Source of the DNA: Desulfosoma sp.
GTDB lineage: Bacteria > Desulfobacterota > Syntrophobacteria > Syntrophobacterales > DSM-9756
DNA length: 64,000 bases
Direction of reading: 5' to 3'
NCBI GenBank assembly: GCA_037481835.1
Contig: JBBFKW010000008.1
Coordinates: 1-64,000, forward strand
In this document: one piece after another, positions 1 to 64,000 of the stretch
Position numbering within the stretch: the stretch's first letter is position 1
Layout of the letters: every line of letters begins with the position of its first letter
The notes under the pieces: generated by a model
The model's input: only the letters and a program-made list of their open reading frames with translations
Databases searched by the model: none
Told to the model about the DNA's origin: nothing
Translations under genes and position numbers: made by a program

Positions 1-19
1 CCCATCCCCATATCTCCCC

Positions 20-53
20 CCAGCCGGTTTCCTCAAACCGGCTGGTTTTGTTT
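20..53 (+). terminator. Probable intrinsic terminator of a gene upstream of the window
   Basis: Perfect 11-bp inverted repeat CCAGCCGGTTT-cctc-AAACCGGCTGG (20-45) followed by TTTTGTTT. Confidence 0.6.
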
Positions 54-105
54 CAAAACACTTCGATCACCCGTCGGATTTTTCGCCCTCAGGGACGATG
101 CCCGC

Positions 106-501
106 ATGCTTCACACACCCGATGCCCCAAAAATCCCGTGGCAGGCCCTTAAAGCCGCCTTTCAGGACTTTGAGCCCGATCCAGAATGGCTCCGCTTTCC
201 CGCACAGGCCTTCCAAGCCTCCCTGATCCAGCCCGCCCCGCCGTTCGTTCAGCACTGGCTCGAGGCTCGCGCCGCCAAGGACCCGGACCGGCACTCCGCG
301 GTGCGCGCCCTTTATGCTTTCCTCTTGGAACAGCGCTATACGCGAAAACTCAATCTCCTTTATTTCGCCTTCGACCTCTTCGAGGAAACTACGGCCCTGC
401 CCGAAGAGGTCATCGCCCGAACGCCTTATCCTCATGAAGACGGCGTGCCGGCCTTCCGTTACGCCGCGTGCGGGACGATCCGGCAAGGAGGTGGTTCGTG
501 A
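106..501 (+). CDS. Hypothetical protein (131 aa)
   Basis: ORF with natural protein composition; its TGA overlaps the GTG start of the next gene. Confidence 0.65.
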   Translation: MLHTPDAPKIPWQALKAAFQDFEPDPEWLRFPAQAFQASLIQPAPPFVQHWLEARAAKDPDRHSAVRALYAFLLEQRYTRKLNLLYFAFDLFEETTALPEEVIARTPYPHEDGVPAFRYAACGTIRQGGGS

Positions 502-980
502 CCGTTGTCCAGTGCGCCCGAGTGGAAAGGATTGTTCCAGGGCGAGCCTTTGTGAGACTGGAAACGGGGGAAGCCTGCGCGGCCTGTGTTTCGCATGGAA
601 GCTGCCGCCCGATCTCGAGAAGACTCATGGACCGTCTTGTGGAAGTCTCCGATCCCATTGGGGTGCGGCAGGGGGACAGGGTGGAAATCCGTTTTCCCGA
701 AGGTTCACTATGGATCGGCGTTCTTCTGGCTCTTGCGATTCCCGGGGCTGCCATGGTCGCCGGGGCCGCAGCGGGATGGTCCCTGGCGCCCGGCCTCGGG
801 TGGTCTGCAACGGCGGCCGCGGCGACCGGGGGATTTTCCGCCTTGGCGGTGGCTTTCGGCGCGGGGCTCCTCGTTCACCGAGCAAAAGTCCGCTCCGATC
901 GGTATCTTCCTAAGATCACTCGGACTCTGACGACCCGCCCCCACGGGACTCTCCCCATGGCCCGGGAATCCGACATCTAG
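498..980 (+). CDS. RseC/MucC-family (SoxR-reducing system RseC-like) membrane protein
   Basis: GTG at 498 with AAGGAGGT RBS; CxxCxxxxxC motif (ACAACVSHGSC), GVRQGDRVEI motif, two C-terminal hydrophobic helices. Confidence 0.75.
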   Translation: MTVVQCARVERIVPGRAFVRLETGEACAACVSHGSCRPISRRLMDRLVEVSDPIGVRQGDRVEIRFPEGSLWIGVLLALAIPGAAMVAGAAAGWSLAPGLGWSATAAAATGGFSALAVAFGAGLLVHRAKVRSDRYLPKITRTLTTRPHGTLPMARESDI

Positions 981-990
981 AACCGAGCCT

Positions 991-1458
991 TCAATCTCGG
1001 TTATGGGCGGGATTCTTGGGAATGGCCGCCCGGGCCAGAGCGTCGCAGATTTCATTTTCCCGATGGCCCGCATGCCCCGCAATCCAGCGCCATTCCACGT
1101 GATGCCTTTGAACCAAGCGATCCAGGGCCTCCCAGAGTTCCCGATTCTTCACGGGTTCTTTTCCGCTTGTTTTCCAGCCGTTTCTTTTCCACTTGTGGAT
1201 CCACCGGGTTATGCCTTTTTGGAGGTACTGGGAATCGGTATAAAGCACCACATGGCACGGTTCCTTTAAGGCCTTGAGCGCTTCCACGACGGCGGTCAGT
1301 TCCATTTGGTTGTTGGTGGTCCACGGTGAGGCGCCGCTGAGGGTCTTTTCATGGCCCTGGTAACGGAGAAGGGCCGCCCAGCCTCCGGGGCCTGGATTTC
1401 CCGAGCAGGCCCCGTCGGTAAAGATTTCCACGGTTTTCACGGCGTGTCTTTCCGCCAT
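991..1458 (-). CDS. rnhA: Ribonuclease HI
   Basis: [45 protein letters not shown] motifs. Confidence 0.97.
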
Positions 1459-1468
1459 CCTTTATGGT

Positions 1469-2497
1469 TCAGGAAGCGCGCAGGCGCCGGCGCACAAAGC
1501 GGGCATAGGCGTGCGCCGACTTTTTCTTCACGACGTCTTCCAGGTTTTCCAAAGGGATCTCCGCCCGAGCCGCCGCTCGATGGCCTCCGGCGCTTCCCCA
1601 AGGGCTGAAGGCTTTTTGAACGCTGCGGCCGGCGTTTTTGCGATACCCGTCGTTTCGGACGATGACCACCAAAACCTTGTCCACGACGCCGCTGACGATG
1701 CTCCACGAAATATCATGCACTTTAAGGAGAAAATCGGCGAGGACGACCAATATGTCGGCGGAGGGAACTTTCGTGAGATGGGTGTAAATGCGGTCCTTGA
1801 CCACCGTCTTATTCTTGATGGCTTCGCAAAAATAGGTCAAATCCTTGAGGGAAAGGTCGGAAATTTCGATCTTTCGAAGGATCCCTTGATAGACCTTGTC
1901 GTAAAGATAATGGAATGCCCGCACGTCTTCTTCGCGGCTCTGGCGCTCGAAGTTTTGAGTGTCCGTCTTGATGCCGTACATGAGGGCCGTCGCCAGGGTT
2001 CTGGACGGTTTAATCTTGGCGGCGATCAAGTATTCGGTCAGGATGGTGGATGTGGCGCCGTAGTCGGGCCGGATGTCCAAAAACGGGATATCGGGCAAGG
2101 TCGTCACGGGATGGTGGTCGATGACGAGGGAATAAGGAATTTTTTGGAAAAACTCGTTATGGGCGGGCTGGCCGTCCACAAGGAAAAAGCGGTTGAATTC
2201 GTCGAGTTTCTTGTCTTTGACTAGGACGATGGGCAGTTTGAGCAGCCGCACCATGGTGAGGTTGTTCAACCGGCGGATGGGGCGAATGATCCCTACGGTT
2301 GTGGAATAGACGTGCCGCCACAGGAGCCTTTTGAGGGCGAAAGCGGAGGCGATGGAATCGGGGTCCGGATCGATGGTAATCAAGACCCGGTCTTTGCTCT
2401 GCACGAGGCTATAAAGGCGGCTGAGGGCTTCCTTTCTGGAACGGGGCCGAAGGGAAATGGGGCATGAACCGGTGGGAGGCAGCTTGTTTGGCGCCAT
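1469..2497 (-). CDS. DHH/DHHA1-family phosphoesterase (NrnA-like)
   Basis: DPDPDSIASA, LVD, IDHH, GIKTDT, AGGH motifs. Confidence 0.9.
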   Translation of the reverse strand: MAPNKLPPTGSCPISLRPRSRKEALSRLYSLVQSKDRVLITIDPDPDSIASAFALKRLLWRHVYSTTVGIIRPIRRLNNLTMVRLLKLPIVLVKDKKLDEFNRFFLVDGQPAHNEFFQKIPYSLVIDHHPVTTLPDIPFLDIRPDYGATSTILTEYLIAAKIKPSRTLATALMYGIKTDTQNFERQSREEDVRAFHYLYDKVYQGILRKIEISDLSLKDLTYFCEAIKNKTVVKDRIYTHLTKVPSADILVVLADFLLKVHDISWSIVSGVVDKVLVVIVRNDGYRKNAGRSVQKAFSPWGSAGGHRAAARAEIPLENLEDVVKKKSAHAYARFVRRRLRAS

Positions 2498-2532
2498 GGG
2501 AAGCCGTGCCGACCCGCGTCAGGAGATGGACG

Positions 2533-2559
2533 AAAAAAGGGGTGGCATGTCCACCCCTT
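2533..2559 (-). terminator. Intrinsic terminator downstream of tRNA-Gly
   Basis: AAGGGGTGG-catgt-CCACCCCTT inverted repeat with an A-run on + (U-tract on the minus strand). Confidence 0.7.
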
Positions 2560-2569
2560 GGGAGTTTTC

Positions 2570-2644
2570 TGGAGCGGGAAACGGGATTCGAACCCGCGAC
2601 TTCGACCTTGGCAAGGTCGCACTCTACCGCTGAGTTATTCCCGC
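2570..2644 (-). tRNA. tRNA-Gly (anticodon GCC), CCA encoded
   Basis: Reverse complement reads GCGGGAATAACTCAGCGGTAGAGTGCGACCTTGCCAAGGTCGAAGTCGCGGGTTCGAATCCCGTTTCCCGCTCCA. Confidence 0.97.
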
Positions 2645-2658
2645 TCAGCTCGAGGAGT

Positions 2659-2724
2659 CATTTACCCAAGAGCGCTTGCGGAGTCAAGGAAAATTTTGCT
2701 CTAACGTCCGATAAGATATATTAT
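2659..2724. promoter_or_regulatory. Divergent sigma-70-like promoters for tRNA-Gly (-) and the HDAC gene (+)
   Basis: Minus: TTGACT(2687-2682)-N17-TAAATG; plus: TTGCTC(2696-2701)-N17-TATTAT(2719-2724). Confidence 0.5.
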
Positions 2725-2748
2725 GTAAACTAATAAAAAGGGGCGGCC

Positions 2749-3651
2749 ATGACCACGGGTATCCTCTATCACCCCAGTTTCAGCCGGCGCAGTTACCTCA
2801 CTCAAGGCTCCCGCCTCCAGGACTTTCCCCGGGCCCTGGAGCCTTTGTTGAAAGATCCCCGGTTCGTGCTCTTGGAATCCCCGCCCATCGACGAAGCGTG
2901 GGTTCTCAAGGTGCACACCCCGGAGCTCCTGGAAGGCGTCTACCGCGACCCCTTGTGTTCCACCGCCTGGCATTCGGCCGGGGGGGTCGTCTTGGGCGCC
3001 GAAAAGATCGCTTTGGGGGAGATTCGAAACGCGTTCGCCTTTATCGGAGCCGGAGGGCATCACAGCGGGCGGGATTTTTTCGGGGGCTACTGCTGCTTTA
3101 ATGATGTCGTCCTCGCCATGACGGTCCTTCGGGAACGCTACGGGGTGCGTCGTTTCGCCATTTTGGACACCGACGCCCATCACGGCGACGGCACCCGTGA
3201 TTTGGTCCGCAGCGATCCGGATGTTCTCCACGTCTGTGTGTGCTACAGCGCCTATGAGTCCCCCGACGGCACCAAGGTGGATGTCCCCGTTCCGGGCGGC
3301 CCGTCATTGTGGCGGGCGTTTCCGTGGCACGAGCGCACCGAGGCGGAAGGATCCGAATGGGACATGGACCGGCGGTACTACGAGGTGGCCCGTGAGGCGT
3401 TCTATGAACGGTGTGTGCGGTTTGCGCCGGAGCTCATCTTCTGGTACTTCGGCTTCGACACGCATCGGGGAGACTACGGCGACATCGGCCTTACGCGCAA
3501 GGCCTATCTCCTTATCGCGCACATGATGAAAGAACTGGCGGACAACGTCTGCGAGGGGCGTCTGGAAGTGGTCTTGGGCGGCGGATCCCGAAGCGACATC
3601 GCTCGCGACTGCATTCCCCCGATCATCGCCATCTTGGGAGGCCGTTCATGA
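2749..3651 (+). CDS. Histone deacetylase-family (Zn-dependent amidohydrolase) protein
   Basis: GGHH, GYCCFND, DTDAHHGDGT, GFDTHRGD motifs. Confidence 0.9.
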   Translation: MTTGILYHPSFSRRSYLTQGSRLQDFPRALEPLLKDPRFVLLESPPIDEAWVLKVHTPELLEGVYRDPLCSTAWHSAGGVVLGAEKIALGEIRNAFAFIGAGGHHSGRDFFGGYCCFNDVVLAMTVLRERYGVRRFAILDTDAHHGDGTRDLVRSDPDVLHVCVCYSAYESPDGTKVDVPVPGGPSLWRAFPWHERTEAEGSEWDMDRRYYEVAREAFYERCVRFAPELIFWYFGFDTHRGDYGDIGLTRKAYLLIAHMMKELADNVCEGRLEVVLGGGSRSDIARDCIPPIIAILGGRS

Positions 3652-4439
3652 GTGGACCCATGCCGCCGAAGACCCTGGCCAAGACCCTGGCCGCCATAGC
3701 CTGCTCCATGCCCGGGGAATACGGTCTTTTCTGGGATGATGACGGCACCATGCCGTGGAAGGAATTTTATTGGGCCTTGCAGGAGGATCCCCGGCTGCGT
3801 TTCGTTCGGGAATCCACCGTGAAGGAATTGTCTTTGTTGGGCTTCGCCCTGCCCTTCGTCGTGGAAGGATCCCGGATACGGCTCCTGGAAAGGCCTCCCG
3901 GCACCCGCTACTCAGAAGTGGCGGACCCTCCGGCACGTCTTTTTGCGGCGATCCGCCGACGGCAGCTCACGGCGGCTCGATCGGAGGGGCTTCGAGCCCT
4001 GCATCGGTCTTACGTGCCCTTGTGGACGGACAAGAGCACGGCGGAACGCATGGCGCGCCGTCGCGGCGGGGACCCTCTGGCATTGGAAGTCCTCGCTCGG
4101 GAGGCCTGTGCCTCCGGGAGCCGCTTTTACAAAGCGGGGGACTTCCTGTTTTTGACCAAGGCCGTTGACCCCGCCCATCTGGTTTTTCCGAAGGCGGCTC
4201 TTGAAGAAGAATCTGAAAAAGGTGCCGGAAAACCGAAGCGGTCCCCGAAAGGCGAAGATCGGGTCAGACCCGACGCGATGCCGGGCTCATTCGCCGTGGA
4301 CCCTCGGCATATGAAAGGATTCTTTCCGGACTGGGCTGCCGAGGGGGAGCCGAAGAGAGAGCCGTTGGCGAAAAAAGGGAAAAAAGAAGGCAGTTGGAAA
4401 CGCGCTGCCCGAAAAGAACGGCGAAAGCGGGAAATCTGA
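3648..4439 (+). CDS. Divergent RNA 2'-phosphotransferase (KptA/Tpt1)-like protein (263 aa)
   Basis: ATG at 3648 overlaps the HDAC stop (ATGA); PGEYGLFWDDDG and GL-x4-R-YV-x-L...A...RR...GSRFYKAG...FLTKAVDPAHL follow the Tpt1 layout, but the key residues are altered. Confidence 0.6.
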   Translation: MSGPMPPKTLAKTLAAIACSMPGEYGLFWDDDGTMPWKEFYWALQEDPRLRFVRESTVKELSLLGFALPFVVEGSRIRLLERPPGTRYSEVADPPARLFAAIRRRQLTAARSEGLRALHRSYVPLWTDKSTAERMARRRGGDPLALEVLAREACASGSRFYKAGDFLFLTKAVDPAHLVFPKAALEEESEKGAGKPKRSPKGEDRVRPDAMPGSFAVDPRHMKGFFPDWAAEGEPKREPLAKKGKKEGSWKRAARKERRKREI

Positions 4440-5156
4440 TCACGAGGTATGGCCGCCGCCGAGATAGGCCTTTTGCACGTCGGGATTGGCCAGGAGCTTG
4501 GCGGCCTCATCTTCCAGGGCGATCCGGCCGAGTTCCATGACATAGCCCCTGTGGGCGAGCTTAAGGGCCGCCCGGGCGTTTTGTTCCACGAGAACCACGG
4601 TGACTCCTGAGGCGTTGATGGCCTTGAGGGTCTCGAAGATGGTCTTGACCAGAAGCGGCGCCAGGCCCAGGCTCGGTTCGTCCAAGAGGAGGATTCTGGG
4701 GCGGCTCATCAAACCTCGAGCGATGGCGAGCATCTGCTGCTCCCCGCCGCTCAGGGTGCCGGCGAGCTGGCGGCGCCGTTCGGCGAGGATGGGGAAAAGT
4801 TCGTAGATCCATTCCAGCGTTTGAGGGATTTGGGCCGTGTCGGAACGGGTGAAGGCGCCCAGGTTCAGGTTTTCCTGAACGGTGAGGGTTCCGAAAATGC
4901 GGCGCCCTTCGGGCACATGGGCCACGCCCCGGCGGACCACTTCATGGGGCGGCAGCTTGTGAAGGGGCGTGTCGTCCAGTGTGACGGCGCCTCCGGACGG
5001 TTTCACCAGCCCGCTGATGGTGAGCAGCGTCGTGGATTTTCCCGCGCCGTTGGCCCCGAGAATGGTCACAATCTCCCCCCGTTTCACGGTGAGGTCGATG
5101 CCGTGAAGGACCTCGATATTTCCGTACTTGACGCGAAGGTCCACGAGTTGGAGCAT
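4440..5156 (-). CDS. livF: Branched-chain amino acid (HAAT) ABC transporter ATPase
   Basis: GANGAGKST, VPEGRRIF, LSGGEQQMLAIAR, LDEPSLGLAP. Confidence 0.93.
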   Translation of the reverse strand: MLQLVDLRVKYGNIEVLHGIDLTVKRGEIVTILGANGAGKSTTLLTISGLVKPSGGAVTLDDTPLHKLPPHEVVRRGVAHVPEGRRIFGTLTVQENLNLGAFTRSDTAQIPQTLEWIYELFPILAERRRQLAGTLSGGEQQMLAIARGLMSRPRILLLDEPSLGLAPLLVKTIFETLKAINASGVTVVLVEQNARAALKLAHRGYVMELGRIALEDEAAKLLANPDVQKAYLGGGHTS

Positions 5157-5157
5157 T

Positions 5158-5922
5158 TCAGTCTTCTTCCGTTCCCAGGTACGCCTCGATGACTCGGGGA
5201 TTCGTCTTGATTTCCGTCGGGGTTCCTTCGGCGATCTTCGATCCGTACTCCAAGACCACGATCTTTTCGCACACGCGCATGACGAGGCTCATGTCGTGCT
5301 CGATGAGAAGCACCGTGATCCCTTGCTCCTGGATCTTTCGGATGAGATCGATGAGAGCCGTCGTTTCCTGTTCATTCATGCCGCCGGCGGGTTCGTCCAA
5401 AATGAGCAGTTTGGGCTCTGTGGCCAAGGCCCTGGCCACTTCCAGGAGCCTTTGATTTCCGTAGGAAAGGTTCTTCGCTTGTTGGAGCGCGTTTTGGTCA
5501 AGTCCCACGAAAGCCAGGGCGTTCATGGCCTGTTCGACGGCCTTTTTTTCTTCCCGGCGGTGCCGTGCCAGGCCCAGCATGGCCGAGACGGCTCCTGAAC
5601 GCATTCGGCAATGGCATCCGGCCAGAACGTTTTCCAACACGGTGAGATTTTGAAAGAGGCGGATGGTTTGAAACGTTCGGCCGATCCCCAAGGCGATGAT
5701 CCGGTGCGTGCGAAGCCCCAGCAGCGAGGTGTTGTTGAAGAGGATTTCGCCCTGATCGGGGCGATAGATGCCCGTGATGAGGTTGAAGACCGTTGTCTTT
5801 CCCGCGCCGTTGGGCCCGATGAGGCCCACGATGCTTCCCGGCTCAACGTCGAAAGAGACGTTGTGGACGGCTGTGAGGCCGCCGAAGGACTTGGTCAATC
5901 GCCGCAGGCTCAGCAGACTCAT
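5158..5922 (-). CDS. livG: HAAT ABC transporter ATPase
   Basis: FGGLTAV, GPNGAGKTT, RTFQ, LSYG, LDEPAGGMN, VIEAYLG. Confidence 0.93.
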   Translation of the reverse strand: MSLLSLRRLTKSFGGLTAVHNVSFDVEPGSIVGLIGPNGAGKTTVFNLITGIYRPDQGEILFNNTSLLGLRTHRIIALGIGRTFQTIRLFQNLTVLENVLAGCHCRMRSGAVSAMLGLARHRREEKKAVEQAMNALAFVGLDQNALQQAKNLSYGNQRLLEVARALATEPKLLILDEPAGGMNEQETTALIDLIRKIQEQGITVLLIEHDMSLVMRVCEKIVVLEYGSKIAEGTPTEIKTNPRVIEAYLGTEED

Positions 5923-6878
5923 GCCGATTCCTCCGCGGCGGCCTTTGCGGGCAGCGCATACCGACGCGGCCGGGCCGGCAGGATCCCGCCGGTTCGGAAG
6001 ATCATCATGGCGATCATGGCGGCCCCGAAAACCATCATGCGCGCATTGGTGAAGCCACGAAACACCTCGGGCAGCCCCACAATGAGGAATGCTCCCAAAA
6101 GGACGCCGGGGATGCTTCCCGACCCGCCCAGGATGATCAGGGTGAACATGACCACGGATTCCCAGAAGCTAAACGATTCCGGCGCAATGATGGTCATCTT
6201 GGCCGCATAGATGTTGCCCACCATGCCCGCCCAGGCCGCGCCGATGACGAAGGCCATGAGCTTGTAATGGGCTGTGTCGATGCCACTGCCCTCGGCGGCC
6301 GTTTCATCCTCGCGGAGGTAGTTCAAGGCCCTGCCGAACCGGGAATTTTCCAGCCGATGGAAGAGGAAGGCCGTCAAAGCCACGAAAGCCCAGATGAGAT
6401 AGAAAAAATCCTGGGGCCTGCGAATGATCCAGCCGAACACGTTGGGCCGGGCGATGCCGAAGATCCCGTTGGCGCCTCCGGTGATGCCGAAGACATTGTT
6501 GATGAGCGCGATACGGACGATTTCTCCGACGCCGATGGTGACGATGCACAGATAATCCCCCCGGAGATGAATGATGGGCCGGGCGATGATCATGGCGAAC
6601 AGGCCGGCCGTCAGGCCGCACAGGGGCATGAGCGCCAGGATGGGGATGTGGTACTTGGTGTTGAGAATGGCCGCAGTGTAGGCCCCCACGGCGTAGAAGG
6701 CGGCGTGTCCCAGGTTGAAAAGGCCCGCATGGCCGACGATGAGGTTCAGGCTGAGCCCGAGGGCGGCGTAGAGACCGATGCTGTTAAGCACATCGGTCCA
6801 GTAGGCGTTCAGAAACAGAGGGCTGACGGCCAAGAGCGCGGCGATTCCCCCATAGATCAGGACACGTTTTCCCATCAT
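5919..6878 (-). CDS. livM: HAAT ABC transporter permease
   Basis: LGHAAFYAVGAY, LRGDYL, SRFGRA, EDETAA, LGGSGS. Confidence 0.92.
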   Translation of the reverse strand: MMGKRVLIYGGIAALLAVSPLFLNAYWTDVLNSIGLYAALGLSLNLIVGHAGLFNLGHAAFYAVGAYTAAILNTKYHIPILALMPLCGLTAGLFAMIIARPIIHLRGDYLCIVTIGVGEIVRIALINNVFGITGGANGIFGIARPNVFGWIIRRPQDFFYLIWAFVALTAFLFHRLENSRFGRALNYLREDETAAEGSGIDTAHYKLMAFVIGAAWAGMVGNIYAAKMTIIAPESFSFWESVVMFTLIILGGSGSIPGVLLGAFLIVGLPEVFRGFTNARMMVFGAAMIAMMIFRTGGILPARPRRYALPAKAAAEESA

Positions 6879-7780
6879 ACCTTCTCAGCCACCCGTTCGC
6901 CCAAGAGCCCGGTAGGGCGCACAATGAGAATGAAAATGAGGACGCCGAAAGCGATGGCATCCTTCCATGCAATGGAGAGATAGGCGGCTCCCAAAGCTTC
7001 AATGACGCCGAGGAGAATCCCTCCCACCATGGCTCCGGGGATGTTGCCGATGCCCCCCAAGATGGCCGCCGTAAAAGCCTTGAGACCGTAGACCCAGCCC
7101 ATGGTGAAATTGATCTGGCCGTAGTGCAGTCCCACCATCAGGCCCGCGGCGCCGCCCAAGGCCGGCCCGATAAGAAAGACCATGAGGATCACTCGGTTGA
7201 CGTCGATCCCCATGAGGCGTGCGGCGTCTTGGTCGATGGCCGCCGCACGGATGGCCGTGCCGATCTTGGTCTTTTGGATAAAAGTGTACAGACCAACCAT
7301 CATCACGATGGATGTGCACAAGATGAGGACCCTCACGAGAGGGATGTAAAGCCCGAACAGGTCGATGGCCGTCTTGGGCAGAATGTTTTGCGGGTAAACT
7401 TGGAAGCGGGCTCCGTAGATGAGCATGAGCGTGTTGGAAAAGAAGATGGACGCCCCGAGGGCAGAAACCACGGCGGAAAGTCGCGGGGAATGGCGAAGCG
7501 GTCGGTACGCCACCCGTTCCAGCAAGGCGCCCACGAGGGCTACGAGCCCCATGACCATCAGCGCCAGGAGCAGGATGCCGGCTCCCGGCCCCAGTCGGTC
7601 CGTCAGAGCCAGGGACGTGAGCAAGGTCAGACCCAGGTAGGATCCGATGGTGAACAAGTCCCCATGGGCGAAATTAATGAGCTTCAGGACACCGTAGACC
7701 ATGGTGTAGCCCAAGGCGATCAGCGCGTAAATGCCGCCGACGGCGAGCCCGTTGGTCAGTTGCTGAAAGAATTCTTCCAT
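6875..7780 (-). CDS. livH: HAAT ABC transporter permease
   Basis: YALIALGYTMVYGVLKLINFAHG, KAFTAAILGGIG. Confidence 0.93.
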   Translation of the reverse strand: MEEFFQQLTNGLAVGGIYALIALGYTMVYGVLKLINFAHGDLFTIGSYLGLTLLTSLALTDRLGPGAGILLLALMVMGLVALVGALLERVAYRPLRHSPRLSAVVSALGASIFFSNTLMLIYGARFQVYPQNILPKTAIDLFGLYIPLVRVLILCTSIVMMVGLYTFIQKTKIGTAIRAAAIDQDAARLMGIDVNRVILMVFLIGPALGGAAGLMVGLHYGQINFTMGWVYGLKAFTAAILGGIGNIPGAMVGGILLGVIEALGAAYLSIAWKDAIAFGVLIFILIVRPTGLLGERVAEKV

Positions 7781-7898
7781 GGGGTTTGCAGTCTAGTCAA
7801 CGATTCAGAGGGTTGCCGAATGGGCGGAAGAGCGGCCCGGACCTGCCGTCGCACGGGGCCCGAAGCCGCTCGTCCCGACAAGGGCGGGGTTTTCGGTT

Positions 7899-9023
7899 TT
7901 ACGGCTGCAGGATGAAGTTGCCCTCTGCATCCACCTTGTAGACACGATACACTTCCCCGACACGGTCGCCCTTTTCGTTGAAGGCGATCTTTCCGGTGAG
8001 GCCGGCGAATTCTTTCAGATCTTTATGGAGGTAGTCGGCCAGCTTTTCAGGATCCGTGGATTTGGTGGCCTGGATGGCGGCGGTGATGACGCGGAAGCCG
8101 TCACCGGCCAGAACGGCGTAGATGGAATTGGGCGCATGGCCGTATTTTTTCGTGAATTCATCGAGAAAAGCCTTGGCTTCCGGCGAAGGCAGATCTTTGG
8201 GCAGCGGGGCGCTCAAGAAGTAGAAACCTTGGGCCGCGTCCTTGCCGGCGATTTTCACCAGGTCCGGGTTGTTCGTGGCATCGCCGCCGATGAACGGCAC
8301 GTTCCAGTTCATTTCCTTCTTCTGGCGCAGAAGCAACCCGGCCTCCGGGTAGTATCCCGTGAAGAACACCACATCGGGGTTGGCCCCTTTGAGCTTCGTG
8401 AGGATGGCGGTGTAGTCGCGCTCTCCGGGAGTCAGCGCGTCAAAGAAGACGATTTTTGCGCCCTTCCCTTCCAGGAGCCCTTTGGCTTCGTCCGCGAGCC
8501 CCTTGGCGTAGGTGGTGTTGTCATGGAGAATGGCCACGTTCTTGAATCCGAGCTTCTCAATGGCCTGCACGGCCACCCGGCCTTGTTCATCGTCTCGAGG
8601 ACAGGTGCGGAAGAAATACTTCAGTCCCTTTTCCGAAAGGCGAATGGCGGTGGAGCCGTTGGCGATCTGGATGATCTTGGATTCGTTGTAAATGTTCTGC
8701 GTGGCTTCGGTAACCGAAGAGCCGTACGTGCCAATGACGGCCACGATGCCCTGTGTGGCCAAGCGCTGTGCCGCCAGGGCCGCCGTTCTGGGATCGCCGC
8801 CGTCGTCGTCGGCGATGACTTCCACCTTCTTGCCCAAGACCCCGCCTTTGGCGTTGAGATCGGCGGCCAGGAGGTCCAAAACCTGCTTCATTTCCTGCCC
8901 TTCACTGGCCCACGGCCCGGTCATGGGCCCCATGAGGCCGATCTTGACGGTGTCCGCCATGGCTGAAACCGCACCGCCGACCAAGAGGCACAGCGCCATC
9001 CATCCTACGAGCATTCTTTTCAT
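7899..9023 (-). CDS. livK: HAAT ABC transporter periplasmic substrate-binding protein (LivK/LivJ family)
   Basis: ATG at 9023 with GAGGAGG RBS; signal peptide; KIGLMGPMTG, NAKGGVLG, FRTCPRDDEQG, FNEKGDR. Confidence 0.88.
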   Translation of the reverse strand: MKRMLVGWMALCLLVGGAVSAMADTVKIGLMGPMTGPWASEGQEMKQVLDLLAADLNAKGGVLGKKVEVIADDDGGDPRTAALAAQRLATQGIVAVIGTYGSSVTEATQNIYNESKIIQIANGSTAIRLSEKGLKYFFRTCPRDDEQGRVAVQAIEKLGFKNVAILHDNTTYAKGLADEAKGLLEGKGAKIVFFDALTPGERDYTAILTKLKGANPDVVFFTGYYPEAGLLLRQKKEMNWNVPFIGGDATNNPDLVKIAGKDAAQGFYFLSAPLPKDLPSPEAKAFLDEFTKKYGHAPNSIYAVLAGDGFRVITAAIQATKSTDPEKLADYLHKDLKEFAGLTGKIAFNEKGDRVGEVYRVYKVDAEGNFILQP

Positions 9024-9105
9024 GGGTTCCTCCTCGTGTGCTGAAATTGTGCCGCTCCGACTCCCCATCCGCCCTGTCCATTGGGCTCAATGCAAAAGTG
9101 TGCGG

Positions 9106-9142
9106 AAGATATCAAAAAAAATCGCACTCTGTCAACTTGACA
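9106..9142. promoter_or_regulatory. Palindrome TGTCAA-C-TTGACA (two back-to-back -35 hexamers); minus-strand promoter for the liv operon
   Basis: 9130-9142 is a perfect palindrome; the minus strand reads TTGACA-N18-TATCTT(9111-9106). Confidence 0.55.
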
Positions 9143-9250
9143 ACCGAGCGGGAAACGGGATTTGCTTGAACAGGATGAGTTGAACGGTTTCTCCGGGACG
9201 CCTCGAGGCAAAGCCATGACGGCCCCACAAGCGGAAGAGGAGCGGCGCTG

Positions 9251-12235
9251 ATGAACAACGATCTGGAGCGAAGGATTCGGCAGACTGGTCTATGGCTTTA
9301 CCAGCTCATCGAAGATGAAACCCCTTCCCTTTTCCGAAAGGATTACTGGACCGGCAAGGTCATGGACTGGTGCATGCACAATGAAGCCTTCAAAGTGGAA
9401 ATGTTTCGATTCATCGATGTCTTCCCCTATCTCACGCGCCCCGAATCCGTGGCGAAACATCTCCAAGAGTACTTCTGTCGTCCGGACCAGTGCTTTCCGG
9501 CGGCGCTCCAATGGGGGCTGCGGCAACTGTCGCCCTCTTCCTTTGCGGCAAAGATGGTGGCCAAGACCATGGCGAAGAACATCGCGTCCATGGGAGCGCA
9601 GTTCATCGCCGGTGCGACCCCCCGAGAAGCCCTGGGCACTTTGGAAACCCTGAGAAGCCAGGGCCTGGCCTTCACGGTGGATCTGTTGGGAGAAGCCGTG
9701 GTGTCCCATGCCGAGGAAGAGGAATATCTGAACCGCTACCTGGAACTCCTGGACTTTCTCGCAGAGGCGTCCAAAGCCTGGCCCCCTCTGGGCGGAGGAT
9801 CGGGGGACCTGGATTGGGGATTCGCCCCCAAGGTGAACATTTCCCTGAAGCCTTCCGCCTTGTATTCCCAGATGAATCCGGTGGCCTTCGACCATTCCGT
9901 GGATCGGGCGAAGGAGCGTTTGCGCCCCATTTTCCGAAAAGCCGTGGCGACGGGAGCCTTTGTGTGCCTCGATATGGAGCATACGGCCCTCAAGAACATC
10001 ACTTTGGCGCTCTACAAGAGCCTCATGGAAGAGCCCGAGTTCAGGGACTATCCCCACACGGGTCTCGTTATCCAGTCCTATTTGCAAGACAGCGAGGAAG
10101 ACCTCAGAGCGTTCATCCAATGGGCGAAGAAAAGAGGCCGGCCATGCACGGTGCGCCTCGTCAAAGGAGCCTATTGGGATGCGGAGGTCGTGTGGGCGCG
10201 CCAGAACCGCTGGCCGGTTCCGGTCTTCACGAACAAATACGAAACCGACGCCAATTTCGAAAAGCTCGCACGCATCCTTTTGGAAAACCACACTGTCGTG
10301 GCCTGCGCGTGTGCCTCCCACAACATCCGAAGCCTCGCCTACGTGCTGGAACTTTCCAAAGACCTCAAGGTCCCGCCGGATCGCTTGGAATACCAGATTC
10401 TTTTCGGCATGGCGGAACCGGTGCGCACGGCCCTGAAGAAGGCGGAAATGCCCCTTCGCCTTTATACGCCCATCGGCGAAATCATCCCGGGCATGGCCTA
10501 TCTGGTGCGGCGTTTGCTCGAAAACACGAGCAACGAGTCCTTCCTTCGGTTGAGTTTTTCCGAAGGCGTGGCTCGGGAAGCCCTGCTGAGGAATCCGGTG
10601 GAACTCATGGCCGAGCATCCCGTCTCCGAGCCGAAGGAACCGCCGGCTCCGGAATACGGCGATAAGGGTCCGTTTCGTAACGAGCCGCCCTGGGACTGGA
10701 CCCAGGAAGAGGTGCGTCGCTCCTTCCAAAAAGCGCTGCGCACGGTCCGAAAAGGTTTTCCCGTAAGAGTGCCTCTGATCATTGCCGGCTCCAAGGTTTG
10801 GGCGAAAGAAACCTTCCCTTCCACCAATCCCAACGACACGAGAGAAATCGTCGGGATGGTGGCGGCGGCGGGCCGCGAAGAGGCGCAGCGGGCCGTTCAG
10901 GCGGCGAAGGACGCCTTTGCGGCCTGGCGAGACACGCCTCCTCGGGAGCGCGCCGAATTCTTGTTCAAGGCGGCGGAAGCGGCTCGATCCCAACGATACG
11001 AACTTGCGGCGCTCCAGGTCCTTGAGGTGGGCAAGAGTTGGAAGGAAGCCGATGCCGATGTTTGCGAAGCTATCGATTTTCTGGAGTACTACGGCCGTGA
11101 AATGATTCGGCTCGGCACGCCGCGCCGCATGGGTCGAGTTCCCGGAGAAATCAGCCACCTTTTTTATGAGCCCCGAGGCGTCGCGGCGGTCATCGCCCCA
11201 TGGAATTTTCCCTTGGCCATTTCCATGGGGATGACCTCTGCGGCCCTGGTAACGGGAAATACCGTCGTATACAAGCCCGCGTCCCAATCGCCCGTGATCG
11301 GCTCCTGGATTGTGCGCCTTTTTGAAAAAGCAGGGCTTCCTCCCGGTGTGTTGAATTTCTTGCCGGGGCCGGGATCGGTTGTGGGAGAGGTTCTCGTCAC
11401 CCACCCGGACGTGGCCCTGATCGCCTTTACCGGGAGCAAGGAAGTGGGGCTGCGCCTCATCGAACAGGCCGCAAAAACACCTGCCGGGGCTCAGTGCATC
11501 AAGAACGTGATTGCCGAGCTGGGCGGCAAGAATGCCATCATTATCGATGCCGACGCCGATTTGGACGAAGCCGTGGTGCAGGTGTTGCACTCCGCCTTCG
11601 GGTATCAAGGCCAAAAATGTTCCGCCTGTTCCCGCCTCATCGTCCTTGAAGAAAACTATGACAAGCTCATCACCCGGCTGCGGGCGGCGGCGGAAAGCTT
11701 GGAGTTGGGTCCGGTGGAGGACCCGAAGAACATGGTGGGAGCCGTAATCGATGCCGGGGCTAAGAAAAAGATCCTGGAATACATCGAGATCGGCAAAAAG
11801 GAAGGTACGGTGCTCGTCGAAAGATCCTTCGGTGATGAAAACGGCCATTTCGTGCCCTTGACCATCTTTACGGACATCCAGCCGCACCATCGCCTGGCGC
11901 AAGAAGAAATCTTCGGCCCCGTGCTCAGCGTGATCAAAGTGCGCACCTTTGATGAGGCCCTCGATGTGGCCAATGGAACGCCCTATGCGCTGACGGGTGC
12001 GGTCTTCAGCCGAAGCCCGGGGAACATCGACAAGGCCCGGAAGTCCTTCCGAGTGGGAAACCTCTACATCAACCGCGGGTGCACGGGAGCCATCGTGGAA
12101 CGGCATCCCTTCGGCGGGTTCAAAATGTCGGGCATCGGCTCCAAGGCGGGCGGTCCGGATTATCTTCTGCAGTTTATGGTGCCGAGAAACGTGGCGGAAA
12201 ACACCTTGCGGCGCGGGTTCGCCCCCATGGAATGA
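9251..12235 (+). CDS. putA: Bifunctional proline dehydrogenase / L-glutamate gamma-semialdehyde dehydrogenase
   Basis: VDLLGE, RLVKGAYWD, ASHN, YLVRRLLEN (PRODH); APWNFP, ELGGKN, GQKCSA, EEIFGP (ALDH); no N-terminal RHH domain. Confidence 0.96.
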   Translation: MNNDLERRIRQTGLWLYQLIEDETPSLFRKDYWTGKVMDWCMHNEAFKVEMFRFIDVFPYLTRPESVAKHLQEYFCRPDQCFPAALQWGLRQLSPSSFAAKMVAKTMAKNIASMGAQFIAGATPREALGTLETLRSQGLAFTVDLLGEAVVSHAEEEEYLNRYLELLDFLAEASKAWPPLGGGSGDLDWGFAPKVNISLKPSALYSQMNPVAFDHSVDRAKERLRPIFRKAVATGAFVCLDMEHTALKNITLALYKSLMEEPEFRDYPHTGLVIQSYLQDSEEDLRAFIQWAKKRGRPCTVRLVKGAYWDAEVVWARQNRWPVPVFTNKYETDANFEKLARILLENHTVVACACASHNIRSLAYVLELSKDLKVPPDRLEYQILFGMAEPVRTALKKAEMPLRLYTPIGEIIPGMAYLVRRLLENTSNESFLRLSFSEGVAREALLRNPVELMAEHPVSEPKEPPAPEYGDKGPFRNEPPWDWTQEEVRRSFQKALRTVRKGFPVRVPLIIAGSKVWAKETFPSTNPNDTREIVGMVAAAGREEAQRAVQAAKDAFAAWRDTPPRERAEFLFKAAEAARSQRYELAALQVLEVGKSWKEADADVCEAIDFLEYYGREMIRLGTPRRMGRVPGEISHLFYEPRGVAAVIAPWNFPLAISMGMTSAALVTGNTVVYKPASQSPVIGSWIVRLFEKAGLPPGVLNFLPGPGSVVGEVLVTHPDVALIAFTGSKEVGLRLIEQAAKTPAGAQCIKNVIAELGGKNAIIIDADADLDEAVVQVLHSAFGYQGQKCSACSRLIVLEENYDKLITRLRAAAESLELGPVEDPKNMVGAVIDAGAKKKILEYIEIGKKEGTVLVERSFGDENGHFVPLTIFTDIQPHHRLAQEEIFGPVLSVIKVRTFDEALDVANGTPYALTGAVFSRSPGNIDKARKSFRVGNLYINRGCTGAIVERHPFGGFKMSGIGSKAGGPDYLLQFMVPRNVAENTLRRGFAPME

Positions 12236-12244
12236 GGCTTTGGC

Positions 12245-12685
12245 TCAACGCACCATCCATAAGAGGGCGGCCCCGGCCGCCAGGCCGATCCCTAGTCCGA
12301 TCGTGAGAGGCCACCAGGGGATCGACGGCCTGCGACTTTGGCCTGTTTCCTCTTCCTCCGCCGTGTCCACGGACGTTTTGGACTTCTTTCCGGACGCCAG
12401 GTGAACCACCGTGGCGCCCCAGGATCCCAAAGCCGGCGGGGCGTCGTGAAATCCGAGAACCAAGGGATGGCGGGCCAAAAATGAGCGGACCCGGCTTCGC
12501 AAGACCCCCCTACCCTTTCCGTGGATGAGCCGCACGGTTTCATGCCCCAAGGCGTAGGCTTCCCTCAGGTAATCGTCCAGAAGAGGTTCCAGCTCCCGGG
12601 GGTCAAAGGTGTGCAGGTCCAGGGCCTGTTCCACGGGAACCCTGACAACCTGTGGAAGGGTCTTGTGGTCGTTTTTTGTTTTCAT
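12245..12685 (-). CDS. Smr-domain protein with C-terminal membrane anchor (146 aa)
   Basis: LDLH, VRLIHGKGRGVLR, GSWGATVV; hydrophobic tail WWPLTIGLGIGLAAGAALLW; ATG at 12685. Confidence 0.8.
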   Translation of the reverse strand: MKTKNDHKTLPQVVRVPVEQALDLHTFDPRELEPLLDDYLREAYALGHETVRLIHGKGRGVLRSRVRSFLARHPLVLGFHDAPPALGSWGATVVHLASGKKSKTSVDTAEEEETGQSRRPSIPWWPLTIGLGIGLAAGAALLWMVR

Positions 12686-13025
12686 GAGCGCACCTTCTCG
12701 TGGATGGCCCATCTTCAGATCCGCATTGCGTGAACTCCCGCAGAAAGTTTTACCGATCGCAGCGGGACTTCCCCGCGACGCACTGTGGAAGGGACCGCGC
12801 CCTGAACGAACATCGCCCGAAAACCGGCCCCGGCAAAATGTTTCTCGCACCGGCATGAGCTTTTCGATGCGTTTCAAAACGGCACTCCGAAACGGGGGTT
12901 GCCACCTCCTCAAGCGCGTCTTATAAAGCGGTGCGTCTCTAGGTCGCAAATGACGTTTTTGCGTCGCGGGGGCTGTGTCGGTCGTCACCAGAGGCTGTGG
13001 CGCTTGGAAAGGGAGGGAATGTCCC

Positions 13026-14978
13026 ATGAGTCCATCGATCCGCGTGACCTTTCAACCGGAAAACAAGACGATTCTTGCCGAACCGGGCGAGACCCTGCTG
13101 GATGTGGCCGGCTCGGCGGGGATTTACATCAACAGCCTGTGCGGCGGCCAAGGGGTGTGCGGCAAATGCCGGCTCAAGGTGGTCAAAGGATCGGTGGAAT
13201 TCACCAGCAAGGGGGTGGGGTTCCTGGACCGCAAGGAAGTGGACGCCGGATACGTGCTCGCCTGCCAAGCCACGGTGAAGGATGAGGACATCGAGGTCTG
13301 GATTCCTCCCGAATCCCGTCAGGAAGAAGAACAAATTCTCATGGTGGACCACATCCTCCACTACACCCCCCCGGAAGTGATCGAGGAAGGGCGGGCGTCC
13401 GCGCCCATCCCCTATTTCAATCCCCTGTGCACGAAAATTTTCTTGCAGCTCCCTGAACCGTCGATCCAGGACAACCTTTCCGATCTTGAGAGAATTTATA
13501 GGGAACTCCACAAAAAATTCCCGGACGTGAAGTGGGAAGCGGATTTCGGGTGCCTCAAGAACCTCGGGCGACTCCTTCGAGACAACAATTGGCGGGTGAC
13601 GGCTCTGGCCCATATGCTGGACCCTCACTGTTATCATATTCGGGCTTTGGAGCCCGGGGACACGAGCCGGCGGAGTTACGGCGTCGCCATCGACGTGGGA
13701 ACGACAACCATCGTCACCCAGCTCATCGACCACAAAACGGGCCAGATCACGGCCGTGGAAGCCAGCCACAACCAGCAGGCCCGATACGGGGAAGATGTGA
13801 TTTCCCGTATGGTTTTCGCCTGCGGCCGCGGCGGCATGGACCCCCTGAAAAACGCCGTGGTCACGACCATCAACTCCTTGGTCAATTCCCTCGTGGCGGC
13901 GGCGGGGATCAGCCATCACGACATTATTTCCTTTGTGGCTGCGGGAAACACGACCATGACCCATTTGCTCCTCGGGCTGGAACCGTGCACGATCCGCCTG
14001 GAGCCGTACATCCCGACGGCCACGCGCTTTCCGTGGGCGCGGGCCGCCGACGTGGGCTTGATCGGCCATCCCGAGGCCATGCTGCACTGCATGCCGTGTG
14101 TGAGCAGCTACGTGGGCGGCGACATCACGGCGGGAGTCTTGGCGTGCGGAATGAACGACAAGCCGGAACTGAGCGCTCTGATCGACATCGGCACCAACGG
14201 CGAAATCGTCATCGGCAACAACGATTGGCTTGTGTGCTGTTCGGCGTCGGCCGGACCAGCCTTCGAAGGCGGCGGCACCAAATGCGGCATGCGTGCGACA
14301 AAGGGCGCCATCCAAAAAGTGCGCATCCGTGGGCATGAGACGGCCTATGAGACCGTCGGCGGAGGCAAAGCCAAGGGCATTTGCGGATCCGGGCTCATCG
14401 ATCTCATGGCCGAACTAGTGGCCGAAGACATTATCGACCAGAGCGGAAAATTCATTCGATTGGACCATCCTCACGTTCAGGTGATCGACGGCATTCCGGA
14501 GTTCGTCGTGGCTTATCCCCACGAAAGCGAAACGGGGCAGCCGGTGGTCATCACCCAGGACGACATCGGAAACCTCATGAAAAGCAAGGCGGCGGTTCTG
14601 GCCGCCATGAAGATCCTGCTGGAGAATTTGGGCTTGCGGTTCAGCGACCTGGAACGGATCTATGTGGCGGGAGGCTTTGGCGCCCATTTGGATATTGAAA
14701 AATCCATTCGGATCGGGTTGCTCCCCGACGTCCCCCTGGAACGCGTCCAGTTTATCGGGAACAGTTCGGTGGCCGGCGCCAGGCAGTGCCTGCTTTCCAC
14801 CCATGCCTTTCGCAAAGCCGGCGCCATCTCCCGGCAGATGACCTATTTCGAACTGTCCGTCCACCCGGGATTCATGAACGAATTCATCGCCGCCCTGTTC
14901 CTGCCGCACACGGATATGGAACTCTTTCCATCGGTGAAAACGTACTTGGCCCAGCGACGGGCACAGGCGGTGTCATAA
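13026..14978 (+). CDS. ASKHA/DUF4445 ATP-dependent reductive activator of corrinoid proteins (RACo/AcsV-like) with N-terminal 2Fe-2S domain
   Basis: CGGQGVCGKC...LAC; DVGTTTI, YGEDVISR, YVGGDI, DIGTNGE, AGPAFEG, GICGSG, AGGFG. Confidence 0.92.
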   Translation: MSPSIRVTFQPENKTILAEPGETLLDVAGSAGIYINSLCGGQGVCGKCRLKVVKGSVEFTSKGVGFLDRKEVDAGYVLACQATVKDEDIEVWIPPESRQEEEQILMVDHILHYTPPEVIEEGRASAPIPYFNPLCTKIFLQLPEPSIQDNLSDLERIYRELHKKFPDVKWEADFGCLKNLGRLLRDNNWRVTALAHMLDPHCYHIRALEPGDTSRRSYGVAIDVGTTTIVTQLIDHKTGQITAVEASHNQQARYGEDVISRMVFACGRGGMDPLKNAVVTTINSLVNSLVAAAGISHHDIISFVAAGNTTMTHLLLGLEPCTIRLEPYIPTATRFPWARAADVGLIGHPEAMLHCMPCVSSYVGGDITAGVLACGMNDKPELSALIDIGTNGEIVIGNNDWLVCCSASAGPAFEGGGTKCGMRATKGAIQKVRIRGHETAYETVGGGKAKGICGSGLIDLMAELVAEDIIDQSGKFIRLDHPHVQVIDGIPEFVVAYPHESETGQPVVITQDDIGNLMKSKAAVLAAMKILLENLGLRFSDLERIYVAGGFGAHLDIEKSIRIGLLPDVPLERVQFIGNSSVAGARQCLLSTHAFRKAGAISRQMTYFELSVHPGFMNEFIAALFLPHTDMELFPSVKTYLAQRRAQAVS

Positions 14979-14999
14979 GATGCTGCGGGGCACGCGATC

Positions 15000-15242
15000 A
15001 TGAGTTCATCCTGTCGATTTCATCCGGAACGCGAGGCCGTGGTGCGCTGTGAAAAGTTCGAATACGGCTACTGCCAGGAATGTGTCGATGCCTGCCAAGC
15101 CTGTACGGACCCCGAGCTCTATTGCCGTCATCGCACGGCCTGTATCATTTGGGAGCTCTGCCGCCGCGAGGTGAAAAGGCGCCGGCGTGAAGCCTGTGAC
15201 CAGGCGGCCCGTGAAACCGAACCGACACCTCCCTCGCTGTAG
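15000..15242 (+). CDS. Small Cys-rich, B-box-like zinc-finger protein (80 aa)
   Basis: CRFHP...C...YCQEC...C..C.DP.LYC.HR.AC pattern; starts 22 nt after the RACo stop. Confidence 0.7.
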   Translation: MSSSCRFHPEREAVVRCEKFEYGYCQECVDACQACTDPELYCRHRTACIIWELCRREVKRRRREACDQAARETEPTPPSL

Positions 15243-15371
15243 GAACCGGTGCACAGGCAATGCCGATCGCGCCTGGGGCGACTCGCCCTGTGCCCGCCCC
15301 AAAAAGCTGATTTTCCCGTTCGGGCATGCCAAGGCGGTCTCGAAAATGGGGTCCAAGAGATCGGAAAAGTT

Positions 15372-16208
15372 CTATCGGGACTGCGGCACCTTGACGATGA
15401 TGGGCTTATCCTTTTCCGATGCGGAGATCTTTTCCGCCGCTTTTTGCGCTTCGGCCTGAGAGGCGAAAGGAGCGACCCGAACGGCGTAGAGCGCGCCCAG
15501 CTTCGGATGCCGAAAAGGCGTGATTTCCGGCTGGAAACCGAATTTTTTCAGCCTTTCCACGGCCTGTTGGGCGTTTTCCTTTTGGGAATAAGCTCCGACC
15601 TGGACGGCATAGGCCCAGGATCCCGACGCATCGGCCGCAGCGGAAGGCTTTTGCGGCGTGGAGGTGAGCTGCACCGGCGATTTTTCTGTTTTCGCCGAGG
15701 GGGGCGCAGCAGGTTGCGATCCGGCTTTTGCAGCGGCCGTTGTCTGAGTCCCCGAAGGCGCCGGCGTACCGGAAGCCTTGGAAGCCGCACTTGATGCCGG
15801 ATTTTTGGTTTCGGTTCCCGGGGTCCTCGCCGCCTCGGTCCCGCCGCCCGCCGAAGCACCTGGGGCAAGCCCCGCGGAGCCTTGTCCTTCCCCTTGGCCT
15901 TGAGGCGCCGGCGTCCCCCCTGAAGGGTCGGTGTCCTTGGGCGGCGCCGGTCCGGCCTTGTCCAGGGACAAGACCTGGGGTTCCGGCACGGTCATCTTGG
16001 GGATTTCCCGGTAGAGCTTGGGCTTTCCCGCGTCTCCGTCGTCTCCGATGGGCGGTTGGGCTTTTTGCTTCCAGACCAAGGCGAGAACGAGCACGAAGAC
16101 GATGCCGATGGACAGCGCCATGAAAATCCTGCCGAGCAGGGCCTTCGGCATGCCGCCTTTGTTGTTTTGAGTGCGCGCCTTCGGCACGAAAATCTTCTTT
16201 TTTTGCAT
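15372..16208 (-). CDS. SPOR-domain protein (membrane-anchored, peptidoglycan-binding)
   Basis: N-terminal TM, Ala/Pro/Thr-rich linker, C-terminal YAVQVGAYSQKENA...YAVRVAPF..QAEA. Confidence 0.88.
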   Translation of the reverse strand: MQKKKIFVPKARTQNNKGGMPKALLGRIFMALSIGIVFVLVLALVWKQKAQPPIGDDGDAGKPKLYREIPKMTVPEPQVLSLDKAGPAPPKDTDPSGGTPAPQGQGEGQGSAGLAPGASAGGGTEAARTPGTETKNPASSAASKASGTPAPSGTQTTAAAKAGSQPAAPPSAKTEKSPVQLTSTPQKPSAAADASGSWAYAVQVGAYSQKENAQQAVERLKKFGFQPEITPFRHPKLGALYAVRVAPFASQAEAQKAAEKISASEKDKPIIVKVPQSR

Positions 16209-16212
16209 GGGA

Positions 16213-17403
16213 TCACCTCAACGAACGGGCTTTGTCCATGGCCCGGGCAAAACCCGGCAGCGCCCTTTCGATGGTTTCGTCGGCAACGCAATAGGCCAAT
16301 CGAAAATACCCGGGCCCCCCGAAACCACTTCCGGGAACCGCCAAGATCTTTTCTTCCACCAGCAGGCGCACAAAAGCCACATCGTCGGCAAGCGGGCTCC
16401 TGGGGAAAAGGTAGAAGGCTCCAGGCGGCTCAAAACACTCGTAACCGGCCTTTTTCAATCCCGCGTAGAGTGTGTCCCGCTTGGCCCGGTACAGGGCCAC
16501 ATCGACCGATTCCTCGAGAAGATCGGGAAGGATCCACTGCATGAGTGCCGGCGCATTGACAAAACCGAGGATGCGGTTGGCCAAGACCAGGGCTCCTTGG
16601 ACGGCGGCCTGGTCGTCGGCCTGGGGGTGAAGGACGGCGTAGCCGATGCGTTCTCCGGGAAGGGAAAGGTCCTTGGAAAAGGACGTGGCGATCAGCGCAT
16701 TTTCATAACATTGGAAGATGGATGGGGGCTTTTCGGCGGTGTAGACGATCTTTCGGTAAGGCTCGTCGGAGATGAGGAAAATGGGATGTCCCACGACGCG
16801 GCTCTTTCGGCGAAGGAGGTCCCCCAGCGCCTTGAGATCAGCAGCGCTGTAGACCTGTCCCGTGGGGTTGTTGGGAGAATTGATCAAGACCACCTTTGTC
16901 TTGAGCCCCACGGCGGCCTCCAGCGCTTCCAGGTCCAAGGAAAAATCGGAAGCGGTGGGAACGGTTTTAAGGATTCCGCCGTGGTTTTCCGCATAGAAAC
17001 CGTATTCCACGAAAAAAGGGGCCGGGACGACCACTTCGTCTCCGGGATCCAAAAGGGCTTTCAAAATCACGTTGAGAGCCCCCGCCGCACCGCACGTCAT
17101 GATGACCTGGTCCGCCGTGACGGGAACGCCGTGTTCGCGGGTGAGATACGCGGCGAGCTTTTCACGCGTTTCCGGCAATCCGGCGTTGGGCATGTAGCTG
17201 TGGAGCGTTTCGGTTCCGTTTTCAATGACCCTGAGAAGGGCTCGTTTGACGGAAGGCGGCGGCGGGACGTTGGGATTTCCCAGGCTGAAGTCGAAGACCT
17301 TGTCGGGTCCGTGGATTTTCTTAAGCCGAGCCCCCTCTTCGAACATTTTTCGAATCCAGGACGCCCGATCCATATAGGAACGCATGTGGTGCGCAATGCT
17401 CAT
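16213..17403 (-). CDS. PLP-dependent class I/II (aspartate-type) aminotransferase
   Basis: FSLGNP, NSPNNPTG, SDEPY, SFSKDLSLPGERIGY, GAFY; ATG at 17403 with GGAGG RBS. Confidence 0.93.
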   Translation of the reverse strand: MSIAHHMRSYMDRASWIRKMFEEGARLKKIHGPDKVFDFSLGNPNVPPPPSVKRALLRVIENGTETLHSYMPNAGLPETREKLAAYLTREHGVPVTADQVIMTCGAAGALNVILKALLDPGDEVVVPAPFFVEYGFYAENHGGILKTVPTASDFSLDLEALEAAVGLKTKVVLINSPNNPTGQVYSAADLKALGDLLRRKSRVVGHPIFLISDEPYRKIVYTAEKPPSIFQCYENALIATSFSKDLSLPGERIGYAVLHPQADDQAAVQGALVLANRILGFVNAPALMQWILPDLLEESVDVALYRAKRDTLYAGLKKAGYECFEPPGAFYLFPRSPLADDVAFVRLLVEEKILAVPGSGFGGPGYFRLAYCVADETIERALPGFARAMDKARSLR

Positions 17404-17524
17404 GAAACCCCCTCCTGCAACCATGACGACGGATGGCGGCCCATCTTAAGACAAGCGCGCGTCTTCTCGGGCAATCTCCTAGCAGACTTGGCTGTTTTCA
17501 GCAAGGACGTATTGGCGTGGCGTT

Positions 17525-18064
17525 TCACCCCCATGAATAGACGCTCAGGGTCTCCCGTTCCCAGGATAAGCTTCGAAGAAGGGGCCGACCGTCGGGGGGG
17601 AAATGAGGCCCGTAGACCAAGAGAGTCCCCGACCACCCGTGGAGTTTTGCGATGAGCGAATCCAGGGGCTTGTCGGGATAGATATAGAGGACGTCAAAGG
17701 GATCCAGCCTCAGGCTGAGGAAATCGCCGCAGAGGAAGGCCGTGCGGTAGAGAAGGCCCAGAGCGCCGGCGTTTTCCCGCGCGATCCGGCACAGATCGGG
17801 ATCGGCTTCGATCCCCACGGCCCGGGTGAACAGGGCCGCGCCACACACCGCCACGCCGTCCCCGCAGCCCAGATCGCCAAAAAGGCGGTATCGGTCGAGG
17901 CCCAGTTCGTGAAAAAAGTGCAGGACGGCTTCCGGGCGGGACGTCGCCCACGCCCCGCGCGACGTCATTTTGTAGGTCCCGCCGGTCCCTTCGCAGTACC
18001 GGTATTGGTCTGCAAAGTGGCGAAGCACCCTTTGGGAAAGAACGCCCCGATCGGGGACGCTCAT
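17525..18064 (-). CDS. Class I SAM-dependent methyltransferase
   Basis: GDLGCGDG, GIE, GDFL, LYIYP; ATGA overlap with the upstream gene. Confidence 0.8.
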   Translation of the reverse strand: MSVPDRGVLSQRVLRHFADQYRYCEGTGGTYKMTSRGAWATSRPEAVLHFFHELGLDRYRLFGDLGCGDGVAVCGAALFTRAVGIEADPDLCRIARENAGALGLLYRTAFLCGDFLSLRLDPFDVLYIYPDKPLDSLIAKLHGWSGTLLVYGPHFPPDGRPLLRSLSWERETLSVYSWG

Positions 18065-18870
18065 TTGCGTCCCCCGACCACGCTGCGTTCTTTGTAAATC
18101 CCTGCAGGTACGGAAGCGAGCGGGAAGACGAGGCATCGTTTGCCGAGGATAGTCCCGGGGTTGGTCACGGCATTGCACCCGATTTCGGTCCCGTCTCCGA
18201 TGATGGCCCCCAACTTGCGCCGCCCGGTATCGAGAGCGCCGCCGTTGGTCCAGATGCGGATGACGTTCCCTTTAATCTTCAGGTTGGCCAGTTTCGTTCC
18301 GGCGCCCAGGTTCACGTCGTTCCCCAAAATGCTGTCCCCCACGTAGGCGAAATGGCCCGCCTTGGCCCCGTTGAGAAAGATGCTCCCCTTGACTTCCGTG
18401 GTGTGGCCCACCACGCAGCGGTCCCCAACGAGGCATGTGCCGCGGATGTACGCCCCCTGGCGCACTTCGGTGCCGTTTCCAATGACGGTCGGCCCTTTGA
18501 TCAAGGCCCCCGGTTCCACCACGGTCCCTTTGCCCAGTTGCACCGCGGCGTCCATGAAAACGCATCCGCCGTACAAAACCGTGGCCTCCGTGGTTTCTTC
18601 GCCGCGCACCCGCACCCGAAAAGTCCCTTTGGTGGGATCCCCCCCGAGAATTTCAAAACCGTCGAACCACACTTTGCCGCCGAAAAGGACCACCGTCTTG
18701 GGAAGCGGCTCTCCGTACAGGCCCAGGCCCTTAATGGAAGACACCAGCCGTTGTTCCAGGTATTTCTTGAGCCCGGAAAGGGCTTGCCAGACGGGCTCAT
18801 CCACCGGGAAGACGTCTCGATGGGAGAACTCCTGCAGATCAAAAAGCATGGCCGCATAGATGGTTTCCAT
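18061..18870 (-). CDS. Hexapeptide-repeat (left-handed beta-helix) acyltransferase, GlmU C-terminal-like
   Basis: IKGPTVIG, EVRQGAYIRG, HFAYVGDSILG, NLGAGTKLAN, RRKLGAIIGD; no nucleotidyltransferase domain visible. Confidence 0.82.
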   Translation of the reverse strand: METIYAAMLFDLQEFSHRDVFPVDEPVWQALSGLKKYLEQRLVSSIKGLGLYGEPLPKTVVLFGGKVWFDGFEILGGDPTKGTFRVRVRGEETTEATVLYGGCVFMDAAVQLGKGTVVEPGALIKGPTVIGNGTEVRQGAYIRGTCLVGDRCVVGHTTEVKGSIFLNGAKAGHFAYVGDSILGNDVNLGAGTKLANLKIKGNVIRIWTNGGALDTGRRKLGAIIGDGTEIGCNAVTNPGTILGKRCLVFPLASVPAGIYKERSVVGGRK

Positions 18871-18873
18871 GGC

Positions 18874-19317
18874 CTACCCTTCTTTCGAGGCCAAGAGCCG
18901 ACCGTGTTCGATTTTGATGCATTTGTTCATGACGACCTTCAGGCCGGCACTTCTCGCCTTTTCGGCGGATTCGTTGTGGCACAGCCCGAGTTGCATCCAC
19001 ACGGCTTTGGCCCCCACATCCAGCGCTTCGTCCACGATGGCCGGGATGGCTTCGATGTTACGAAAAATGTCCACGATGTCGATGGGCACGGGTACGGATT
19101 TCAGATCCGGGTAACAGGGCTCGCCCAGCACTTCCTTGTACTTGGGGTTGACGGGAATCATGGTGTAGCCGTGCTCCTTGAGGTATCGGGCGACCTTGTG
19201 GCTGTCCCGGTCTTCCTTGTGGGACACGCCCACCACGGCGACGGTTTTTGCCGATTCCAAAAGAGTCTTGATTTCCGGATCGGGCAGGTTTTCGCGGGGC
19301 AGTTCGCATTCGGCCAT
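18874..19317 (-). CDS. CoA-binding protein (YccU-like)
   Basis: TVAVVGVS, IPVNP, IDIVDIFR, VWMQLG, MNKCIKIEH; ATG at 19317 with AGGAGG RBS. Confidence 0.9.
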   Translation of the reverse strand: MAECELPRENLPDPEIKTLLESAKTVAVVGVSHKEDRDSHKVARYLKEHGYTMIPVNPKYKEVLGEPCYPDLKSVPVPIDIVDIFRNIEAIPAIVDEALDVGAKAVWMQLGLCHNESAEKARSAGLKVVMNKCIKIEHGRLLASKEG

Positions 19318-19357
19318 AAAGCACCTCCTTTCCTTCGACCCTCTTACCCGGTCGGGT

Positions 19358-20467
19358 TCACTCCACAAACCAATCGTTTCGACTGAGGCATTCGCAGCCC
19401 CCGGCCGTGACGCGCACCATGTTTTCCAGCCGCACGCCTCCCAGGCCGGAGACGTAGATTCCGGGTTCCACCGTGAGCACCATGTTTTCCTGAAGCACGA
19501 CGGACGTCTTTTTCCCGTACCCCGGTTTTTCATGAACCGCAAGGCCGATCCCATGCCCCAACCCGTGGCCGAAGGCGCTCCCGTAGCCCGCTTTGTCGAT
19601 GATGCCTCGGGCGATGCCGTCCACCTCGTGGGAGTCCACCCCGGGGCGAATGGCATCCATGGCCGCCAGTTGGGCTTCGCGAACGATCCGGTAGATCTCC
19701 CGCATTTTGTCCGGAACCCGAGGCCCGAGCCACGTGCGGGTCATGTCAGAGCAGTATAGGCGCCATCGGGCGCCCAGGTCCAGAATCACGGCGTCTTCTT
19801 CGGTGATGAGGCGCTCGGTGGGAACAGCGTGGGGCAAAGCCCCGTTGGGCCCCGAAGCGACGATGGGCGGGAAAGAGACGGCCTCGGCGCCGGATTCCCG
19901 TATGCCCTTTTCAATGGCCCATGCGATTTCCCTTTCGCTCAGCCCCGGGCCCAGCCCTTGCCAGACCCTGTCGAAAACCGATTCGGCAAGATCCAGGGCG
20001 TGACGCATCCTTTCGATTTCCGACGGGTCCTTGACCATGCGGAAGGCTTCCACCAGGGGTTCCTCCCCCCACAGCTCGGCCTCCGAATTCACCTCCCGGA
20101 GCGCCTGCTCCACGTGCCGGAACCGCTCCACCGTCAGATGATGGGCTTCCACGCCCAGCCGACGGATACGGAAGGATCGAAACACATCGGGCAGCACCTG
20201 GGTCCAGCCCTCCCGGTACACCACGAGCTCATAGCCCGGAGCTTCCCGCGAGGCCTGTTCTTCGTATCGAAAATCCGTGAGCAGAGCCTGTCGGTCAAAG
20301 CCGATGAGGAGCTGGCCGGAACTTTCCGTCAGGTTCATGTCTTCGGCTTCGAACCCGCTCAAATAGTAGCGGTTTTCCGGCACGGTAACGAGCACGGCGT
20401 CCAAGGCCAAGCTTTCCATTTTCTTTCTCAAGGCATGCAGCCGACCGGCAAAAGGATCCGGCACCAT
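19358..20467 (-). CDS. Xaa-Pro aminopeptidase (M24B family)
   Basis: IVASGPNGALPH, LDLG, YCSDMTRT, HGLGHGIGL.VHE, TVEPGIY, GVRLEN. Confidence 0.93.
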   Translation of the reverse strand: MVPDPFAGRLHALRKKMESLALDAVLVTVPENRYYLSGFEAEDMNLTESSGQLLIGFDRQALLTDFRYEEQASREAPGYELVVYREGWTQVLPDVFRSFRIRRLGVEAHHLTVERFRHVEQALREVNSEAELWGEEPLVEAFRMVKDPSEIERMRHALDLAESVFDRVWQGLGPGLSEREIAWAIEKGIRESGAEAVSFPPIVASGPNGALPHAVPTERLITEEDAVILDLGARWRLYCSDMTRTWLGPRVPDKMREIYRIVREAQLAAMDAIRPGVDSHEVDGIARGIIDKAGYGSAFGHGLGHGIGLAVHEKPGYGKKTSVVLQENMVLTVEPGIYVSGLGGVRLENMVRVTAGGCECLSRNDWFVE

Positions 20468-20582
20468 GTTCTCTCCTTTGCGGCGTCTTGACAGAACCGT
20501 CCGCCTCCATTAAGCAGAATGGGCTCGGCGTTTTTCAATTTATGCCCCTTTCCCAAGCAGTGGGGCGACCAAAGGTGCACCC

Positions 20583-21014
20583 ATGTATGCACGCATGCTT
20601 GTTTTGCGTTTCCCCAAAGAGATTGTCGATAAACCCATCGTGACCAACCTCGTGCGCAATTACAACCTTTCTTTCAACATTCTTAAGGCCCAAATCTTTC
20701 CGCGCAAAGAGGGCCTCATGGTCATGGAACTTCGCGGAAACCGCAAGGATTATGAACGCGGCCTGCAGTACTTGAAAGATATCGGCGTCATCGTGGAATC
20801 CATCGCCCAGGGAATCCGCCGGGACGAGGAACGATGCTACCAGTGCGGCGCGTGCACGGCGGTATGCCCGACCGGGGCTTTACACATCAAACGGCCCGAA
20901 ATGGAAGTCCTTTTCGATTCGGAACGGTGCAGCGCCTGCGAACTGTGTGTCAAGACGTGTCCGGCTCGCGCCATGATCGTCTTGTTCGACCAAAAGATGA
21001 CCCTGGAAGTTTGA
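20583..21014 (+). CDS. NIL-domain / 2x[4Fe-4S] ferredoxin protein
   Basis: FNILKA in the N-terminal NIL domain; CYQCGACTAVCP and CSACELCVKTCP. Confidence 0.88.
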   Translation: MYARMLVLRFPKEIVDKPIVTNLVRNYNLSFNILKAQIFPRKEGLMVMELRGNRKDYERGLQYLKDIGVIVESIAQGIRRDEERCYQCGACTAVCPTGALHIKRPEMEVLFDSERCSACELCVKTCPARAMIVLFDQKMTLEV

Positions 21015-21073
21015 CCGGCCCCTGGAGCTCCCCCTCCGGGGACGCATTCGGCACATCAAGGAGGTCACACCCC

Positions 21074-21565
21074 ATGAATTACAGCGACACGGTCATGGAC
21101 CATTTCATGAACCCGAGAAACGTCGGCGAACTGGAACATCCGGACGGCATCGGCCAGATCGGCAACATCAACTGCGGAGACATCATGCGCATGACCATCA
21201 AGGTTGCGGACAACCGCATCGCGGACATCAAATTCAAGACGTTCGGCTGCGGGGCCGCCATCGCCGTCAGTTCCATGGTGACGGAAATGGCCAAGGGAAA
21301 AACCTTGGAAGAAGCCGTTCGAATCAACCGCGACGATGTGGCTCTGGCTTTGGGCGGCCTTCCGGAAAAGAAGCTCCACTGTTCCAACCTCGGCACGGAT
21401 GCCTTGAAAGCCGCCGTGAACGATTATTGGAAGAAGAACGGCCATCCGGAAAAGGTGGTGCCTTTGGAAGACGAGCATTTGGAACAGGAATCGGAACAAC
21501 AGCATGCGTGTTGCCATAGCCCTGAGCGGGGGGATGGACAGTCTTCGAGCCGCATGGCTTCTTAA
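21074..21565 (+). CDS. iscU: IscU/NifU-N-type Fe-S cluster scaffold
   Basis: YSDTVMDHFMNPRNVG, NCGD, FKTFGCGAAIA, KLHCSNL; ATG at 21074 with AGGAGG RBS. Confidence 0.92.
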   Translation: MNYSDTVMDHFMNPRNVGELEHPDGIGQIGNINCGDIMRMTIKVADNRIADIKFKTFGCGAAIAVSSMVTEMAKGKTLEEAVRINRDDVALALGGLPEKKLHCSNLGTDALKAAVNDYWKKNGHPEKVVPLEDEHLEQESEQQHACCHSPERGDGQSSSRMAS

Positions 21566-22619
21566 AGAGGCCGGCCATGAGGTGGTTGCCCTCCACATGC
21601 GGCTCTTTTCCCCATTGCCCGCCACCGGGCCCGGAGGCGCGCATGAATCCGATGCGGACAGGGAATCCCGCCTGCAGGTTCTCGCCTCCAGGCTGGGAAT
21701 CCCTCTTTTTGTCGTGGACTGCCGTGAGCCCTTTGAGCGTTTCGTTATCCGCCCGTTTATCGACGCCTATCGGCACGGTCTGACGCCCAACCCGTGCGTT
21801 TTGTGCAATCCCGCCGTCAAATTCGGATTTCTCCTGGACAAAGCCTTGGAAATGGGCGCGGAAAGGCTTGCGACCGGCCACTATGTGCGAACGCAGGCCC
21901 CCCAGAACCCCGGCGGGCGCTATGCCCTTCGGTGCGGTGCGGATGCCCGAAAAGATCAGTCCTACTTCCTTTACGGCTTGAGCCAGCGTCAGCTTTGCCT
22001 GGCCCTTTTCCCCTTGGGCGACGAAACGAAAGAATCGACGCGGGCATGGGCCGGAGCCCTCGGTTTCGACGGGCTCATCCCCGAGGAAAGTCAGGAAATC
22101 TGTTTCATTCCGTCGGGGGATTACCGCCGCTTTTTTGAGGACCGCGCTCCGGAAGCCGTTCGCGGGGCGGAAGGCCCCGTTCGGGACACGACCGGAGCCG
22201 TGATCGGGCGCCACAAAGGCCTTTTCCGGTATACGGTGGGGCAACGCCGAGGCATCGACATCCCCTCCAGCGCGCCCTATTACGTTTTGGCTCTGGATCC
22301 CGAAACCAACACCCTGTGGGTCGGCCGATCCAACGAGCTGTTCGAGGCGGAAGCCTTGGTCGGCGCCCTCAACTGGGTGTCCATCGACCCTCCCACCGAA
22401 CCTTTCCGCGCCATGGTGCGCCTTCGCCATCAGCACCGGCCCGCTCCCGCCGAAATCATTCCCTGCGGGGACGGCACGGCGCGAATCCGCTTCCATACGC
22501 CGCAGCGGGCCGTCACGCCGGGGCAGGCGGCCGTTTTTTACCGAGACGACCTGGTCTTGGGAGGCGGCCTGCTGCAAAAGAAAACCATGGAGCCGCCACG
22601 GCATGCGCGTCGCTCTTGA
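21504..22619 (+). CDS. mnmA: tRNA-specific 2-thiouridylase
   Basis: ALSGGMDS, TPNPCVLCN, ATGHY, KDQSYFL, SQEICF, YTVGQRRG, AVTPGQAAVFY. Confidence 0.96.
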   Translation: MRVAIALSGGMDSLRAAWLLKEAGHEVVALHMRLFSPLPATGPGGAHESDADRESRLQVLASRLGIPLFVVDCREPFERFVIRPFIDAYRHGLTPNPCVLCNPAVKFGFLLDKALEMGAERLATGHYVRTQAPQNPGGRYALRCGADARKDQSYFLYGLSQRQLCLALFPLGDETKESTRAWAGALGFDGLIPEESQEICFIPSGDYRRFFEDRAPEAVRGAEGPVRDTTGAVIGRHKGLFRYTVGQRRGIDIPSSAPYYVLALDPETNTLWVGRSNELFEAEALVGALNWVSIDPPTEPFRAMVRLRHQHRPAPAEIIPCGDGTARIRFHTPQRAVTPGQAAVFYRDDLVLGGGLLQKKTMEPPRHARRS

Positions 22620-23907
22620 AACCCTGGGCTGCAAGGTCAACCAATACGAAAGTGCGGCTTTCCTGCAAGGTTTCGCCCGAGATGGCTGGCAGGTGGTCCC
22701 TTTTTGCCAAAGAGCCGACCTTTACGCGGTGCACAGCTGCACCGTCACCAACAAGGCCGCCTACCAGACGCGGCAGTTGCTACGCCGGGCGCTCCGGACA
22801 AACCCGGAGGCTCGGATCGCCGTCATCGGGTGCGACGCGCAGATCCACTGGCAACAGCTGGCCCGGGAACGCCTCGCCACCCACATCATCGGCACCCGGG
22901 AAAAATTCCATCTCCAAAGGTGGCTGAAACAGGAGGGCACCCTGGATGCGCCTTGTTGCGCCGTAAGCGATCCCCGCACGGAGGGCGCCCTGGACCCCCT
23001 GCCTTTGACCGGGCTTCCGAGCGATCGCAGCCGCGCCTTTTTAAAGATCCAGGACGGCTGCGACGCTTTTTGCACCTACTGCATCGTGCCCTTCAGTCGA
23101 GGCTGCAGCCGGAGTCTGGATGCCGAGGCGGCGATCCGACAGCTGGAAAGCTTTGCCCTGTCGGGCAGCAACGAAGTGGTCCTCACCGGGATCCACCTGG
23201 GCCAGTGGGGATTGGATCTTCATCCCCGGACGAACTTGGCCCGGCTCCTCATGAGGATCAACGAAGCGAGACGCCCCGCACGAATCCGTCTCAGCTCTTT
23301 GGAATCCAAGGAAGTCGACGAAGATTTCCTGAAGGTTCTGGCCGCCCTGCCATGGATTTGCCCTCATTTTCATATTCCCATGCAAAGCGGCGACGCCGAA
23401 ATCCTTGCCGCCATGGGTCGCCCCTACGGGCCAGACGAATACGCCGAAACGATCCTTGCCCTCCATCGCCTGTTTCCCCGAGCCGCCTTGGGCGCGGACG
23501 TCATCGTGGGGTTTCCCGGAGAGACGGACCGACACTTCGCGCGCACGGTGCGGCTCGTGGAGGCCCTGCCCCTCACCTACCTCCACGTCTTTCCTTATTC
23601 ACCGAGACCCGGCACGCGGGCTTCGGCCATGGAAGGGCGCATCGTGGGAAAAGCCTTGAAAGAAAGAACCCGGATTCTGCGCGATCTGGGGCGACGCAAA
23701 AAAAGGCTGTTTCAGGAACGCTTCGTGGGATCGGTCCTGGAAGTCCTGGTGGAAACGTCCTTGGGACCGGGCCTGTGGAGCGGCACTTCGGAAAACTACC
23801 TGACCGTGATTTTCCAAGAAAGTCGTTCAACCGCCGCTGGGAACCTGGTGCCCGTGCGCATCGACCGGGTGACCGATTCCGGCCTTTGGGGCACGCCCCT
23901 GGGCTGA
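22603..23907 (+). CDS. mtaB: tRNA t6A37 methylthiotransferase (radical SAM)
   Basis: TLGCKVNQYES, SCTVT, KIQDGCDAFCTYC, EVVLTGIHLG, LHVFPYSPRPGT. Confidence 0.92.
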   Translation: MRVALETLGCKVNQYESAAFLQGFARDGWQVVPFCQRADLYAVHSCTVTNKAAYQTRQLLRRALRTNPEARIAVIGCDAQIHWQQLARERLATHIIGTREKFHLQRWLKQEGTLDAPCCAVSDPRTEGALDPLPLTGLPSDRSRAFLKIQDGCDAFCTYCIVPFSRGCSRSLDAEAAIRQLESFALSGSNEVVLTGIHLGQWGLDLHPRTNLARLLMRINEARRPARIRLSSLESKEVDEDFLKVLAALPWICPHFHIPMQSGDAEILAAMGRPYGPDEYAETILALHRLFPRAALGADVIVGFPGETDRHFARTVRLVEALPLTYLHVFPYSPRPGTRASAMEGRIVGKALKERTRILRDLGRRKKRLFQERFVGSVLEVLVETSLGPGLWSGTSENYLTVIFQESRSTAAGNLVPVRIDRVTDSGLWGTPLG

Positions 23908-24076
23908 CCCGAGAATTTTTTGAAACCGGCTCCGGAATCGCCCTACCCTGTCTTGTTTCACATCCCGAGTGCGCCTCCCACACCGCACCCCTTCCAATGG
24001 CCTCGGTCATGGCCGGCAACCATGCTTCTCCAGGAGGTCTTGGCGCCCCCGCGTTCGTTTGCCGTTCTCTTTCGCG

Positions 24077-25774
24077 CTAGTTCGGCTCAAAGAGATAGAA
24101 GCTCATGAGCCGGGGATCCGGAGGATTGTCCGCGGTGAAGTTTTCCGTCTCTTCGCGGTACCGATCGAGCAGGGACGCCACGTACATCCAGGCGAGGCGC
24201 CGAGATGGGGGATCCTCGATCCGGCGGTGGATCTCTTCTTGAAACACGGCCTTCAGCTTTTCGGGCGTCGCCTCCCTAAAGAGCGTCGGCCACAGGGACA
24301 CGGGGATCGGTTCCACGGCCCAGGAACCCGTGAGGAAGGTGGTCCCGGCAGCCGTAAAAAGGAGAACGCCCAGGGTCACTTCTTCCAAAATGCGCACCTG
24401 GCCTTCGGGCCACAGTCTCTTGCGAAGGTCTTCGGCCGAAACGGGCAGCCCAGAAAAGAGCGCCCCGAGGGATTCCACGACGGCGACGCATTGGCGGGCT
24501 TCGTGGAGATCCCGTCGGTCGTGGAGGAACGTTTCCACGAGCCGAGGCCGATCCACCCCCTCCAGGCGGCACATCTTGGGAGTTTTTTGAAGGAGGGCGC
24601 CGATTTTGTCCGCCCATGGGGCGTCCAGGATCGTGCGTCCCGTGGGCCATGCGGCAATCCACCCCTTGGTGACGATGGCCTTGAGCTTTCTTTGCAACCC
24701 GTAAACTTTTCCCTGGGCCGCGCGGAAGAGATGTTCCAGATAGACGCGTTCCAAAACGCCGTGGGCCAGGGATTCGTCCCCGGCGGTGAGCAGCTCCAAG
24801 CCCAAGTTGACCATGGCCGCCGCTTTTGCCGCCGCTTCGTGGAGATCTTCCGGAACGTCGGGAGCCAAGCCGTCGGCCACGACGATCTTGTTGGCGATGG
24901 CAGCCATTTCCCAGCGGAGCGCGTCGGCAACATGGGGATCGTCCAGGTCCGCCAGCACCCTCTGGAGCAAAGCCCCTTGTCGAACCACGGTGAGAGCGAA
25001 GCCCGGTGACGAAACCTCTTCGTCGTCCGAGACTGTGACGGGTACCGTCTTTTCGAAGGGGATGTCTCGAACATCAAGGGGCCTATAGATTTCCAGCGCG
25101 TCGTAGTAGTCCGGGATGGCCCGGTCTTCGAGACGCCCCCGGTGGAACCGATACGCCGCTTCTTCCATTTCGGGTTCCAACGCCCACAGGAGGTGGTCCA
25201 TGAGTTCCTTGTAAAAGCCGTAGTGCGTTTCGAATAGATAGCTCAGCACCTCGCGGATCAGGTCTTCGAACTGGGGGTAATTGGTTTCCCAAAAGTACTG
25301 GTCGTCCAGGGTGTTTTTGGGGAGAAAGTCCCGGGCTTCCAACGGGTCGGTCTCTTCGGGCATCTGGGCCACGCGGACCCATTTCTTGAATAGGGAAACG
25401 AGCAGTTCGAAATCCGCCGCGTAAAGCCACGCCAGAAGGCGCCTCGGATCGGCGCGAAACACCCTGTCCAGCCACTGGAGGCCCGGCCCGGGAAGGATCT
25501 GGTCCTTTCGCCACATTTCCAGATCGAAGACGTGCGTGATCTGGTCTACGGAGGCCAAGGCCAGGAGGGGCAACGCGTCTTCGGCGCCGATTTCCTTGAC
25601 CGTGAGGTAAAAATCCTGCTCGGGCATGGCCGCCACCACGGCCGCTGCATCCGGCCGGGCGATGATGGCCTCCATGCGCTGCTTGGCCGGAAGGGTCATG
25701 AGGTGCCGGACCATGGCCCGAGGCGGCAGTTTGCTTAATCGTTTGGTTTCAAAATCGATAACGTCTCTTTCCAT
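24077..25774 (-). CDS. Conserved hypothetical protein, DUF6178-like
   Basis: Long acidic helical ORF; LLALAS..QI..VFDLEMW.KD and EEAAYRFHRGRLED resemble DUF6178 proteins (recall only). Start may be 25774 or 25807. Confidence 0.6.
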   Translation of the reverse strand: MERDVIDFETKRLSKLPPRAMVRHLMTLPAKQRMEAIIARPDAAAVVAAMPEQDFYLTVKEIGAEDALPLLALASVDQITHVFDLEMWRKDQILPGPGLQWLDRVFRADPRRLLAWLYAADFELLVSLFKKWVRVAQMPEETDPLEARDFLPKNTLDDQYFWETNYPQFEDLIREVLSYLFETHYGFYKELMDHLLWALEPEMEEAAYRFHRGRLEDRAIPDYYDALEIYRPLDVRDIPFEKTVPVTVSDDEEVSSPGFALTVVRQGALLQRVLADLDDPHVADALRWEMAAIANKIVVADGLAPDVPEDLHEAAAKAAAMVNLGLELLTAGDESLAHGVLERVYLEHLFRAAQGKVYGLQRKLKAIVTKGWIAAWPTGRTILDAPWADKIGALLQKTPKMCRLEGVDRPRLVETFLHDRRDLHEARQCVAVVESLGALFSGLPVSAEDLRKRLWPEGQVRILEEVTLGVLLFTAAGTTFLTGSWAVEPIPVSLWPTLFREATPEKLKAVFQEEIHRRIEDPPSRRLAWMYVASLLDRYREETENFTADNPPDPRLMSFYLFEPN

Positions 25775-25967
25775 GATCCTCTCGAAAGAAGGCTCCGGGC
25801 ATGGCATGTCCCCAGGCGGAAGGCCGCGCGGGGCATAGACTCTTATTCGCCGGGGCGGTCAAAGTCAAGCCGCGGCCAAAGATTCCGCTTGATTGCGTGG
25901 GCTCGAATGCTTACGGTGATGCCTGGAAACGGCGCCGACACGGTGATCGAAACAAAGGAGTCCTCCT

Positions 25968-26735
25968 ATGCTGCTTATCGAAGATCTGGAAGTGGAACTG
26001 GCCGGAAAGAAGATTTTGAAGCACATCGACCTGGAAATCAAACCGGGTGAGACGCACATCCTTTTCGGCCCCAACGGATCCGGAAAGACATCCCTGCTCA
26101 TGACCATCATGGGCTATCCCCAGTACAAGGTCACGGGCGGAAAGATCATGTTCAAGGGCGTGGACATCACCCACCTGCCGATCAACGAACGGGCCAAGCT
26201 GGGTATCGGCATGGCCTACCAAAGGCCCCCCACGATCCACGGGGTCAAGACCCATCAGATGGTCAAGATTTGCGCTCAGGATCGGGAGGTGGACGTCTTG
26301 GAACTGGCCCGCAGGGTCAACTTCCAGGACTTCCTGGACCGGGACGTGAACGCGGGGTTTTCGGGAGGCGAAATCAAGCGCTCCGAACTCCTCCAACTCA
26401 TGGCCCAAAATCCCGACCTCATGCTCTTTGACGAACCCGAATCGGGCGTGGACATGGAAAACATCTCCCTTGTGGGTCAAACCATCGCCCGACTCCTTCA
26501 AAAGGAATGCACCCCGACGGACATTAAATCCATGCTTCAGGTGAAACGGGAACGGACCAAGATGGGTCTCATCATCACCCACACGGGCCATATCCTGGAA
26601 TATGTGAACGCGGATAAGGGTCAGGTTCTTTTCGACGGGGTGCTCAGCTGTTCGGACAATCCCCGAGGCATCCTGCAGTGCATCAGCGAAATGGGTTACG
26701 AGGAGTGTGTACGATGCCAAATCGCGAACAATTGA
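25968..26735 (+). CDS. sufC: SufC-like Fe-S assembly ATPase (SmsC type)
   Basis: [37 protein letters not shown]-terminal C...ECVRC. Confidence 0.88.
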
Positions 26736-27940
26736 AGCAACGAGCCCTCAAAGCCGTCAACAAGCCGGCGGCCATCGGGACGGATATCGATCTCGGGCAG
26801 TTCGACCAGAGCCCCGTGGAACACCGGCCCTTGGGTCATGATGAGCTGTTGTCCCTTCCGGCCATCGAAAAGCAACGGCTCCTCATGGCGGGCATCGATG
26901 TGACGGAATCGGAGCGCAGCGGAACTTACATCCAAAAAGATACATCCGTGGTGCGCTGCGGCACCAAGCAGGAAGGCATTGAAGTCCTCCCCATCAAGAA
27001 GGCTCTGGAAAAGTACGATTGGATTTGGGATTATTACTGGAAACTCGTCGCCGTCGATGCGGATAAATACACCGCCGCCGTGGAACTCAACCTCCATGAC
27101 GGCTACGTCATCCGCGCCTTACCGGGGGCCAAGTCCATCTATCCCGTCCAGGCCTGCTTGTACCTCGACAAGCAAAACCTCCAGCAAAACGTCCATAACA
27201 TCATCATTGCCGAAGAAGATTCGGAGCTGCACATCATCACGGGTTGTTCCACATCGCCCCACATGACGCGCGGAGCCCACGTGGGCATTTCGGAATTCTT
27301 CGTGAAAAAGAACGCCAAGTTGAGCTTCACCATGATCCACAACTGGGCGGAAGACATGGCCGTTCGGCCCCGGTCCGTGGCTCGGGTCGAAGAAGGCGGC
27401 CTGTTTCTGAACAACTACGTGTGCATGAAGCCGGTCCGATCGCTCCAGATGTATCCGACCACGCACTTGGTCGGGGATAATGCCGTCGCGCGGTTTTACA
27501 GCATCATCGTGGGCAGTCCGGGATCCGAATACGACGTGGGTGGCCGCGTCTATCTCAAAAAACCCGGCACACGGGCGGAAATCGTGGCCCGCACCATCAG
27601 CAACGGCGGGAAGATCATCGCGCGAGGCCACCTCATCGGCGAAGTGCCGGACATTAAGGCGCATCTGGAATGCAAAGGCCTCATCCTCAACGGCGGCATC
27701 ATCCATGCCATCCCGGAGCTAGAAGGCCATGCGGACGGCGTGGAGATGAGCCACGAGGCGGCGGTGGGAAAAATCGCGGCGGAAGAGATCGCCTACCTCA
27801 TGTCCCGCGGCCTGAGCGAAGACGAGGCGACGGCGACCATCGTGCGAGGCTTCCTCAGTGTGGACATTCCCGGGCTGCCGCCGCAGCTCAAGGCGGAAAT
27901 CGACCGGGCGGTGGAGCAAAGCGACAAGACGGTCATGTAA
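26714..27940 (+). CDS. sufB: SufB/SufD-family Fe-S scaffold (SmsB type)
   Basis: [51 protein letters not shown] at 26714. Confidence 0.88.
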
Positions 27941-28059
27941 GACCTAAGGTCCCCAGGCCCCCAGGCGACACAAATGCAGTGCCTGAGAGGGCAAACGCCG
28001 GGCCAAAAGAAATGGGCTCTCACGCCTCGGCGTGAGGGCCCCCCCAAAAGGGAGACGTT

Positions 28060-28392
28060 ATGAAAGCGGCTCTACGATGCCTGACTTTGCTGGTGATCAT
28101 GGCGGTCGCCCTTTCCGCTCACCCGGTTTCGGCCGCGGATGGGGTTCCACCCTCGCAAACGGCGGCACAAGGAAGCCCGGACGGCGGGATCATGATTGCA
28201 GACGTTTTGATCGCCCGCCCCATCGGGATCGCCGCCTGCGTCCTGGGCCTCGTGGGAACGGTGCTTGCCGCGCCTTTTGCGGCCGCCTCGGGAAACATGG
28301 ACGAAGTGACTCAGCGCCTCGTCCAGGACCCTTTCGCTTACACCTTCCAAAGGCCCGTGGGGTATTTCCCCGGGGAACTACCCGCGCGGTGA
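28060..28392 (+). CDS. Small secreted/membrane hypothetical protein
   Basis: Signal peptide (…PVSA); MIADVLIARPIG...LV.DP.AYTF.RPVG pattern; GGAG RBS. Confidence 0.75.
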   Translation: MKAALRCLTLLVIMAVALSAHPVSAADGVPPSQTAAQGSPDGGIMIADVLIARPIGIAACVLGLVGTVLAAPFAAASGNMDEVTQRLVQDPFAYTFQRPVGYFPGELPAR

Positions 28393-28483
28393 GCCGCGCC
28401 GCCTGCCTGCACCGCCCTTTTTGCCCTGACGGCCTGCGGCGGTCCCCTTCGGGGCGCACTGTCGGCCGGACAAGGCCATGGGA

Positions 28484-29890
28484 TCAGCCGGCGATGACCT
28501 TCTTAAGGTCGATTTGATACCGCTTCATGCGGTTCCACACCGTAACGCGGCTCACCCCCAGAAGACGGGCCGCCTCGCTTTGGTTTCCTCCGGCCTGCTG
28601 CAGCGCCTCGATGAGTTCTTGGCGCCGATCTCGCTTCTTAGACCGTGCCGAACTCCCGGATCCCGATAAAGAACTCACCGCCGTCGCCTCCACCGTGCAC
28701 ACGGCGCTTTGACCCTGGGTCACATGCGGGGGCAAATGTTCCGGTCGGATCAGGCCGTCTTCCGCCACGACGCAGGCATATTCCAATGTGCTTTTCAGTT
28801 CCCGCACGTTTCCCGGCCAATCGTAAGCCATGAGCGCCGCCATGGCCTGGGGATGGACGCCTTGAATGTTCTTTCCTTTGCGGCGCTGCTGGTCGAGGAA
28901 AACATCCACCAAGAGGGGCAGGTCTTCCATTCTGTGGCGCAAGGGGGGCAGGTGTATGGGAATGACGTTGATCCGGAAGAAAAAATCCTCGCGGAAGGCC
29001 CCTTCCCGGACCATTTTGGGAAGATCCCGGTTGGTGGCCGTAATGATGCGCACATCCACGGGAATGGGCCGGTGATCCCCGACCCGTTCCACGGTCTTGT
29101 TTTCCAGAACGCGCAGGAGCTTGACCTGGATGGACAGGGGCACGTCCCCGATTTCATCCAAAAAGATGTCTCCGCCGTTGGCCGCTTCGAAACGCCCTTC
29201 CCGGTGACTCGTCGCCCCCGTGAAGGCGCCTTTCACGTGGCCGAACAGCTCGCTTTCCAAGAGCGATTCATTGAGGGCCGCGCAGTTGACCTGGATGTAC
29301 GGGCCGTTGCGATGCGGCCCCAGGTCGTGAATGGCTCGGGCGATGAGCTCTTTTCCCGTGCCGCTTTCTCCGTAAATGATCACCGGAGCATCGCTTTGCG
29401 CCGCCTTTTCGGTCAGATCGAAGACCTTCTGCATGACGGGGGAGGTGCCGATGATGCCGCGAAAGCCCTTTTCACTGTCCAAGAGGCGGGAGAGGCGCAC
29501 GATCTGTTCTTCTTTGCGGTCCAGTTCGGAAATGTCCGTAAGGGTTTCCACGGCGCCGATGACCCGGCCGTTTTCATCCTTCAAAACGGAGGCGTTTTTA
29601 AGCACGTGCACGTAGCCGCCGTCTTTTCGCACGACGACGCACCGCTTGTGGTGCAGACTTCCCGAGACGAAAAGAGAGCACCAGACAGGGGCGCCGTCGC
29701 GCCGCTCCCCTTCGCAGCTGTCGCAGTGGAACAAAGTGCAGGACTTGCCCAGGAGTTCCTTCCGCGTGTAGCCGGTAATGCGGCAGAGCGCTTCGTTGAC
29801 CAAGAGGATGGATCCCTCCGGAGCGACCACCATCAGGCCGTCGTTCATCGTGTTGACGATCTGTTCCAAGTACGCGCGAATATCGGCCAT
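28484..29890 (-). CDS. Sigma-54-dependent transcriptional activator (Cys-rich PAS - AAA+ - Fis HTH), 468 aa
   Basis: GESGTGKE, ESELFGHVKGAFTGA, FLDEIG, WPGNVREL, GNQSEAARLLGVSR; ATG at 29890. Confidence 0.93.
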   Translation of the reverse strand: MADIRAYLEQIVNTMNDGLMVVAPEGSILLVNEALCRITGYTRKELLGKSCTLFHCDSCEGERRDGAPVWCSLFVSGSLHHKRCVVVRKDGGYVHVLKNASVLKDENGRVIGAVETLTDISELDRKEEQIVRLSRLLDSEKGFRGIIGTSPVMQKVFDLTEKAAQSDAPVIIYGESGTGKELIARAIHDLGPHRNGPYIQVNCAALNESLLESELFGHVKGAFTGATSHREGRFEAANGGDIFLDEIGDVPLSIQVKLLRVLENKTVERVGDHRPIPVDVRIITATNRDLPKMVREGAFREDFFFRINVIPIHLPPLRHRMEDLPLLVDVFLDQQRRKGKNIQGVHPQAMAALMAYDWPGNVRELKSTLEYACVVAEDGLIRPEHLPPHVTQGQSAVCTVEATAVSSLSGSGSSARSKKRDRRQELIEALQQAGGNQSEAARLLGVSRVTVWNRMKRYQIDLKKVIAG

Positions 29891-30219
29891 GCTTTCCCCT
29901 TCGATCCATTGCAGGCGGCGATGACCGAAGAAGCCGCGACAAGCGTCTTCCCCATGGGACGAAAGCCTTACCGCAGAAATCGGGCGTCGGCATTGCCGCA
30001 GGATTTGCGTTTCTCCGCTTGAAGACACCGAGATTTCTTTAATCCATTGGCTTTCAGAAAAAAAGTCCTCGAAGAATCCATGGATGGAACCGGTGGGATA
30101 GGGCCGCGGGCGTGGCGCAGTGGAAGGCGAGGGATTCGTCCCGAAGGGGCGCTGCCCCTTGCGCCGGGCGGGGCTGGAGTGCCTCCTTCGGGAAAAATCC
30201 ATGTGGCGGCGGGACTCTT

Positions 30220-30588
30220 TCAATACACCAGCGTGGCTTTGGCCTCCAGGATGTGCTGGGTCAAGGCTCCGGCGGCCGTCACTTGGGCGCCGGCAATGAG
30301 TTCGCTTTCCTCGATGCGCCGTTCCTTGATGCACGGGCCGCACACCAGGATTTTCCCTCCAGCGTCCACGTAGTTTTGGACCAGGTCCTTCAGGGGAGGG
30401 AGACCCGCCGCAAAGACGTGCTGCAGGCATCCGTGCGTGGCCAAAAACACCGCCGGTCCCTGGAGGACCACGACGGCTTCCACGTCCATGGCCTGGGCCG
30501 CGTTGGCCAACACGAAGGGAAGGCTTGCCCGTTCCGGGTCGTCCCCGGCATGGGTGACGATGTAGACGATCTTTTCCGTTTCGGCCAT
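30220..30588 (-). CDS. DsrE/DsrF-family protein
   Basis: THAGDDPERA.LPF..A, LQGPAV.LA, ILVCGPC..ER. Confidence 0.85.
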   Translation of the reverse strand: MAETEKIVYIVTHAGDDPERASLPFVLANAAQAMDVEAVVVLQGPAVFLATHGCLQHVFAAGLPPLKDLVQNYVDAGGKILVCGPCIKERRIEESELIAGAQVTAAGALTQHILEAKATLVY

Positions 30589-30670
30589 TGTGCAACTCCT
30601 TTTGATGGTGGTTTGATCCGCCGGGCGGCTTGGGTGGGCGTTGGGTCAAGCGAAGCGAAGCCCGAAAAAA

Positions 30671-31663
30671 TCACGGCCGCGCCTCAACACTCCCTGTCAT
30701 GCCCTCAGGGCGGGCATGGTTTTGCGATGGGGGCTCTAAAAAGTTTCTGACAAGGTAGGATGCGAAATCCTGCACGTCCGCACCAACCTTCTTGAGGTTC
30801 CCCAAGCAGATGGGACACATGGCAAGGATCGGGGCTCCGGTTTTCTCCAATTGGGCGACCCGACGTTCCATGATCTGCCGGGACAACGTGGGCGAAACCG
30901 ATTCGGCCGGGCCGCCGCAGCAATGGGTGAGCGTCCCCGACTGCTGCACGTCGCAGACCGTCACTCCCGCTTGGCGAAGCACTCGGCGCGGCACGTGAGA
31001 CACCTTCAGGTACCGGCCGAAAAAGCAGGGATCGTGCACCGTCACCCGGTGCCCGTTTTGGGGCGCATGGATGCGCAGCAGTTCGAAGTAAGGCCGCACG
31101 TCGAAAGAAACCCCAACGAACTTGGGATACAAGACCTTGAAGGCGTAAGTTGTGTGCGGGTCCACGGTGATGAGCGTTTTCGCACCGGCGTGCGTCAGCC
31201 GACCGGCCACGAATCGGGCGTGCTCCAAAAAGGCGTCGTAGTCGCCCAGATCGTAGAGGAGGATCCCACTGTAGAAGTCCAGTTCCGGCCGGTAGGCAAA
31301 CCGGATGCCCGAATGGCGAAGGAGTTTCACCACGTCCTGGAGGATCCGATCATACGGGGCCCGCTCCTTGGGCCTGACCATGAAGAGGGATCCCAGTTGC
31401 ACGAGTCTCTTGGGAATCCACGTGCCGTAGCCCACAAAGGGCGCCCAGCGTGTGTCTTCCAAGCGCTCCAGGTGCCCCGTGATCTTTTCGATGAAGGGCA
31501 CGGATTGGACCATCAATCCCGTGGCCAATAGGGTGTCGCCGTCCCGGCTCAGCCCCATGCCTTTCCACCATCGGTTCATGGCCCACGGAAAGGCCCCGAA
31601 GGGATTTCGAGTCGCCCGCACGTTGCCCGCAATGAGATCAATGATCGACTTGGGATGATACAT
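30671..31663 (-). CDS. CCG-domain (HdrB/HdrD-like) Fe-S protein
   Basis: NPFG N-terminus; HDPCFFGR, HCCGGP, MCPICLGNL; ATG at 31663. Confidence 0.85.
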   Translation of the reverse strand: MYHPKSIIDLIAGNVRATRNPFGAFPWAMNRWWKGMGLSRDGDTLLATGLMVQSVPFIEKITGHLERLEDTRWAPFVGYGTWIPKRLVQLGSLFMVRPKERAPYDRILQDVVKLLRHSGIRFAYRPELDFYSGILLYDLGDYDAFLEHARFVAGRLTHAGAKTLITVDPHTTYAFKVLYPKFVGVSFDVRPYFELLRIHAPQNGHRVTVHDPCFFGRYLKVSHVPRRVLRQAGVTVCDVQQSGTLTHCCGGPAESVSPTLSRQIMERRVAQLEKTGAPILAMCPICLGNLKKVGADVQDFASYLVRNFLEPPSQNHARPEGMTGSVEARP

Positions 31664-31967
31664 GACCGTTTCTCCTCCAATGGTGGAGCACATAGCGGCG
31701 AAGAGCCAATATGAGCTCGCCGGGATCGGCTTCCCGCGGGCAGGTCTGGGTGCACAAGCCGCAGTGAAGGCACCGCCACAGATCCGCCCCCCGTTCGAGG
31801 ATCCGATCGACGGCGCCGATTTGGGCGTAGCGGATCATCCTCCGAGGGAAATGCTCTTCGATGAGCGGACAGATGGCGGCGCAGGTGCCGCAGTGAAAAC
31901 ATTCCAGGGTTTTGGCCGCCCCGAAACGTTCCAGTTCCTCGGAAAACGACAGGTTGACGAGAGCCAT
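31638..31967 (-). CDS. HdrC-like 2x[4Fe-4S] protein (109 aa)
   Basis: CFHCGTCAAICP...PRR..R..Q.G...LWRCLHCGLCTQTCP. Confidence 0.88.
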   Translation of the reverse strand: MALVNLSFSEELERFGAAKTLECFHCGTCAAICPLIEEHFPRRMIRYAQIGAVDRILERGADLWRCLHCGLCTQTCPREADPGELILALRRYVLHHWRRNGHVSSQVDH

Positions 31968-32111
31968 CGAAGGCCTCCATGGGGTCTGAAAGGACCGGTT
32001 TTCCACTTGTGGGCCGGAGGTTGGAAGACATCTCCGCCCTGTTACCCTCTCCCCTCCCCCAAGGGGGAGTGGAAATCTCTTGCCTGAGTGGCTTCTCTTC
32101 TCAAAACCGCC

Positions 32112-32444
32112 CTATTGTGATGCAGGGCGGGAATCGTTCGCCGGGCCTGTTTCAGCCAGGCGGTAAGCAAAGTAGGCGCCCCTTTTTTCCCCTTCCGCGA
32201 GCAGGCCGTACTTTTTCAGCGAGGCCGTCCACCATAGGACCTCATGGGCGGGCAGGCCGGTCGCTTCCGCCATCTCCGGCACCGTTTTCGCTCCACTGCG
32301 AAGCGCCTCCGTCAGGGCCGCAATAATTTTCTTTTGCGCCTTCACGTCCGCCGTGACGCGCTGCACGGTGTCCTTGCGAAGAGCCCGCATTCGTTTAAGG
32401 ATTTCCCTGTGCGCTGACTTTTTCGAAACCTGTTCCCCTTCCAT
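32112..32444 (-). CDS. Small winged-helix (HTH) protein
   Basis: ALRSGAKTVPEMAEATGLPAHEVLWWTASLKKYG...GAYFAY winged-HTH pattern. Confidence 0.7.
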   Translation of the reverse strand: MEGEQVSKKSAHREILKRMRALRKDTVQRVTADVKAQKKIIAALTEALRSGAKTVPEMAEATGLPAHEVLWWTASLKKYGLLAEGEKRGAYFAYRLAETGPANDSRPASQ

Positions 32445-32486
32445 GGTTTTATCCTTTTGCGTTTTTCGAAAAATTTTCCGCACACG

Positions 32487-34415
32487 TTACGCCGCCTGGT
32501 CCGAGACGATGGCATCCACCATGGCTTCAAACTGGGCCAACGTGGAGCCCTTGACCTGGATGGCGCCTGTAGGGCACACGGCGACGCATGCGCCGCAGCC
32601 GAGGCAGAGCGCGGAAACCACTTGAGCCCGGCGCACCGTCCGGCCGTCTTTTTCCGTTTCCACCATGCGGATGGCCCCGTCCCGCAGGCAGGCGTCCACG
32701 CAGGCCCCCGTGCCTTCGCATTTTTCCGGGTCAACTTCCGCGACGAAAGGATCCAGTTGGACGGAGCCTTTGGCCAGAAGCACGGCGGCCTTTGAGGCCG
32801 CCGCAGAAGCGGCGTTGCACGATTCGCCGATATCCATGGGCGCCTGGCAGGTCCCGGCGAGCAAAAGACCGGCGGTCGCCAGTTCCACGGGCCGCAGCTT
32901 GGGATGCACTTCCAACAAGAAGCCGTCCGCGCCCACGGGAAGCTTCATCATGTCCACGAGATCCCCGATATCCGAGGGTTCCATGCCCACGGCGAGGACG
33001 ACCAGGTCGGCGGGGATTTCCACCTCTTCGCCGAATGTCAGAGTGTCTTGAACACGAACGACGATGGGAAACGGGAAGGTGCCCTCGGAGCGTTCCACCC
33101 GGGGCGGGTTTTCGGGTTCGAACCTCAGGAAGAGAACCTTGTTGCGCGCCGCCTGCTGGTAAAGCTCCTCCTGTCCTCGGCCGTAAGCTCGAATGTCCCG
33201 GTACAATTCAAACACCCGCGTGCCGGGAAAACGTTCCCGAACCTGGTTGGCGGCGAAAAGGGTCGCCGAACAACACGTGCGCGAACAGTACTCGTTCAGG
33301 CGCCCGGAGGCGTTTTCCTCATGAATGCCGGGAATCTGGCGGCTTCCCACGCAGTGGATCATGGCGATGCTGCGGATGGGCCGTCCCCTGAAGGTCAAGA
33401 GGGCACCGGAGGGGTCGGCGTCCCGGAGAGCCTCGACGAATTCGGGAAGTGTGATCACTTCCGGGAATTCTTCATAGCCGTATTCTCCCCGGCGCGGCGT
33501 GTAGGGCTTGAATCCGGTGGCGAGAACCACAACGCCGGTTTCCACGCGAAACCGGTTCTTGGCCTTCGGAGCGGGGCGGATCAGGGCGCCTTTGGACGGA
33601 ACGTAGACGGGACCGTTTCCGGTCAAGGCCTCTTCGGCACGGCGCAGGGTGTCGTCCGCTTCCTGAAGTGGTGCCGTTTCCACCTCCAGCGAGAAGTTCC
33701 CGACGTAGCCTTCAAAGCCCACGATGCGCGCACAGGGATGAAAGGCGATGGAGCCGTGTTCTGAAATGCGCCGGGCCAGGGACAGGATGAGTTCGCAGGC
33801 CGGCTCGCCCGTCGGGGCCACACGGTCCAGGGCCGCCGTGCGGCCGCCCATCCACGGCGTTTTTTCCAAGAGATCCACGGCAAACCCTCTTTCCGCAAGA
33901 TCCAGGGCTGCGCGCATGCCGGCGATCCCCGCCCCGATCACCGTCGCGTGCTGTTTCGCCTCCACCCGCAGCGGTTCCAGGGCTTCCAGCCGACGTGCTT
34001 TGGCGGCCGCCGCCGCGATGAGTGTGAAGGCCTTGTCCGTGGCGGCATCCCCGTGATGCACCCAGCTTACCTGTTCCCGGATGTTTGCGTGTTCGTACAC
34101 GTAGGGGTTGACCCCGGCCCGTTCCAGGACGCGCCGGAACGTCGTCTCATGGAGGCTCGGCGAGCAGGAAGCCACCACCACCCGGTCCACGAGGCCTTGT
34201 TTCAGGTCGTCCAAGATGAGTTCCTGGCCTGGGTCGGAACACATGAACATGTTGCGCCGAGCCGTCACCACCCCCGGGATGCTCTGCGCCCTCTCACAGA
34301 GGGCCTCCACATCCACATGATCCGAAATGTTTCCGCCGCAATGGCAGATATAGACGCCCACACGCGCTTCTTTCGCCTCGTTCGGGGACGGTTTGTCACG
34401 ATTTTCCATGGACAT
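32487..34415 (-). CDS. HdrA-family flavoprotein with N-terminal Fe-S domain and C-terminal ferredoxin (642 aa)
   Basis: GVYICHCGGNI, FMCS, ASCSP, GAGIAG, CVGSR, YCSRTCC, HPKLRP, CLGCGACVAVCP; ATG at 34415 with AAGGAG RBS. Confidence 0.9.
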   Translation of the reverse strand: MSMENRDKPSPNEAKEARVGVYICHCGGNISDHVDVEALCERAQSIPGVVTARRNMFMCSDPGQELILDDLKQGLVDRVVVASCSPSLHETTFRRVLERAGVNPYVYEHANIREQVSWVHHGDAATDKAFTLIAAAAAKARRLEALEPLRVEAKQHATVIGAGIAGMRAALDLAERGFAVDLLEKTPWMGGRTAALDRVAPTGEPACELILSLARRISEHGSIAFHPCARIVGFEGYVGNFSLEVETAPLQEADDTLRRAEEALTGNGPVYVPSKGALIRPAPKAKNRFRVETGVVVLATGFKPYTPRRGEYGYEEFPEVITLPEFVEALRDADPSGALLTFRGRPIRSIAMIHCVGSRQIPGIHEENASGRLNEYCSRTCCSATLFAANQVRERFPGTRVFELYRDIRAYGRGQEELYQQAARNKVLFLRFEPENPPRVERSEGTFPFPIVVRVQDTLTFGEEVEIPADLVVLAVGMEPSDIGDLVDMMKLPVGADGFLLEVHPKLRPVELATAGLLLAGTCQAPMDIGESCNAASAAASKAAVLLAKGSVQLDPFVAEVDPEKCEGTGACVDACLRDGAIRMVETEKDGRTVRRAQVVSALCLGCGACVAVCPTGAIQVKGSTLAQFEAMVDAIVSDQAA

Positions 34416-34443
34416 TCTCCTTGGAAACCGGCGGTGCGGCGGC

Positions 34444-35754
34444 TCAGGCTGCACGCCCCGCCACCTTCTTGCGCCCGGCCAGATAGGTCGCCGCATGCAT
34501 GGCGGCGGCGCTCGCCTCCGCAATGCTGTCCACAATATCCTTGGGGCCTGCCGCCGCGCCGGCGGCAAAGATGCCCGCCTCACCCGTCCAGGTCGGGGCG
34601 AGCTTGGGTTCGGGGCCTGAGATGAAGCCGTCGGATCCCGTCATGATGGGCGCCCGACCCGCCGGGTTCCACCCGGGAACCTTTCCGAGGGACAAGACCA
34701 CAAGATCATGGGACGCCGCACTCACGCCGCCGTCCATCTGATCTTCGTATCGCACGGTCACGGAACCGTCTTCGCCCGGTTCGATCAAGGCTACCTTGGC
34801 CTTGACGAAGCGGATACCCATGGCCTGCGCGTTTTGGAAAAACTGCTCGTAGTTCTTCCCGAAGGCGCGGATGTCCATGTAATAGATGGTAATGTCCGCA
34901 AGGGGGAGCGCCCCGGAAAGGAGCATGGCCTGCTTGATGGCATACATGCAGCACACCCTGGAACAATACGGAATCCCGAGGCTTTTGTCCCGCGATCCGG
35001 CGCACTGGACGAAGGCGATGGAATCGGGTTCCCTGCCGTCGGATGGACGGAGCACTCGGTTGTACGGCCCGTGGGGCGCCAAGAGCCGCTCCATCTGGAG
35101 CGCCGTGATGACATTGGGGACCGCGCCCCTGCCGTACTGGGCCTTGTCCTCCAGGGGGGTCACGGAAAAGCCCGTGGCGACGACAGCCGCGATGGCTTCG
35201 ATGACGAGAGTGCGGGGTTCCTGGTCGTAGCGCACGGCGTCGGTGGGGCACACCGTCGCGCAGGTGCCGCACAGCATGCAGTGGTCCGGATCCATGACGG
35301 CGATTTGAGGAACCGCGTTGGAAAAGGGGACGCAAATGGCTTTTCGGGCGGCGAAGTTGCCCTGGTCCGGGTCGGGCACGTAAACCGGGCAGTGGTATTC
35401 GCATTGGCGACACCCGATGCAGCGCGTCTCGTCCACATAGCGGGGTTTTTTCCGCACCTGAGCCCGGATCATGCCCGATGCGTCCCTTTGTAGAGTTTCC
35501 AGCTCGCAGTAAGTGAAGAGCGTGATCTTTTCGTGGTGCGCCGCCGCGGCCATTTTGGGGGTCGTGATGCAGCTGGCGCAGTCCAGAGTGGGAAAAACCT
35601 TGGACAGGCGGATCATGGTGCCGCCGATGGTCGCGTCCTTTTCCACGACGGCCACCGAATAGTCCTGGTCCGCCAGGTCCAGCGCCGCCTGAAGACCGGC
35701 GATCCCTCCTCCGATCACGAGCGCATCGAAGCGATGGGTTTCATGCGATGCCAT
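34444..35754 (-). CDS. HdrA-family flavoprotein with inserted ferredoxin domain (436 aa)
   Basis: GGGIAG, KVFPTLDCASCI, CIGCRQCEYHCP, CMLCGTCATVCP, CAGSRD, YCSRVCCMYAIK, GPKDI. Confidence 0.92.
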   Translation of the reverse strand: MASHETHRFDALVIGGGIAGLQAALDLADQDYSVAVVEKDATIGGTMIRLSKVFPTLDCASCITTPKMAAAAHHEKITLFTYCELETLQRDASGMIRAQVRKKPRYVDETRCIGCRQCEYHCPVYVPDPDQGNFAARKAICVPFSNAVPQIAVMDPDHCMLCGTCATVCPTDAVRYDQEPRTLVIEAIAAVVATGFSVTPLEDKAQYGRGAVPNVITALQMERLLAPHGPYNRVLRPSDGREPDSIAFVQCAGSRDKSLGIPYCSRVCCMYAIKQAMLLSGALPLADITIYYMDIRAFGKNYEQFFQNAQAMGIRFVKAKVALIEPGEDGSVTVRYEDQMDGGVSAASHDLVVLSLGKVPGWNPAGRAPIMTGSDGFISGPEPKLAPTWTGEAGIFAAGAAAGPKDIVDSIAEASAAAMHAATYLAGRKKVAGRAA

Positions 35755-35766
35755 AAGGGTCCTTTC

Positions 35767-36225
35767 CTACGCCGTCATCGCCCGGGGCGTCTCAGCACCC
35801 GGCGTCGTGGGCGGGCTTTCCGTGCCCGGCGGTCCCAGCTCCTGGACGAGGGCGTGCATCTGCTTCACTTCGTTGACGAAGGCCCGGGTGCACACGGTGC
35901 AGATGGACGTCAGCCGCAGGCGCCGAATGTCCAGGCCGCGTTCCTTCATGATCTGGTAGACGCGGTCGATGCACTTGGCCAAGGCCTCGTAGGCTCCCTC
36001 GTAAGGGCATTCCACCCCGCAGCTCATGACGATGATCCCGGCAATGCCCTTGGCGAAACAGTCCAGATAGAACTTTTCCGGGAAGAGCACCGGAGCCTTC
36101 ACCTTGATGATGTAGGTGTTGGCGGGGTAGCTCATGTGCGCCTGCCCGACGGCATCGGCCCCCGGGTAGGCGCAGCTTTCCGTCGCCAAAATCAGGATCT
36201 TTCCCTTATAGGGCGCGGTGTCCAT
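35767..36225 (-). CDS. MvhD/FlpD-like [2Fe-2S] protein (variant Cys pattern)
   Basis: CAYPGAD..G.....YP.N..II, GI.GIIV.SCG.ECPY, GLD.RRL; located directly upstream of hdrA. Confidence 0.8.
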   Translation of the reverse strand: MDTAPYKGKILILATESCAYPGADAVGQAHMSYPANTYIIKVKAPVLFPEKFYLDCFAKGIAGIIVMSCGVECPYEGAYEALAKCIDRVYQIMKERGLDIRRLRLTSICTVCTRAFVNEVKQMHALVQELGPPGTESPPTTPGAETPRAMTA

Positions 36226-36237
36226 GACGTATCCCCG

Positions 36238-36492
36238 TTACTTCTTGCGCATGACGAAGATGCGCTCGTAGCCGTCGGCGGGAAGATGCCCCAAGTACTC
36301 GTGCCCCACCTTTTTCGCCCAGACGGGGATGTCGTTTTTCGTGCCCGGATCGTTGGAAAGGATTTCCAAAACATCGCCGACCTTGACCTTGCCAATGGCC
36401 TTCTTGGCTTCCAAAAGGGGGCCCGGGCAGGCGCTGCCTCGAGCGTCCACAACCGAGGCGGGCTGAAGGTTTTGCAGATCCATGGATGTCAT
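36238..36492 (-). CDS. tusA: TusA/SirA-family sulfurtransferase (84 aa)
   Basis: VDARGSACPGPLL, GDVLEILSNDPG..NDIPVWA..VGH; AGGAG RBS 7 nt upstream of ATG 36492. Confidence 0.88.
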   Translation of the reverse strand: MTSMDLQNLQPASVVDARGSACPGPLLEAKKAIGKVKVGDVLEILSNDPGTKNDIPVWAKKVGHEYLGHLPADGYERIFVMRKK

Positions 36493-36556
36493 CGTCTTGC
36501 TCCTTTTGCTCATGGGCTCACATCGATGTTTTCCAAAACCGTCGCCCACACTCAGG

Positions 36557-36571
36557 GCAAAGCCCGTGCCA
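36557..36571 (-). promoter_or_regulatory. Sigma-54 (-24/-12) promoter of the tusA-hdr operon
   Basis: Minus strand reads TGGCACG-GGCT-TTGC, an exact match to TGGCACG-N4-TTGC. Confidence 0.85.
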
Positions 36572-36709
36572 GGCGGGTCTTTCCCCATAAGGGGCGCCGT
36601 TTCCCAAGGATCCGCCGGCTTTGCCTCCCCCCATCCCCCCATGCCGCTTGCGCCTTCGAAAAAGGCGCGGGGCCGCACTCCCCATGGAACGCGCCCCTGG
36701 GGAACAGTG

Positions 36710-36748
36710 TGTTAAAGTCTGAACAGATGTTTTGTTCATGATTAAACA
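36710..36748. promoter_or_regulatory. Tandem enhancer-like palindromes TGTT-N8-AACA
   Basis: TGTTAAAGTCTGAACA (36710-36725) and TGTTCATGATTAAACA (36733-36748), 23 bp apart, AT-rich, between two sigma-54 promoters. Confidence 0.7.
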
Positions 36749-36841
36749 GGCGCTAAATTTTGGGGGCACACAAGGGGGGATGCATTTTATCGAGGCGTCA
36801 TTATTCAACTTATGGCACAAGAGGGAGGAGGCCCTAGGGTT

Positions 36842-36857
36842 CGGCAAGATTGTTGCT
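36842..36857 (+). promoter_or_regulatory. Sigma-54 promoter of the divergent dsrE gene
   Basis: CGGCAAGATTGTTGCT: GG(36843-44)-N10-GC(36855-56), ending in TTGCT. Confidence 0.65.
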
Positions 36858-36960
36858 TAAGGGGGTGTCCCTTGAGCGTCGGGAGGCCCCGGGCGGTGCT
36901 GGAGGCGGCCGCACGGGGGTTGGGTCGGGATCCATTTGTCGAGAGGAAAGGAGAAAGGCC

Positions 36961-37320
36961 ATGAAGTTATGTTTTGTCATTTCCATCGGATTCGAGCGGT
37001 CGGGGTCTGCGACGCGGGCCATGCAGTTTGCAAGCATCGCCGCCGAGCAAGGGCATCACGTGGAGGTCTTCCTCATCGACGATGCCATTCATTGGGCGCA
37101 GATCGGCATGGCGGAAGGGATCCGCTCTTCGACGGGCGAGCACATGAAAGACCTTCTGGACACCCTCATCGCCCGAAAAACCCCCATTCACGTGTGCAAG
37201 GCCTGTGCGGACAAGCGGTTGGTCTCGCCCGATGACCTCATCGCAGGGGCGGTCATTTCGCCGGCACCGGTCCTTGTAAAGATGATCGGCGATCCCGAGT
37301 ACAAGGTCCTGACTTTTTAG
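36961..37320 (+). CDS. DsrE/DsrF-family protein (119 aa)
   Basis: RAMQFASIAAEQGH.VEVFLIDDAI, IHVCKACADKR; AGGAG RBS. Confidence 0.85.
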   Translation: MKLCFVISIGFERSGSATRAMQFASIAAEQGHHVEVFLIDDAIHWAQIGMAEGIRSSTGEHMKDLLDTLIARKTPIHVCKACADKRLVSPDDLIAGAVISPAPVLVKMIGDPEYKVLTF

Positions 37321-37338
37321 AATTTCCAAAATCATCCG

Positions 37339-37394
37339 GGACCGGCGCCTTCGGGCCTGGCGGGTCTCACCGTCGCCCGAAGGGCGCCGAGTCC
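37339..37394. other. Long GC-rich imperfect hairpin after dsrE
   Basis: CGGCGCCTTCGGGC (37343-37356) pairs with GCCCGAAGGGCGCCG (37375-37389) with one bulge; no U-tract. Confidence 0.45.
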
Positions 37395-37533
37395 GGCAGC
37401 CGAGTAGATTTGGATGCCCGAAGGGTTAGCCGTGAAATTGTCGGCATTAGGGGTTTGCTGTGCGATGAAATTTTGCCATTATGGGGGAGCGTCTTTTGAG
37501 CGCAGTGACCGCTGAGGGCGGGAGGATACGACA

Positions 37534-38283
37534 ATGCACCGAGTTTCTCATTCCTTTTTGTCAAGGATCTCCGCTGCCGCCATGGCGGCGGTCGTGCTTT
37601 TCGCCATGGCGCCGGAAAGCCGTGCCGCCGACAACGCCCCCCTTCAAAAACTCGTCGCCAACATCCATTGGCTGGGCCACGACGCCTTTCGCATCGACGG
37701 CAACGATGCGGTCATCTACATCGACCCCTACCGGCTCAAGGGCGGCCCTGCGGCCGACTTGATCCTCGTCACACACGATCACGCCGACCACGCATCCCCG
37801 GCTGATGTGGAAAAGATCCGCAAGGCGGATACGGTCATCGTGACCACGGCCGCTGCGGCATCGAAATTTTCCGGAGAGGTCCGAACGGTCAAACCCGGCG
37901 ATGAAATCAGCGTGAAAGGGGTCGGCATCCGTGCCGTTGCGGCCTACAACCTCACCAAGTTTCGAAGTCCGGGAGTGCCCTTTCATCCCAAGGAAGCCGG
38001 CCACGTGGGGTTCGTCGTCACGGTGGACGGGGTCCGGATCTATCATGCCGGAGATACGGACCTCATTCCGGAAATGGCGGGACTCGCCCCGGATGTGGCG
38101 CTCCTTCCGGTAAGCGGCACCTACGTGATGACCGCAGAGGAGGCCGTGGAAGCGGCGGCATCCATCGGCCCGAAGGTGGCCGTCCCGATGCATGTGGGGG
38201 AAGGGATCGGTACCTTGGAAGATGCCGCACGTTTTAAGTCCAAGGCCGGCGTTCCCGTGATCGTTCTTCCCATGGAAAAATGA
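37534..38283 (+). CDS. Metallo-beta-lactamase-fold hydrolase (UPF0173-like), probably exported
   Basis: WLGHDAF, IDPY, THDHADH, YHAGDT, LLPVSG, PMH; N-terminal signal-like segment. Confidence 0.88.
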   Translation: MHRVSHSFLSRISAAAMAAVVLFAMAPESRAADNAPLQKLVANIHWLGHDAFRIDGNDAVIYIDPYRLKGGPAADLILVTHDHADHASPADVEKIRKADTVIVTTAAAASKFSGEVRTVKPGDEISVKGVGIRAVAAYNLTKFRSPGVPFHPKEAGHVGFVVTVDGVRIYHAGDTDLIPEMAGLAPDVALLPVSGTYVMTAEEAVEAAASIGPKVAVPMHVGEGIGTLEDAARFKSKAGVPVIVLPMEK

Positions 38284-38298
38284 CCCAAGGAGCCTCCC

Positions 38299-39411
38299 AT
38301 GACGAGCCGAGGATTTTCCGGAAAATTGCTCGAACCTTTTCCCCTGGGCGACTTGGCGCTCAAGAACCGAGTGGTCATGGCGCCCATGACGCGGTCCCGG
38401 GCCGGCGAAGAACGTCGCGCCAATCCTCTCATGGCCGAATACTACGCCCAACGGGCTTCAGCGGGCCTGATCATTACGGAAGCGACGGTTGTTTCCAAGC
38501 AAGGCATCGGCTGGCTGAACACCCCCGGCTTGTATCATAACGAGCAGGCCCTTGCGTGGCGGCTCGTCACGGATGCCGTGCACGCCCACGGAACGCCCAT
38601 CTTTGTGCAGCTTTGGCATTGCGGGCGAGCGTCCCACAGCAGCTTTCAGGAAAACGGCGCCCTTCCGGTCGCCCCGTCGGCCGTCAAGCTGAACGGCGAC
38701 ACCCTTCGCACGCCCATCGGCAAACAGCCTTATGAAACCCCGAGGGCTTTGGAGACGGAGGAAATTCCAGGCATTGTGGAAGACTATCGAAAAGCGGCCG
38801 AACGGGCCAAGGAGGCCGGCTTCGACGGGGTGGAAATCCATGCCGCAAACGGCTACCTCATCGACCAGTTCCTCCAATCGCGCACCAATCACCGCACGGA
38901 TCGCTACGGCGGCAGCGTGGAAAACCGATACCGGTTCCTGGACGAGGTGGTTCGCGCGATCCTGACGGTTTGGCCCTCCTGGCGCGTCGGGGTGCGCCTC
39001 TCTCCCAACGGCGTCTTCAACGACATGGGATCCCCGGATTTCCGGGAAACTTTTCTCTACGCCGCGCGACAGCTCGATTCCCTGAACCTCGCTTACCTCC
39101 ACATCGTCGACGGGTTGGCTTTCGGCTTCCACGGCCTTGGCGATCCGATCACACTGCAGGAATGCCGCACCGTTTTTCGAGGCCCGCTCATGGGCAACTG
39201 CGGCTACACGCGCGAATCGGCGGACGCCGCCATCGCCGAAGGCCATGCGGATCTCATTTCCTTCGGCCGCCCGTATCTCAGCAATCCGGACCTGGTGGAA
39301 CGCTTCGCCAACAACTGGCCCCTGAATCCCGAGGCCGACCCTCGAGTGTGGTATTCCTTCGACGCCGTCGGCTACACGGACTTTCCCCGCTACGGGGAGG
39401 CCCACGCCTGA
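38299..39411 (+). CDS. nemA: Old yellow enzyme-family alkene reductase (NemA-like)
   Basis: MAPMTRSR, YYAQRASAG, QLWHCGR, EIHAANGYLIDQF, NPDLVER. Confidence 0.88.
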   Translation: MTSRGFSGKLLEPFPLGDLALKNRVVMAPMTRSRAGEERRANPLMAEYYAQRASAGLIITEATVVSKQGIGWLNTPGLYHNEQALAWRLVTDAVHAHGTPIFVQLWHCGRASHSSFQENGALPVAPSAVKLNGDTLRTPIGKQPYETPRALETEEIPGIVEDYRKAAERAKEAGFDGVEIHAANGYLIDQFLQSRTNHRTDRYGGSVENRYRFLDEVVRAILTVWPSWRVGVRLSPNGVFNDMGSPDFRETFLYAARQLDSLNLAYLHIVDGLAFGFHGLGDPITLQECRTVFRGPLMGNCGYTRESADAAIAEGHADLISFGRPYLSNPDLVERFANNWPLNPEADPRVWYSFDAVGYTDFPRYGEAHA

Positions 39412-39448
39412 AAACAGGAGCCCCGACGTTTTTGCACATCCCGGGTTC

Positions 39449-40261
39449 TTATCCGTTCCGTGTCCCCTTCCCTTTTGATTTCCTGGGAAACCAGGGGATA
39501 AAGGTGGAGGTCCGTTCCACGTAGTCTCGGTATTCGGGACGGGTTTCGGTCAGGGTTCGCTCCAAGAGGGTGACGCCGGAGACGCGAAGCAAAAGGAACG
39601 TGATCAGGGCGGGAGAAACGAAGGTCCATCCGCCGCCGGGGACGGAGAGGGCGATGAGGAACATTCCCCACCAGACCAGGGTTTCTCCGAAATAATTGGG
39701 GTGGCGGCTGTAGGCCCAGAGGCCCCGATCCATGACCTTCCCTCTATTTGCCGGATCTTTTTTGAACCGCAGGAGCTGGTAATCGGCGATGCTTTCGATG
39801 ACGATCCCCGCCAGGGCGACGGATCCTCCCACCAGGTCCGTCATCGTCAGATGATCGGGATAGGGAACGAGGCACGCCCACTGGACCGGCAGGGCGATGA
39901 TCCACAGCAGGACCGCTTGCAAGCCGAAAACCGCAAAGAGGCTCACCCTGGGAAACGCCGCGCCGTGCTTTTCCCGCATGGCCCGGTAGCGCGGATCCTC
40001 TCCCTTTCCCCAGCTGCGGTAAGTGATGTGGGCACATAACCGAAGGCCCCACAGGGTGGTCAGCCCCACGACCAAAAGGGTGCGCCGCCCGTATCCGGGC
40101 CCCAAGAACGCCGCAACCCACGCCACGACGACGAATCCCAAACCCCAGAAACGATCGGCCAGAGAAGCGTTTTTTTTGATCACCGTGAAGGGCCACAAGC
40201 CGATCATGAGGATCAGCGCGGCCGCAAGCGATGAAGTGAAAACAAGGGTTACGGGCGCCAT
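39449..40261 (-). CDS. DUF1295 / steroid 5-alpha-reductase-like membrane protein
   Basis: LWGLRL, GEDPRY, IADYQL, GLWAYSRHPNYFGE, YRDY..RTS.FIPW. Confidence 0.88.
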   Translation of the reverse strand: MAPVTLVFTSSLAAALILMIGLWPFTVIKKNASLADRFWGLGFVVVAWVAAFLGPGYGRRTLLVVGLTTLWGLRLCAHITYRSWGKGEDPRYRAMREKHGAAFPRVSLFAVFGLQAVLLWIIALPVQWACLVPYPDHLTMTDLVGGSVALAGIVIESIADYQLLRFKKDPANRGKVMDRGLWAYSRHPNYFGETLVWWGMFLIALSVPGGGWTFVSPALITFLLLRVSGVTLLERTLTETRPEYRDYVERTSTFIPWFPRKSKGKGTRNG

Positions 40262-41646
40262 GGGCCGGAACTCCTTTCCGACAAAGCGCGGCGAAGCGCC
40301 GCGTGCGTTTTTCGATCCAGGGGATAGGCCCATGCCACGGCCATGGCAAAGGCGTTGCAAAGGCTCGGCACCAGGGCATACAGGAGGCGCAGCCGCACCA
40401 GGACCGGTTCGCTCTGCACCACGTTGGGTTCGTACCCGGCGTGGCCCAGAAGCATCAAGGCCGCTCCCACACCCACCGCCGCCGCCAGTTTCTTTGCAAC
40501 AGACCAAACGCCAATGTAAAACCCTTCCAGCCGCTCTCCGGTGAGCCACTGATGATAGTCGATGACGTCGGCCTGCATGGCAGACGGCAAAGCGACCGTC
40601 CCGCCGAAGCCCATGCCGGAGAGGAAAACCAGCCCGGCATAGAGCACCTCATCCCCGCGGCCGAGGAAAAAGACTCCCGCGAAGGCGCTCGTGTTGATCG
40701 CCATGGCGGCCATCCACGCTTCCTTCTTTCCGAAAGCGGTCGCCAATCGAATCCAGGCGGGAAGGAAGACGATCCCGGTCACGAAGTAGATCATGAGGTA
40801 CACATCGGCCTTGGCAGACCCCAAGACATACTGGACATAATAGAGAATCAAGGTTGCCGGCAGGTTGCTCCCGAAAGCACTCACCGTGTAAGCAAATAAG
40901 AGAATCACGAACGGACGGTTTTTGAGCGACGCTTTGAGGTTTTGCCGGAAGCTCAACGGAGCCGCAGGCCATGAGCCCAGGGGGTGTCTTTCGTGCACGC
41001 GTGTTGCGCACACGATGCACGCCGCAACGAGAAACGGGGCGTAGAGGGCTCCCATGAGCCGAAACGTGGTTCGCTCCCCTTCCCCAGTCTCCGGAAGCGG
41101 AAGGAAGGCCCCGAGCAGCGCCGGAAAAGCGGCCGCCATCAGGATGCCCGCAAGGACGAACCCGTCTCGAAGGCCGAGCAGGCGTGTTCTTTCGTCGTAG
41201 TCCAGAGTGATTTCAGGACCCAGGGCTTCATAAGGGACTTCCACGATCGTCCAGAAAAGAAAGACGGCGAAAACGCATATGGAGAACCACCATCGAAGGG
41301 GATCCCCGGACCATGCCGGGGGATGGAACAACCCCCAGAGGGACGCCGCCAGAGGAAAGGCTCCGAAAAGGATGTAGGGGCGTCGTCGTCCCAGGGACGT
41401 TCGAGTTCGGTCGGAAATCCAGCCGCATAGGGGATCGCTCAAGGCGTCGAAAAGCCGGACGGCCAGAAGGACCGATCCGGCGCTGGCCGCCGAAAGGCCC
41501 ATGACATCCGTGTAAAATTTAGGCATATAGACGTAGACGGGAATGCCCACGACGGCCAATGCGAGGGCCGGCAGAGCGTAGCTGATGCGCAAACCGAGGC
41601 GGACCCGCTCGGATGGGTCCACGGCAGAGGGAAGGGAGCGGTCCAT
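40249..41646 (-). CDS. GPH-family (Na+/melibiose symporter-like) MFS transporter
   Basis: RLFDALSDPLCG.ISDR, GRRRPY, PYEALGPEIT.DYDERT, MQADVIDY; about 12 hydrophobic segments. Confidence 0.88.
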   Translation of the reverse strand: MDRSLPSAVDPSERVRLGLRISYALPALALAVVGIPVYVYMPKFYTDVMGLSAASAGSVLLAVRLFDALSDPLCGWISDRTRTSLGRRRPYILFGAFPLAASLWGLFHPPAWSGDPLRWWFSICVFAVFLFWTIVEVPYEALGPEITLDYDERTRLLGLRDGFVLAGILMAAAFPALLGAFLPLPETGEGERTTFRLMGALYAPFLVAACIVCATRVHERHPLGSWPAAPLSFRQNLKASLKNRPFVILLFAYTVSAFGSNLPATLILYYVQYVLGSAKADVYLMIYFVTGIVFLPAWIRLATAFGKKEAWMAAMAINTSAFAGVFFLGRGDEVLYAGLVFLSGMGFGGTVALPSAMQADVIDYHQWLTGERLEGFYIGVWSVAKKLAAAVGVGAALMLLGHAGYEPNVVQSEPVLVRLRLLYALVPSLCNAFAMAVAWAYPLDRKTHAALRRALSERSSGPWRP

Positions 41647-42007
41647 GACGCAAAATCCTATACGCGATTGCGGGTCCTCACCCAATTGCGTGTCCAGCAC
41701 CGCCTCCGACCCGGCGCGCCGCATCGACCCCATGCCGGTGACGGTGCCCCCGGCGCGTCTCATGGCGGAACTGGAAAAGATCCTCACGGCCATGCCCCGC
41801 ACGACCATCGTCGAACGCCGGTCCGATTTCCTCCGAGCCGAAGTCCGAAGCCTCTTGGGCTTCGTGGACGATGTGGAATTCTTTGTGGATCCGTCGCATA
41901 ACCTTCTCCACATGCGTTCGGCATCCCGCACCGGGTATTGGGACCTGGGCGTCAACCGAAGGCGCTTGGAAACCGTCCGCTCCCAGTTACGGCGCCGCTT
42001 GGGATGA
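41645..42007 (+). CDS. DUF1499-family protein (120 aa)
   Basis: C.SSPNCVSS, GFVDDVEF, RSASR.GYWDLGVNR.R; GGGAG RBS. Confidence 0.85.
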   Translation: MTQNPIRDCGSSPNCVSSTASDPARRIDPMPVTVPPARLMAELEKILTAMPRTTIVERRSDFLRAEVRSLLGFVDDVEFFVDPSHNLLHMRSASRTGYWDLGVNRRRLETVRSQLRRRLG

Positions 42008-42019
42008 AACCGGTGCCCG

Positions 42020-42436
42020 TCACGTCAACCATCGGTCCAGCCGAAAGGCGACGGCGTTCACCACGGCGCATAACACCCCTCCCCAAGCCGTGTCGGCGAA
42101 ACTCAGCGGAACCGGCCAGCGGGCCAGGGTGGACAGGTTCGTAAAATCATAGACGCCGTAGAGCGTCACCCCGTAGAGAAACCCCCAAAGCAGGGCCGAT
42201 AACAGACCGAACTCGGGGTTGACCCGCGGCAGGGCAAAAAGGAGGATCCCCAGGGGGATCAGCAGGTACACGATCACAGCGGCCCACCACAGGGGGGCAA
42301 GGGCATCGCCGTTGCGCCGAGCCAGATCGCCGAGCTGCGCCTTGTAAAACTTGGGCATGATCAGGCCCAGGTAGCTGAGGTCGATGGCGAGAAAGATCGC
42401 GGTGGTGAGAACGTAGAGTTTCAGGGCATGCCACAT
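42020..42436 (-). CDS. DUF2177-family membrane protein
   Basis: IFLAIDL.YLG....FY..QLG, YGVYDFTNLSTL..WP....DT.WG. Confidence 0.82.
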   Translation of the reverse strand: MWHALKLYVLTTAIFLAIDLSYLGLIMPKFYKAQLGDLARRNGDALAPLWWAAVIVYLLIPLGILLFALPRVNPEFGLLSALLWGFLYGVTLYGVYDFTNLSTLARWPVPLSFADTAWGGVLCAVVNAVAFRLDRWLT

Positions 42437-42551
42437 GGAGCGCTCCTTTCCTCGAGAGCCTTGGCTTATCGGGAACAAGGGGTTACACAGACAAGCTAAG
42501 CGTCTTGAGCCCGTTTTCATCCCCTGACACCAAAAAAAGCGGAGCCTTTCC

Positions 42552-43826
42552 ATGAACCATCCACACGGCTGGAATATCGCGGTCATCGGGGCCGGCATCT
42601 CAGGCATCGCCGCGGCTTACGTTCTTCAGCGCGCACACCGGGTCACGATTTTCGAACGCAACGAATCCCTCGGGGGGCACACCCGCACGGTGGTCGTGGA
42701 CGACGGCTCCGACGCCGGACTTCCCGTGGATACAGGATTCATCGTTTTGAACGACCGCACCTATCCCTTGCTGCTCGCCTACTTCGACCAGCTGGGCGTG
42801 CGCCTGCGCAAAACCGACATGGCTTTTAGCTACTGGAACCCGACCCGCAACTTCTTTTATGCCGGAACCGGGTGGCGGGGCCTTCTGGCGCAGCCGAAAA
42901 ATATGGCGAATCCGAAGTTCTTGCGTCTTCTTTTGGGGATCGGCCGTTTCATGGCCACGACCAGACGGAGCCTCATGGAAGGATCCCTGCGGGGAATCAG
43001 CCTGGGTGATTATTTGGATCGACAAAGGTTTTCCAAAGAAGTGGTTCATGCTTTCGTCCTCCCCATGGCCGGCGCGATCTGGTCCACACCCGCCCGGGCG
43101 GTGGCTGCTTTTCCGGCCGAAGCCTTCGCCCGCTTCTACGAACATCACGGGCTGCTTTCCCTAAGGCGCCGTCCCCAGTGGTTTTTCGTCCACGGAGGCA
43201 GCCACAGTTACATCAAAGCTTTTCTGAAACGGTTCCAAGGAGAAGTGTTGACGCAGAAGGCCGTGGCCCGAGTGTTTCGCCATGAAGACGGCGTGGAGGT
43301 GTTGTGCGAAGACGGCGACCGTCGCCGTTTCGATGCCGTGGTTTTCGCCGCCCATGCTGACCAAACCCTGGCTATGATTGAAAATCCCGACCCTCGTGAG
43401 CGGGCTTTGCTTTCGGCGTGGCGCTACAACCGAAACCGAACCGTGCTCCACACCGATCCCAGCTATTTGCCGCCGAAATCCGCCGCGTGGGCGTCCTGGA
43501 ACTTCGTCGAAAGGCCCGGTTCCGACTCCGATCGGCGCCTTACGGTCACCTACTTCATGAACCGGCTCCAGGCCCTGCCGTCCGCGACGCCCTATTGTGT
43601 CACTTTGAACCCCTGGGCGGACCACCCGCCCCGAGGCGTCATCGCCGCCTTCGAAGACACGCATCCCATGTATACTTTTGAATCCATGGACACCCAGAAC
43701 GCCCTCCCGTCCCTGAACGGCCGGCATCGCAGCTACTTTTGCGGCGCCTACTTCGGGTACGGCTTCCATGAAGACGGCATCCGCTCCGCGCTGCAGGTGA
43801 CCCGAAACTTCGGATTGGATCTATGA
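42552..43826 (+). CDS. FAD/NAD-binding oxidoreductase (COG2907; UfaD/RSP1091-like)
   Basis: IAVIGAGISG, LGGHT.T, VDTGFIVLN.RTYP, AWASWN, VTY.MNRLQ, GAYFGYGFHEDG. Confidence 0.88.
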   Translation: MNHPHGWNIAVIGAGISGIAAAYVLQRAHRVTIFERNESLGGHTRTVVVDDGSDAGLPVDTGFIVLNDRTYPLLLAYFDQLGVRLRKTDMAFSYWNPTRNFFYAGTGWRGLLAQPKNMANPKFLRLLLGIGRFMATTRRSLMEGSLRGISLGDYLDRQRFSKEVVHAFVLPMAGAIWSTPARAVAAFPAEAFARFYEHHGLLSLRRRPQWFFVHGGSHSYIKAFLKRFQGEVLTQKAVARVFRHEDGVEVLCEDGDRRRFDAVVFAAHADQTLAMIENPDPRERALLSAWRYNRNRTVLHTDPSYLPPKSAAWASWNFVERPGSDSDRRLTVTYFMNRLQALPSATPYCVTLNPWADHPPRGVIAAFEDTHPMYTFESMDTQNALPSLNGRHRSYFCGAYFGYGFHEDGIRSALQVTRNFGLDL

Positions 43827-45820
43827 GCGCCCCCTCTTCTTTCCTGTTTTCGGGCATCGTCGAACACGAACGCCTGGAACCCGTCAAGCACGCCTTCCGC
43901 TACCCTGTGCGTGTCTTCGCCTTCGATGTGGACGACCTGCCCCGGCTCGGCGAGACCCTGGTCCTTTTCAGTCACAACCGGACCAATGTCACATCGCTGC
44001 ACGATAAGGATTACCTGGACGGCCGATCGGCACCAATCCGCCCTCGGCTGGAAAAGATGCTGGAAAAACGAGGCATCGCTCCCCCTTTCGGCCGTATCGT
44101 TCTCGTAACCTCGGCGAGGCACGGCACGCGGGTCTTCAATCCCGTGAGCTTCTACTATGTTTTCGATCCCCGGGGGGACCTCAAAACCGTCGTGGCGGAG
44201 GTGAACAACACCTTCGGCGAACGGCACCTGTACATCCTGTCCGAACCCCACCCGGATCCTCGAGGGGCTTTTCGACGCTACCACGCGGACAAGGTCTTTC
44301 ATGTGTCGCCCTTTCACGACATGTCGGGGCGCTACGAGTTTCTCTTCGGGGACATCCGTCGCGAACTTTCCATCGAAGTGAGATTGTGGAAAGAAGACCG
44401 CATGGTCTTTCGCGCGAGGCTGGAGGGCTCTGGAGAACCCTTGACAAACCGGGCGCTGGCCCGGTCGGTCCTCCGAGATCCCCTCTTGCCCCACTGGACC
44501 ATGCCCCGCATCTTGTGGCAGGCAGCACAGCTCTTTATAAGGAGGCGACTGCAGGTGTTTACCAAACCCACCGCGACCCACGAATGGACGTTGATCAAGA
44601 ACCCGCCCGGCGTCCTGGACAAGAGATTCGGCCGATGGTTTCTGGATCTTTTTTCTGCAGCCGAAAAAGGGGACCTGACCGTGACGCTTCCGGATGGAAC
44701 CCGCCACCGTTTCGGCACACCCGGCGACACACCCCATGCGGATCTCACCGTGCACGATCCTGGATTCTTCACGCGGGTTTTTTGGGCCGGGGATGTGGGC
44801 CTGGGAGAATCTTTCATGGACGGCATGTGGGACAGCACCGATCCCACGGCTTTTATCGCCTTTTTGATCCGCAACCGGGACGTGCTGGAAAACCGCCGGA
44901 GCACCGCCTCGAAACTCGCCGGGGTGCTGGATCGGCTGCGGCACCTGTCCCGGGCCAACACTCTCTTCGGGTCGCGGCGAAATATCCGGCGCCATTACGA
45001 TCTGAGCAACGAGCTCTTCGCGGCCTTTCTCGATCCTTCCATGACCTATTCCTGCGCCCTTTTCGAAAAGGACGGGGATGATTTGGAAGAGGCCCAGCGC
45101 CGAAAATTGCGACGCATCGCCCAAAAGGCCCGGCTCGGCCCGAACGACCACGTCCTGGAAATCGGGTGCGGCTGGGGAAGCTTTGCCGTGCTCGCCGCCC
45201 GGGAAACGGGCTGCCGCGTGACCGGCATCACGGTCTCCAAAGCCCAATGGGATTTCGCTCGGCAACGAGTTCGAGAAGCCGGGCTGGAAGACCGCGTGAC
45301 GATCCTCCTCCGGGACTACCGCCGAGTTCAAGGCCGGTTCGATAAGATCGTCTCCATCGAAATGCTCGAAGCCGTCGGGCACGAATACCTGCCCCGCTTT
45401 TTCCAGTGCTGCGAAAGGCTTCTCGCCCCGCACGGCCTTCTGGTCCTCCAAACCATCGCCATCCCCGACCATCGCTACGAACGCTATCGCAAAGGCTGCG
45501 ATTGGATCCAAAAATACATCTTCCCCGGCGGCATGCTCCCATCCCTCGGGGCGCTTTGTCAGGCCATGGCCGAAACATCCACCTTTTACGTGGAGTCACT
45601 GGAAAACATCGGGGTGCACTATGCCCGGACGTTACGGGAATGGCGTCTTCGGTTTGAAAAGAACCGAGAAGCCGTTCGACGGCTGGGTTTCGATGAGACC
45701 TTCCGGCGTATGTGGCTCTATTACCTGTGTTTCTGCGAAGCGGCCTTCGCCACGCGCACCCTGAACGACCTCCAATTGGTCCTGAGCCGCCCCAACAACC
45801 CCGCATTGGATGCCCCATGA
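43823..45820 (+). CDS. Fusion of DUF1365 (UfaO-like) and a cyclopropane-fatty-acid-synthase-family methyltransferase (UfaM-like)
   Basis: N-terminal HER..P..H.F.Y, FNPVSFY, EVNNTFGERH.Y, K.FHVSPF; C-terminal HYDLSN, DPSMTYSC, LEIGCGWG, SIEMLEAVG, YIFPGG, W.YYL..CEA.F, all in one frame. Confidence 0.9.
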   Translation: MSAPSSFLFSGIVEHERLEPVKHAFRYPVRVFAFDVDDLPRLGETLVLFSHNRTNVTSLHDKDYLDGRSAPIRPRLEKMLEKRGIAPPFGRIVLVTSARHGTRVFNPVSFYYVFDPRGDLKTVVAEVNNTFGERHLYILSEPHPDPRGAFRRYHADKVFHVSPFHDMSGRYEFLFGDIRRELSIEVRLWKEDRMVFRARLEGSGEPLTNRALARSVLRDPLLPHWTMPRILWQAAQLFIRRRLQVFTKPTATHEWTLIKNPPGVLDKRFGRWFLDLFSAAEKGDLTVTLPDGTRHRFGTPGDTPHADLTVHDPGFFTRVFWAGDVGLGESFMDGMWDSTDPTAFIAFLIRNRDVLENRRSTASKLAGVLDRLRHLSRANTLFGSRRNIRRHYDLSNELFAAFLDPSMTYSCALFEKDGDDLEEAQRRKLRRIAQKARLGPNDHVLEIGCGWGSFAVLAARETGCRVTGITVSKAQWDFARQRVREAGLEDRVTILLRDYRRVQGRFDKIVSIEMLEAVGHEYLPRFFQCCERLLAPHGLLVLQTIAIPDHRYERYRKGCDWIQKYIFPGGMLPSLGALCQAMAETSTFYVESLENIGVHYARTLREWRLRFEKNREAVRRLGFDETFRRMWLYYLCFCEAAFATRTLNDLQLVLSRPNNPALDAP

Positions 45821-45900
45821 GCACAGGGGCGCGGGAGAAATGCGGGGTTAAGCGAAGAAAAACCCAGCAAAAACCGTTACGGTTCCAAGCACCTGGGATT

Positions 45901-46551
45901 CTAGGGGGCTGCGCATCCGGAGGCGGCGACGGCGTGAAGCCCGCCGAGAGAAAACCGGACGATGTGGTCCGCCAGGCGCTCCATGAGTTCTTCCGAAAGG
46001 GGTTCCCGCAAGAGGTATTCCAGGTCCTCCGGGCGTACCGTGAAAACGGCCCGGCATTGATTGATGACGCTCAGCTCGCAAAAGAGGAGTTTTTCGTCGT
46101 CGGTGTCGAGCCCCGTGATTTCGGAAAGAAGGCTGAGAAGAAACATCCGCCTCGGTTCGATGAGTTTATGGAGGATGTTCCGGATGAGACCCGTGGGGTT
46201 GGCCAGTTCCTGGAAGTAGAGCCGGGTGAACTGCCCGCGCCGGCTCTTTTCCACGAAAGCCCGAAGAAGATGGCGGATCAAAAGCGAAAAACGCTCCTCG
46301 GGCGGACGATCGTGGGGCACCGAAAAGCCCTCCTGCATGTCTTTCTGGAAGGCATGTTTCCAAGCTTCCACGTAGAGGGCGGCCTTGTCCCCGAAGTAAT
46401 AGTTGGCCGCCGCACTGTTGGCTTTGGCCCGCCGGCAGATGTCGGCAAGGCGCGCCCCATGGAAGCCCTTTTCCGCAAAAACGTCACACGCCGCTTCCAA
46501 AAGACGCGTGCGGGTGGCCATTCCGTCCCGTCGCAGTCCCATGCCCTCCAT
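45901..46551 (-). CDS. TetR-family regulator with DUF1956-like C-terminus (YbiH/CecR type)
   Basis: TRTRLLEAA..VFAEKGF...ADIC..A.AN.AA.NYYFGDK..LY; C-terminal LADHIVRFSLGG. Confidence 0.87.
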   Translation of the reverse strand: MEGMGLRRDGMATRTRLLEAACDVFAEKGFHGARLADICRRAKANSAAANYYFGDKAALYVEAWKHAFQKDMQEGFSVPHDRPPEERFSLLIRHLLRAFVEKSRRGQFTRLYFQELANPTGLIRNILHKLIEPRRMFLLSLLSEITGLDTDDEKLLFCELSVINQCRAVFTVRPEDLEYLLREPLSEELMERLADHIVRFSLGGLHAVAASGCAAP

Positions 46552-46606
46552 GCCTTTCCAAAAAGAAGGATTTGACTTTTTGCGAACAACGATTTAAACG
46601 CCAAAA

Positions 46607-46624
46607 TTCAAATCGTCATTTGAA
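46607..46624. promoter_or_regulatory. Probable TetR operator palindrome
   Basis: TTCAAAT-cgtc-ATTTGAA in the AT-rich divergent spacer between tetR and the RND operon. Confidence 0.6.
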
Positions 46625-46666
46625 GTAAACGTTTGGATTTGTCAACCGTTTCCTTGGGGGTGCTCT

Positions 46667-47893
46667 ATGGAATCGGGAAAAAGGCCCTCGGGCATGCCAT
46701 CCTCCTCGGCCCTCTCCTGTGACGACCCTTCCGGCGCCGCCGCCGGCTCGCCACATTCCGTGGGGCCTGGATGGCTCTGGGCTTTGTGGTTCGCGGTCTT
46801 TGTCTCTCTTCCGCTCTCTTCGGGTCTGGCCGCCCCGCCGGGACCGGCCGGCGATGGGCCCGTGACGGTGGGGGTGGTCCCCGTAACGATCCAGGACGTG
46901 AACCCCGCGGCGGAATATGTGGGGCATGTGGAAGCCATTCAGGCGGTGGATATCCGGGCGCGCGTGGAAGGGTTCCTTCAGGAGGTTCGCTTTCGCGAAG
47001 GGTCCCGGGTGCGCGCCGGGGATGTGCTCTATGTCATCGAACAAGACCTTTACAAGGCGCGGGTGGATGCCTCCAAAGCCCAGCTGGCCCAAGCGGAAGC
47101 CGCTTTGGATCGCTCCGAACGGTATCTCAAGAGGCTTCAGGCGGCGCGAGCGGAAAGCGTTCCGGCGACGGACATGGACAACGCCGTCGCCGCACGGGCC
47201 GAAGCGGCGGCACGCCTCCAAGCGGCCAAGGCGCAGCTTGCCGTCGATCAAATCCAACTCGCCTATACGGTGGTCTCATCCCCCATCACGGGGCGCATCG
47301 GCAAGACAGCCTACACGGTGGGAAATCTTGTAAACCCGGCTTTCGGGGTTCTGGCCCGGGTCGTCCAGGAAGATCCGATCCGCGTGGTGTACGCCGTCAG
47401 TGAAAACGACATGGCGGTGGTGCGCTCGGCCCTTCGGGAAGCGGCTTCGGGAGCCAAGAACCGCGTGCTGGCGCCGTCTTTGCGCCTCGCCGACGGGACC
47501 CTGTACGCTCAAACCGGCACCGTGGAATTCGTGGACAACCGAGTGGATCCCGCTACGGGGACCATCGCCGTGCGCGCCGTTTTCCCCAATCCCGAAGGCG
47601 TCCTCATTCCCGGCCAGTACGTCACGGTGCTCGTCAAGAACCGGGACCCCAAGCCCATGCCCGTGGTGCCTCAGTCGGCCGTGTTGGTGGATCAAAAAGG
47701 AAAGTACGTCCTCACGGTGGACCAGGCGGGACAGGTGGTCGCCCGACCTGTGACCCTGGGGCCTGCCGTGGGCACGGCCTACGCAGTGACGTCGGGCCTT
47801 GCGGAAGGGGAGCGGGTCATTGTCCAGGGGATCCAAAAGGTGCGCCCGGGTCAGACCGTCCGGCCGGAAACGATTTCCGAAGCGGGGAGGTAG
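46667..47893 (+). CDS. RND efflux periplasmic adaptor (MFP); true start uncertain
   Basis: [51 protein letters not shown]. Confidence 0.92.
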
Positions 47894-47898
47894 CGGTC

Positions 47899-50800
47899 AT
47901 GTTTTCTCGGATTTTTATCGAGCGACCGCGCCTTGCGGCGGTGGTCTCCATCGTCATCACCATCGGGGGCCTCATCGCCCTATTTAACATCCCGGTGGCC
48001 CAGTATCCGCAGATCACGCCGCCGGAAATCTACGTCACCGCCACGTACCCCGGCGCAGGGGCCCAGGTGATCGCCCAAACCGTGGCCGCTCCCATCGAAA
48101 AGGAAGTCAACGGCGTGGAAGACATGCTTTACATGTCCTCCACCTGTTCCGACGACGGCACGTACCAACTGGCCGTCACGTTCGCCGTGGGGACCAATCC
48201 CGACATCGACCAGGTGAACTTGCAAAACCGCGTTCAGTTGGCCACGCCCAAGCTTCCTTCGGAGGTGGTCGCCCAGGGGATCAGCGTGCGGCGCCGTTCT
48301 TCCGACATCATGGCCGCCGTGAGTTTCTATTCCCCCAAGGGCACACAGAACATGCTCGCCCTGAGCAACTACATGAGCAATTACGTCAAAGACGCCCTGG
48401 TGCGTCTCCCCGGCGTGAGTGACGTCTTCATCTTCGGGGAGAAGGAATACAGCATCCGCATCTGGATGGACCCGGACCGCATGACGGCGTTGGGCCTTAC
48501 GGCCGAAGACGTCATCGCGGCAGTGCGCCGCCAGAACATTCAGGCCGCCGTGGGCTCCATCGGCCGGGAACCCATGGGGCCGAACCAGCAGGTGCAGTTT
48601 ACCATCCAGGCCAAAGGACGGCTGGACAAGCCCGACGAGTTCAAGAACATCGTCATTCGCGGAAACGACCAGGGCGGCTTGGTGCGCCTCGGCGATATTG
48701 CCCGCGTGGAACTGGCCGCCAAGGATTATTCCACGGAATCCATGCTGAACGGCAATCCCGCGGCCACGCTGGCGGTTTACAGGGCCACGGGGGCCAACGC
48801 CTTGGAAACCATGCAGGCCGTTCGGGAGGAGCTCAAGAGGCTGTCCAAGTCCATGCCCGAAGACATGGCCTACGAAATCATTTTGGACACGACGCGCTAC
48901 GTGTCCGCCGCCATCCATGAAATCGAATGGACCCTTGTGCTGACCTTCCTTCTCGTCCTTTTGGTCAACTACGTCTTCCTTCAGGACTGGCGGGCGACCC
49001 TGGTGCCTACGGCGACCATTCCCGTCTCCCTTATCGGCACCTTCGCGGTGCTCTTGGCCCTTGGCTATAACGCCAACACCATTTCCCTTTTCGCGCTCAT
49101 CATGGCCATCGGGCTCGTGGTGGACGACGCCATCGTGGTCGTGGAAAACGTTTTCCGGCTCATGGCCGAGGAAAACCTCCCTCCCAAGGAAGCCGCCATC
49201 AAGAGCATGGAACAGGTGACCGGGCCGGTGGTGGCGACGACTCTTGTTCTTTTGGCCATCTTCGTCCCGGTGGGGTTCATGCCGGGCATCACGGGGCAGC
49301 TTTATAAACAGTTTGCCGTGACCATCTGCACGTCGGTGCTCATTTCCACTCTGTGCGCCCTTACCCTGAGCCCCGCCATGTGCGCCACCATGCTTCGGCC
49401 GCACCGGCCCGCCCGGCGCGGGCCCTTCGCCTGGTTCAACCGCTTTTTGGACCGGGCCCGCCGCGGCTACGTGACCGGATCCGGGCTGCTCATCCGCAAG
49501 GCCGTCCTGGGCGCGCTCCTTTTCGCCGTGGTGATCGTGAGTGGCGGGGTCTTGTTTAACAAAAGCCCCACGAGCTTTCTTCCCGAAGAGGATCAGGGCT
49601 ACTTCTTTTTCAACACCCAGCTTCCCGAAGGGGCGTCCTTGGGGCGCACCTACGAGGTCATGAGGCGCATCACCGCCGAGATCCGCTCCATCGAAGGCGT
49701 CAAGGACGTCATCGGGGTGAGCGGGTTCAGTTTGCTGAGCGGCCGCGCAGCCAACGTGGGTTTCGGTATCGCCATCCTCAAGCCGTGGGATGAAAGGCCG
49801 GGGGCGTCGTTGCATGTGAGTGCCATCGTGAGGCAGGCACAAGGCCGGCTTGCGGCCATTAGCGAAGCCAATTCCTTCGCTTTCGCACCTCCGGCCATTA
49901 TCGGGTTGGGCACCACGGGCGGGTTCGACTTTCGGCTTCTGGCCAAGGAAGGTCAGAGCCCTCAGGAACTTTTCGGGGTGGCCATGTCGCTCATGATGGC
50001 CGCCAACCAGGACCCCGTTCTGTCCCGCGTTTTCACCACCTATACGGCCAACACCCCGCAGATCTTCTTCAACGTGGATCGCACCCGGGCCGAGTATATG
50101 AAGATCCCGGTGAGCCGCGTGTTTTCCACCTTGCAGGCGCACCTGGGTTCCGCCTACGTGAACGATTTCAACCTCCAGGACCGTACCTACCAGGTCAAGG
50201 TCCAGGCGGAGGCGCCCTATCGAGACGATCTTTCGGACATTCAGCGGCTCTATGTGCGCAGCGACACCGGCGATCTCGTCCCCTTGACGAGCCTGGCCAC
50301 CCTGTCCACCATCCTGGGCCCGCAGCTCATCAAGCGCTACAATCAGTTTCCCAGTGCCGACTTCAGCGGCCAGGCGGCTCCGGGGTTTTCTTCGGGACAG
50401 GCCATGGACGCCATGGAACGACTGGCGGCCAAGGTGTTACCGCCCGGCTACGGTTTTGAATGGGCGTCGGTGTCCTTTCAGGAAAAACAGGCTTCCGGCC
50501 AGGTGGTCTACCTGTTCTTCCTGGCGGTCCTCTTCGGGTACCTCTTTCTCGTCGGCCAATACGAAAGCTGGAACATTCCGCTGGCCATCATTTTTTACAT
50601 TCCCGTAGCGGCCCTCGGAGCCCTGGCGGGCTTGAGCCTCGTGGGCATGTCCCTCAGCATTTACGCCCAAATCGGCCTGGTGCTCCTGGTCGGCCTGGCC
50701 GCCAAGAACGCCATCCTTATCGTGGAATTCGCCCGGGACAGCCGAGCCCATGGATTGTCCATTTCGGAAGCCGCCTTGGCCGGGGCGGGCATCCGGTTTC

Positions 50801-51027
50801 GGCCGGTGCTCATGACGGCCTTCACCTTCATCCTGGGGGTGGCCCCCATGGTCATCGCCACAGGAGCGGGGGCGGGCAGCCGGCGGGCCATCGGAACCAC
50901 GGTCTTTTCTGGCATGCTCGTATGCACCGTTTTCGGCATTTTCCTCATCCCGTTCCTTTTCTACGTGTTCCAGACGGCTCGGGAAAAGGGGCGGGCATGG
51001 CGGGAAAAGCGCCGCGCCGAAAAGTAA
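47899..51027 (+). CDS. HAE1-family RND efflux transporter (AcrB-like)
   Basis: [46 protein letters not shown]. Confidence 0.96.
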
Positions 51028-51034
51028 AACGCCG

Positions 51035-52495
51035 ATGGAGGGAAATGGCCCCATGCAGCACGCGAAAGCGACCGGCGCCCTGAAGGGCGCCTTCACGATC
51101 CTTTGGGTTTGGCTTCTCCTGCAGGGCTGCGCCCCCGTCGGGCCCCACTACAGGGCACCGGAACCTAAGGCCCCGAACCGCTGGCATGCTCAGGATGCCG
51201 GCCCGTGGGAGACCGCGTCCCCGGATCCGGCGGTTCTCGCCCGATGGTGGGAAACTCTCGGCGATCCCCTCTTGAGCGATCTGGAACGACAGGCCCTCGA
51301 AGCCAATCCGGACCTCAAGGCGGCGGTGGCCCGAGTGCGGGAGGCACGTGCCGTGGTCGGCGTGCAGAGGGCCGGCCTTTTCCCAGTGCTCGACGCCTCG
51401 GCGGAAGCGTCCCGAAGGCGCACCAGCGGGCGAGGGCTGACGGGTCGGGCCGTGGAAACGGATTACTACCAAACGGGTTTCGATGCGGGATGGGAGCTGG
51501 ACGTTTTCGGCGGCACCCGGCGCGGGGTGGAAGCGGCCGTGGCCGATTGGGAAGCCGCTTCGGCCGCCTACGACGCCGTCCGCGTGAGCCTCATGGCCGA
51601 AACCGCCCTGGCCTATGTGGAACTGCGGACCTACCAGGAACGACTGGCCCTGACTCGAAGAAACATCGCCGTGCAGGAAGAGACCTACGCCCTGAACGTG
51701 TCCCGATACAGCGCAGGCCTTATCGACGAACTGCCCGTCCAGCAGGCGCTCTACAACCTGGAACATACCCGTGCCGCCCTCTCCCCGCTGGAGACGGGTC
51801 TGGAAGCGGCCAAAAACCGTCTCGCCGTGCTCACGGGAAAAGACCCCGGAAGCCTGGAATCTGCGCTCGCCGAACCCCGCCCCATTCCCGGGGTGCCTTT
51901 GCGCATCGCCGTGGGGATCCCCGCGGAGGCGCTCCGTAACCGGCCAGACATCCGCCGAGCGGAACGGGAGCTGGCGGCGGCCACGGCCCGGATCGGCCAG
52001 GCGACGGCGGAACTTTATCCCCGGTTCCGCTTGTTCGGAACCATCGGCTTCGAATCCTTGTCCTCGGGAGATCTTTTTGATTGGGCCAGCCGTTTGTGGG
52101 CCATCGGTCCGGGGGTGCGCTGGCGTGTGTTCGACGCCGGAGAAATCCGAAAAAACATTGAAATCCGCACGGCACAGCAGGAACAGGCGTTTCGGCGCTA
52201 TGAGGCGGCCGTTTTGAAGGCGCTGGAAGAGGTGGAAAACGCTCTCGTCGCCCTGGCCAAGGAACAGAGAAGGCTGGAACAGTTGGAAAAGGCCGTGGAT
52301 GCCGCGCAAAGGGCGGAACTCACGGCCAAGGACCGCTACCAAGCGGGGCTCGTGGACTTTACGGACGTTCTGGACGCCCAGAGAACCCTGCAGGCCTTTC
52401 AGGATGAACGAGCCCAAAGCCGAGGAGCGGTCACCGCGACCCTGGTGCGCCTCTACAAGGCCTTGGGAGGCGGATGGCAGCCGCACCATCCTTGA
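51035..52495 (+). CDS. NodT/OprM-family outer-membrane efflux lipoprotein
   Basis: Lipobox LQGC, WELDVFG, RPDIRRAER, LYKALGGGW; start may be 51035 or 51053. Confidence 0.93.
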   Translation: MEGNGPMQHAKATGALKGAFTILWVWLLLQGCAPVGPHYRAPEPKAPNRWHAQDAGPWETASPDPAVLARWWETLGDPLLSDLERQALEANPDLKAAVARVREARAVVGVQRAGLFPVLDASAEASRRRTSGRGLTGRAVETDYYQTGFDAGWELDVFGGTRRGVEAAVADWEAASAAYDAVRVSLMAETALAYVELRTYQERLALTRRNIAVQEETYALNVSRYSAGLIDELPVQQALYNLEHTRAALSPLETGLEAAKNRLAVLTGKDPGSLESALAEPRPIPGVPLRIAVGIPAEALRNRPDIRRAERELAAATARIGQATAELYPRFRLFGTIGFESLSSGDLFDWASRLWAIGPGVRWRVFDAGEIRKNIEIRTAQQEQAFRRYEAAVLKALEEVENALVALAKEQRRLEQLEKAVDAAQRAELTAKDRYQAGLVDFTDVLDAQRTLQAFQDERAQSRGAVTATLVRLYKALGGGWQPHHP

Positions 52496-52643
52496 GTTCC
52501 GGTTCGAATTTCATCCTTCGTTGCGACACCGCGACTTTCATAAAAGACGGCCATGCGCGAAGTGGGTCAAGGGGGTGGCGCGGTGCGGCCGTGATTCTTT
52601 CGGGGCTTCCCTGCGCTCACCCCAGCGGTGGTCCTAAGGCCTC

Positions 52644-55600
52644 TCACAGCGACAGGATGTCGGCCAAGCGTTTCTTTTCCGCGGCGGCGCCATCCCATGC
52701 CGGGAAGGCCCCCCCGAAGAACAGCGCAGCCCACTCCTGGTAGACGGCTTCAAGGGTTTGCGGGAACGGAGCGCCGTCTGCGGCCATGAGGCGGCAGAGC
52801 ACGTCCCAATCGGGAAGGCTTTCGCCCTGCTGCGCCAACCCTTTTGCCAACGAGAGCAAGCGGCCTTCCTGATTGACGATGATCCCCGTCTGTTCCCCGA
52901 AAGCGGCCGTAGGGAGCACCACGTGAGCCCATGAAGCCGCGGGGCCGAGAACGTTTTCCTGGAGCACGAGAAATTCAAGCCGGCCGAGCGATTCCAGGGC
53001 TTCCCTGGAGGCTTCTTCCACCAGGGCGCTATCCTGGAGGTACAGGGCGCGGATCCTCCCTGCAGAAACGGCTTCCATGACCCCGGTTTCCGGGGGAGCG
53101 GGAAGTTCTGCCCCGTCCCACAATTCCCGGATCCTGGCAAGTCCTTGGGCGTCGTCGAAAGACGTCCATCCCGGAAGGCGAGTCGGGCTCATCCCCACCA
53201 GGCACGCACCCACGGCGTTGGCATAGGGAGCCGCGAAAAAGAGCCCCGCGCCGTCCTTCTTGGCCGCGGCTTTCATGACGGAAACGAGAGCCCGGGCCGC
53301 CTGCATCGTTCGGTGGAGCGCCGGATCGGCCAGGTGTTCAAGAGGGGCCAGATCCAAGACGACGGCTGCGCTCCCCACGGCGGCGATGCCGTTGGCGAGG
53401 CTTTCCAAAACGTTCTTTTCGGCGGGCTCCAGGCAAACCCCTTTCAAGCTTTGCACCGCCTCGACCCCGAAGACCTTTTTGAGCGCCTCCAGCCCCTTGT
53501 CTCCGAACTTTTCCGCGCACTGCAAGGCCAGGCACGCCAAGAGATCCGGCCATTTCGCGCTGTCCGCAACGCTCGACAGTGCAGGGGCTCCTCGAAGACT
53601 TTCGGGCACTCGGCCCAAAACCCACAAGGGCACCCGAGCCTGATGCACCGCCCGGCGGATGGATGTGACCGTCACGGGGTTGGTGTCTTCGATCCGGTCT
53701 CCGACGAGGAGGATGGCCGGGGCCTGGGCGAGATCGGCCATGGGGGGCGCCAAGGATCGTCCCCCGTCGGCAAGGAGCCCGTAAAGCAGCGCCCCTTCGG
53801 CACTCCTTCGCCCCAGGGTATCCACGTACGGGGTTCGAAACCGCGTCCGCATCCATCGCTGCAGCAGATAGAGCCCCTCGCAGCTGAACCGCGGGGATCC
53901 CAAGGCGCCCACCGCTTCCGGTCCGTGTTTTTCCGCCGCCGCCTTCAGTCCCTGCAGGGCCGTTTCCAGGGCCTTCCCCCAGGACGCCTCGCGCAGCTCT
54001 CCGTTTTCGCGCACCAGGGGTTTGGTCGCGCGTTTTCCGCGCCAATGGTCGTCGTAAGCGCGGAATCGCCCTCTTCGGCAGGTGGATGCCCGGTTCGGGG
54101 CCGTGTCTCGGCCGTCGGCGATCCACACCAGGCGCTCGCCTTTGACCTTGAGGTCCACTTCGCAGCCGTAGCCGCACTGGATGCAGTGCGTCGGCACGGA
54201 CGCCCAATCCAGCCGTTCTACCGGGCGCCCCTGGCGGCGTTCCATGAGCGCCCCGGTGGGGCACAGGTCCACACACAACCCGCAGGAGACGCATCGGTCG
54301 TTGAATTTGGGCCAATCCTTGAAATCAATGGCGTTGCTGCACTGGAAGGTGCGGCACGCCACGTAGCAGCGTTCGCAGCGGATGCACTTGTTGGGGTCTA
54401 GGGCGATGACGGGATGGGTGTCGATGGCCGCCACGCGCTGGAAATGGATTTTCTTGCTGGGCTGTTCCCGCCAATCCACCTGGAACTCGTTCATGAGTTC
54501 CCGCAGGCGGCAATCGAAGGCGGCGCTACAGCCGCACACCAAACATCGCTCCGCCTCCCTCTTGGCCTGGGCTTCGTCCAAGCCCAGTTCCACTTCCATA
54601 AAGCTTTGCACACGCCGGGACACTTCCACTTCCGGCATGCGTTCCCGCGGGATGACTTTGTAGACCCCGAAAGGTTCCTTGTCGATCTCCTGCAGATCGC
54701 CTTTGCTGATGTTGAAATGCAAGGGTTCGGGTTCCACCTTGCCCGCCTGGAAAAATCGATTCAGGGAATAGGCGGCCTTGCGGCCGTCCGCCAGAGCGGC
54801 CACAACGGTCATGGGACCCCGGAACAAGTCGCCGCCCACGAAGATCATTTCCGCCCCCGTGTGCATGCTGCGCGGATCCCCGCCGATGGTGCTCCATCGG
54901 GTGATGGGGATCTTTTCCATGCCGGGGTCTTGGTCCGGGGTGAGCACCACCGGGTACTGGCCGATGGCACTGATGACCTGGTCCACGTCCAGAAGGGTTT
55001 CGGAGCCTTCCACGGGCACCGGGCGTCGGCGGCCGCTGGCATCCGGCTCCCCCAGTTCCATGCGGATGAATTCCAACTGCCGGACCCGGCCGTTGTCCCC
55101 GAGAACCCGCGTAGGCGCTGCAAGCAGGTGGATTTCCACGCCTTCGGCTTCCGCCGCTTCGATTTCCTCGTGGCTTGCGGGCATTTCCTTTCGAGACCGT
55201 CGATAAAGGATGGTCACCTTTTCGGCTCCGAGCCGAAGCGCCGACCGGGCGGCGTCGATGGCCACGTTGCCGCCGCCGATGACACACACGCGGCGGCCCA
55301 CCTTGACGGGTTTTCCGGCCCCGATGTTTTCCAAAAAATCCACGCCGCTTTCCACGCCCTCCAGGTCTTCGCCCACGATGCCCAACTTCCGGCTGGCCCA
55401 AGCGCCGATGGCCAGGAAAATGGCCCCGAAGCCTTCCTTCTTGAGATCATCCAGGGTGAAATCGCGGCCCCAGGCAACGCCGGTGCGCACGCGAACGCCC
55501 AGGCTGAGAATGCCGTCGATTTCCCAGTCGAGAATCTTCTTGGGCAGGCGGTATTCGGGAATGCCGTAGCGGAGCATCCCGCCCAGTTTTTCGCGGGCTT

Positions 55601-56270
55601 CGAAGATGGTCACCCCGTGCCCAAGGGCTCTCAGATAATAGGCGGCGCTCAGCCCCGCCGGGCCGCCCCCCACAACGGCCACGTGAAAGCCCGTATCCGG
55701 CGCCACCTTGGGAAGGATCCGCACGCCGGATTTCATTTCGAAATCGGCCACGAAGCGCTTGCAATGGTTGATGTTGACGGGCTCGTCCACCAGGTGTCGG
55801 CGGCACGCCCCTTCGCAGGGATGGGGGCACACGCGGCCGATGGTGGCGGGCATGGGGATCTTTTCCTTAATGAGGCGCACGGCTTCCAGGTATTCACCGT
55901 GGCGGATGAGCGCCAGGTAGCCTTGGATGTCCACGTTGGCCGGACAGGTCACCGAACAGGGAGCGACGCAGTCGCCGTAGTGGGTGTCCAAGAGCAACTC
56001 CAGGAGGAGCTTTCGGGTTTGGGAAAGGTCCGGGCCGGAGGTGCGGATGACCATCCCGTCGGAGACGGGCGTGCTGCAAGCCGCCTTGAACTGCTTTTCC
56101 CCTTCCACGGCCACGACGCATAACCGGCAGTTCTCCAAAGGGCGCAGCAGGTGCGTATAACACAGGGTCGGGATGTGGATCCCCTCGCGTTTGGCCACAT
56201 CCAAAATGGTGCTTCCTTCCGGCGCCTGCACCGTCCGTCCATCCATTGTGACCGTCACCGTTTTCGACAT
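52644..56270 (-). CDS. Multidomain Fe-S flavoprotein: NuoG/FdhF-like N-terminal Fe-S domains, embedded GltD/SfrB-like FAD-NADPH module and degenerate molybdopterin-oxidoreductase domain (1208 aa)
   Basis: IPTLC..CRLC..AC; HYGDC.APC..TCP, GRVCPHPCE, GGGPAG, YGIPEYRLP, GGGNVAID, YRR; CIRCERC...CVSCGLCVDLCP; CIQCGYGC...C; HVVLP; ATG at 56270. Confidence 0.85.
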   Translation of the reverse strand: MSKTVTVTMDGRTVQAPEGSTILDVAKREGIHIPTLCYTHLLRPLENCRLCVVAVEGEKQFKAACSTPVSDGMVIRTSGPDLSQTRKLLLELLLDTHYGDCVAPCSVTCPANVDIQGYLALIRHGEYLEAVRLIKEKIPMPATIGRVCPHPCEGACRRHLVDEPVNINHCKRFVADFEMKSGVRILPKVAPDTGFHVAVVGGGPAGLSAAYYLRALGHGVTIFEAREKLGGMLRYGIPEYRLPKKILDWEIDGILSLGVRVRTGVAWGRDFTLDDLKKEGFGAIFLAIGAWASRKLGIVGEDLEGVESGVDFLENIGAGKPVKVGRRVCVIGGGNVAIDAARSALRLGAEKVTILYRRSRKEMPASHEEIEAAEAEGVEIHLLAAPTRVLGDNGRVRQLEFIRMELGEPDASGRRRPVPVEGSETLLDVDQVISAIGQYPVVLTPDQDPGMEKIPITRWSTIGGDPRSMHTGAEMIFVGGDLFRGPMTVVAALADGRKAAYSLNRFFQAGKVEPEPLHFNISKGDLQEIDKEPFGVYKVIPRERMPEVEVSRRVQSFMEVELGLDEAQAKREAERCLVCGCSAAFDCRLRELMNEFQVDWREQPSKKIHFQRVAAIDTHPVIALDPNKCIRCERCYVACRTFQCSNAIDFKDWPKFNDRCVSCGLCVDLCPTGALMERRQGRPVERLDWASVPTHCIQCGYGCEVDLKVKGERLVWIADGRDTAPNRASTCRRGRFRAYDDHWRGKRATKPLVRENGELREASWGKALETALQGLKAAAEKHGPEAVGALGSPRFSCEGLYLLQRWMRTRFRTPYVDTLGRRSAEGALLYGLLADGGRSLAPPMADLAQAPAILLVGDRIEDTNPVTVTSIRRAVHQARVPLWVLGRVPESLRGAPALSSVADSAKWPDLLACLALQCAEKFGDKGLEALKKVFGVEAVQSLKGVCLEPAEKNVLESLANGIAAVGSAAVVLDLAPLEHLADPALHRTMQAARALVSVMKAAAKKDGAGLFFAAPYANAVGACLVGMSPTRLPGWTSFDDAQGLARIRELWDGAELPAPPETGVMEAVSAGRIRALYLQDSALVEEASREALESLGRLEFLVLQENVLGPAASWAHVVLPTAAFGEQTGIIVNQEGRLLSLAKGLAQQGESLPDWDVLCRLMAADGAPFPQTLEAVYQEWAALFFGGAFPAWDGAAAEKKRLADILSL

Positions 56271-56635
56271 AAGAGCCCTCCGCAGCACTTTTGGAGAATC
56301 GTTGGAAACCCGCGGGTAGCGCCCCGGGCTGTCTTCCGCTGTCCTTTGGGGCCGACGCATCCACCCCAGGAGTGCACCCCTTGGGAGTGAAATTCCGGCA
56401 ACCCGGTAAACCTTTAAACCTTAAGCCGAGGTGATCCAAAGGAACCCCAACCCACCAGCGCCCCGGCTTCTTCGTTCAGTCCGTATGAGCGGCATCGGTT
56501 CCGAGATCGCCGGGCCATGTTTGAAGTCCACGGGAAGCGAAAACACCACGGGAGTTTCATGGGAAAGAGAGCGGTCACGTGCGCGGGACAAGGAGCGGGC
56601 CGGATTCCGGAAAAGCCGAAGCCGTCCGTGGGTCG

Positions 56636-57034
56636 TCATTGTTCCCGTTTGAGGAGCAGTTCGATGTTGTGGCGCAGCGCCTGGGGATCGACGGGCTTTT
56701 CCATGAAAATGTCGGCGGCGATCCAATCCAGGTCGTCTTCCACCGTCCGTGTGTAGCCTTTTTCCGATTCGGGCTGGGCCGAGACGATAATGATGGGGAG
56801 TTTCCTCAAAGACTCGTTTTGCCGCAGCTTGACGGCGAAACGCAGCCCTTCGTCCACCGTGGCCATCATGATGTCCAAGACCAGCAGATCGGGGCGCTCT
56901 TCTTCGATGAGCCGAAGGCCGTCCTGGGTGTTGCTCGCCGTCAGAACATCGTAGCCGAACCGCCGAAGAATGGCCCCCGTGATCTCCAAGAAACTGGGGT
57001 CGTCATCGATAATCACAATTCGTTTCCCGCTCAT
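56636..57034 (-). CDS. Single-domain response regulator
   Basis: IIDDD, LVLDIMM, IIVSA, EKP. Confidence 0.92.
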   Translation of the reverse strand: MSGKRIVIIDDDPSFLEITGAILRRFGYDVLTASNTQDGLRLIEEERPDLLVLDIMMATVDEGLRFAVKLRQNESLRKLPIIIVSAQPESEKGYTRTVEDDLDWIAADIFMEKPVDPQALRHNIELLLKREQ

Positions 57035-59125
57035 TCATTCTCCCTCCCCTTCCGACAGCGACTCAGCCTGTGCTTCTCGCCCCGGCGGCACTTCCAAAAC
57101 GAAAGTGACCCCTTGTCCTGGGGCGCTTTCCACCCAAATGCGGCCTCCGTGCCGCTCCACCACGGTCTTGGTGATGAAGAGCCCGAGGCCGGTGCCCCGC
57201 GTCGCGGAACGCCGCGCGGACGGCAATCGCTGAAACTTTCTAAAAAGACGCTTCTGCTCCTCTTCCGAAAGCCCTGGCCCCGAATTCCACACTTCGCACC
57301 GAAGCTGGCCCGCCCGTGTCGGGCGCGCCGTAATGAGGATCCTTCCGTGAGGCTCGCCGTATTTGACGGCGTTTCCCAAGAGGTTGGTGAAAACGCCCCG
57401 AAACAGTTCGGGGTCCAGGACCCACGTCAAATCTTCCGGGACATCCTTTTCCACGTGCATCCCCTTTTCCCGCAAAGCGGGTTCCAAACCCGAGAGCACG
57501 GGATTCAGCACCTCCCCATCCAGCCGCGCCGGCCGAGGCCGGACGGGAAACTCATCTTTTTCGATTCGGGACAGGTCCAGATAGTGGCGGATCATCTCCA
57601 TGGATTGATCCAAATTGTTGCAGATGGCCTCGACCATCCTTCTCTGCTCATCGGTCAGAGGCCCGAAGATTTCCTGCCGCAGGGCGTTGGCGCTCATGTA
57701 CCCGTTGGCGATGGGCGATTTGAGCTCGTGGGTGACGAAGCTCAGCATTTCCAGGTAATACCGGTTGAGGCGTTCCAATTCGCGATTGGCCGCGTTGAGA
57801 TGGTCGTTGGTCCGGACCAGAGCGTCCATGTGGGCCTTGAGTTCGCTGAGATCGTGGAAAAAGCCGACGACGGAATAGGCCTCGCCGTCTTCCGGAAGCA
57901 TGGTCGCCGAAAGACGGATGGGTAAAAGCCTCCCGTCCTTGGTCCGCACCGTGGTGTTGTAGTCGACGAGGACCCCTGTGCCGCCGTAGTCCTCGCTCAT
58001 GAGGGCCTTCTTGATGGCGGAGGCTTCTCCTTCGGGGTAGAAGTCCCGCACATTGAGCCTGTAGAGCGCTTCGGCCACCGTGTAGCCGAGCAGCCGCTGG
58101 GCTCCCGAATTGAAAAGGATCACGCGCCCCTTGGCGTCGTTGGCCACAATGCCGTCGGGGCACGCCTCCAGCAATCTTTCTTCAAACTCGTAGCGCTTTT
58201 TCAGCCGCTCCTGGTACGAGCGGATTTCGCTCGCCATGAAATGGAAGCTGTACAGGAGCCGAATGAGCTCGTTTTCGCCGACTTCTTTGGGCACGCGACA
58301 CAAGGCGCAGGCCCGGTGAGGGTCTTCCCGGCCTTCGGAGGGGGCGGCGCGCCAGGGGAAGAGCCGCTCGCGGCTGGAATCCAACAGATACGGGCACATG
58401 CCCGGCGCCGGATCCTCGCGACTCCACGTGCTCGCCACGAGCCCTTCGCGGCACAAAGGCGCGACGTCCACGCTTTTCAAGACGTCCTGCATGCGCCCTT
58501 GAGCCACCAGGTGGGTCATTTCCAGGAGCCGCTGCACCGGCTGGGTGATCCTCGCGGTGAACCATCGGCTGATAAAGTACCCGACGGTGAGGATGAGCGC
58601 CGTGATGAGCAAAAGGGTTTGCAGCAGCCGTTCCCGCAGAGGCTTCATGAGGGGAAGTCGGATGCCGGTGCGGATGACCAGCACAGCCCCCGTATCCGGC
58701 CGAGCCGCCGTGAGAATCAGCTCGTAGGAGGGGTCCCGCAGTCCTCCCGAGCGGCGAAGCACGAACCCTTCCTGCCGCCTTTGCTCCACCCATCGGGTGA
58801 CGGCCTCGTCGAAGTCTTCCCCCGTCGCAAAGAGCACGGCGCCGTGGGCGTCTTCCAAGCGCAGAGAACGAAAGCCGGGATAAAAGGAGAGCTTTTCCTG
58901 AAGGCGGCCCCCCAAATCCTGCATCTTCGTGCGCGGCGGGGCGGCCTCGACCCATCCCAAAAGCCGTTCGCCCAGCTCCTGCAGCTGATCCTCCACCTGA
59001 TCTTCCATCGCCGGCAGGATGGACATTCGAATCCCGAGCCAGGCCGCGGCAGCCACGGAAAAGATCATGGTCAGCGAAACCACACTGATGGTCGTCTTGA
59101 ACTTTAGCCGCTCCAGAAACTCCAT
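57035..59125 (-). CDS. Membrane sensor histidine kinase (2 TM, HAMP with Cys-rich insert, PAS, HisKA, HATPase)
   Basis: THELKSP, NLLGNAVKY, NSGPG, GTGLGL; two TM helices; PAS segment GIVAND..G.V..FN. Confidence 0.92.
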   Translation of the reverse strand: MEFLERLKFKTTISVVSLTMIFSVAAAAWLGIRMSILPAMEDQVEDQLQELGERLLGWVEAAPPRTKMQDLGGRLQEKLSFYPGFRSLRLEDAHGAVLFATGEDFDEAVTRWVEQRRQEGFVLRRSGGLRDPSYELILTAARPDTGAVLVIRTGIRLPLMKPLRERLLQTLLLITALILTVGYFISRWFTARITQPVQRLLEMTHLVAQGRMQDVLKSVDVAPLCREGLVASTWSREDPAPGMCPYLLDSSRERLFPWRAAPSEGREDPHRACALCRVPKEVGENELIRLLYSFHFMASEIRSYQERLKKRYEFEERLLEACPDGIVANDAKGRVILFNSGAQRLLGYTVAEALYRLNVRDFYPEGEASAIKKALMSEDYGGTGVLVDYNTTVRTKDGRLLPIRLSATMLPEDGEAYSVVGFFHDLSELKAHMDALVRTNDHLNAANRELERLNRYYLEMLSFVTHELKSPIANGYMSANALRQEIFGPLTDEQRRMVEAICNNLDQSMEMIRHYLDLSRIEKDEFPVRPRPARLDGEVLNPVLSGLEPALREKGMHVEKDVPEDLTWVLDPELFRGVFTNLLGNAVKYGEPHGRILITARPTRAGQLRCEVWNSGPGLSEEEQKRLFRKFQRLPSARRSATRGTGLGLFITKTVVERHGGRIWVESAPGQGVTFVLEVPPGREAQAESLSEGEGE

Positions 59126-59238
59126 GAGCACCCGTTCCGCAGAGGGTTCGCGTCGCGCTTCGGCCTCTCGTGCACTGGAGGACGGATCAGTGCGTTCAAC
59201 GTATCACAAACCACGGCCCCTGTCACACCCGTTTTGCA

Positions 59239-60519
59239 CTAAGGGCGCAGGATGGACGGGACCCAGAGGGTCAGAGGCGGCCATAGGGAGATGAAGGCGA
59301 GGTCCACAAGGAGCGCCACGAGAAAGGGCAGAATGCGCGCCACCACGGTTTCCAGCCGACATTGGGCGATGGTGCAGGAGACCACGAGACAGATGCCCAA
59401 CGGAGGGGTGAGCATGCCGATGGCCAGGTTCACCACGACGATGGCCCCCAACTGGGTGAGATCGATCCCCAGAGCCGGAACCAAAGGGAGAATGACGGGA
59501 ACAAGAAGAATGAGCGAGGCCGTGGTTTCCACGAAGGTTCCGGCGATGAGCAGGAGGAGGTTGATGAGCATGAGAAGGGCGATCGGGTGGGTCGTCACGG
59601 ACAAGAGCCCTTGAGCCAATCTACCCGGGATGTCCTCGATGGCCATGAACCAGCTGAAGATGGACGCCGTGGCGATGATAAACAGGATCAGGCTGCTGGT
59701 GAGGGCCGAGCGGATGAAAAGGTCGGGAAGGTCCTTCCAGCGCAGTTCGCGATGGACCCACAAGCCGACGAAAAGGGCGTAGAAGGTCGCCGCGGCCGCC
59801 GATTCCGTAGCGGTAAACACGCCGCTGAGGATCCCGCCCAGGATGACGACGGGAGCCCCCGCGGCCCACTTGGCATCCCACAGGGATCGGACGAAACGGC
59901 TCCAGGAAAAACGAACGATCGTGCTGTAACGATGTTTCCGGGAAAGCCATGTGGAGACGGCGATGAGACTCACGCCCATGAGCACGCCCGGGAGAATCCC
60001 GGCGGCGAAGAGCTTCCCGATGGATGCTCCCGTGAGAAAGCCGAAGATAATCATCGGGATGCTCGGCGGGATGACAACGCCTATGGATCCTCCGGCGGCC
60101 TGGACCGCCGCGGCGAACCCCTTGTCGTAGCCGCGGCGGATCATGGACGGGATGAGGATCGTTCCCACCGCCGCCGTGTCCGCGGCGGCCGACCCCGAAA
60201 TGCCCGCAAAAAACATGGCCGAAACCACGGCGACGGCCGCAAGCCCTCCGGGAAGCCAGCCCACGAGGGATTCGGCGAGCTGGACCACGCGGCGCGAGAT
60301 GCCCCCGGCTTCCATGAGGGATCCGGCGCACATGAAAAGCGGCACGGCCATGAGCGGGAAGGAATCCACGCCGGCGTAAAGGCGCTGGATGACCATCATG
60401 AGAGGCAAGTCTCCATGGAGCCACAGTGCCGCCAGGGAGGCCATGCCGATGGCCAAGGCGATGGGCGTGTTGGCCATGAACAAAACCATGAGGGTGACGA
60501 AAAGAATCAACGGCAGCAT
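59239..60519 (-). CDS. dctM: TRAP transporter large permease
   Basis: SFPLMAVPLF, ISGSAAAD, IPPSIPMI, GVFTATES, GMLTPP.G. Confidence 0.94.
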   Translation of the reverse strand: MLPLILFVTLMVLFMANTPIALAIGMASLAALWLHGDLPLMMVIQRLYAGVDSFPLMAVPLFMCAGSLMEAGGISRRVVQLAESLVGWLPGGLAAVAVVSAMFFAGISGSAAADTAAVGTILIPSMIRRGYDKGFAAAVQAAGGSIGVVIPPSIPMIIFGFLTGASIGKLFAAGILPGVLMGVSLIAVSTWLSRKHRYSTIVRFSWSRFVRSLWDAKWAAGAPVVILGGILSGVFTATESAAAATFYALFVGLWVHRELRWKDLPDLFIRSALTSSLILFIIATASIFSWFMAIEDIPGRLAQGLLSVTTHPIALLMLINLLLLIAGTFVETTASLILLVPVILPLVPALGIDLTQLGAIVVVNLAIGMLTPPLGICLVVSCTIAQCRLETVVARILPFLVALLVDLAFISLWPPLTLWVPSILRP

Positions 60520-60805
60520 CCCATCGCTCCAACGCCCAAGCCGCACCCCTCAGGCGCGGTCCTTCGCCCTTTTCCTTCGCCATGCTTGTCGCTGTGCGCT
60601 TCGCCTTTCCCTTCGCCGAATTGCAACATTAAAACCTCGCCCGCGGTTGGCCCGGCAGCCCGCCGCGCCATGCCCAGACACTCCTCGGCCATGAAAGAGC
60701 GCCCCACGCCGCATGGTCGCAGGCTCCCCGGTCCACGACTCACGCGACCGCCGGAGCCCTGCATCCTGCCCCTTGCCGTTTTCGGCCGTTCTTTTTCCTC
60801 CTCCG

Positions 60806-61297
60806 CTACCGCGGCGGCCCGGAATCCTTCGGCTTTCCGCTTTCGAGGGCAAGGCTTAAGGCATGGATGAGAAAAACAACCCCACTTAAAGGGATCACCG
60901 CATAAGGCAGGCCCATGGGAAGGCCCAGGGCCGCCGTCTTTTGGTGGGCGATAAAGCGGATGAACCGTACGCCGTATGCCATGAGGACCAGGAAAAAGAC
61001 GCTGGAAAGCCCCAACAGCACACGTTCCAGTGCCAGCCGCGCCGCCGGGGCCAATCGGCGAACGGCGACGTCGATGCCCACGTGGGCCCTTCTCCGATAG
61101 GCCGCCGTGGCTCCCAGGAAAGTGATCCACACAAGGAGGATCCGGCCCACTTCTTCGGACCAAAAAAGGGAGTGGTTCAGAGCGTAACGGAAAAACACCT
61201 GAAGGCCCGTGACCATGGCCATGGCCATGGCCAAAACCCCGACGGTGATTTCAATCCCGCGATTGATGCCGCGACTCAGCGCATGCACCCACTCCAT
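60806..61297 (-). CDS. dctQ: TRAP transporter small permease
   Basis: QVFFRY, WSEEVGR...WITFLGA, HVGID; four TM helices. Confidence 0.92.
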   Translation of the reverse strand: MEWVHALSRGINRGIEITVGVLAMAMAMVTGLQVFFRYALNHSLFWSEEVGRILLVWITFLGATAAYRRRAHVGIDVAVRRLAPAARLALERVLLGLSSVFFLVLMAYGVRFIRFIAHQKTAALGLPMGLPYAVIPLSGVVFLIHALSLALESGKPKDSGPPR

Positions 61298-61312
61298 GGG
61301 ACCTCCCCGCCG

Positions 61313-62311
61313 TCATTGGCCCCGAATTTTGGCCACGGCGTCCAGGAACAGCGCAAGCATGTCCTGGACCTTGGGGTCCTTATAGATCTCCAGATCCTTC
61401 AGTACGGCCGCCTTGGCCCGAAAAGAAGCCAGGTCCGGCGCTTCGTCCACGATCATGCCCGCCGCCTTCACCTTGGCCAGGAAGTCCGCTTCGTTGTCCC
61501 GATTCCATTTCCTCTGGTAAGCCGCCGCCTCCTTCATGGCTTGGACGATCATCTCCTGGTCCTTGGCGGGAAGGCTGTTGAACCAGTCCAGGCTGGCCAC
61601 GTCGATATGCGCCGAATACACATGCCCGGTCAAGGACATGTACTTTTGGACTTCGAAGAGCTTGTAATTCCAGATGACCCACAGGGGGTTTTCCTGAGCG
61701 TCGATGGTTCCCTGCTGCAGTTCGGTGTAAATGGGCCAGCCCATGGGCGTCGGGTTCGCCCCCAGCACGCGCCACAATTCCTTGTGCAGGATGGATTCCA
61801 TGACGCGGATCTTCAACCCCTTGACGTCGTCCACCGTGTGGACGGGCCGCACGTTGTTGGTCAGATGCCGGAAGCCGTTTTCCGAATAGGCCAGCCCTTT
61901 GAAGCGGGCCCTTTCCAGGGCCTTGAGGAGCGCCTGCCCGGCGGGGCCGTCCAGAATCTGGTCGGCTTCCCTATTGTTGGCGAAAAGGAAGGGGTAGTCG
62001 ATGACGCGGGCTTCGGGGACGAAAACGTCGAACGGTCCCGACGTGATGACCCCCATCTGCACGGAGTTCATTTGGATCTGCTGGAGGATTTCCGTTTCGG
62101 TGCCCAGGGAGGCGCTGTGGAAGATCTTGACCTCGTAGTCCGATCGGGATTCCACCAGCTCCTTAAACTTTTCCGCACACACGTTCTGCGCCGACCCCGG
62201 CTTGGTGACGACCCCCAGTTTGATCACCCCGCCCGCATGGGCGTCCGCGCCCCACGCCAGGAAAAGGCTGACCGTCAACACCGCCAAAAGCCGTGCCCCG
62301 TGCTTCTTCAT
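61313..62311 (-). CDS. dctP: TRAP transporter substrate-binding protein
   Basis: Signal peptide; PFLF, ENGFR, GLKIRV, LQQGTIDAQENP; ATG at 62311 overlaps the upstream stop (ATGA). Confidence 0.93.
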   Translation of the reverse strand: MKKHGARLLAVLTVSLFLAWGADAHAGGVIKLGVVTKPGSAQNVCAEKFKELVESRSDYEVKIFHSASLGTETEILQQIQMNSVQMGVITSGPFDVFVPEARVIDYPFLFANNREADQILDGPAGQALLKALERARFKGLAYSENGFRHLTNNVRPVHTVDDVKGLKIRVMESILHKELWRVLGANPTPMGWPIYTELQQGTIDAQENPLWVIWNYKLFEVQKYMSLTGHVYSAHIDVASLDWFNSLPAKDQEMIVQAMKEAAAYQRKWNRDNEADFLAKVKAAGMIVDEAPDLASFRAKAAVLKDLEIYKDPKVQDMLALFLDAVAKIRGQ

Positions 62312-63171
62312 GGCATCCTCCTTTCCTCGGTCTTGTCCTCCAGGCACCCATGCTGCGTGAGGTACTCCTTGGATGCCGCCACCACCTCATCCGGCGACCG
62401 TTCGCTGGACGGCACCGAAATGATCACGTGTCCTTCATAACCCCGTTCCTTGAGGCACCGGACGAAAGACAGGATGTCGAAAACCCCCTCCCCGAGCTGC
62501 GTATGGCGATGGGTTTCTCCTGCGGCAAGATCGGTGAGACGCACGAAGGCGATGTGGCTTTGAAGGCGGTCGAAAGCTTCACACGGGTCTTCCCCTTGGA
62601 GGACCCCGTAGGTGGGATCAAAGTCCACGGCCAGAGCCTCCGGTTCTTCCACTTCCTTGATGAATTCCAAAACCTGGGCGCTGGTGTGGATGAGCTGGTC
62701 CGGCTCGGGGCGAAAACACAGTTTCACGCCGAGCTTCTTGGCGATGGGGGTCACCCGGTGCATGTTGGCCACAAAGAGCCGCCACGCCTCCCGCTCGTTC
62801 ATGGACTCCGGGATGGGACCGCCGCCGTTGGTGGAGACCGTCGGGATGCCCAAAGCGGCCGCCAATCGCAGACAATCCAGCGTGTAGCGGATGCGCAATT
62901 CGCGCTCTTTCCAATCTTCCGCAAGCCAGTTGGGATGAGCCCCGTCGCCCAGAGCGCTCGCGTGCCAGCCGTTGAGGTTGACGACCTTGAGGTTTCGTTG
63001 TGCCAGGCACTGGCAGAGTTCGTCGATCGCCCCGGCTCGGAAATCTTCTGGAAAGAGATGGGGACGATCGGCCAGGAGTTCCACGCATCGGAAGCCTCCC
63101 TTGGCCACGGCGTCAAGAGCTTCCTTGAGGCTTTTGCGTCGAAAGGGCAGCGTGCTGTAGGCCCACTTCAT
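62308..63171 (-). CDS. Sugar-phosphate isomerase/epimerase (xylose-isomerase-like TIM barrel) family protein with substituted active site
   Basis: AYST, GF..VELLAD.PHL, R..RI.YT..C..LA..LG, H..LG.G..D; ATG at 63171. Confidence 0.75.
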   Translation of the reverse strand: MKWAYSTLPFRRKSLKEALDAVAKGGFRCVELLADRPHLFPEDFRAGAIDELCQCLAQRNLKVVNLNGWHASALGDGAHPNWLAEDWKERELRIRYTLDCLRLAAALGIPTVSTNGGGPIPESMNEREAWRLFVANMHRVTPIAKKLGVKLCFRPEPDQLIHTSAQVLEFIKEVEEPEALAVDFDPTYGVLQGEDPCEAFDRLQSHIAFVRLTDLAAGETHRHTQLGEGVFDILSFVRCLKERGYEGHVIISVPSSERSPDEVVAASKEYLTQHGCLEDKTEERRMP

Positions 63172-63209
63172 GATGTCTCTCCGTTCTCGGTTTGGAAGAA
63201 ACGCGCCCG

Positions 63210-64000
63210 TCACAGCTTCCGAAGAGCCGCGCGCCAATCCAAAGCCATGCATCCCTGAGCGTCCACCCGCACGGGGTTCATGTCCACTTCCGTGATCTGC
63301 GGAAAATCATAGAGGAACCATGAAAGCCGCACAATGGTTTCCAAAAGAGCATCTTCGTGCAAAGGCTTCCCCCCTCGAACGCCCCGAAGCACCGCCGCAC
63401 CCCGGCACCGCTCCACGAGCTCCCGAGCCTGTTCCTTATCCAAGGGGCCGATGCCCATGGCCGTTTCTTTGAAGACTTCCACGTAGACGCCCCCGAGGCC
63501 CACAAGGACGACGGGGCCGAAGTTATCGTCCTGACGGCCCCCGACGATCCATTCCATCCCGGGATCGGCCATCCTCTGGACGAGCACCGCCGGGCCGAAG
63601 CGGGCAAGCCGCCGGTAGGCGTCGCGGACGGCTTCCTCATCGGCGAGGTCGAGGGCCACCGCGCCCACATCGGTTTTGTGGACCACATGGGCGGCCGCCG
63701 TTTTCATGGCTACCGGATAGCCAAGACGCCCGGCGCAGCCCACCGCCTCGTCTTCGTGTGCGGCGATCGCCCACGGCACCGTGGGAATCCCGTAGCCGGC
63801 CAAAGCCGACGCCAAGGCGTCCGGGGCCACAGGCCCTTCGGCGCTCGCCGCCAGGGCGCGACGGGCTTTTTCGGGGTCCACGCCGTGAGGCCGCTTTTGA
63901 GCGAAAACGCGCCTCGGCTTTCCGCCGAAGTTCCGGTTCCAGGCGAGCGCCCGCAGAGCGTCGCGAGGGTCCGTAAAGAGGGGGTAGCCGGCGGTTTTTC
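63210..64000 (-). CDS. ADP-forming acetate/acyl-CoA ligase family protein, C-terminal ATP-grasp part (5'-truncated by window edge)
   Basis: Frame stays open to the window end (KTAGYPLFTDPRDALRAL...); YGIP, GYPVAMK, HKTDVG, FGPVVLVGLGG, EVDMNP. Confidence 0.88.
   Translation of the reverse strand, partial: KTAGYPLFTDPRDALRALAWNRNFGGKPRRVFAQKRPHGVDPEKARRALAASAEGPVAPDALASALAGYGIPTVPWAIAAHEDEAVGCAGRLGYPVAMKTAAAHVVHKTDVGAVALDLADEEAVRDAYRRLARFGPAVLVQRMADPGMEWIVGGRQDDNFGPVVLVGLGGVYVEVFKETAMGIGPLDKEQARELVERCRGAAVLRGVRGGKPLHEDALLETIVRLSWFLYDFPQITEVDMNPVRVDAQGCMALDWRAALRKL

Follow-up and report, generated by a model that had tools for sequence, protein, structure and literature searches.

The locus lies in a 64-kb window, by which we mean the whole stretch of DNA that was analysed, and consists of a minus-strand run of tusA, a divergent mvhD, a short hdrA, a long hdrA, a winged-helix gene, an hdrC-like gene, an hdrB-like gene, dsrE1, and the gene of a PAS/sigma-54 activator, with a second dsrE gene, dsrE2, divergent from this operon on the plus strand. 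Genes were identified from open reading frame (ORF) calls and Pfam and NCBIfam domain matches, which recovered all ten genes named in a preliminary description of this DNA, in the order and on the strands given there. ORFs of 721 and 698 aa proved too long, the likely starts being 29887 for the activator (467 aa) and 34415 for the long HdrA (642 aa), and dsrE1 is its own ORF in a different frame. The operon is flanked by sufC/sufBD on one side and by a metallo-beta-lactamase-fold gene and an OYE flavoenzyme on the other. Outside the locus, about 15 kb away, lies an NAD(P)H-type FdhA-like fusion (52644–56360).

The product of tusA (36238–36492, minus strand; 84 aa) matched Pfam TusA (E 1.4e-20) and gave sub-threshold NCBIfam matches to TusA and YedF, and the cysteine of its CPGP motif is conserved in 98% of 58 sequences. 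A longer ORF extends to 36678; the start at 36492 is most likely, since it fits the invariant first methionine of the tusA alignment. DsrE1 (30220–30588, minus strand; 122 aa) matched Pfam DsrE (E 8.6e-20), has 3mc3 (DsrE/DsrF-like, E 1e-4) as its nearest solved structure, and bears a CxxC motif whose two cysteines, C83 and C86, are conserved at 100% and 96%, respectively, in 69 sequences. DsrE2 (36961–37320, plus strand; 119 aa) also carries CxxC and belongs to the same family (Pfam DsrE, E 8.6e-21), with likeness to YchN/TusD (nearest solved structure YchN 1jx7, E 1.6e-05). Orthologues of this divergent gene, at 78–93% identity, were present only in related loci L001, L003, and L041.

Among the redox subunits, the mvhD-like [2Fe-2S] gene (35767–36225, minus strand; 152 aa) is divergent, its product scoring 74.6 bits against Pfam FlpD (FlpD/MvhD; E 9.2e-21) compared with 115–185 bits for the MvhD domains of the genome's other Hdr modules, and six of its cysteines are conserved at ≥96%. 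The two HdrA proteins have complementary domain sets. HdrA1 (34444–35754, minus strand; 436 aa) comprises an FAD core with an inserted 2x[4Fe-4S] ferredoxin domain (Fer4 motifs at residues 107–176) and lacks N- and C-terminal domains; HdrA2 (32487–34415, minus strand; 642 aa) has an N-terminal Fe-S domain, an FAD core, and a C-terminal ferredoxin domain, with no inserted ferredoxin domain and no Cys motif in residues 246–289. Residues 10–424 of HdrA1 aligned with residues 142–560 of methanogen HdrA (8rvv_A, E 5.2e-116; 5odc_A, E 4.4e-111), and HdrA2 aligned with 5odc_A (E 1.2e-127) in two stretches separated by a gap at the place of the inserted domain. Cys251, Cys264, Cys268, and Cys269 of HdrA1 and Cys355, Cys377, Cys381, and Cys382 of HdrA2 are invariant. 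The best NCBIfam model for both was NF040770 (E 1.3e-135 and 3.7e-150), although both matches fell far short of its cut-off.

The hdrC-like 2x[4Fe-4S] gene (31638–32006, minus strand; 122 aa) may start at 31967, where there is a conserved methionine. The best match of its product was QmoC, over the HdrC-like N-terminal part of the model (NF038018, E 1.1e-23, positions 2–96 of 360), ahead of HdrC itself (TIGR03290, E 5.5e-14), both below cut-off, and its eight cysteines are invariant in 80 sequences. The hdrB-like gene (30671–31663, minus strand; 330 aa) encodes a single Pfam CCG domain (E about 1.3e-09 to 1.4e-09) with one intact CCG motif (C213, C248, C249, C283, and C286); these five cysteines are invariant in 81 sequences, whereas the N-terminal half of the protein is free of cysteine and residues 1–200 have no conserved one. 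The predicted structure (pLDDT 86.0, pTM 0.85) indicates an HdrB-like fold along the entire length, with full-length matches to EtfD (9ojn, E 1.8e-10), LutA, and methanogen HdrB (8rwn_B, E 5.2e-06; 5odc_B, E 1.5e-05). The small winged-helix gene (32112–32483, minus strand; up to 123 aa, start uncertain) encodes a Cys-free protein that had no significant family match in Pfam or NCBIfam. In its AlphaFold model (pLDDT 87.7) a long helix (residues 5–61) precedes a winged helix that resembles only generic ArsR/MarR-like folds (best E 2.1e-3).

The activator gene (28484–29887, minus strand) encodes a sigma-54 enhancer-binding protein (Sigma54_activat E 1.9e-70, PAS_9 E 7.6e-17, HTH_8 E 4.9e-13) with GAFTGA in its translation and five cysteines in its PAS domain (Cys50, 55, 58, 70, and 83) that are conserved at 98–100% in 54 sequences. 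Its orthologue adjoins the operon in 47 of the 53 related loci with enough flank, and in two more in the other orientation; in one relative (L070) a thioredoxin gene adjoins the regulator. A predicted -24/-12 promoter, TGGCAC-N5-TTGC (36557–36571, minus strand), lies 65 nt 5' of the tusA ATG and is the sole zero-mismatch sigma-54 match in the window. The 400 nt preceding tusA contain this motif, with up to one mismatch, in 47/56 related loci, versus 39/1560 random windows. The evidence for a dsrE2 promoter is weaker: the candidate, CGGCAA-N5-TTGC (36842–36856, plus strand), has two mismatches, and both Desulfacinum loci carry TGGCAG-N5-TTGC at the matching position on the reverse strand of the alignment. 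Together, the promoters support the self-contained sigma-54 regulon that had been proposed for this locus.

Synteny was assessed in 80 related loci, drawn from 393 species genomes with a relative of the CCG protein, the number of eligible loci differing per gene. The eight-gene order was repeated in almost all of them, each gene keeping its place in 55–78 of 56–78 eligible loci: hdrC-like in 78/78, the winged-helix gene in 77/77 at the same position, hdrA2 in 66/67, hdrA1 in 57/58, mvhD in 55/57, tusA in 55/56, and dsrE1 in 68/73. Where dsrE1 was missing (five loci), another DsrE-family gene stood in its place in L011, L015, and L029, and L049 had two rhodanese genes. The preliminary description had staked its case on tusA and dsrE staying beside homologous hdr clusters, as these counts show them to do. 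The same order was found in an archaeal genome, an Archaeoglobaceae MAG (L073), and in 4/4 loci looked at from a distant subfamily with 31–38% CCG identity. Some relatives have extra sulfur-trafficking genes, namely two rhodaneses (L021), TusA and a YeeE/YedE-type transporter (L006), or two DsrE (L073). Given this retention of order across related loci, the gene arrangement is far beyond chance.

The operon is a tightly conserved, separately switched unit of a sulfate-reducing bacterium, and its distribution is patchy. The CCG gene was found in 21/401 sampled genomes of the phylum and was absent from a 99% complete genome of the same genus. The dsrA gene occurred in 20/21 CCG-positive genomes versus 204/401 overall, counts taken over related and hence non-independent genomes, and only 20 of the 204 dsrA-positive genomes had the operon. 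At a threshold of E 1e-10, AprA, AprB, DsrA, and GcvH-like queries (the last a single sequence from this genome) had no match in the 80 loci, which argues against an Apr, Dsr, or lipoate system.

Our favored explanation, in which we place about even confidence, is that the operon, under its sigma-54 switch, produces a soluble flavo-iron-sulfur complex resembling Hdr and Qmo, which acts on sulfane sulfur borne by TusA/DsrE and probably reduces a carrier-bound persulfide or polysulfide to sulfide. The interpretation given in the preliminary description is supported in part. The sequence data show the gene set and its order, which hardly varies among relatives, the conserved cysteines of cofactor and active sites, the sigma-54 promoters, and the separation of the HdrA pair from the Qmo proteins of this genome; complex formation, the carrier role of TusA/DsrE, and the reaction direction are inferred. 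The five-Cys PAS domain would sense sulfane sulfur or redox state, and the activator would then fire the tusA promoter and the divergent dsrE promoter. DsrE (through CxxC) and TusA (through the CPGP cysteine) would load sulfane sulfur as cysteine persulfides, with DsrE handing the sulfur on to TusA; the precedent lies in sulfur oxidisers, where TusA receives sulfur from proteins of the DsrE3 type and interacts with sHdr proteins (sections of PMC11094781). TusA-persulfide could then dock on the HdrB-like subunit, whose single non-cubane-type cluster site would cleave the S-S bond, releasing H2S and regenerating the carrier. HdrA1 and HdrA2 would form an asymmetric heterodimer, whose halves might between them make up the domain set of one dimer pathway of methanogen HdrA, and electrons would pass from its flavin via HdrC to that site. 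MvhD and the ferredoxin-type domains may connect this flavin with low-potential carriers of the cytoplasm, perhaps by electron bifurcation or confurcation.

Because no obvious electron donor is encoded in the operon, the energetics, bifurcation included, are conjecture. The reported absence of hydrogenase (mvhAG), flx, fdh, apr, and lipoate-binding genes is true within the locus, but the wider claim that a donor is missing must be softened, as the genome has about ten HdrA/MvhD modules and, in a sister subfamily, the place of the short HdrA is taken by an NAD(P)H-binding protein of the HdrL type, whose NAD(P)H module is GltD-like. This replacement suggests that the partners are soluble reductants and not a hydrogenase. 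The rarity of the CCG gene in the phylum and its absence from the same-genus genome suggest an accessory role outside core sulfate reduction, for instance in S0/polysulfide handling or sulfane-sulfur stress.

The strongest rival, though an unlikely one, runs the complex in the oxidative direction, with sHdr-like oxidation of TusA/DsrE sulfane sulfur and electrons delivered to ferredoxin or NAD(P)+ during sulfide/sulfur oxidation or disproportionation by a sulfate reducer. In its favor, besides the dsrA co-occurrence, sHdr clusters are described in sections of PMC11094781 as the known Hdr-like systems always accompanied by TusA and DsrE genes. The operon departs from them in lacking a lipoate-binding protein, in having only single HdrB-like and HdrC-like genes, both of which are duplicated in type I sHdr, and in its short HdrA, which is far nearer methanogen HdrA (E 5e-116) than sHdrA 6TJR (E 1e-37) in sequence comparison. 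It also has MvhD, which is not known as a component of sHdr.

Rather improbable, in our judgment, is a thiol-disulfide relay in which the HdrB-like substrate is a protein disulfide or trisulfide and TusA/DsrE are redox shuttles rather than sulfur donors to the cluster, the candidates being an unlinked protein, for example DsrC, and the CxxC of DsrE once it has resolved a persulfide. The CxxC conserved in both DsrE proteins fits such a relay, as do the thioredoxin gene of L070 and proposals, in parts of PMC5947623 and PMC10504309, that tie DsrC to the Hdr-like complexes found in sulfate reducers. However, no DsrA match adjoins the operon in the 80 loci, and the relatives' additional rhodaneses, TusA copies, and YeeE-type transporter indicate sulfur transfer.

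We consider it highly improbable that the operon is an alternative Qmo, a "type II QmoAB-HdrCB" that would supply APS reductase, or some other unlinked reductase, with electrons and in which the sulfur carriers would be incidental. Its Qmo-like architecture and the type II QmoAB and QmoAB-HdrBC known from Neukirchen et al. 2023 (PMC10504309, in part) speak for this, but the genome already carries aprBA-qmoAB-CCG and, separately, qmoABC outside this locus, AprA/AprB matches are missing from the 80 loci, the operon almost always includes tusA and a DsrE-family gene, and most sampled dsrA-positive genomes do without the operon. Moreover, in a tree with the genome's apr-linked QmoAB and QmoABC as comparison proteins, HdrA1 and HdrA2 each formed their own clade (support 100/100 and 100/99) outside the Qmo clade, so the pair lies outside the characterised complex compared, an outcome that favors the preliminary description. 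It is just as improbable that TusA/DsrE serve biosynthetic sulfur or selenium trafficking (tRNA thiolation, molybdenum cofactor, Fe-S assembly, or selenium handling) with a redox module that keeps them reduced, for although the operon adjoins sufC/sufBD in the window and its carriers resemble TusA, YedF, and YchN/TusD, the suf neighbourhood is not conserved (sufC matches of only 23–25% identity, in 4 of 80 loci), same-genus and same-family genomes have a suf block without the operon alongside, and a seven-subunit flavo-Fe-S machine with its own sigma-54 switch seems too large for housekeeping thiolation.

The literature searched yielded no description of a TusA/DsrE-linked split-HdrA operon like the one that we favor as a persulfide- or polysulfide-reducing system. 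The nearest published mention is the uncharacterised "type II QmoAB / QmoAB-HdrBC": Neukirchen et al. 2023 (PMC10504309, in the sections cited) place type II QmoAB nearer HdrA than bacterial Qmo and report QmoAB-HdrBC from some Deltaproteobacteria, the function of both being unknown. The operon resembles Qmo in its short and long HdrA paralogues and in an HdrC-like protein with QmoC as best match, and the nearest TusA/DsrE-linked Hdr-like system, sHdr, is oxidative. Methanogen HdrB has two clusters, whereas the operon's HdrB-like protein has one intact CCG motif, and its active-site chemistry may therefore differ from that of any known Hdr.

Open reading frame (ORF) listings and domain scans of the window recovered, on the minus strand and in the order of transcription, tusA (36238-36492), a gene for an MvhD-like protein (35767-36225), the short hdrA (hdrA1, 34444-35754; 436 aa), the long hdrA (hdrA2, 32487-34415; 642 aa), a gene for a small winged-helix protein of up to 123 aa without a family match (32112-32483), a gene for an HdrC-like two-cluster protein of 122 aa that gives its best family match to the HdrC-like N-terminus of QmoC (31638-32006), a gene for a CCG protein of 330 aa with one CCG domain (30671-31663), dsrE1 (30220-30588), and, last in the run, a gene for a PAS/sigma-54 activator (28484-29887); a divergent second dsrE (dsrE2, 36961-37320) lies on the plus strand. 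Every gene named in the preliminary description was present, and the genes it had reported as absent, namely those for hydrogenase, formate dehydrogenase, Flx, Apr, and lipoate-binding proteins, were likewise missing from the domain scans of the window locus; Pfam searches found no MvhAG hydrogenase or Fdh donor there or among 47 flanking ORFs of six related loci. The raw ORFs of 721 and 698 aa were over-extended, and their starts were set by conservation in relatives. The CCG gene begins inside the hdrC-like gene, with 26 nt in common (31638-31663), and the two genes abut in other loci. The operon is flanked by sufC/sufBD on one side and by a metallo-beta-lactamase-fold gene and an OYE flavoenzyme on the other. 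Linkage of the operon to suf was considered and rejected, as the DUF6178-sufC-sufBD block, whose 576-aa DUF6178 protein is encoded at 24077-25807 on the minus strand, is kept without the operon adjoining it in a same-genus and two same-family genomes. Elsewhere in the window are a RACo-type corrinoid activase (12975-14978, plus strand) and a 1238-aa protein (52644-56360, minus strand) in which a 2Fe-2S domain is fused to a GltD-like Fer4_20/NAD(P)-binding flavoprotein and an FdhA-like molybdopterin oxidoreductase; by its domains, this protein looks like a single-polypeptide NAD(P)H-linked formate dehydrogenase.

Relatives of the CCG protein numbered 1017 at E ≤ 1e-5 among 2729 candidates scored in a large protein collection. 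The best 120 are 51-90% identical to it, are about 310 aa long, and bear uninformative names such as 'Fe-S oxidoreductase', and 153 representatives of 50%-identity clusters match it at E 1e-30 or better. When one genome per species was scanned, 393 genomes proved to encode a CCG relative. The 80 best were used for synteny, each locus being taken with as much as 10 kb of sequence on either side; their hosts are Desulfacinum, strain NaphS2, Desulfatiglandales, Desulfobacterales, Desulfosarcina, Syntrophobacteraceae, and one Archaeoglobaceae MAG. With the count restricted to loci whose contig extends to the expected gene position, we found hdrC collinear in 78/78, the winged-helix gene in 77/77, hdrA2 in 66/67, hdrA1 in 57/58, and mvhD in 55/57 loci, while tusA and dsrE1, whose loss beside homologous hdr clusters had been named beforehand as evidence against the proposal, were kept in 55/56 and 68/73, respectively. 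At the five dsrE1 misses, three loci carry another DsrE-family gene at this position, a fourth carries two rhodanese genes, and in the fifth the sequence downstream is too short. One locus (L063) contains only the winged-helix gene, hdrC, the CCG gene, and dsrE1, with no HdrA, MvhD, TusA, or activator match upstream although the contig continues, which could be due to rearrangement or masked sequence. A second Qmo-like set, made up of a short HdrA, an HdrA-like/MvhD fusion, an HdrC-like protein, and a CCG protein, lies downstream of dsrE1 in L036, where it was also annotated with Pfam, and in L037, L040, L044, and L059, and further off in L015, L026, L035, and L054.

The host genome (3.63 Mb, 38 contigs) contains dsrAB and two Qmo sets, one consisting of aprBA-qmoA-qmoB followed by a 386-aa two-CCG protein (contig C4, 34000-45000; L094) and the other a separate qmoABC (contig C2, 86000-99000; L095) whose QmoC falls under the family cut-off (210 vs 300 bits); these genes mark the host as a sulfate reducer of the Dsr/Apr type that has a Qmo of its own. 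It also encodes about ten HdrA/MvhD modules on contigs C2, C5, C10, C11, C12, and C13, in several of which short and long HdrA are fused into single proteins of 900-1500 aa. Next to folD, one such locus (L091; contig C5, 131000-146000) encodes a 318-aa GcvH-domain protein, an HdrB (CCG), HdrA fusions of 1502 and 921 aa, and MvhD; a GcvH-like protein in such company is reminiscent of the lipoate-binding proteins that sHdr systems have. In an even sample of the phylum, the CCG gene was found at E 1e-50 or better in 21/401 genomes (18/340 high-quality ones) and was absent from a 99%-complete genome of the same genus. Overall, dsrA was present in 204/401 genomes and in 20/21 CCG-positive ones, the exception being 90% complete; since related genomes are not independent, this co-occurrence is a description and not a test. 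The operon behaves like an accessory element, moving as one piece.

The two HdrA proteins hold complementary parts of one HdrA. The short protein matches residues 142-560 of methanogen HdrA (E 5e-116), comprising the flavin core and the inserted two-cluster ferredoxin domain and lacking the N- and C-terminal domains, and the long protein matches nearly all of methanogen HdrA (E 1e-127) in two segments, between which the inserted domain is left out, and has no cysteine motif at residues 246-289. The domains of a single full-length HdrA (N-terminal domain, FAD core, inserted and C-terminal ferredoxin domains), divided here at the 5ODC HdrA boundaries, are thus distributed over proteins of 436 and 642 aa, both of which keep the invariant C...C...CC motif next to the flavin. 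Matches to the sHdrA structure 6tjr_A were far weaker (E 1e-37 and 2.6e-23 vs 1e-111 to 1e-127 for methanogen HdrA), and in this comparison neither operon protein is an sHdrA-type flavoprotein. In a maximum-likelihood tree of 35 HdrA-type sequences, drawn from the operon proteins of seven loci, the genome's paralogues (after two duplicate full-length entries had been dropped), its four Qmo proteins, and a second-copy pair, the short and long operon proteins each formed their own clade (support 100/100 and 100/99), the archaeal copy being basal in both. Each was separate from the clade of the genome's four Qmo proteins (100/98), to which the operon proteins are 23-36% identical, vs 38-43% to other HdrA paralogues. 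Placement of the pair inside a characterized complex had been the second outcome named as counting against the proposal, and the pair falls outside the complex compared, i.e., this genome's Qmo proteins.

The remaining redox subunits are divergent members of known families. Both MvhD and the HdrC-like protein fall under NCBIfam cut-offs, MvhD scoring 74.6 bits on the FlpD model (E 9.2e-21) vs 115-185 bits for the genome's other MvhD domains; an HdrC with two [4Fe-4S] motifs accompanied by an MvhD is nevertheless encoded, with six cysteines conserved in MvhD and eight invariant in the HdrC-like protein. The latter matches only positions 2-96 of the 360-position QmoC model and is not a QmoC with a membrane haem-b domain. 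The CCG protein was modelled confidently (pLDDT 86.0, pTM 0.85), and the model matches EtfD, LutA, and methanogen HdrB over its whole length. Across 81 sequences, its five CCG-motif cysteines are invariant and all lie in the C-terminal half, residues 1-200 hold no conserved cysteine, and Pfam finds one CCG domain only, so that it is not an HdrB with two motifs and two non-cubane clusters. The winged-helix protein is predicted to form one long helix followed by a winged helix (pLDDT 87.7); it has no family and no PDB sequence match, and its fold matches only generic ArsR/MarR-type proteins. A DsrD-like allosteric role was considered for it, and nothing was found in support.

Both sulfur carriers retain their active sites: the cysteine of the TusA CPGP motif is 98% conserved, and C83 of DsrE1, which aligns with the cysteine of 3mc3, is 100% conserved. 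In the eight loci where dsrE1 was missing or weak, no in-frame stop was found at the CxxC position, which rejects a selenocysteine DsrE, and three of these loci carry another DsrE subtype. Further sulfur-trafficking genes occur in relatives: NaphS2 has two rhodaneses, L006 has a second TusA together with a YeeE/YedE-type transporter, and the archaeal locus (L073) has two additional DsrE. A second, weaker TusA-like gene (27-36% identity) lies ahead of the operon tusA in L006, L008, L012, L016, L025, L048, L066, and L077, and Pfam confirmed that of L006 as TusA; the location of the sigma-54 promoter about 300 nt upstream of the main tusA in many loci is consistent with an extra first gene. In L073, a 448-aa pyridine-nucleotide-disulfide oxidoreductase with a dimerization domain (1235-2581, plus strand) lies upstream of the two extra DsrE genes and the operon, and by its domains might be of the NAD(P)H-dependent persulfide or CoA-disulfide reductase type.

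The sole exact TGGCAC-N5-TTGC in the 64-kb window occupies 36557-36571 (minus strand) and precedes the tusA start by 65 nt. At two or fewer mismatches, the window holds 63 matches vs a mean of 68 in shuffles, i.e., no excess, and the argument for a sigma-54 promoter consequently rests on the exact match and its conservation: if one mismatch is allowed, the motif is found in the 400 nt before tusA in 47/56 related loci, vs 39/1560 random windows from the same loci, and among the remaining upstream regions six have it with two mismatches and three, including the archaeal locus, lack it. A weaker sigma-54-like element precedes the divergent dsrE and is nearer to consensus in two Desulfacinum loci. 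The activator has a Sigma54_activat domain (E 1.9e-70), an HTH_8 domain (E 4.9e-13), and GAFTGA in its translation, and with an AAA+ domain, an HTH, and a -24/-12 promoter at its target the locus is predicted to be the regulon of a sigma-54 enhancer-binding protein. It is divergent and upstream of tusA in 45/53 loci with enough flank, and downstream on the operon strand in the window and two other loci. Five cysteines of its PAS domain are 98-100% conserved in 54 sequences, and no solved PAS domain sharing them was found by sequence, the only matches being generic PAS/LOV-type domains; that this domain senses sulfane sulfur is our conjecture. Alignment of the tusA-dsrE2 intergenic region from four loci yielded only promoter-like elements and no usable upstream activator site. 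No sigma-70 promoters were predicted, and the 11 terminator-like sites were no more than in shuffles. Sequencing runs with at least half of the operon's sequence words comprised two hot-spring metagenome runs from one study, besides two possible source runs, and no RNA run was listed among those sharing such words.

A sister subfamily was represented by six genomes of the phylum sample with a weaker CCG match (E 1e-60 to 1e-75), and the operon order was the same in all four loci fetched. In the one locus examined, the short-HdrA position is occupied by a 747-aa HdrL-type protein with a GltD-like Fer4_20/NAD(P)-binding module inserted in its flavin core, and the substrate end (HdrC, CCG protein, TusA, DsrE) is therefore kept while the electron-input end varies. 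This pattern is the best clue that soluble reductants may feed, or be fed by, the complex.

That TusA and DsrE-family proteins are fixed members with conserved active-site cysteines, that relatives carry extra sulfur-transfer genes, and that the catalytic subunit is HdrB-like all point to a complex that would act on carrier-bound sulfur, and the reaction we favour is the reduction of a TusA or DsrE persulfide to sulfide. We favour this direction because the operon is hosted by sulfur organisms of the reductive type, its HdrA proteins resemble those of methanogens, which are reductive and bifurcating, it comes without a lipoate carrier, and it is an accessory unit with a switch of its own, as would suit a substrate or stress met only now and then. 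Lower weight is given to operation in the oxidative direction, as would befit the resemblance to the TusA-linked systems of sulfur oxidizers, to a thiol-disulfide relay through the DsrE CxxC, and to a biosynthetic role. The proposal of a complex acting on carrier-bound sulfur survives both of the outcomes set beforehand as counting against it, although the function is one that we infer from the genes. An extended version of the favoured reaction, to which we assign a rather low probability, would be a previously unrecognized cytoplasmic 'carrier-persulfide reductase' in which an asymmetric HdrA heterodimer uses flavin-based bifurcation or confurcation to couple ferredoxin or NAD(P)H turnover to the reduction of TusA-bound sulfane sulfur on one non-cubane cluster, giving some sulfate reducers and archaea an energy-linked respiration or detoxification of zero-valent sulfur that is switched on by a new cysteine-rich PAS/sigma-54 sulfane-sulfur sensor.

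The cytoplasmic handling of zero-valent and protein-bound sulfur by sulfate reducers is poorly understood. Such sulfur arises from sulfide re-oxidation, polysulfide, and the organisms' own Dsr chemistry and matters for disproportionation and 'cryptic' sulfur cycling in sediments. By tying the two best-known sulfur-carrier families to an Hdr-type redox engine, the operon offers a concrete, testable candidate for a missing sulfur-handling step, and cultured carriers (Desulfacinum infernum, D. hydrothermale, and strain NaphS2) make experiments feasible. The asymmetric HdrA heterodimer is a natural variant of enzymological interest, as are the HdrB with a single cluster site, which would shed light on how heterodisulfide reductases and flavin-based bifurcation work, and the possible new sulfane-sulfur sensor. 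To judge from its genes, the operon appears to encode an undescribed Hdr/Qmo-type complex tied to a sulfur relay in several hundred species, cultured carriers among them; a full-text literature search found no description of the tusA-mvhD-hdrA-hdrA-...-dsrE set, which may have received a passing mention in print.

Among known systems, FisR-type sigma-54 activators sense persulfide, and the operon's activator resembles them as a sigma-54 enhancer-binding protein placed over sulfur-handling genes with conserved cysteines in its sensory part; unlike them, it has as its sensor a PAS domain that carries five conserved cysteines and for which sequence comparison gave no solved counterpart. With Qmo the operon shares two HdrA-derived flavoproteins (short and long), an HdrC-like di-cluster module, an MvhD-type module, and Dsr-type sulfate-reducer hosts, likenesses that would suit an alternative Qmo. 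It differs from Qmo in that its MvhD is separate and divergent rather than fused to the long subunit, a membrane or haem part is lacking, the HdrB-like subunit has one CCG motif, the HdrA pair lies outside the genome's Qmo clade, tusA, dsrE, and the winged-helix gene are fixed, control is by sigma-54, and there is no aprBA linkage, AprA and AprB being undetected, like DsrA, in the 80 loci at E 1e-10 with queries from the window's genome and the host's aprBA-qmoAB-CCG set lying on another contig. An alternative Qmo is given lower weight than carrier-persulfide reduction. Neukirchen et al. (2023; PMC10504309) describe 'type II' QmoAB that are closer to HdrA and, in some Deltaproteobacteria, QmoAB-HdrBC with functions to be clarified; the type II set possibly includes the present operon.

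Hydrogenase-less HdrA/HdrL-MvhD loci are described in the available text for Desulfobacterium autotrophicum (PMC2702500) and Syntrophobacter fumaroxidans (HdrABC/HdrL; PMC5947623). The operon is likewise a hydrogenase-less module of Desulfobacterota, and its sister subfamily has an HdrL-type protein at the short-HdrA position. A link to sulfur carriers, as in the operon, is mentioned for those loci in neither article, and the window version is without an NAD(P)H module; within the available text, 'DsrE' occurs in neither article, 'SirA' does not occur in PMC2702500, and 'TusA' does not occur in PMC5947623. In sequence, both HdrA proteins are nearest to the methanogen HdrABC-MvhAGD system (PDB 5ODC, 8RVU; E 1e-111 to 1e-127), which has in common with the operon an HdrC-type 2×[4Fe-4S] protein, an HdrB-like fold, and MvhD. 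It differs in that the operon splits HdrA into two complementary, non-identical proteins, keeps one of the two HdrB cysteine motifs, lacks MvhAG and CoM/CoB metabolism, and has sulfur-carrier genes instead.

The sHdr-LbpA system of sulfur oxidizers is, according to PMC11094781, a cytoplasmic system acting on protein-bound sulfane sulfur, in which DsrE3-type proteins pass sulfur to TusA and TusA contacts the Hdr-like complex. The operon similarly has TusA and DsrE-type transferases beside its hdr genes, an Hdr-like Fe-S flavoenzyme being genetically tied to these carriers, with rhodaneses in some relatives, and cytoplasmic action on protein-bound sulfane sulfur is proposed for it. Unlike sHdr-LbpA, the operon is without lipoate-binding or lipoate ligase genes; no LbpA gene lies beside the hdr genes at the window locus, and a single GcvH-domain query from the window's genome, which a distant LbpA may escape, matched nothing in the 80 loci at E 1e-10. 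It is set apart further by methanogen-type HdrA proteins with ferredoxin domains, one HdrB-like and one HdrC-like gene, the presence of MvhD, and hosts that are Dsr-type sulfate reducers.
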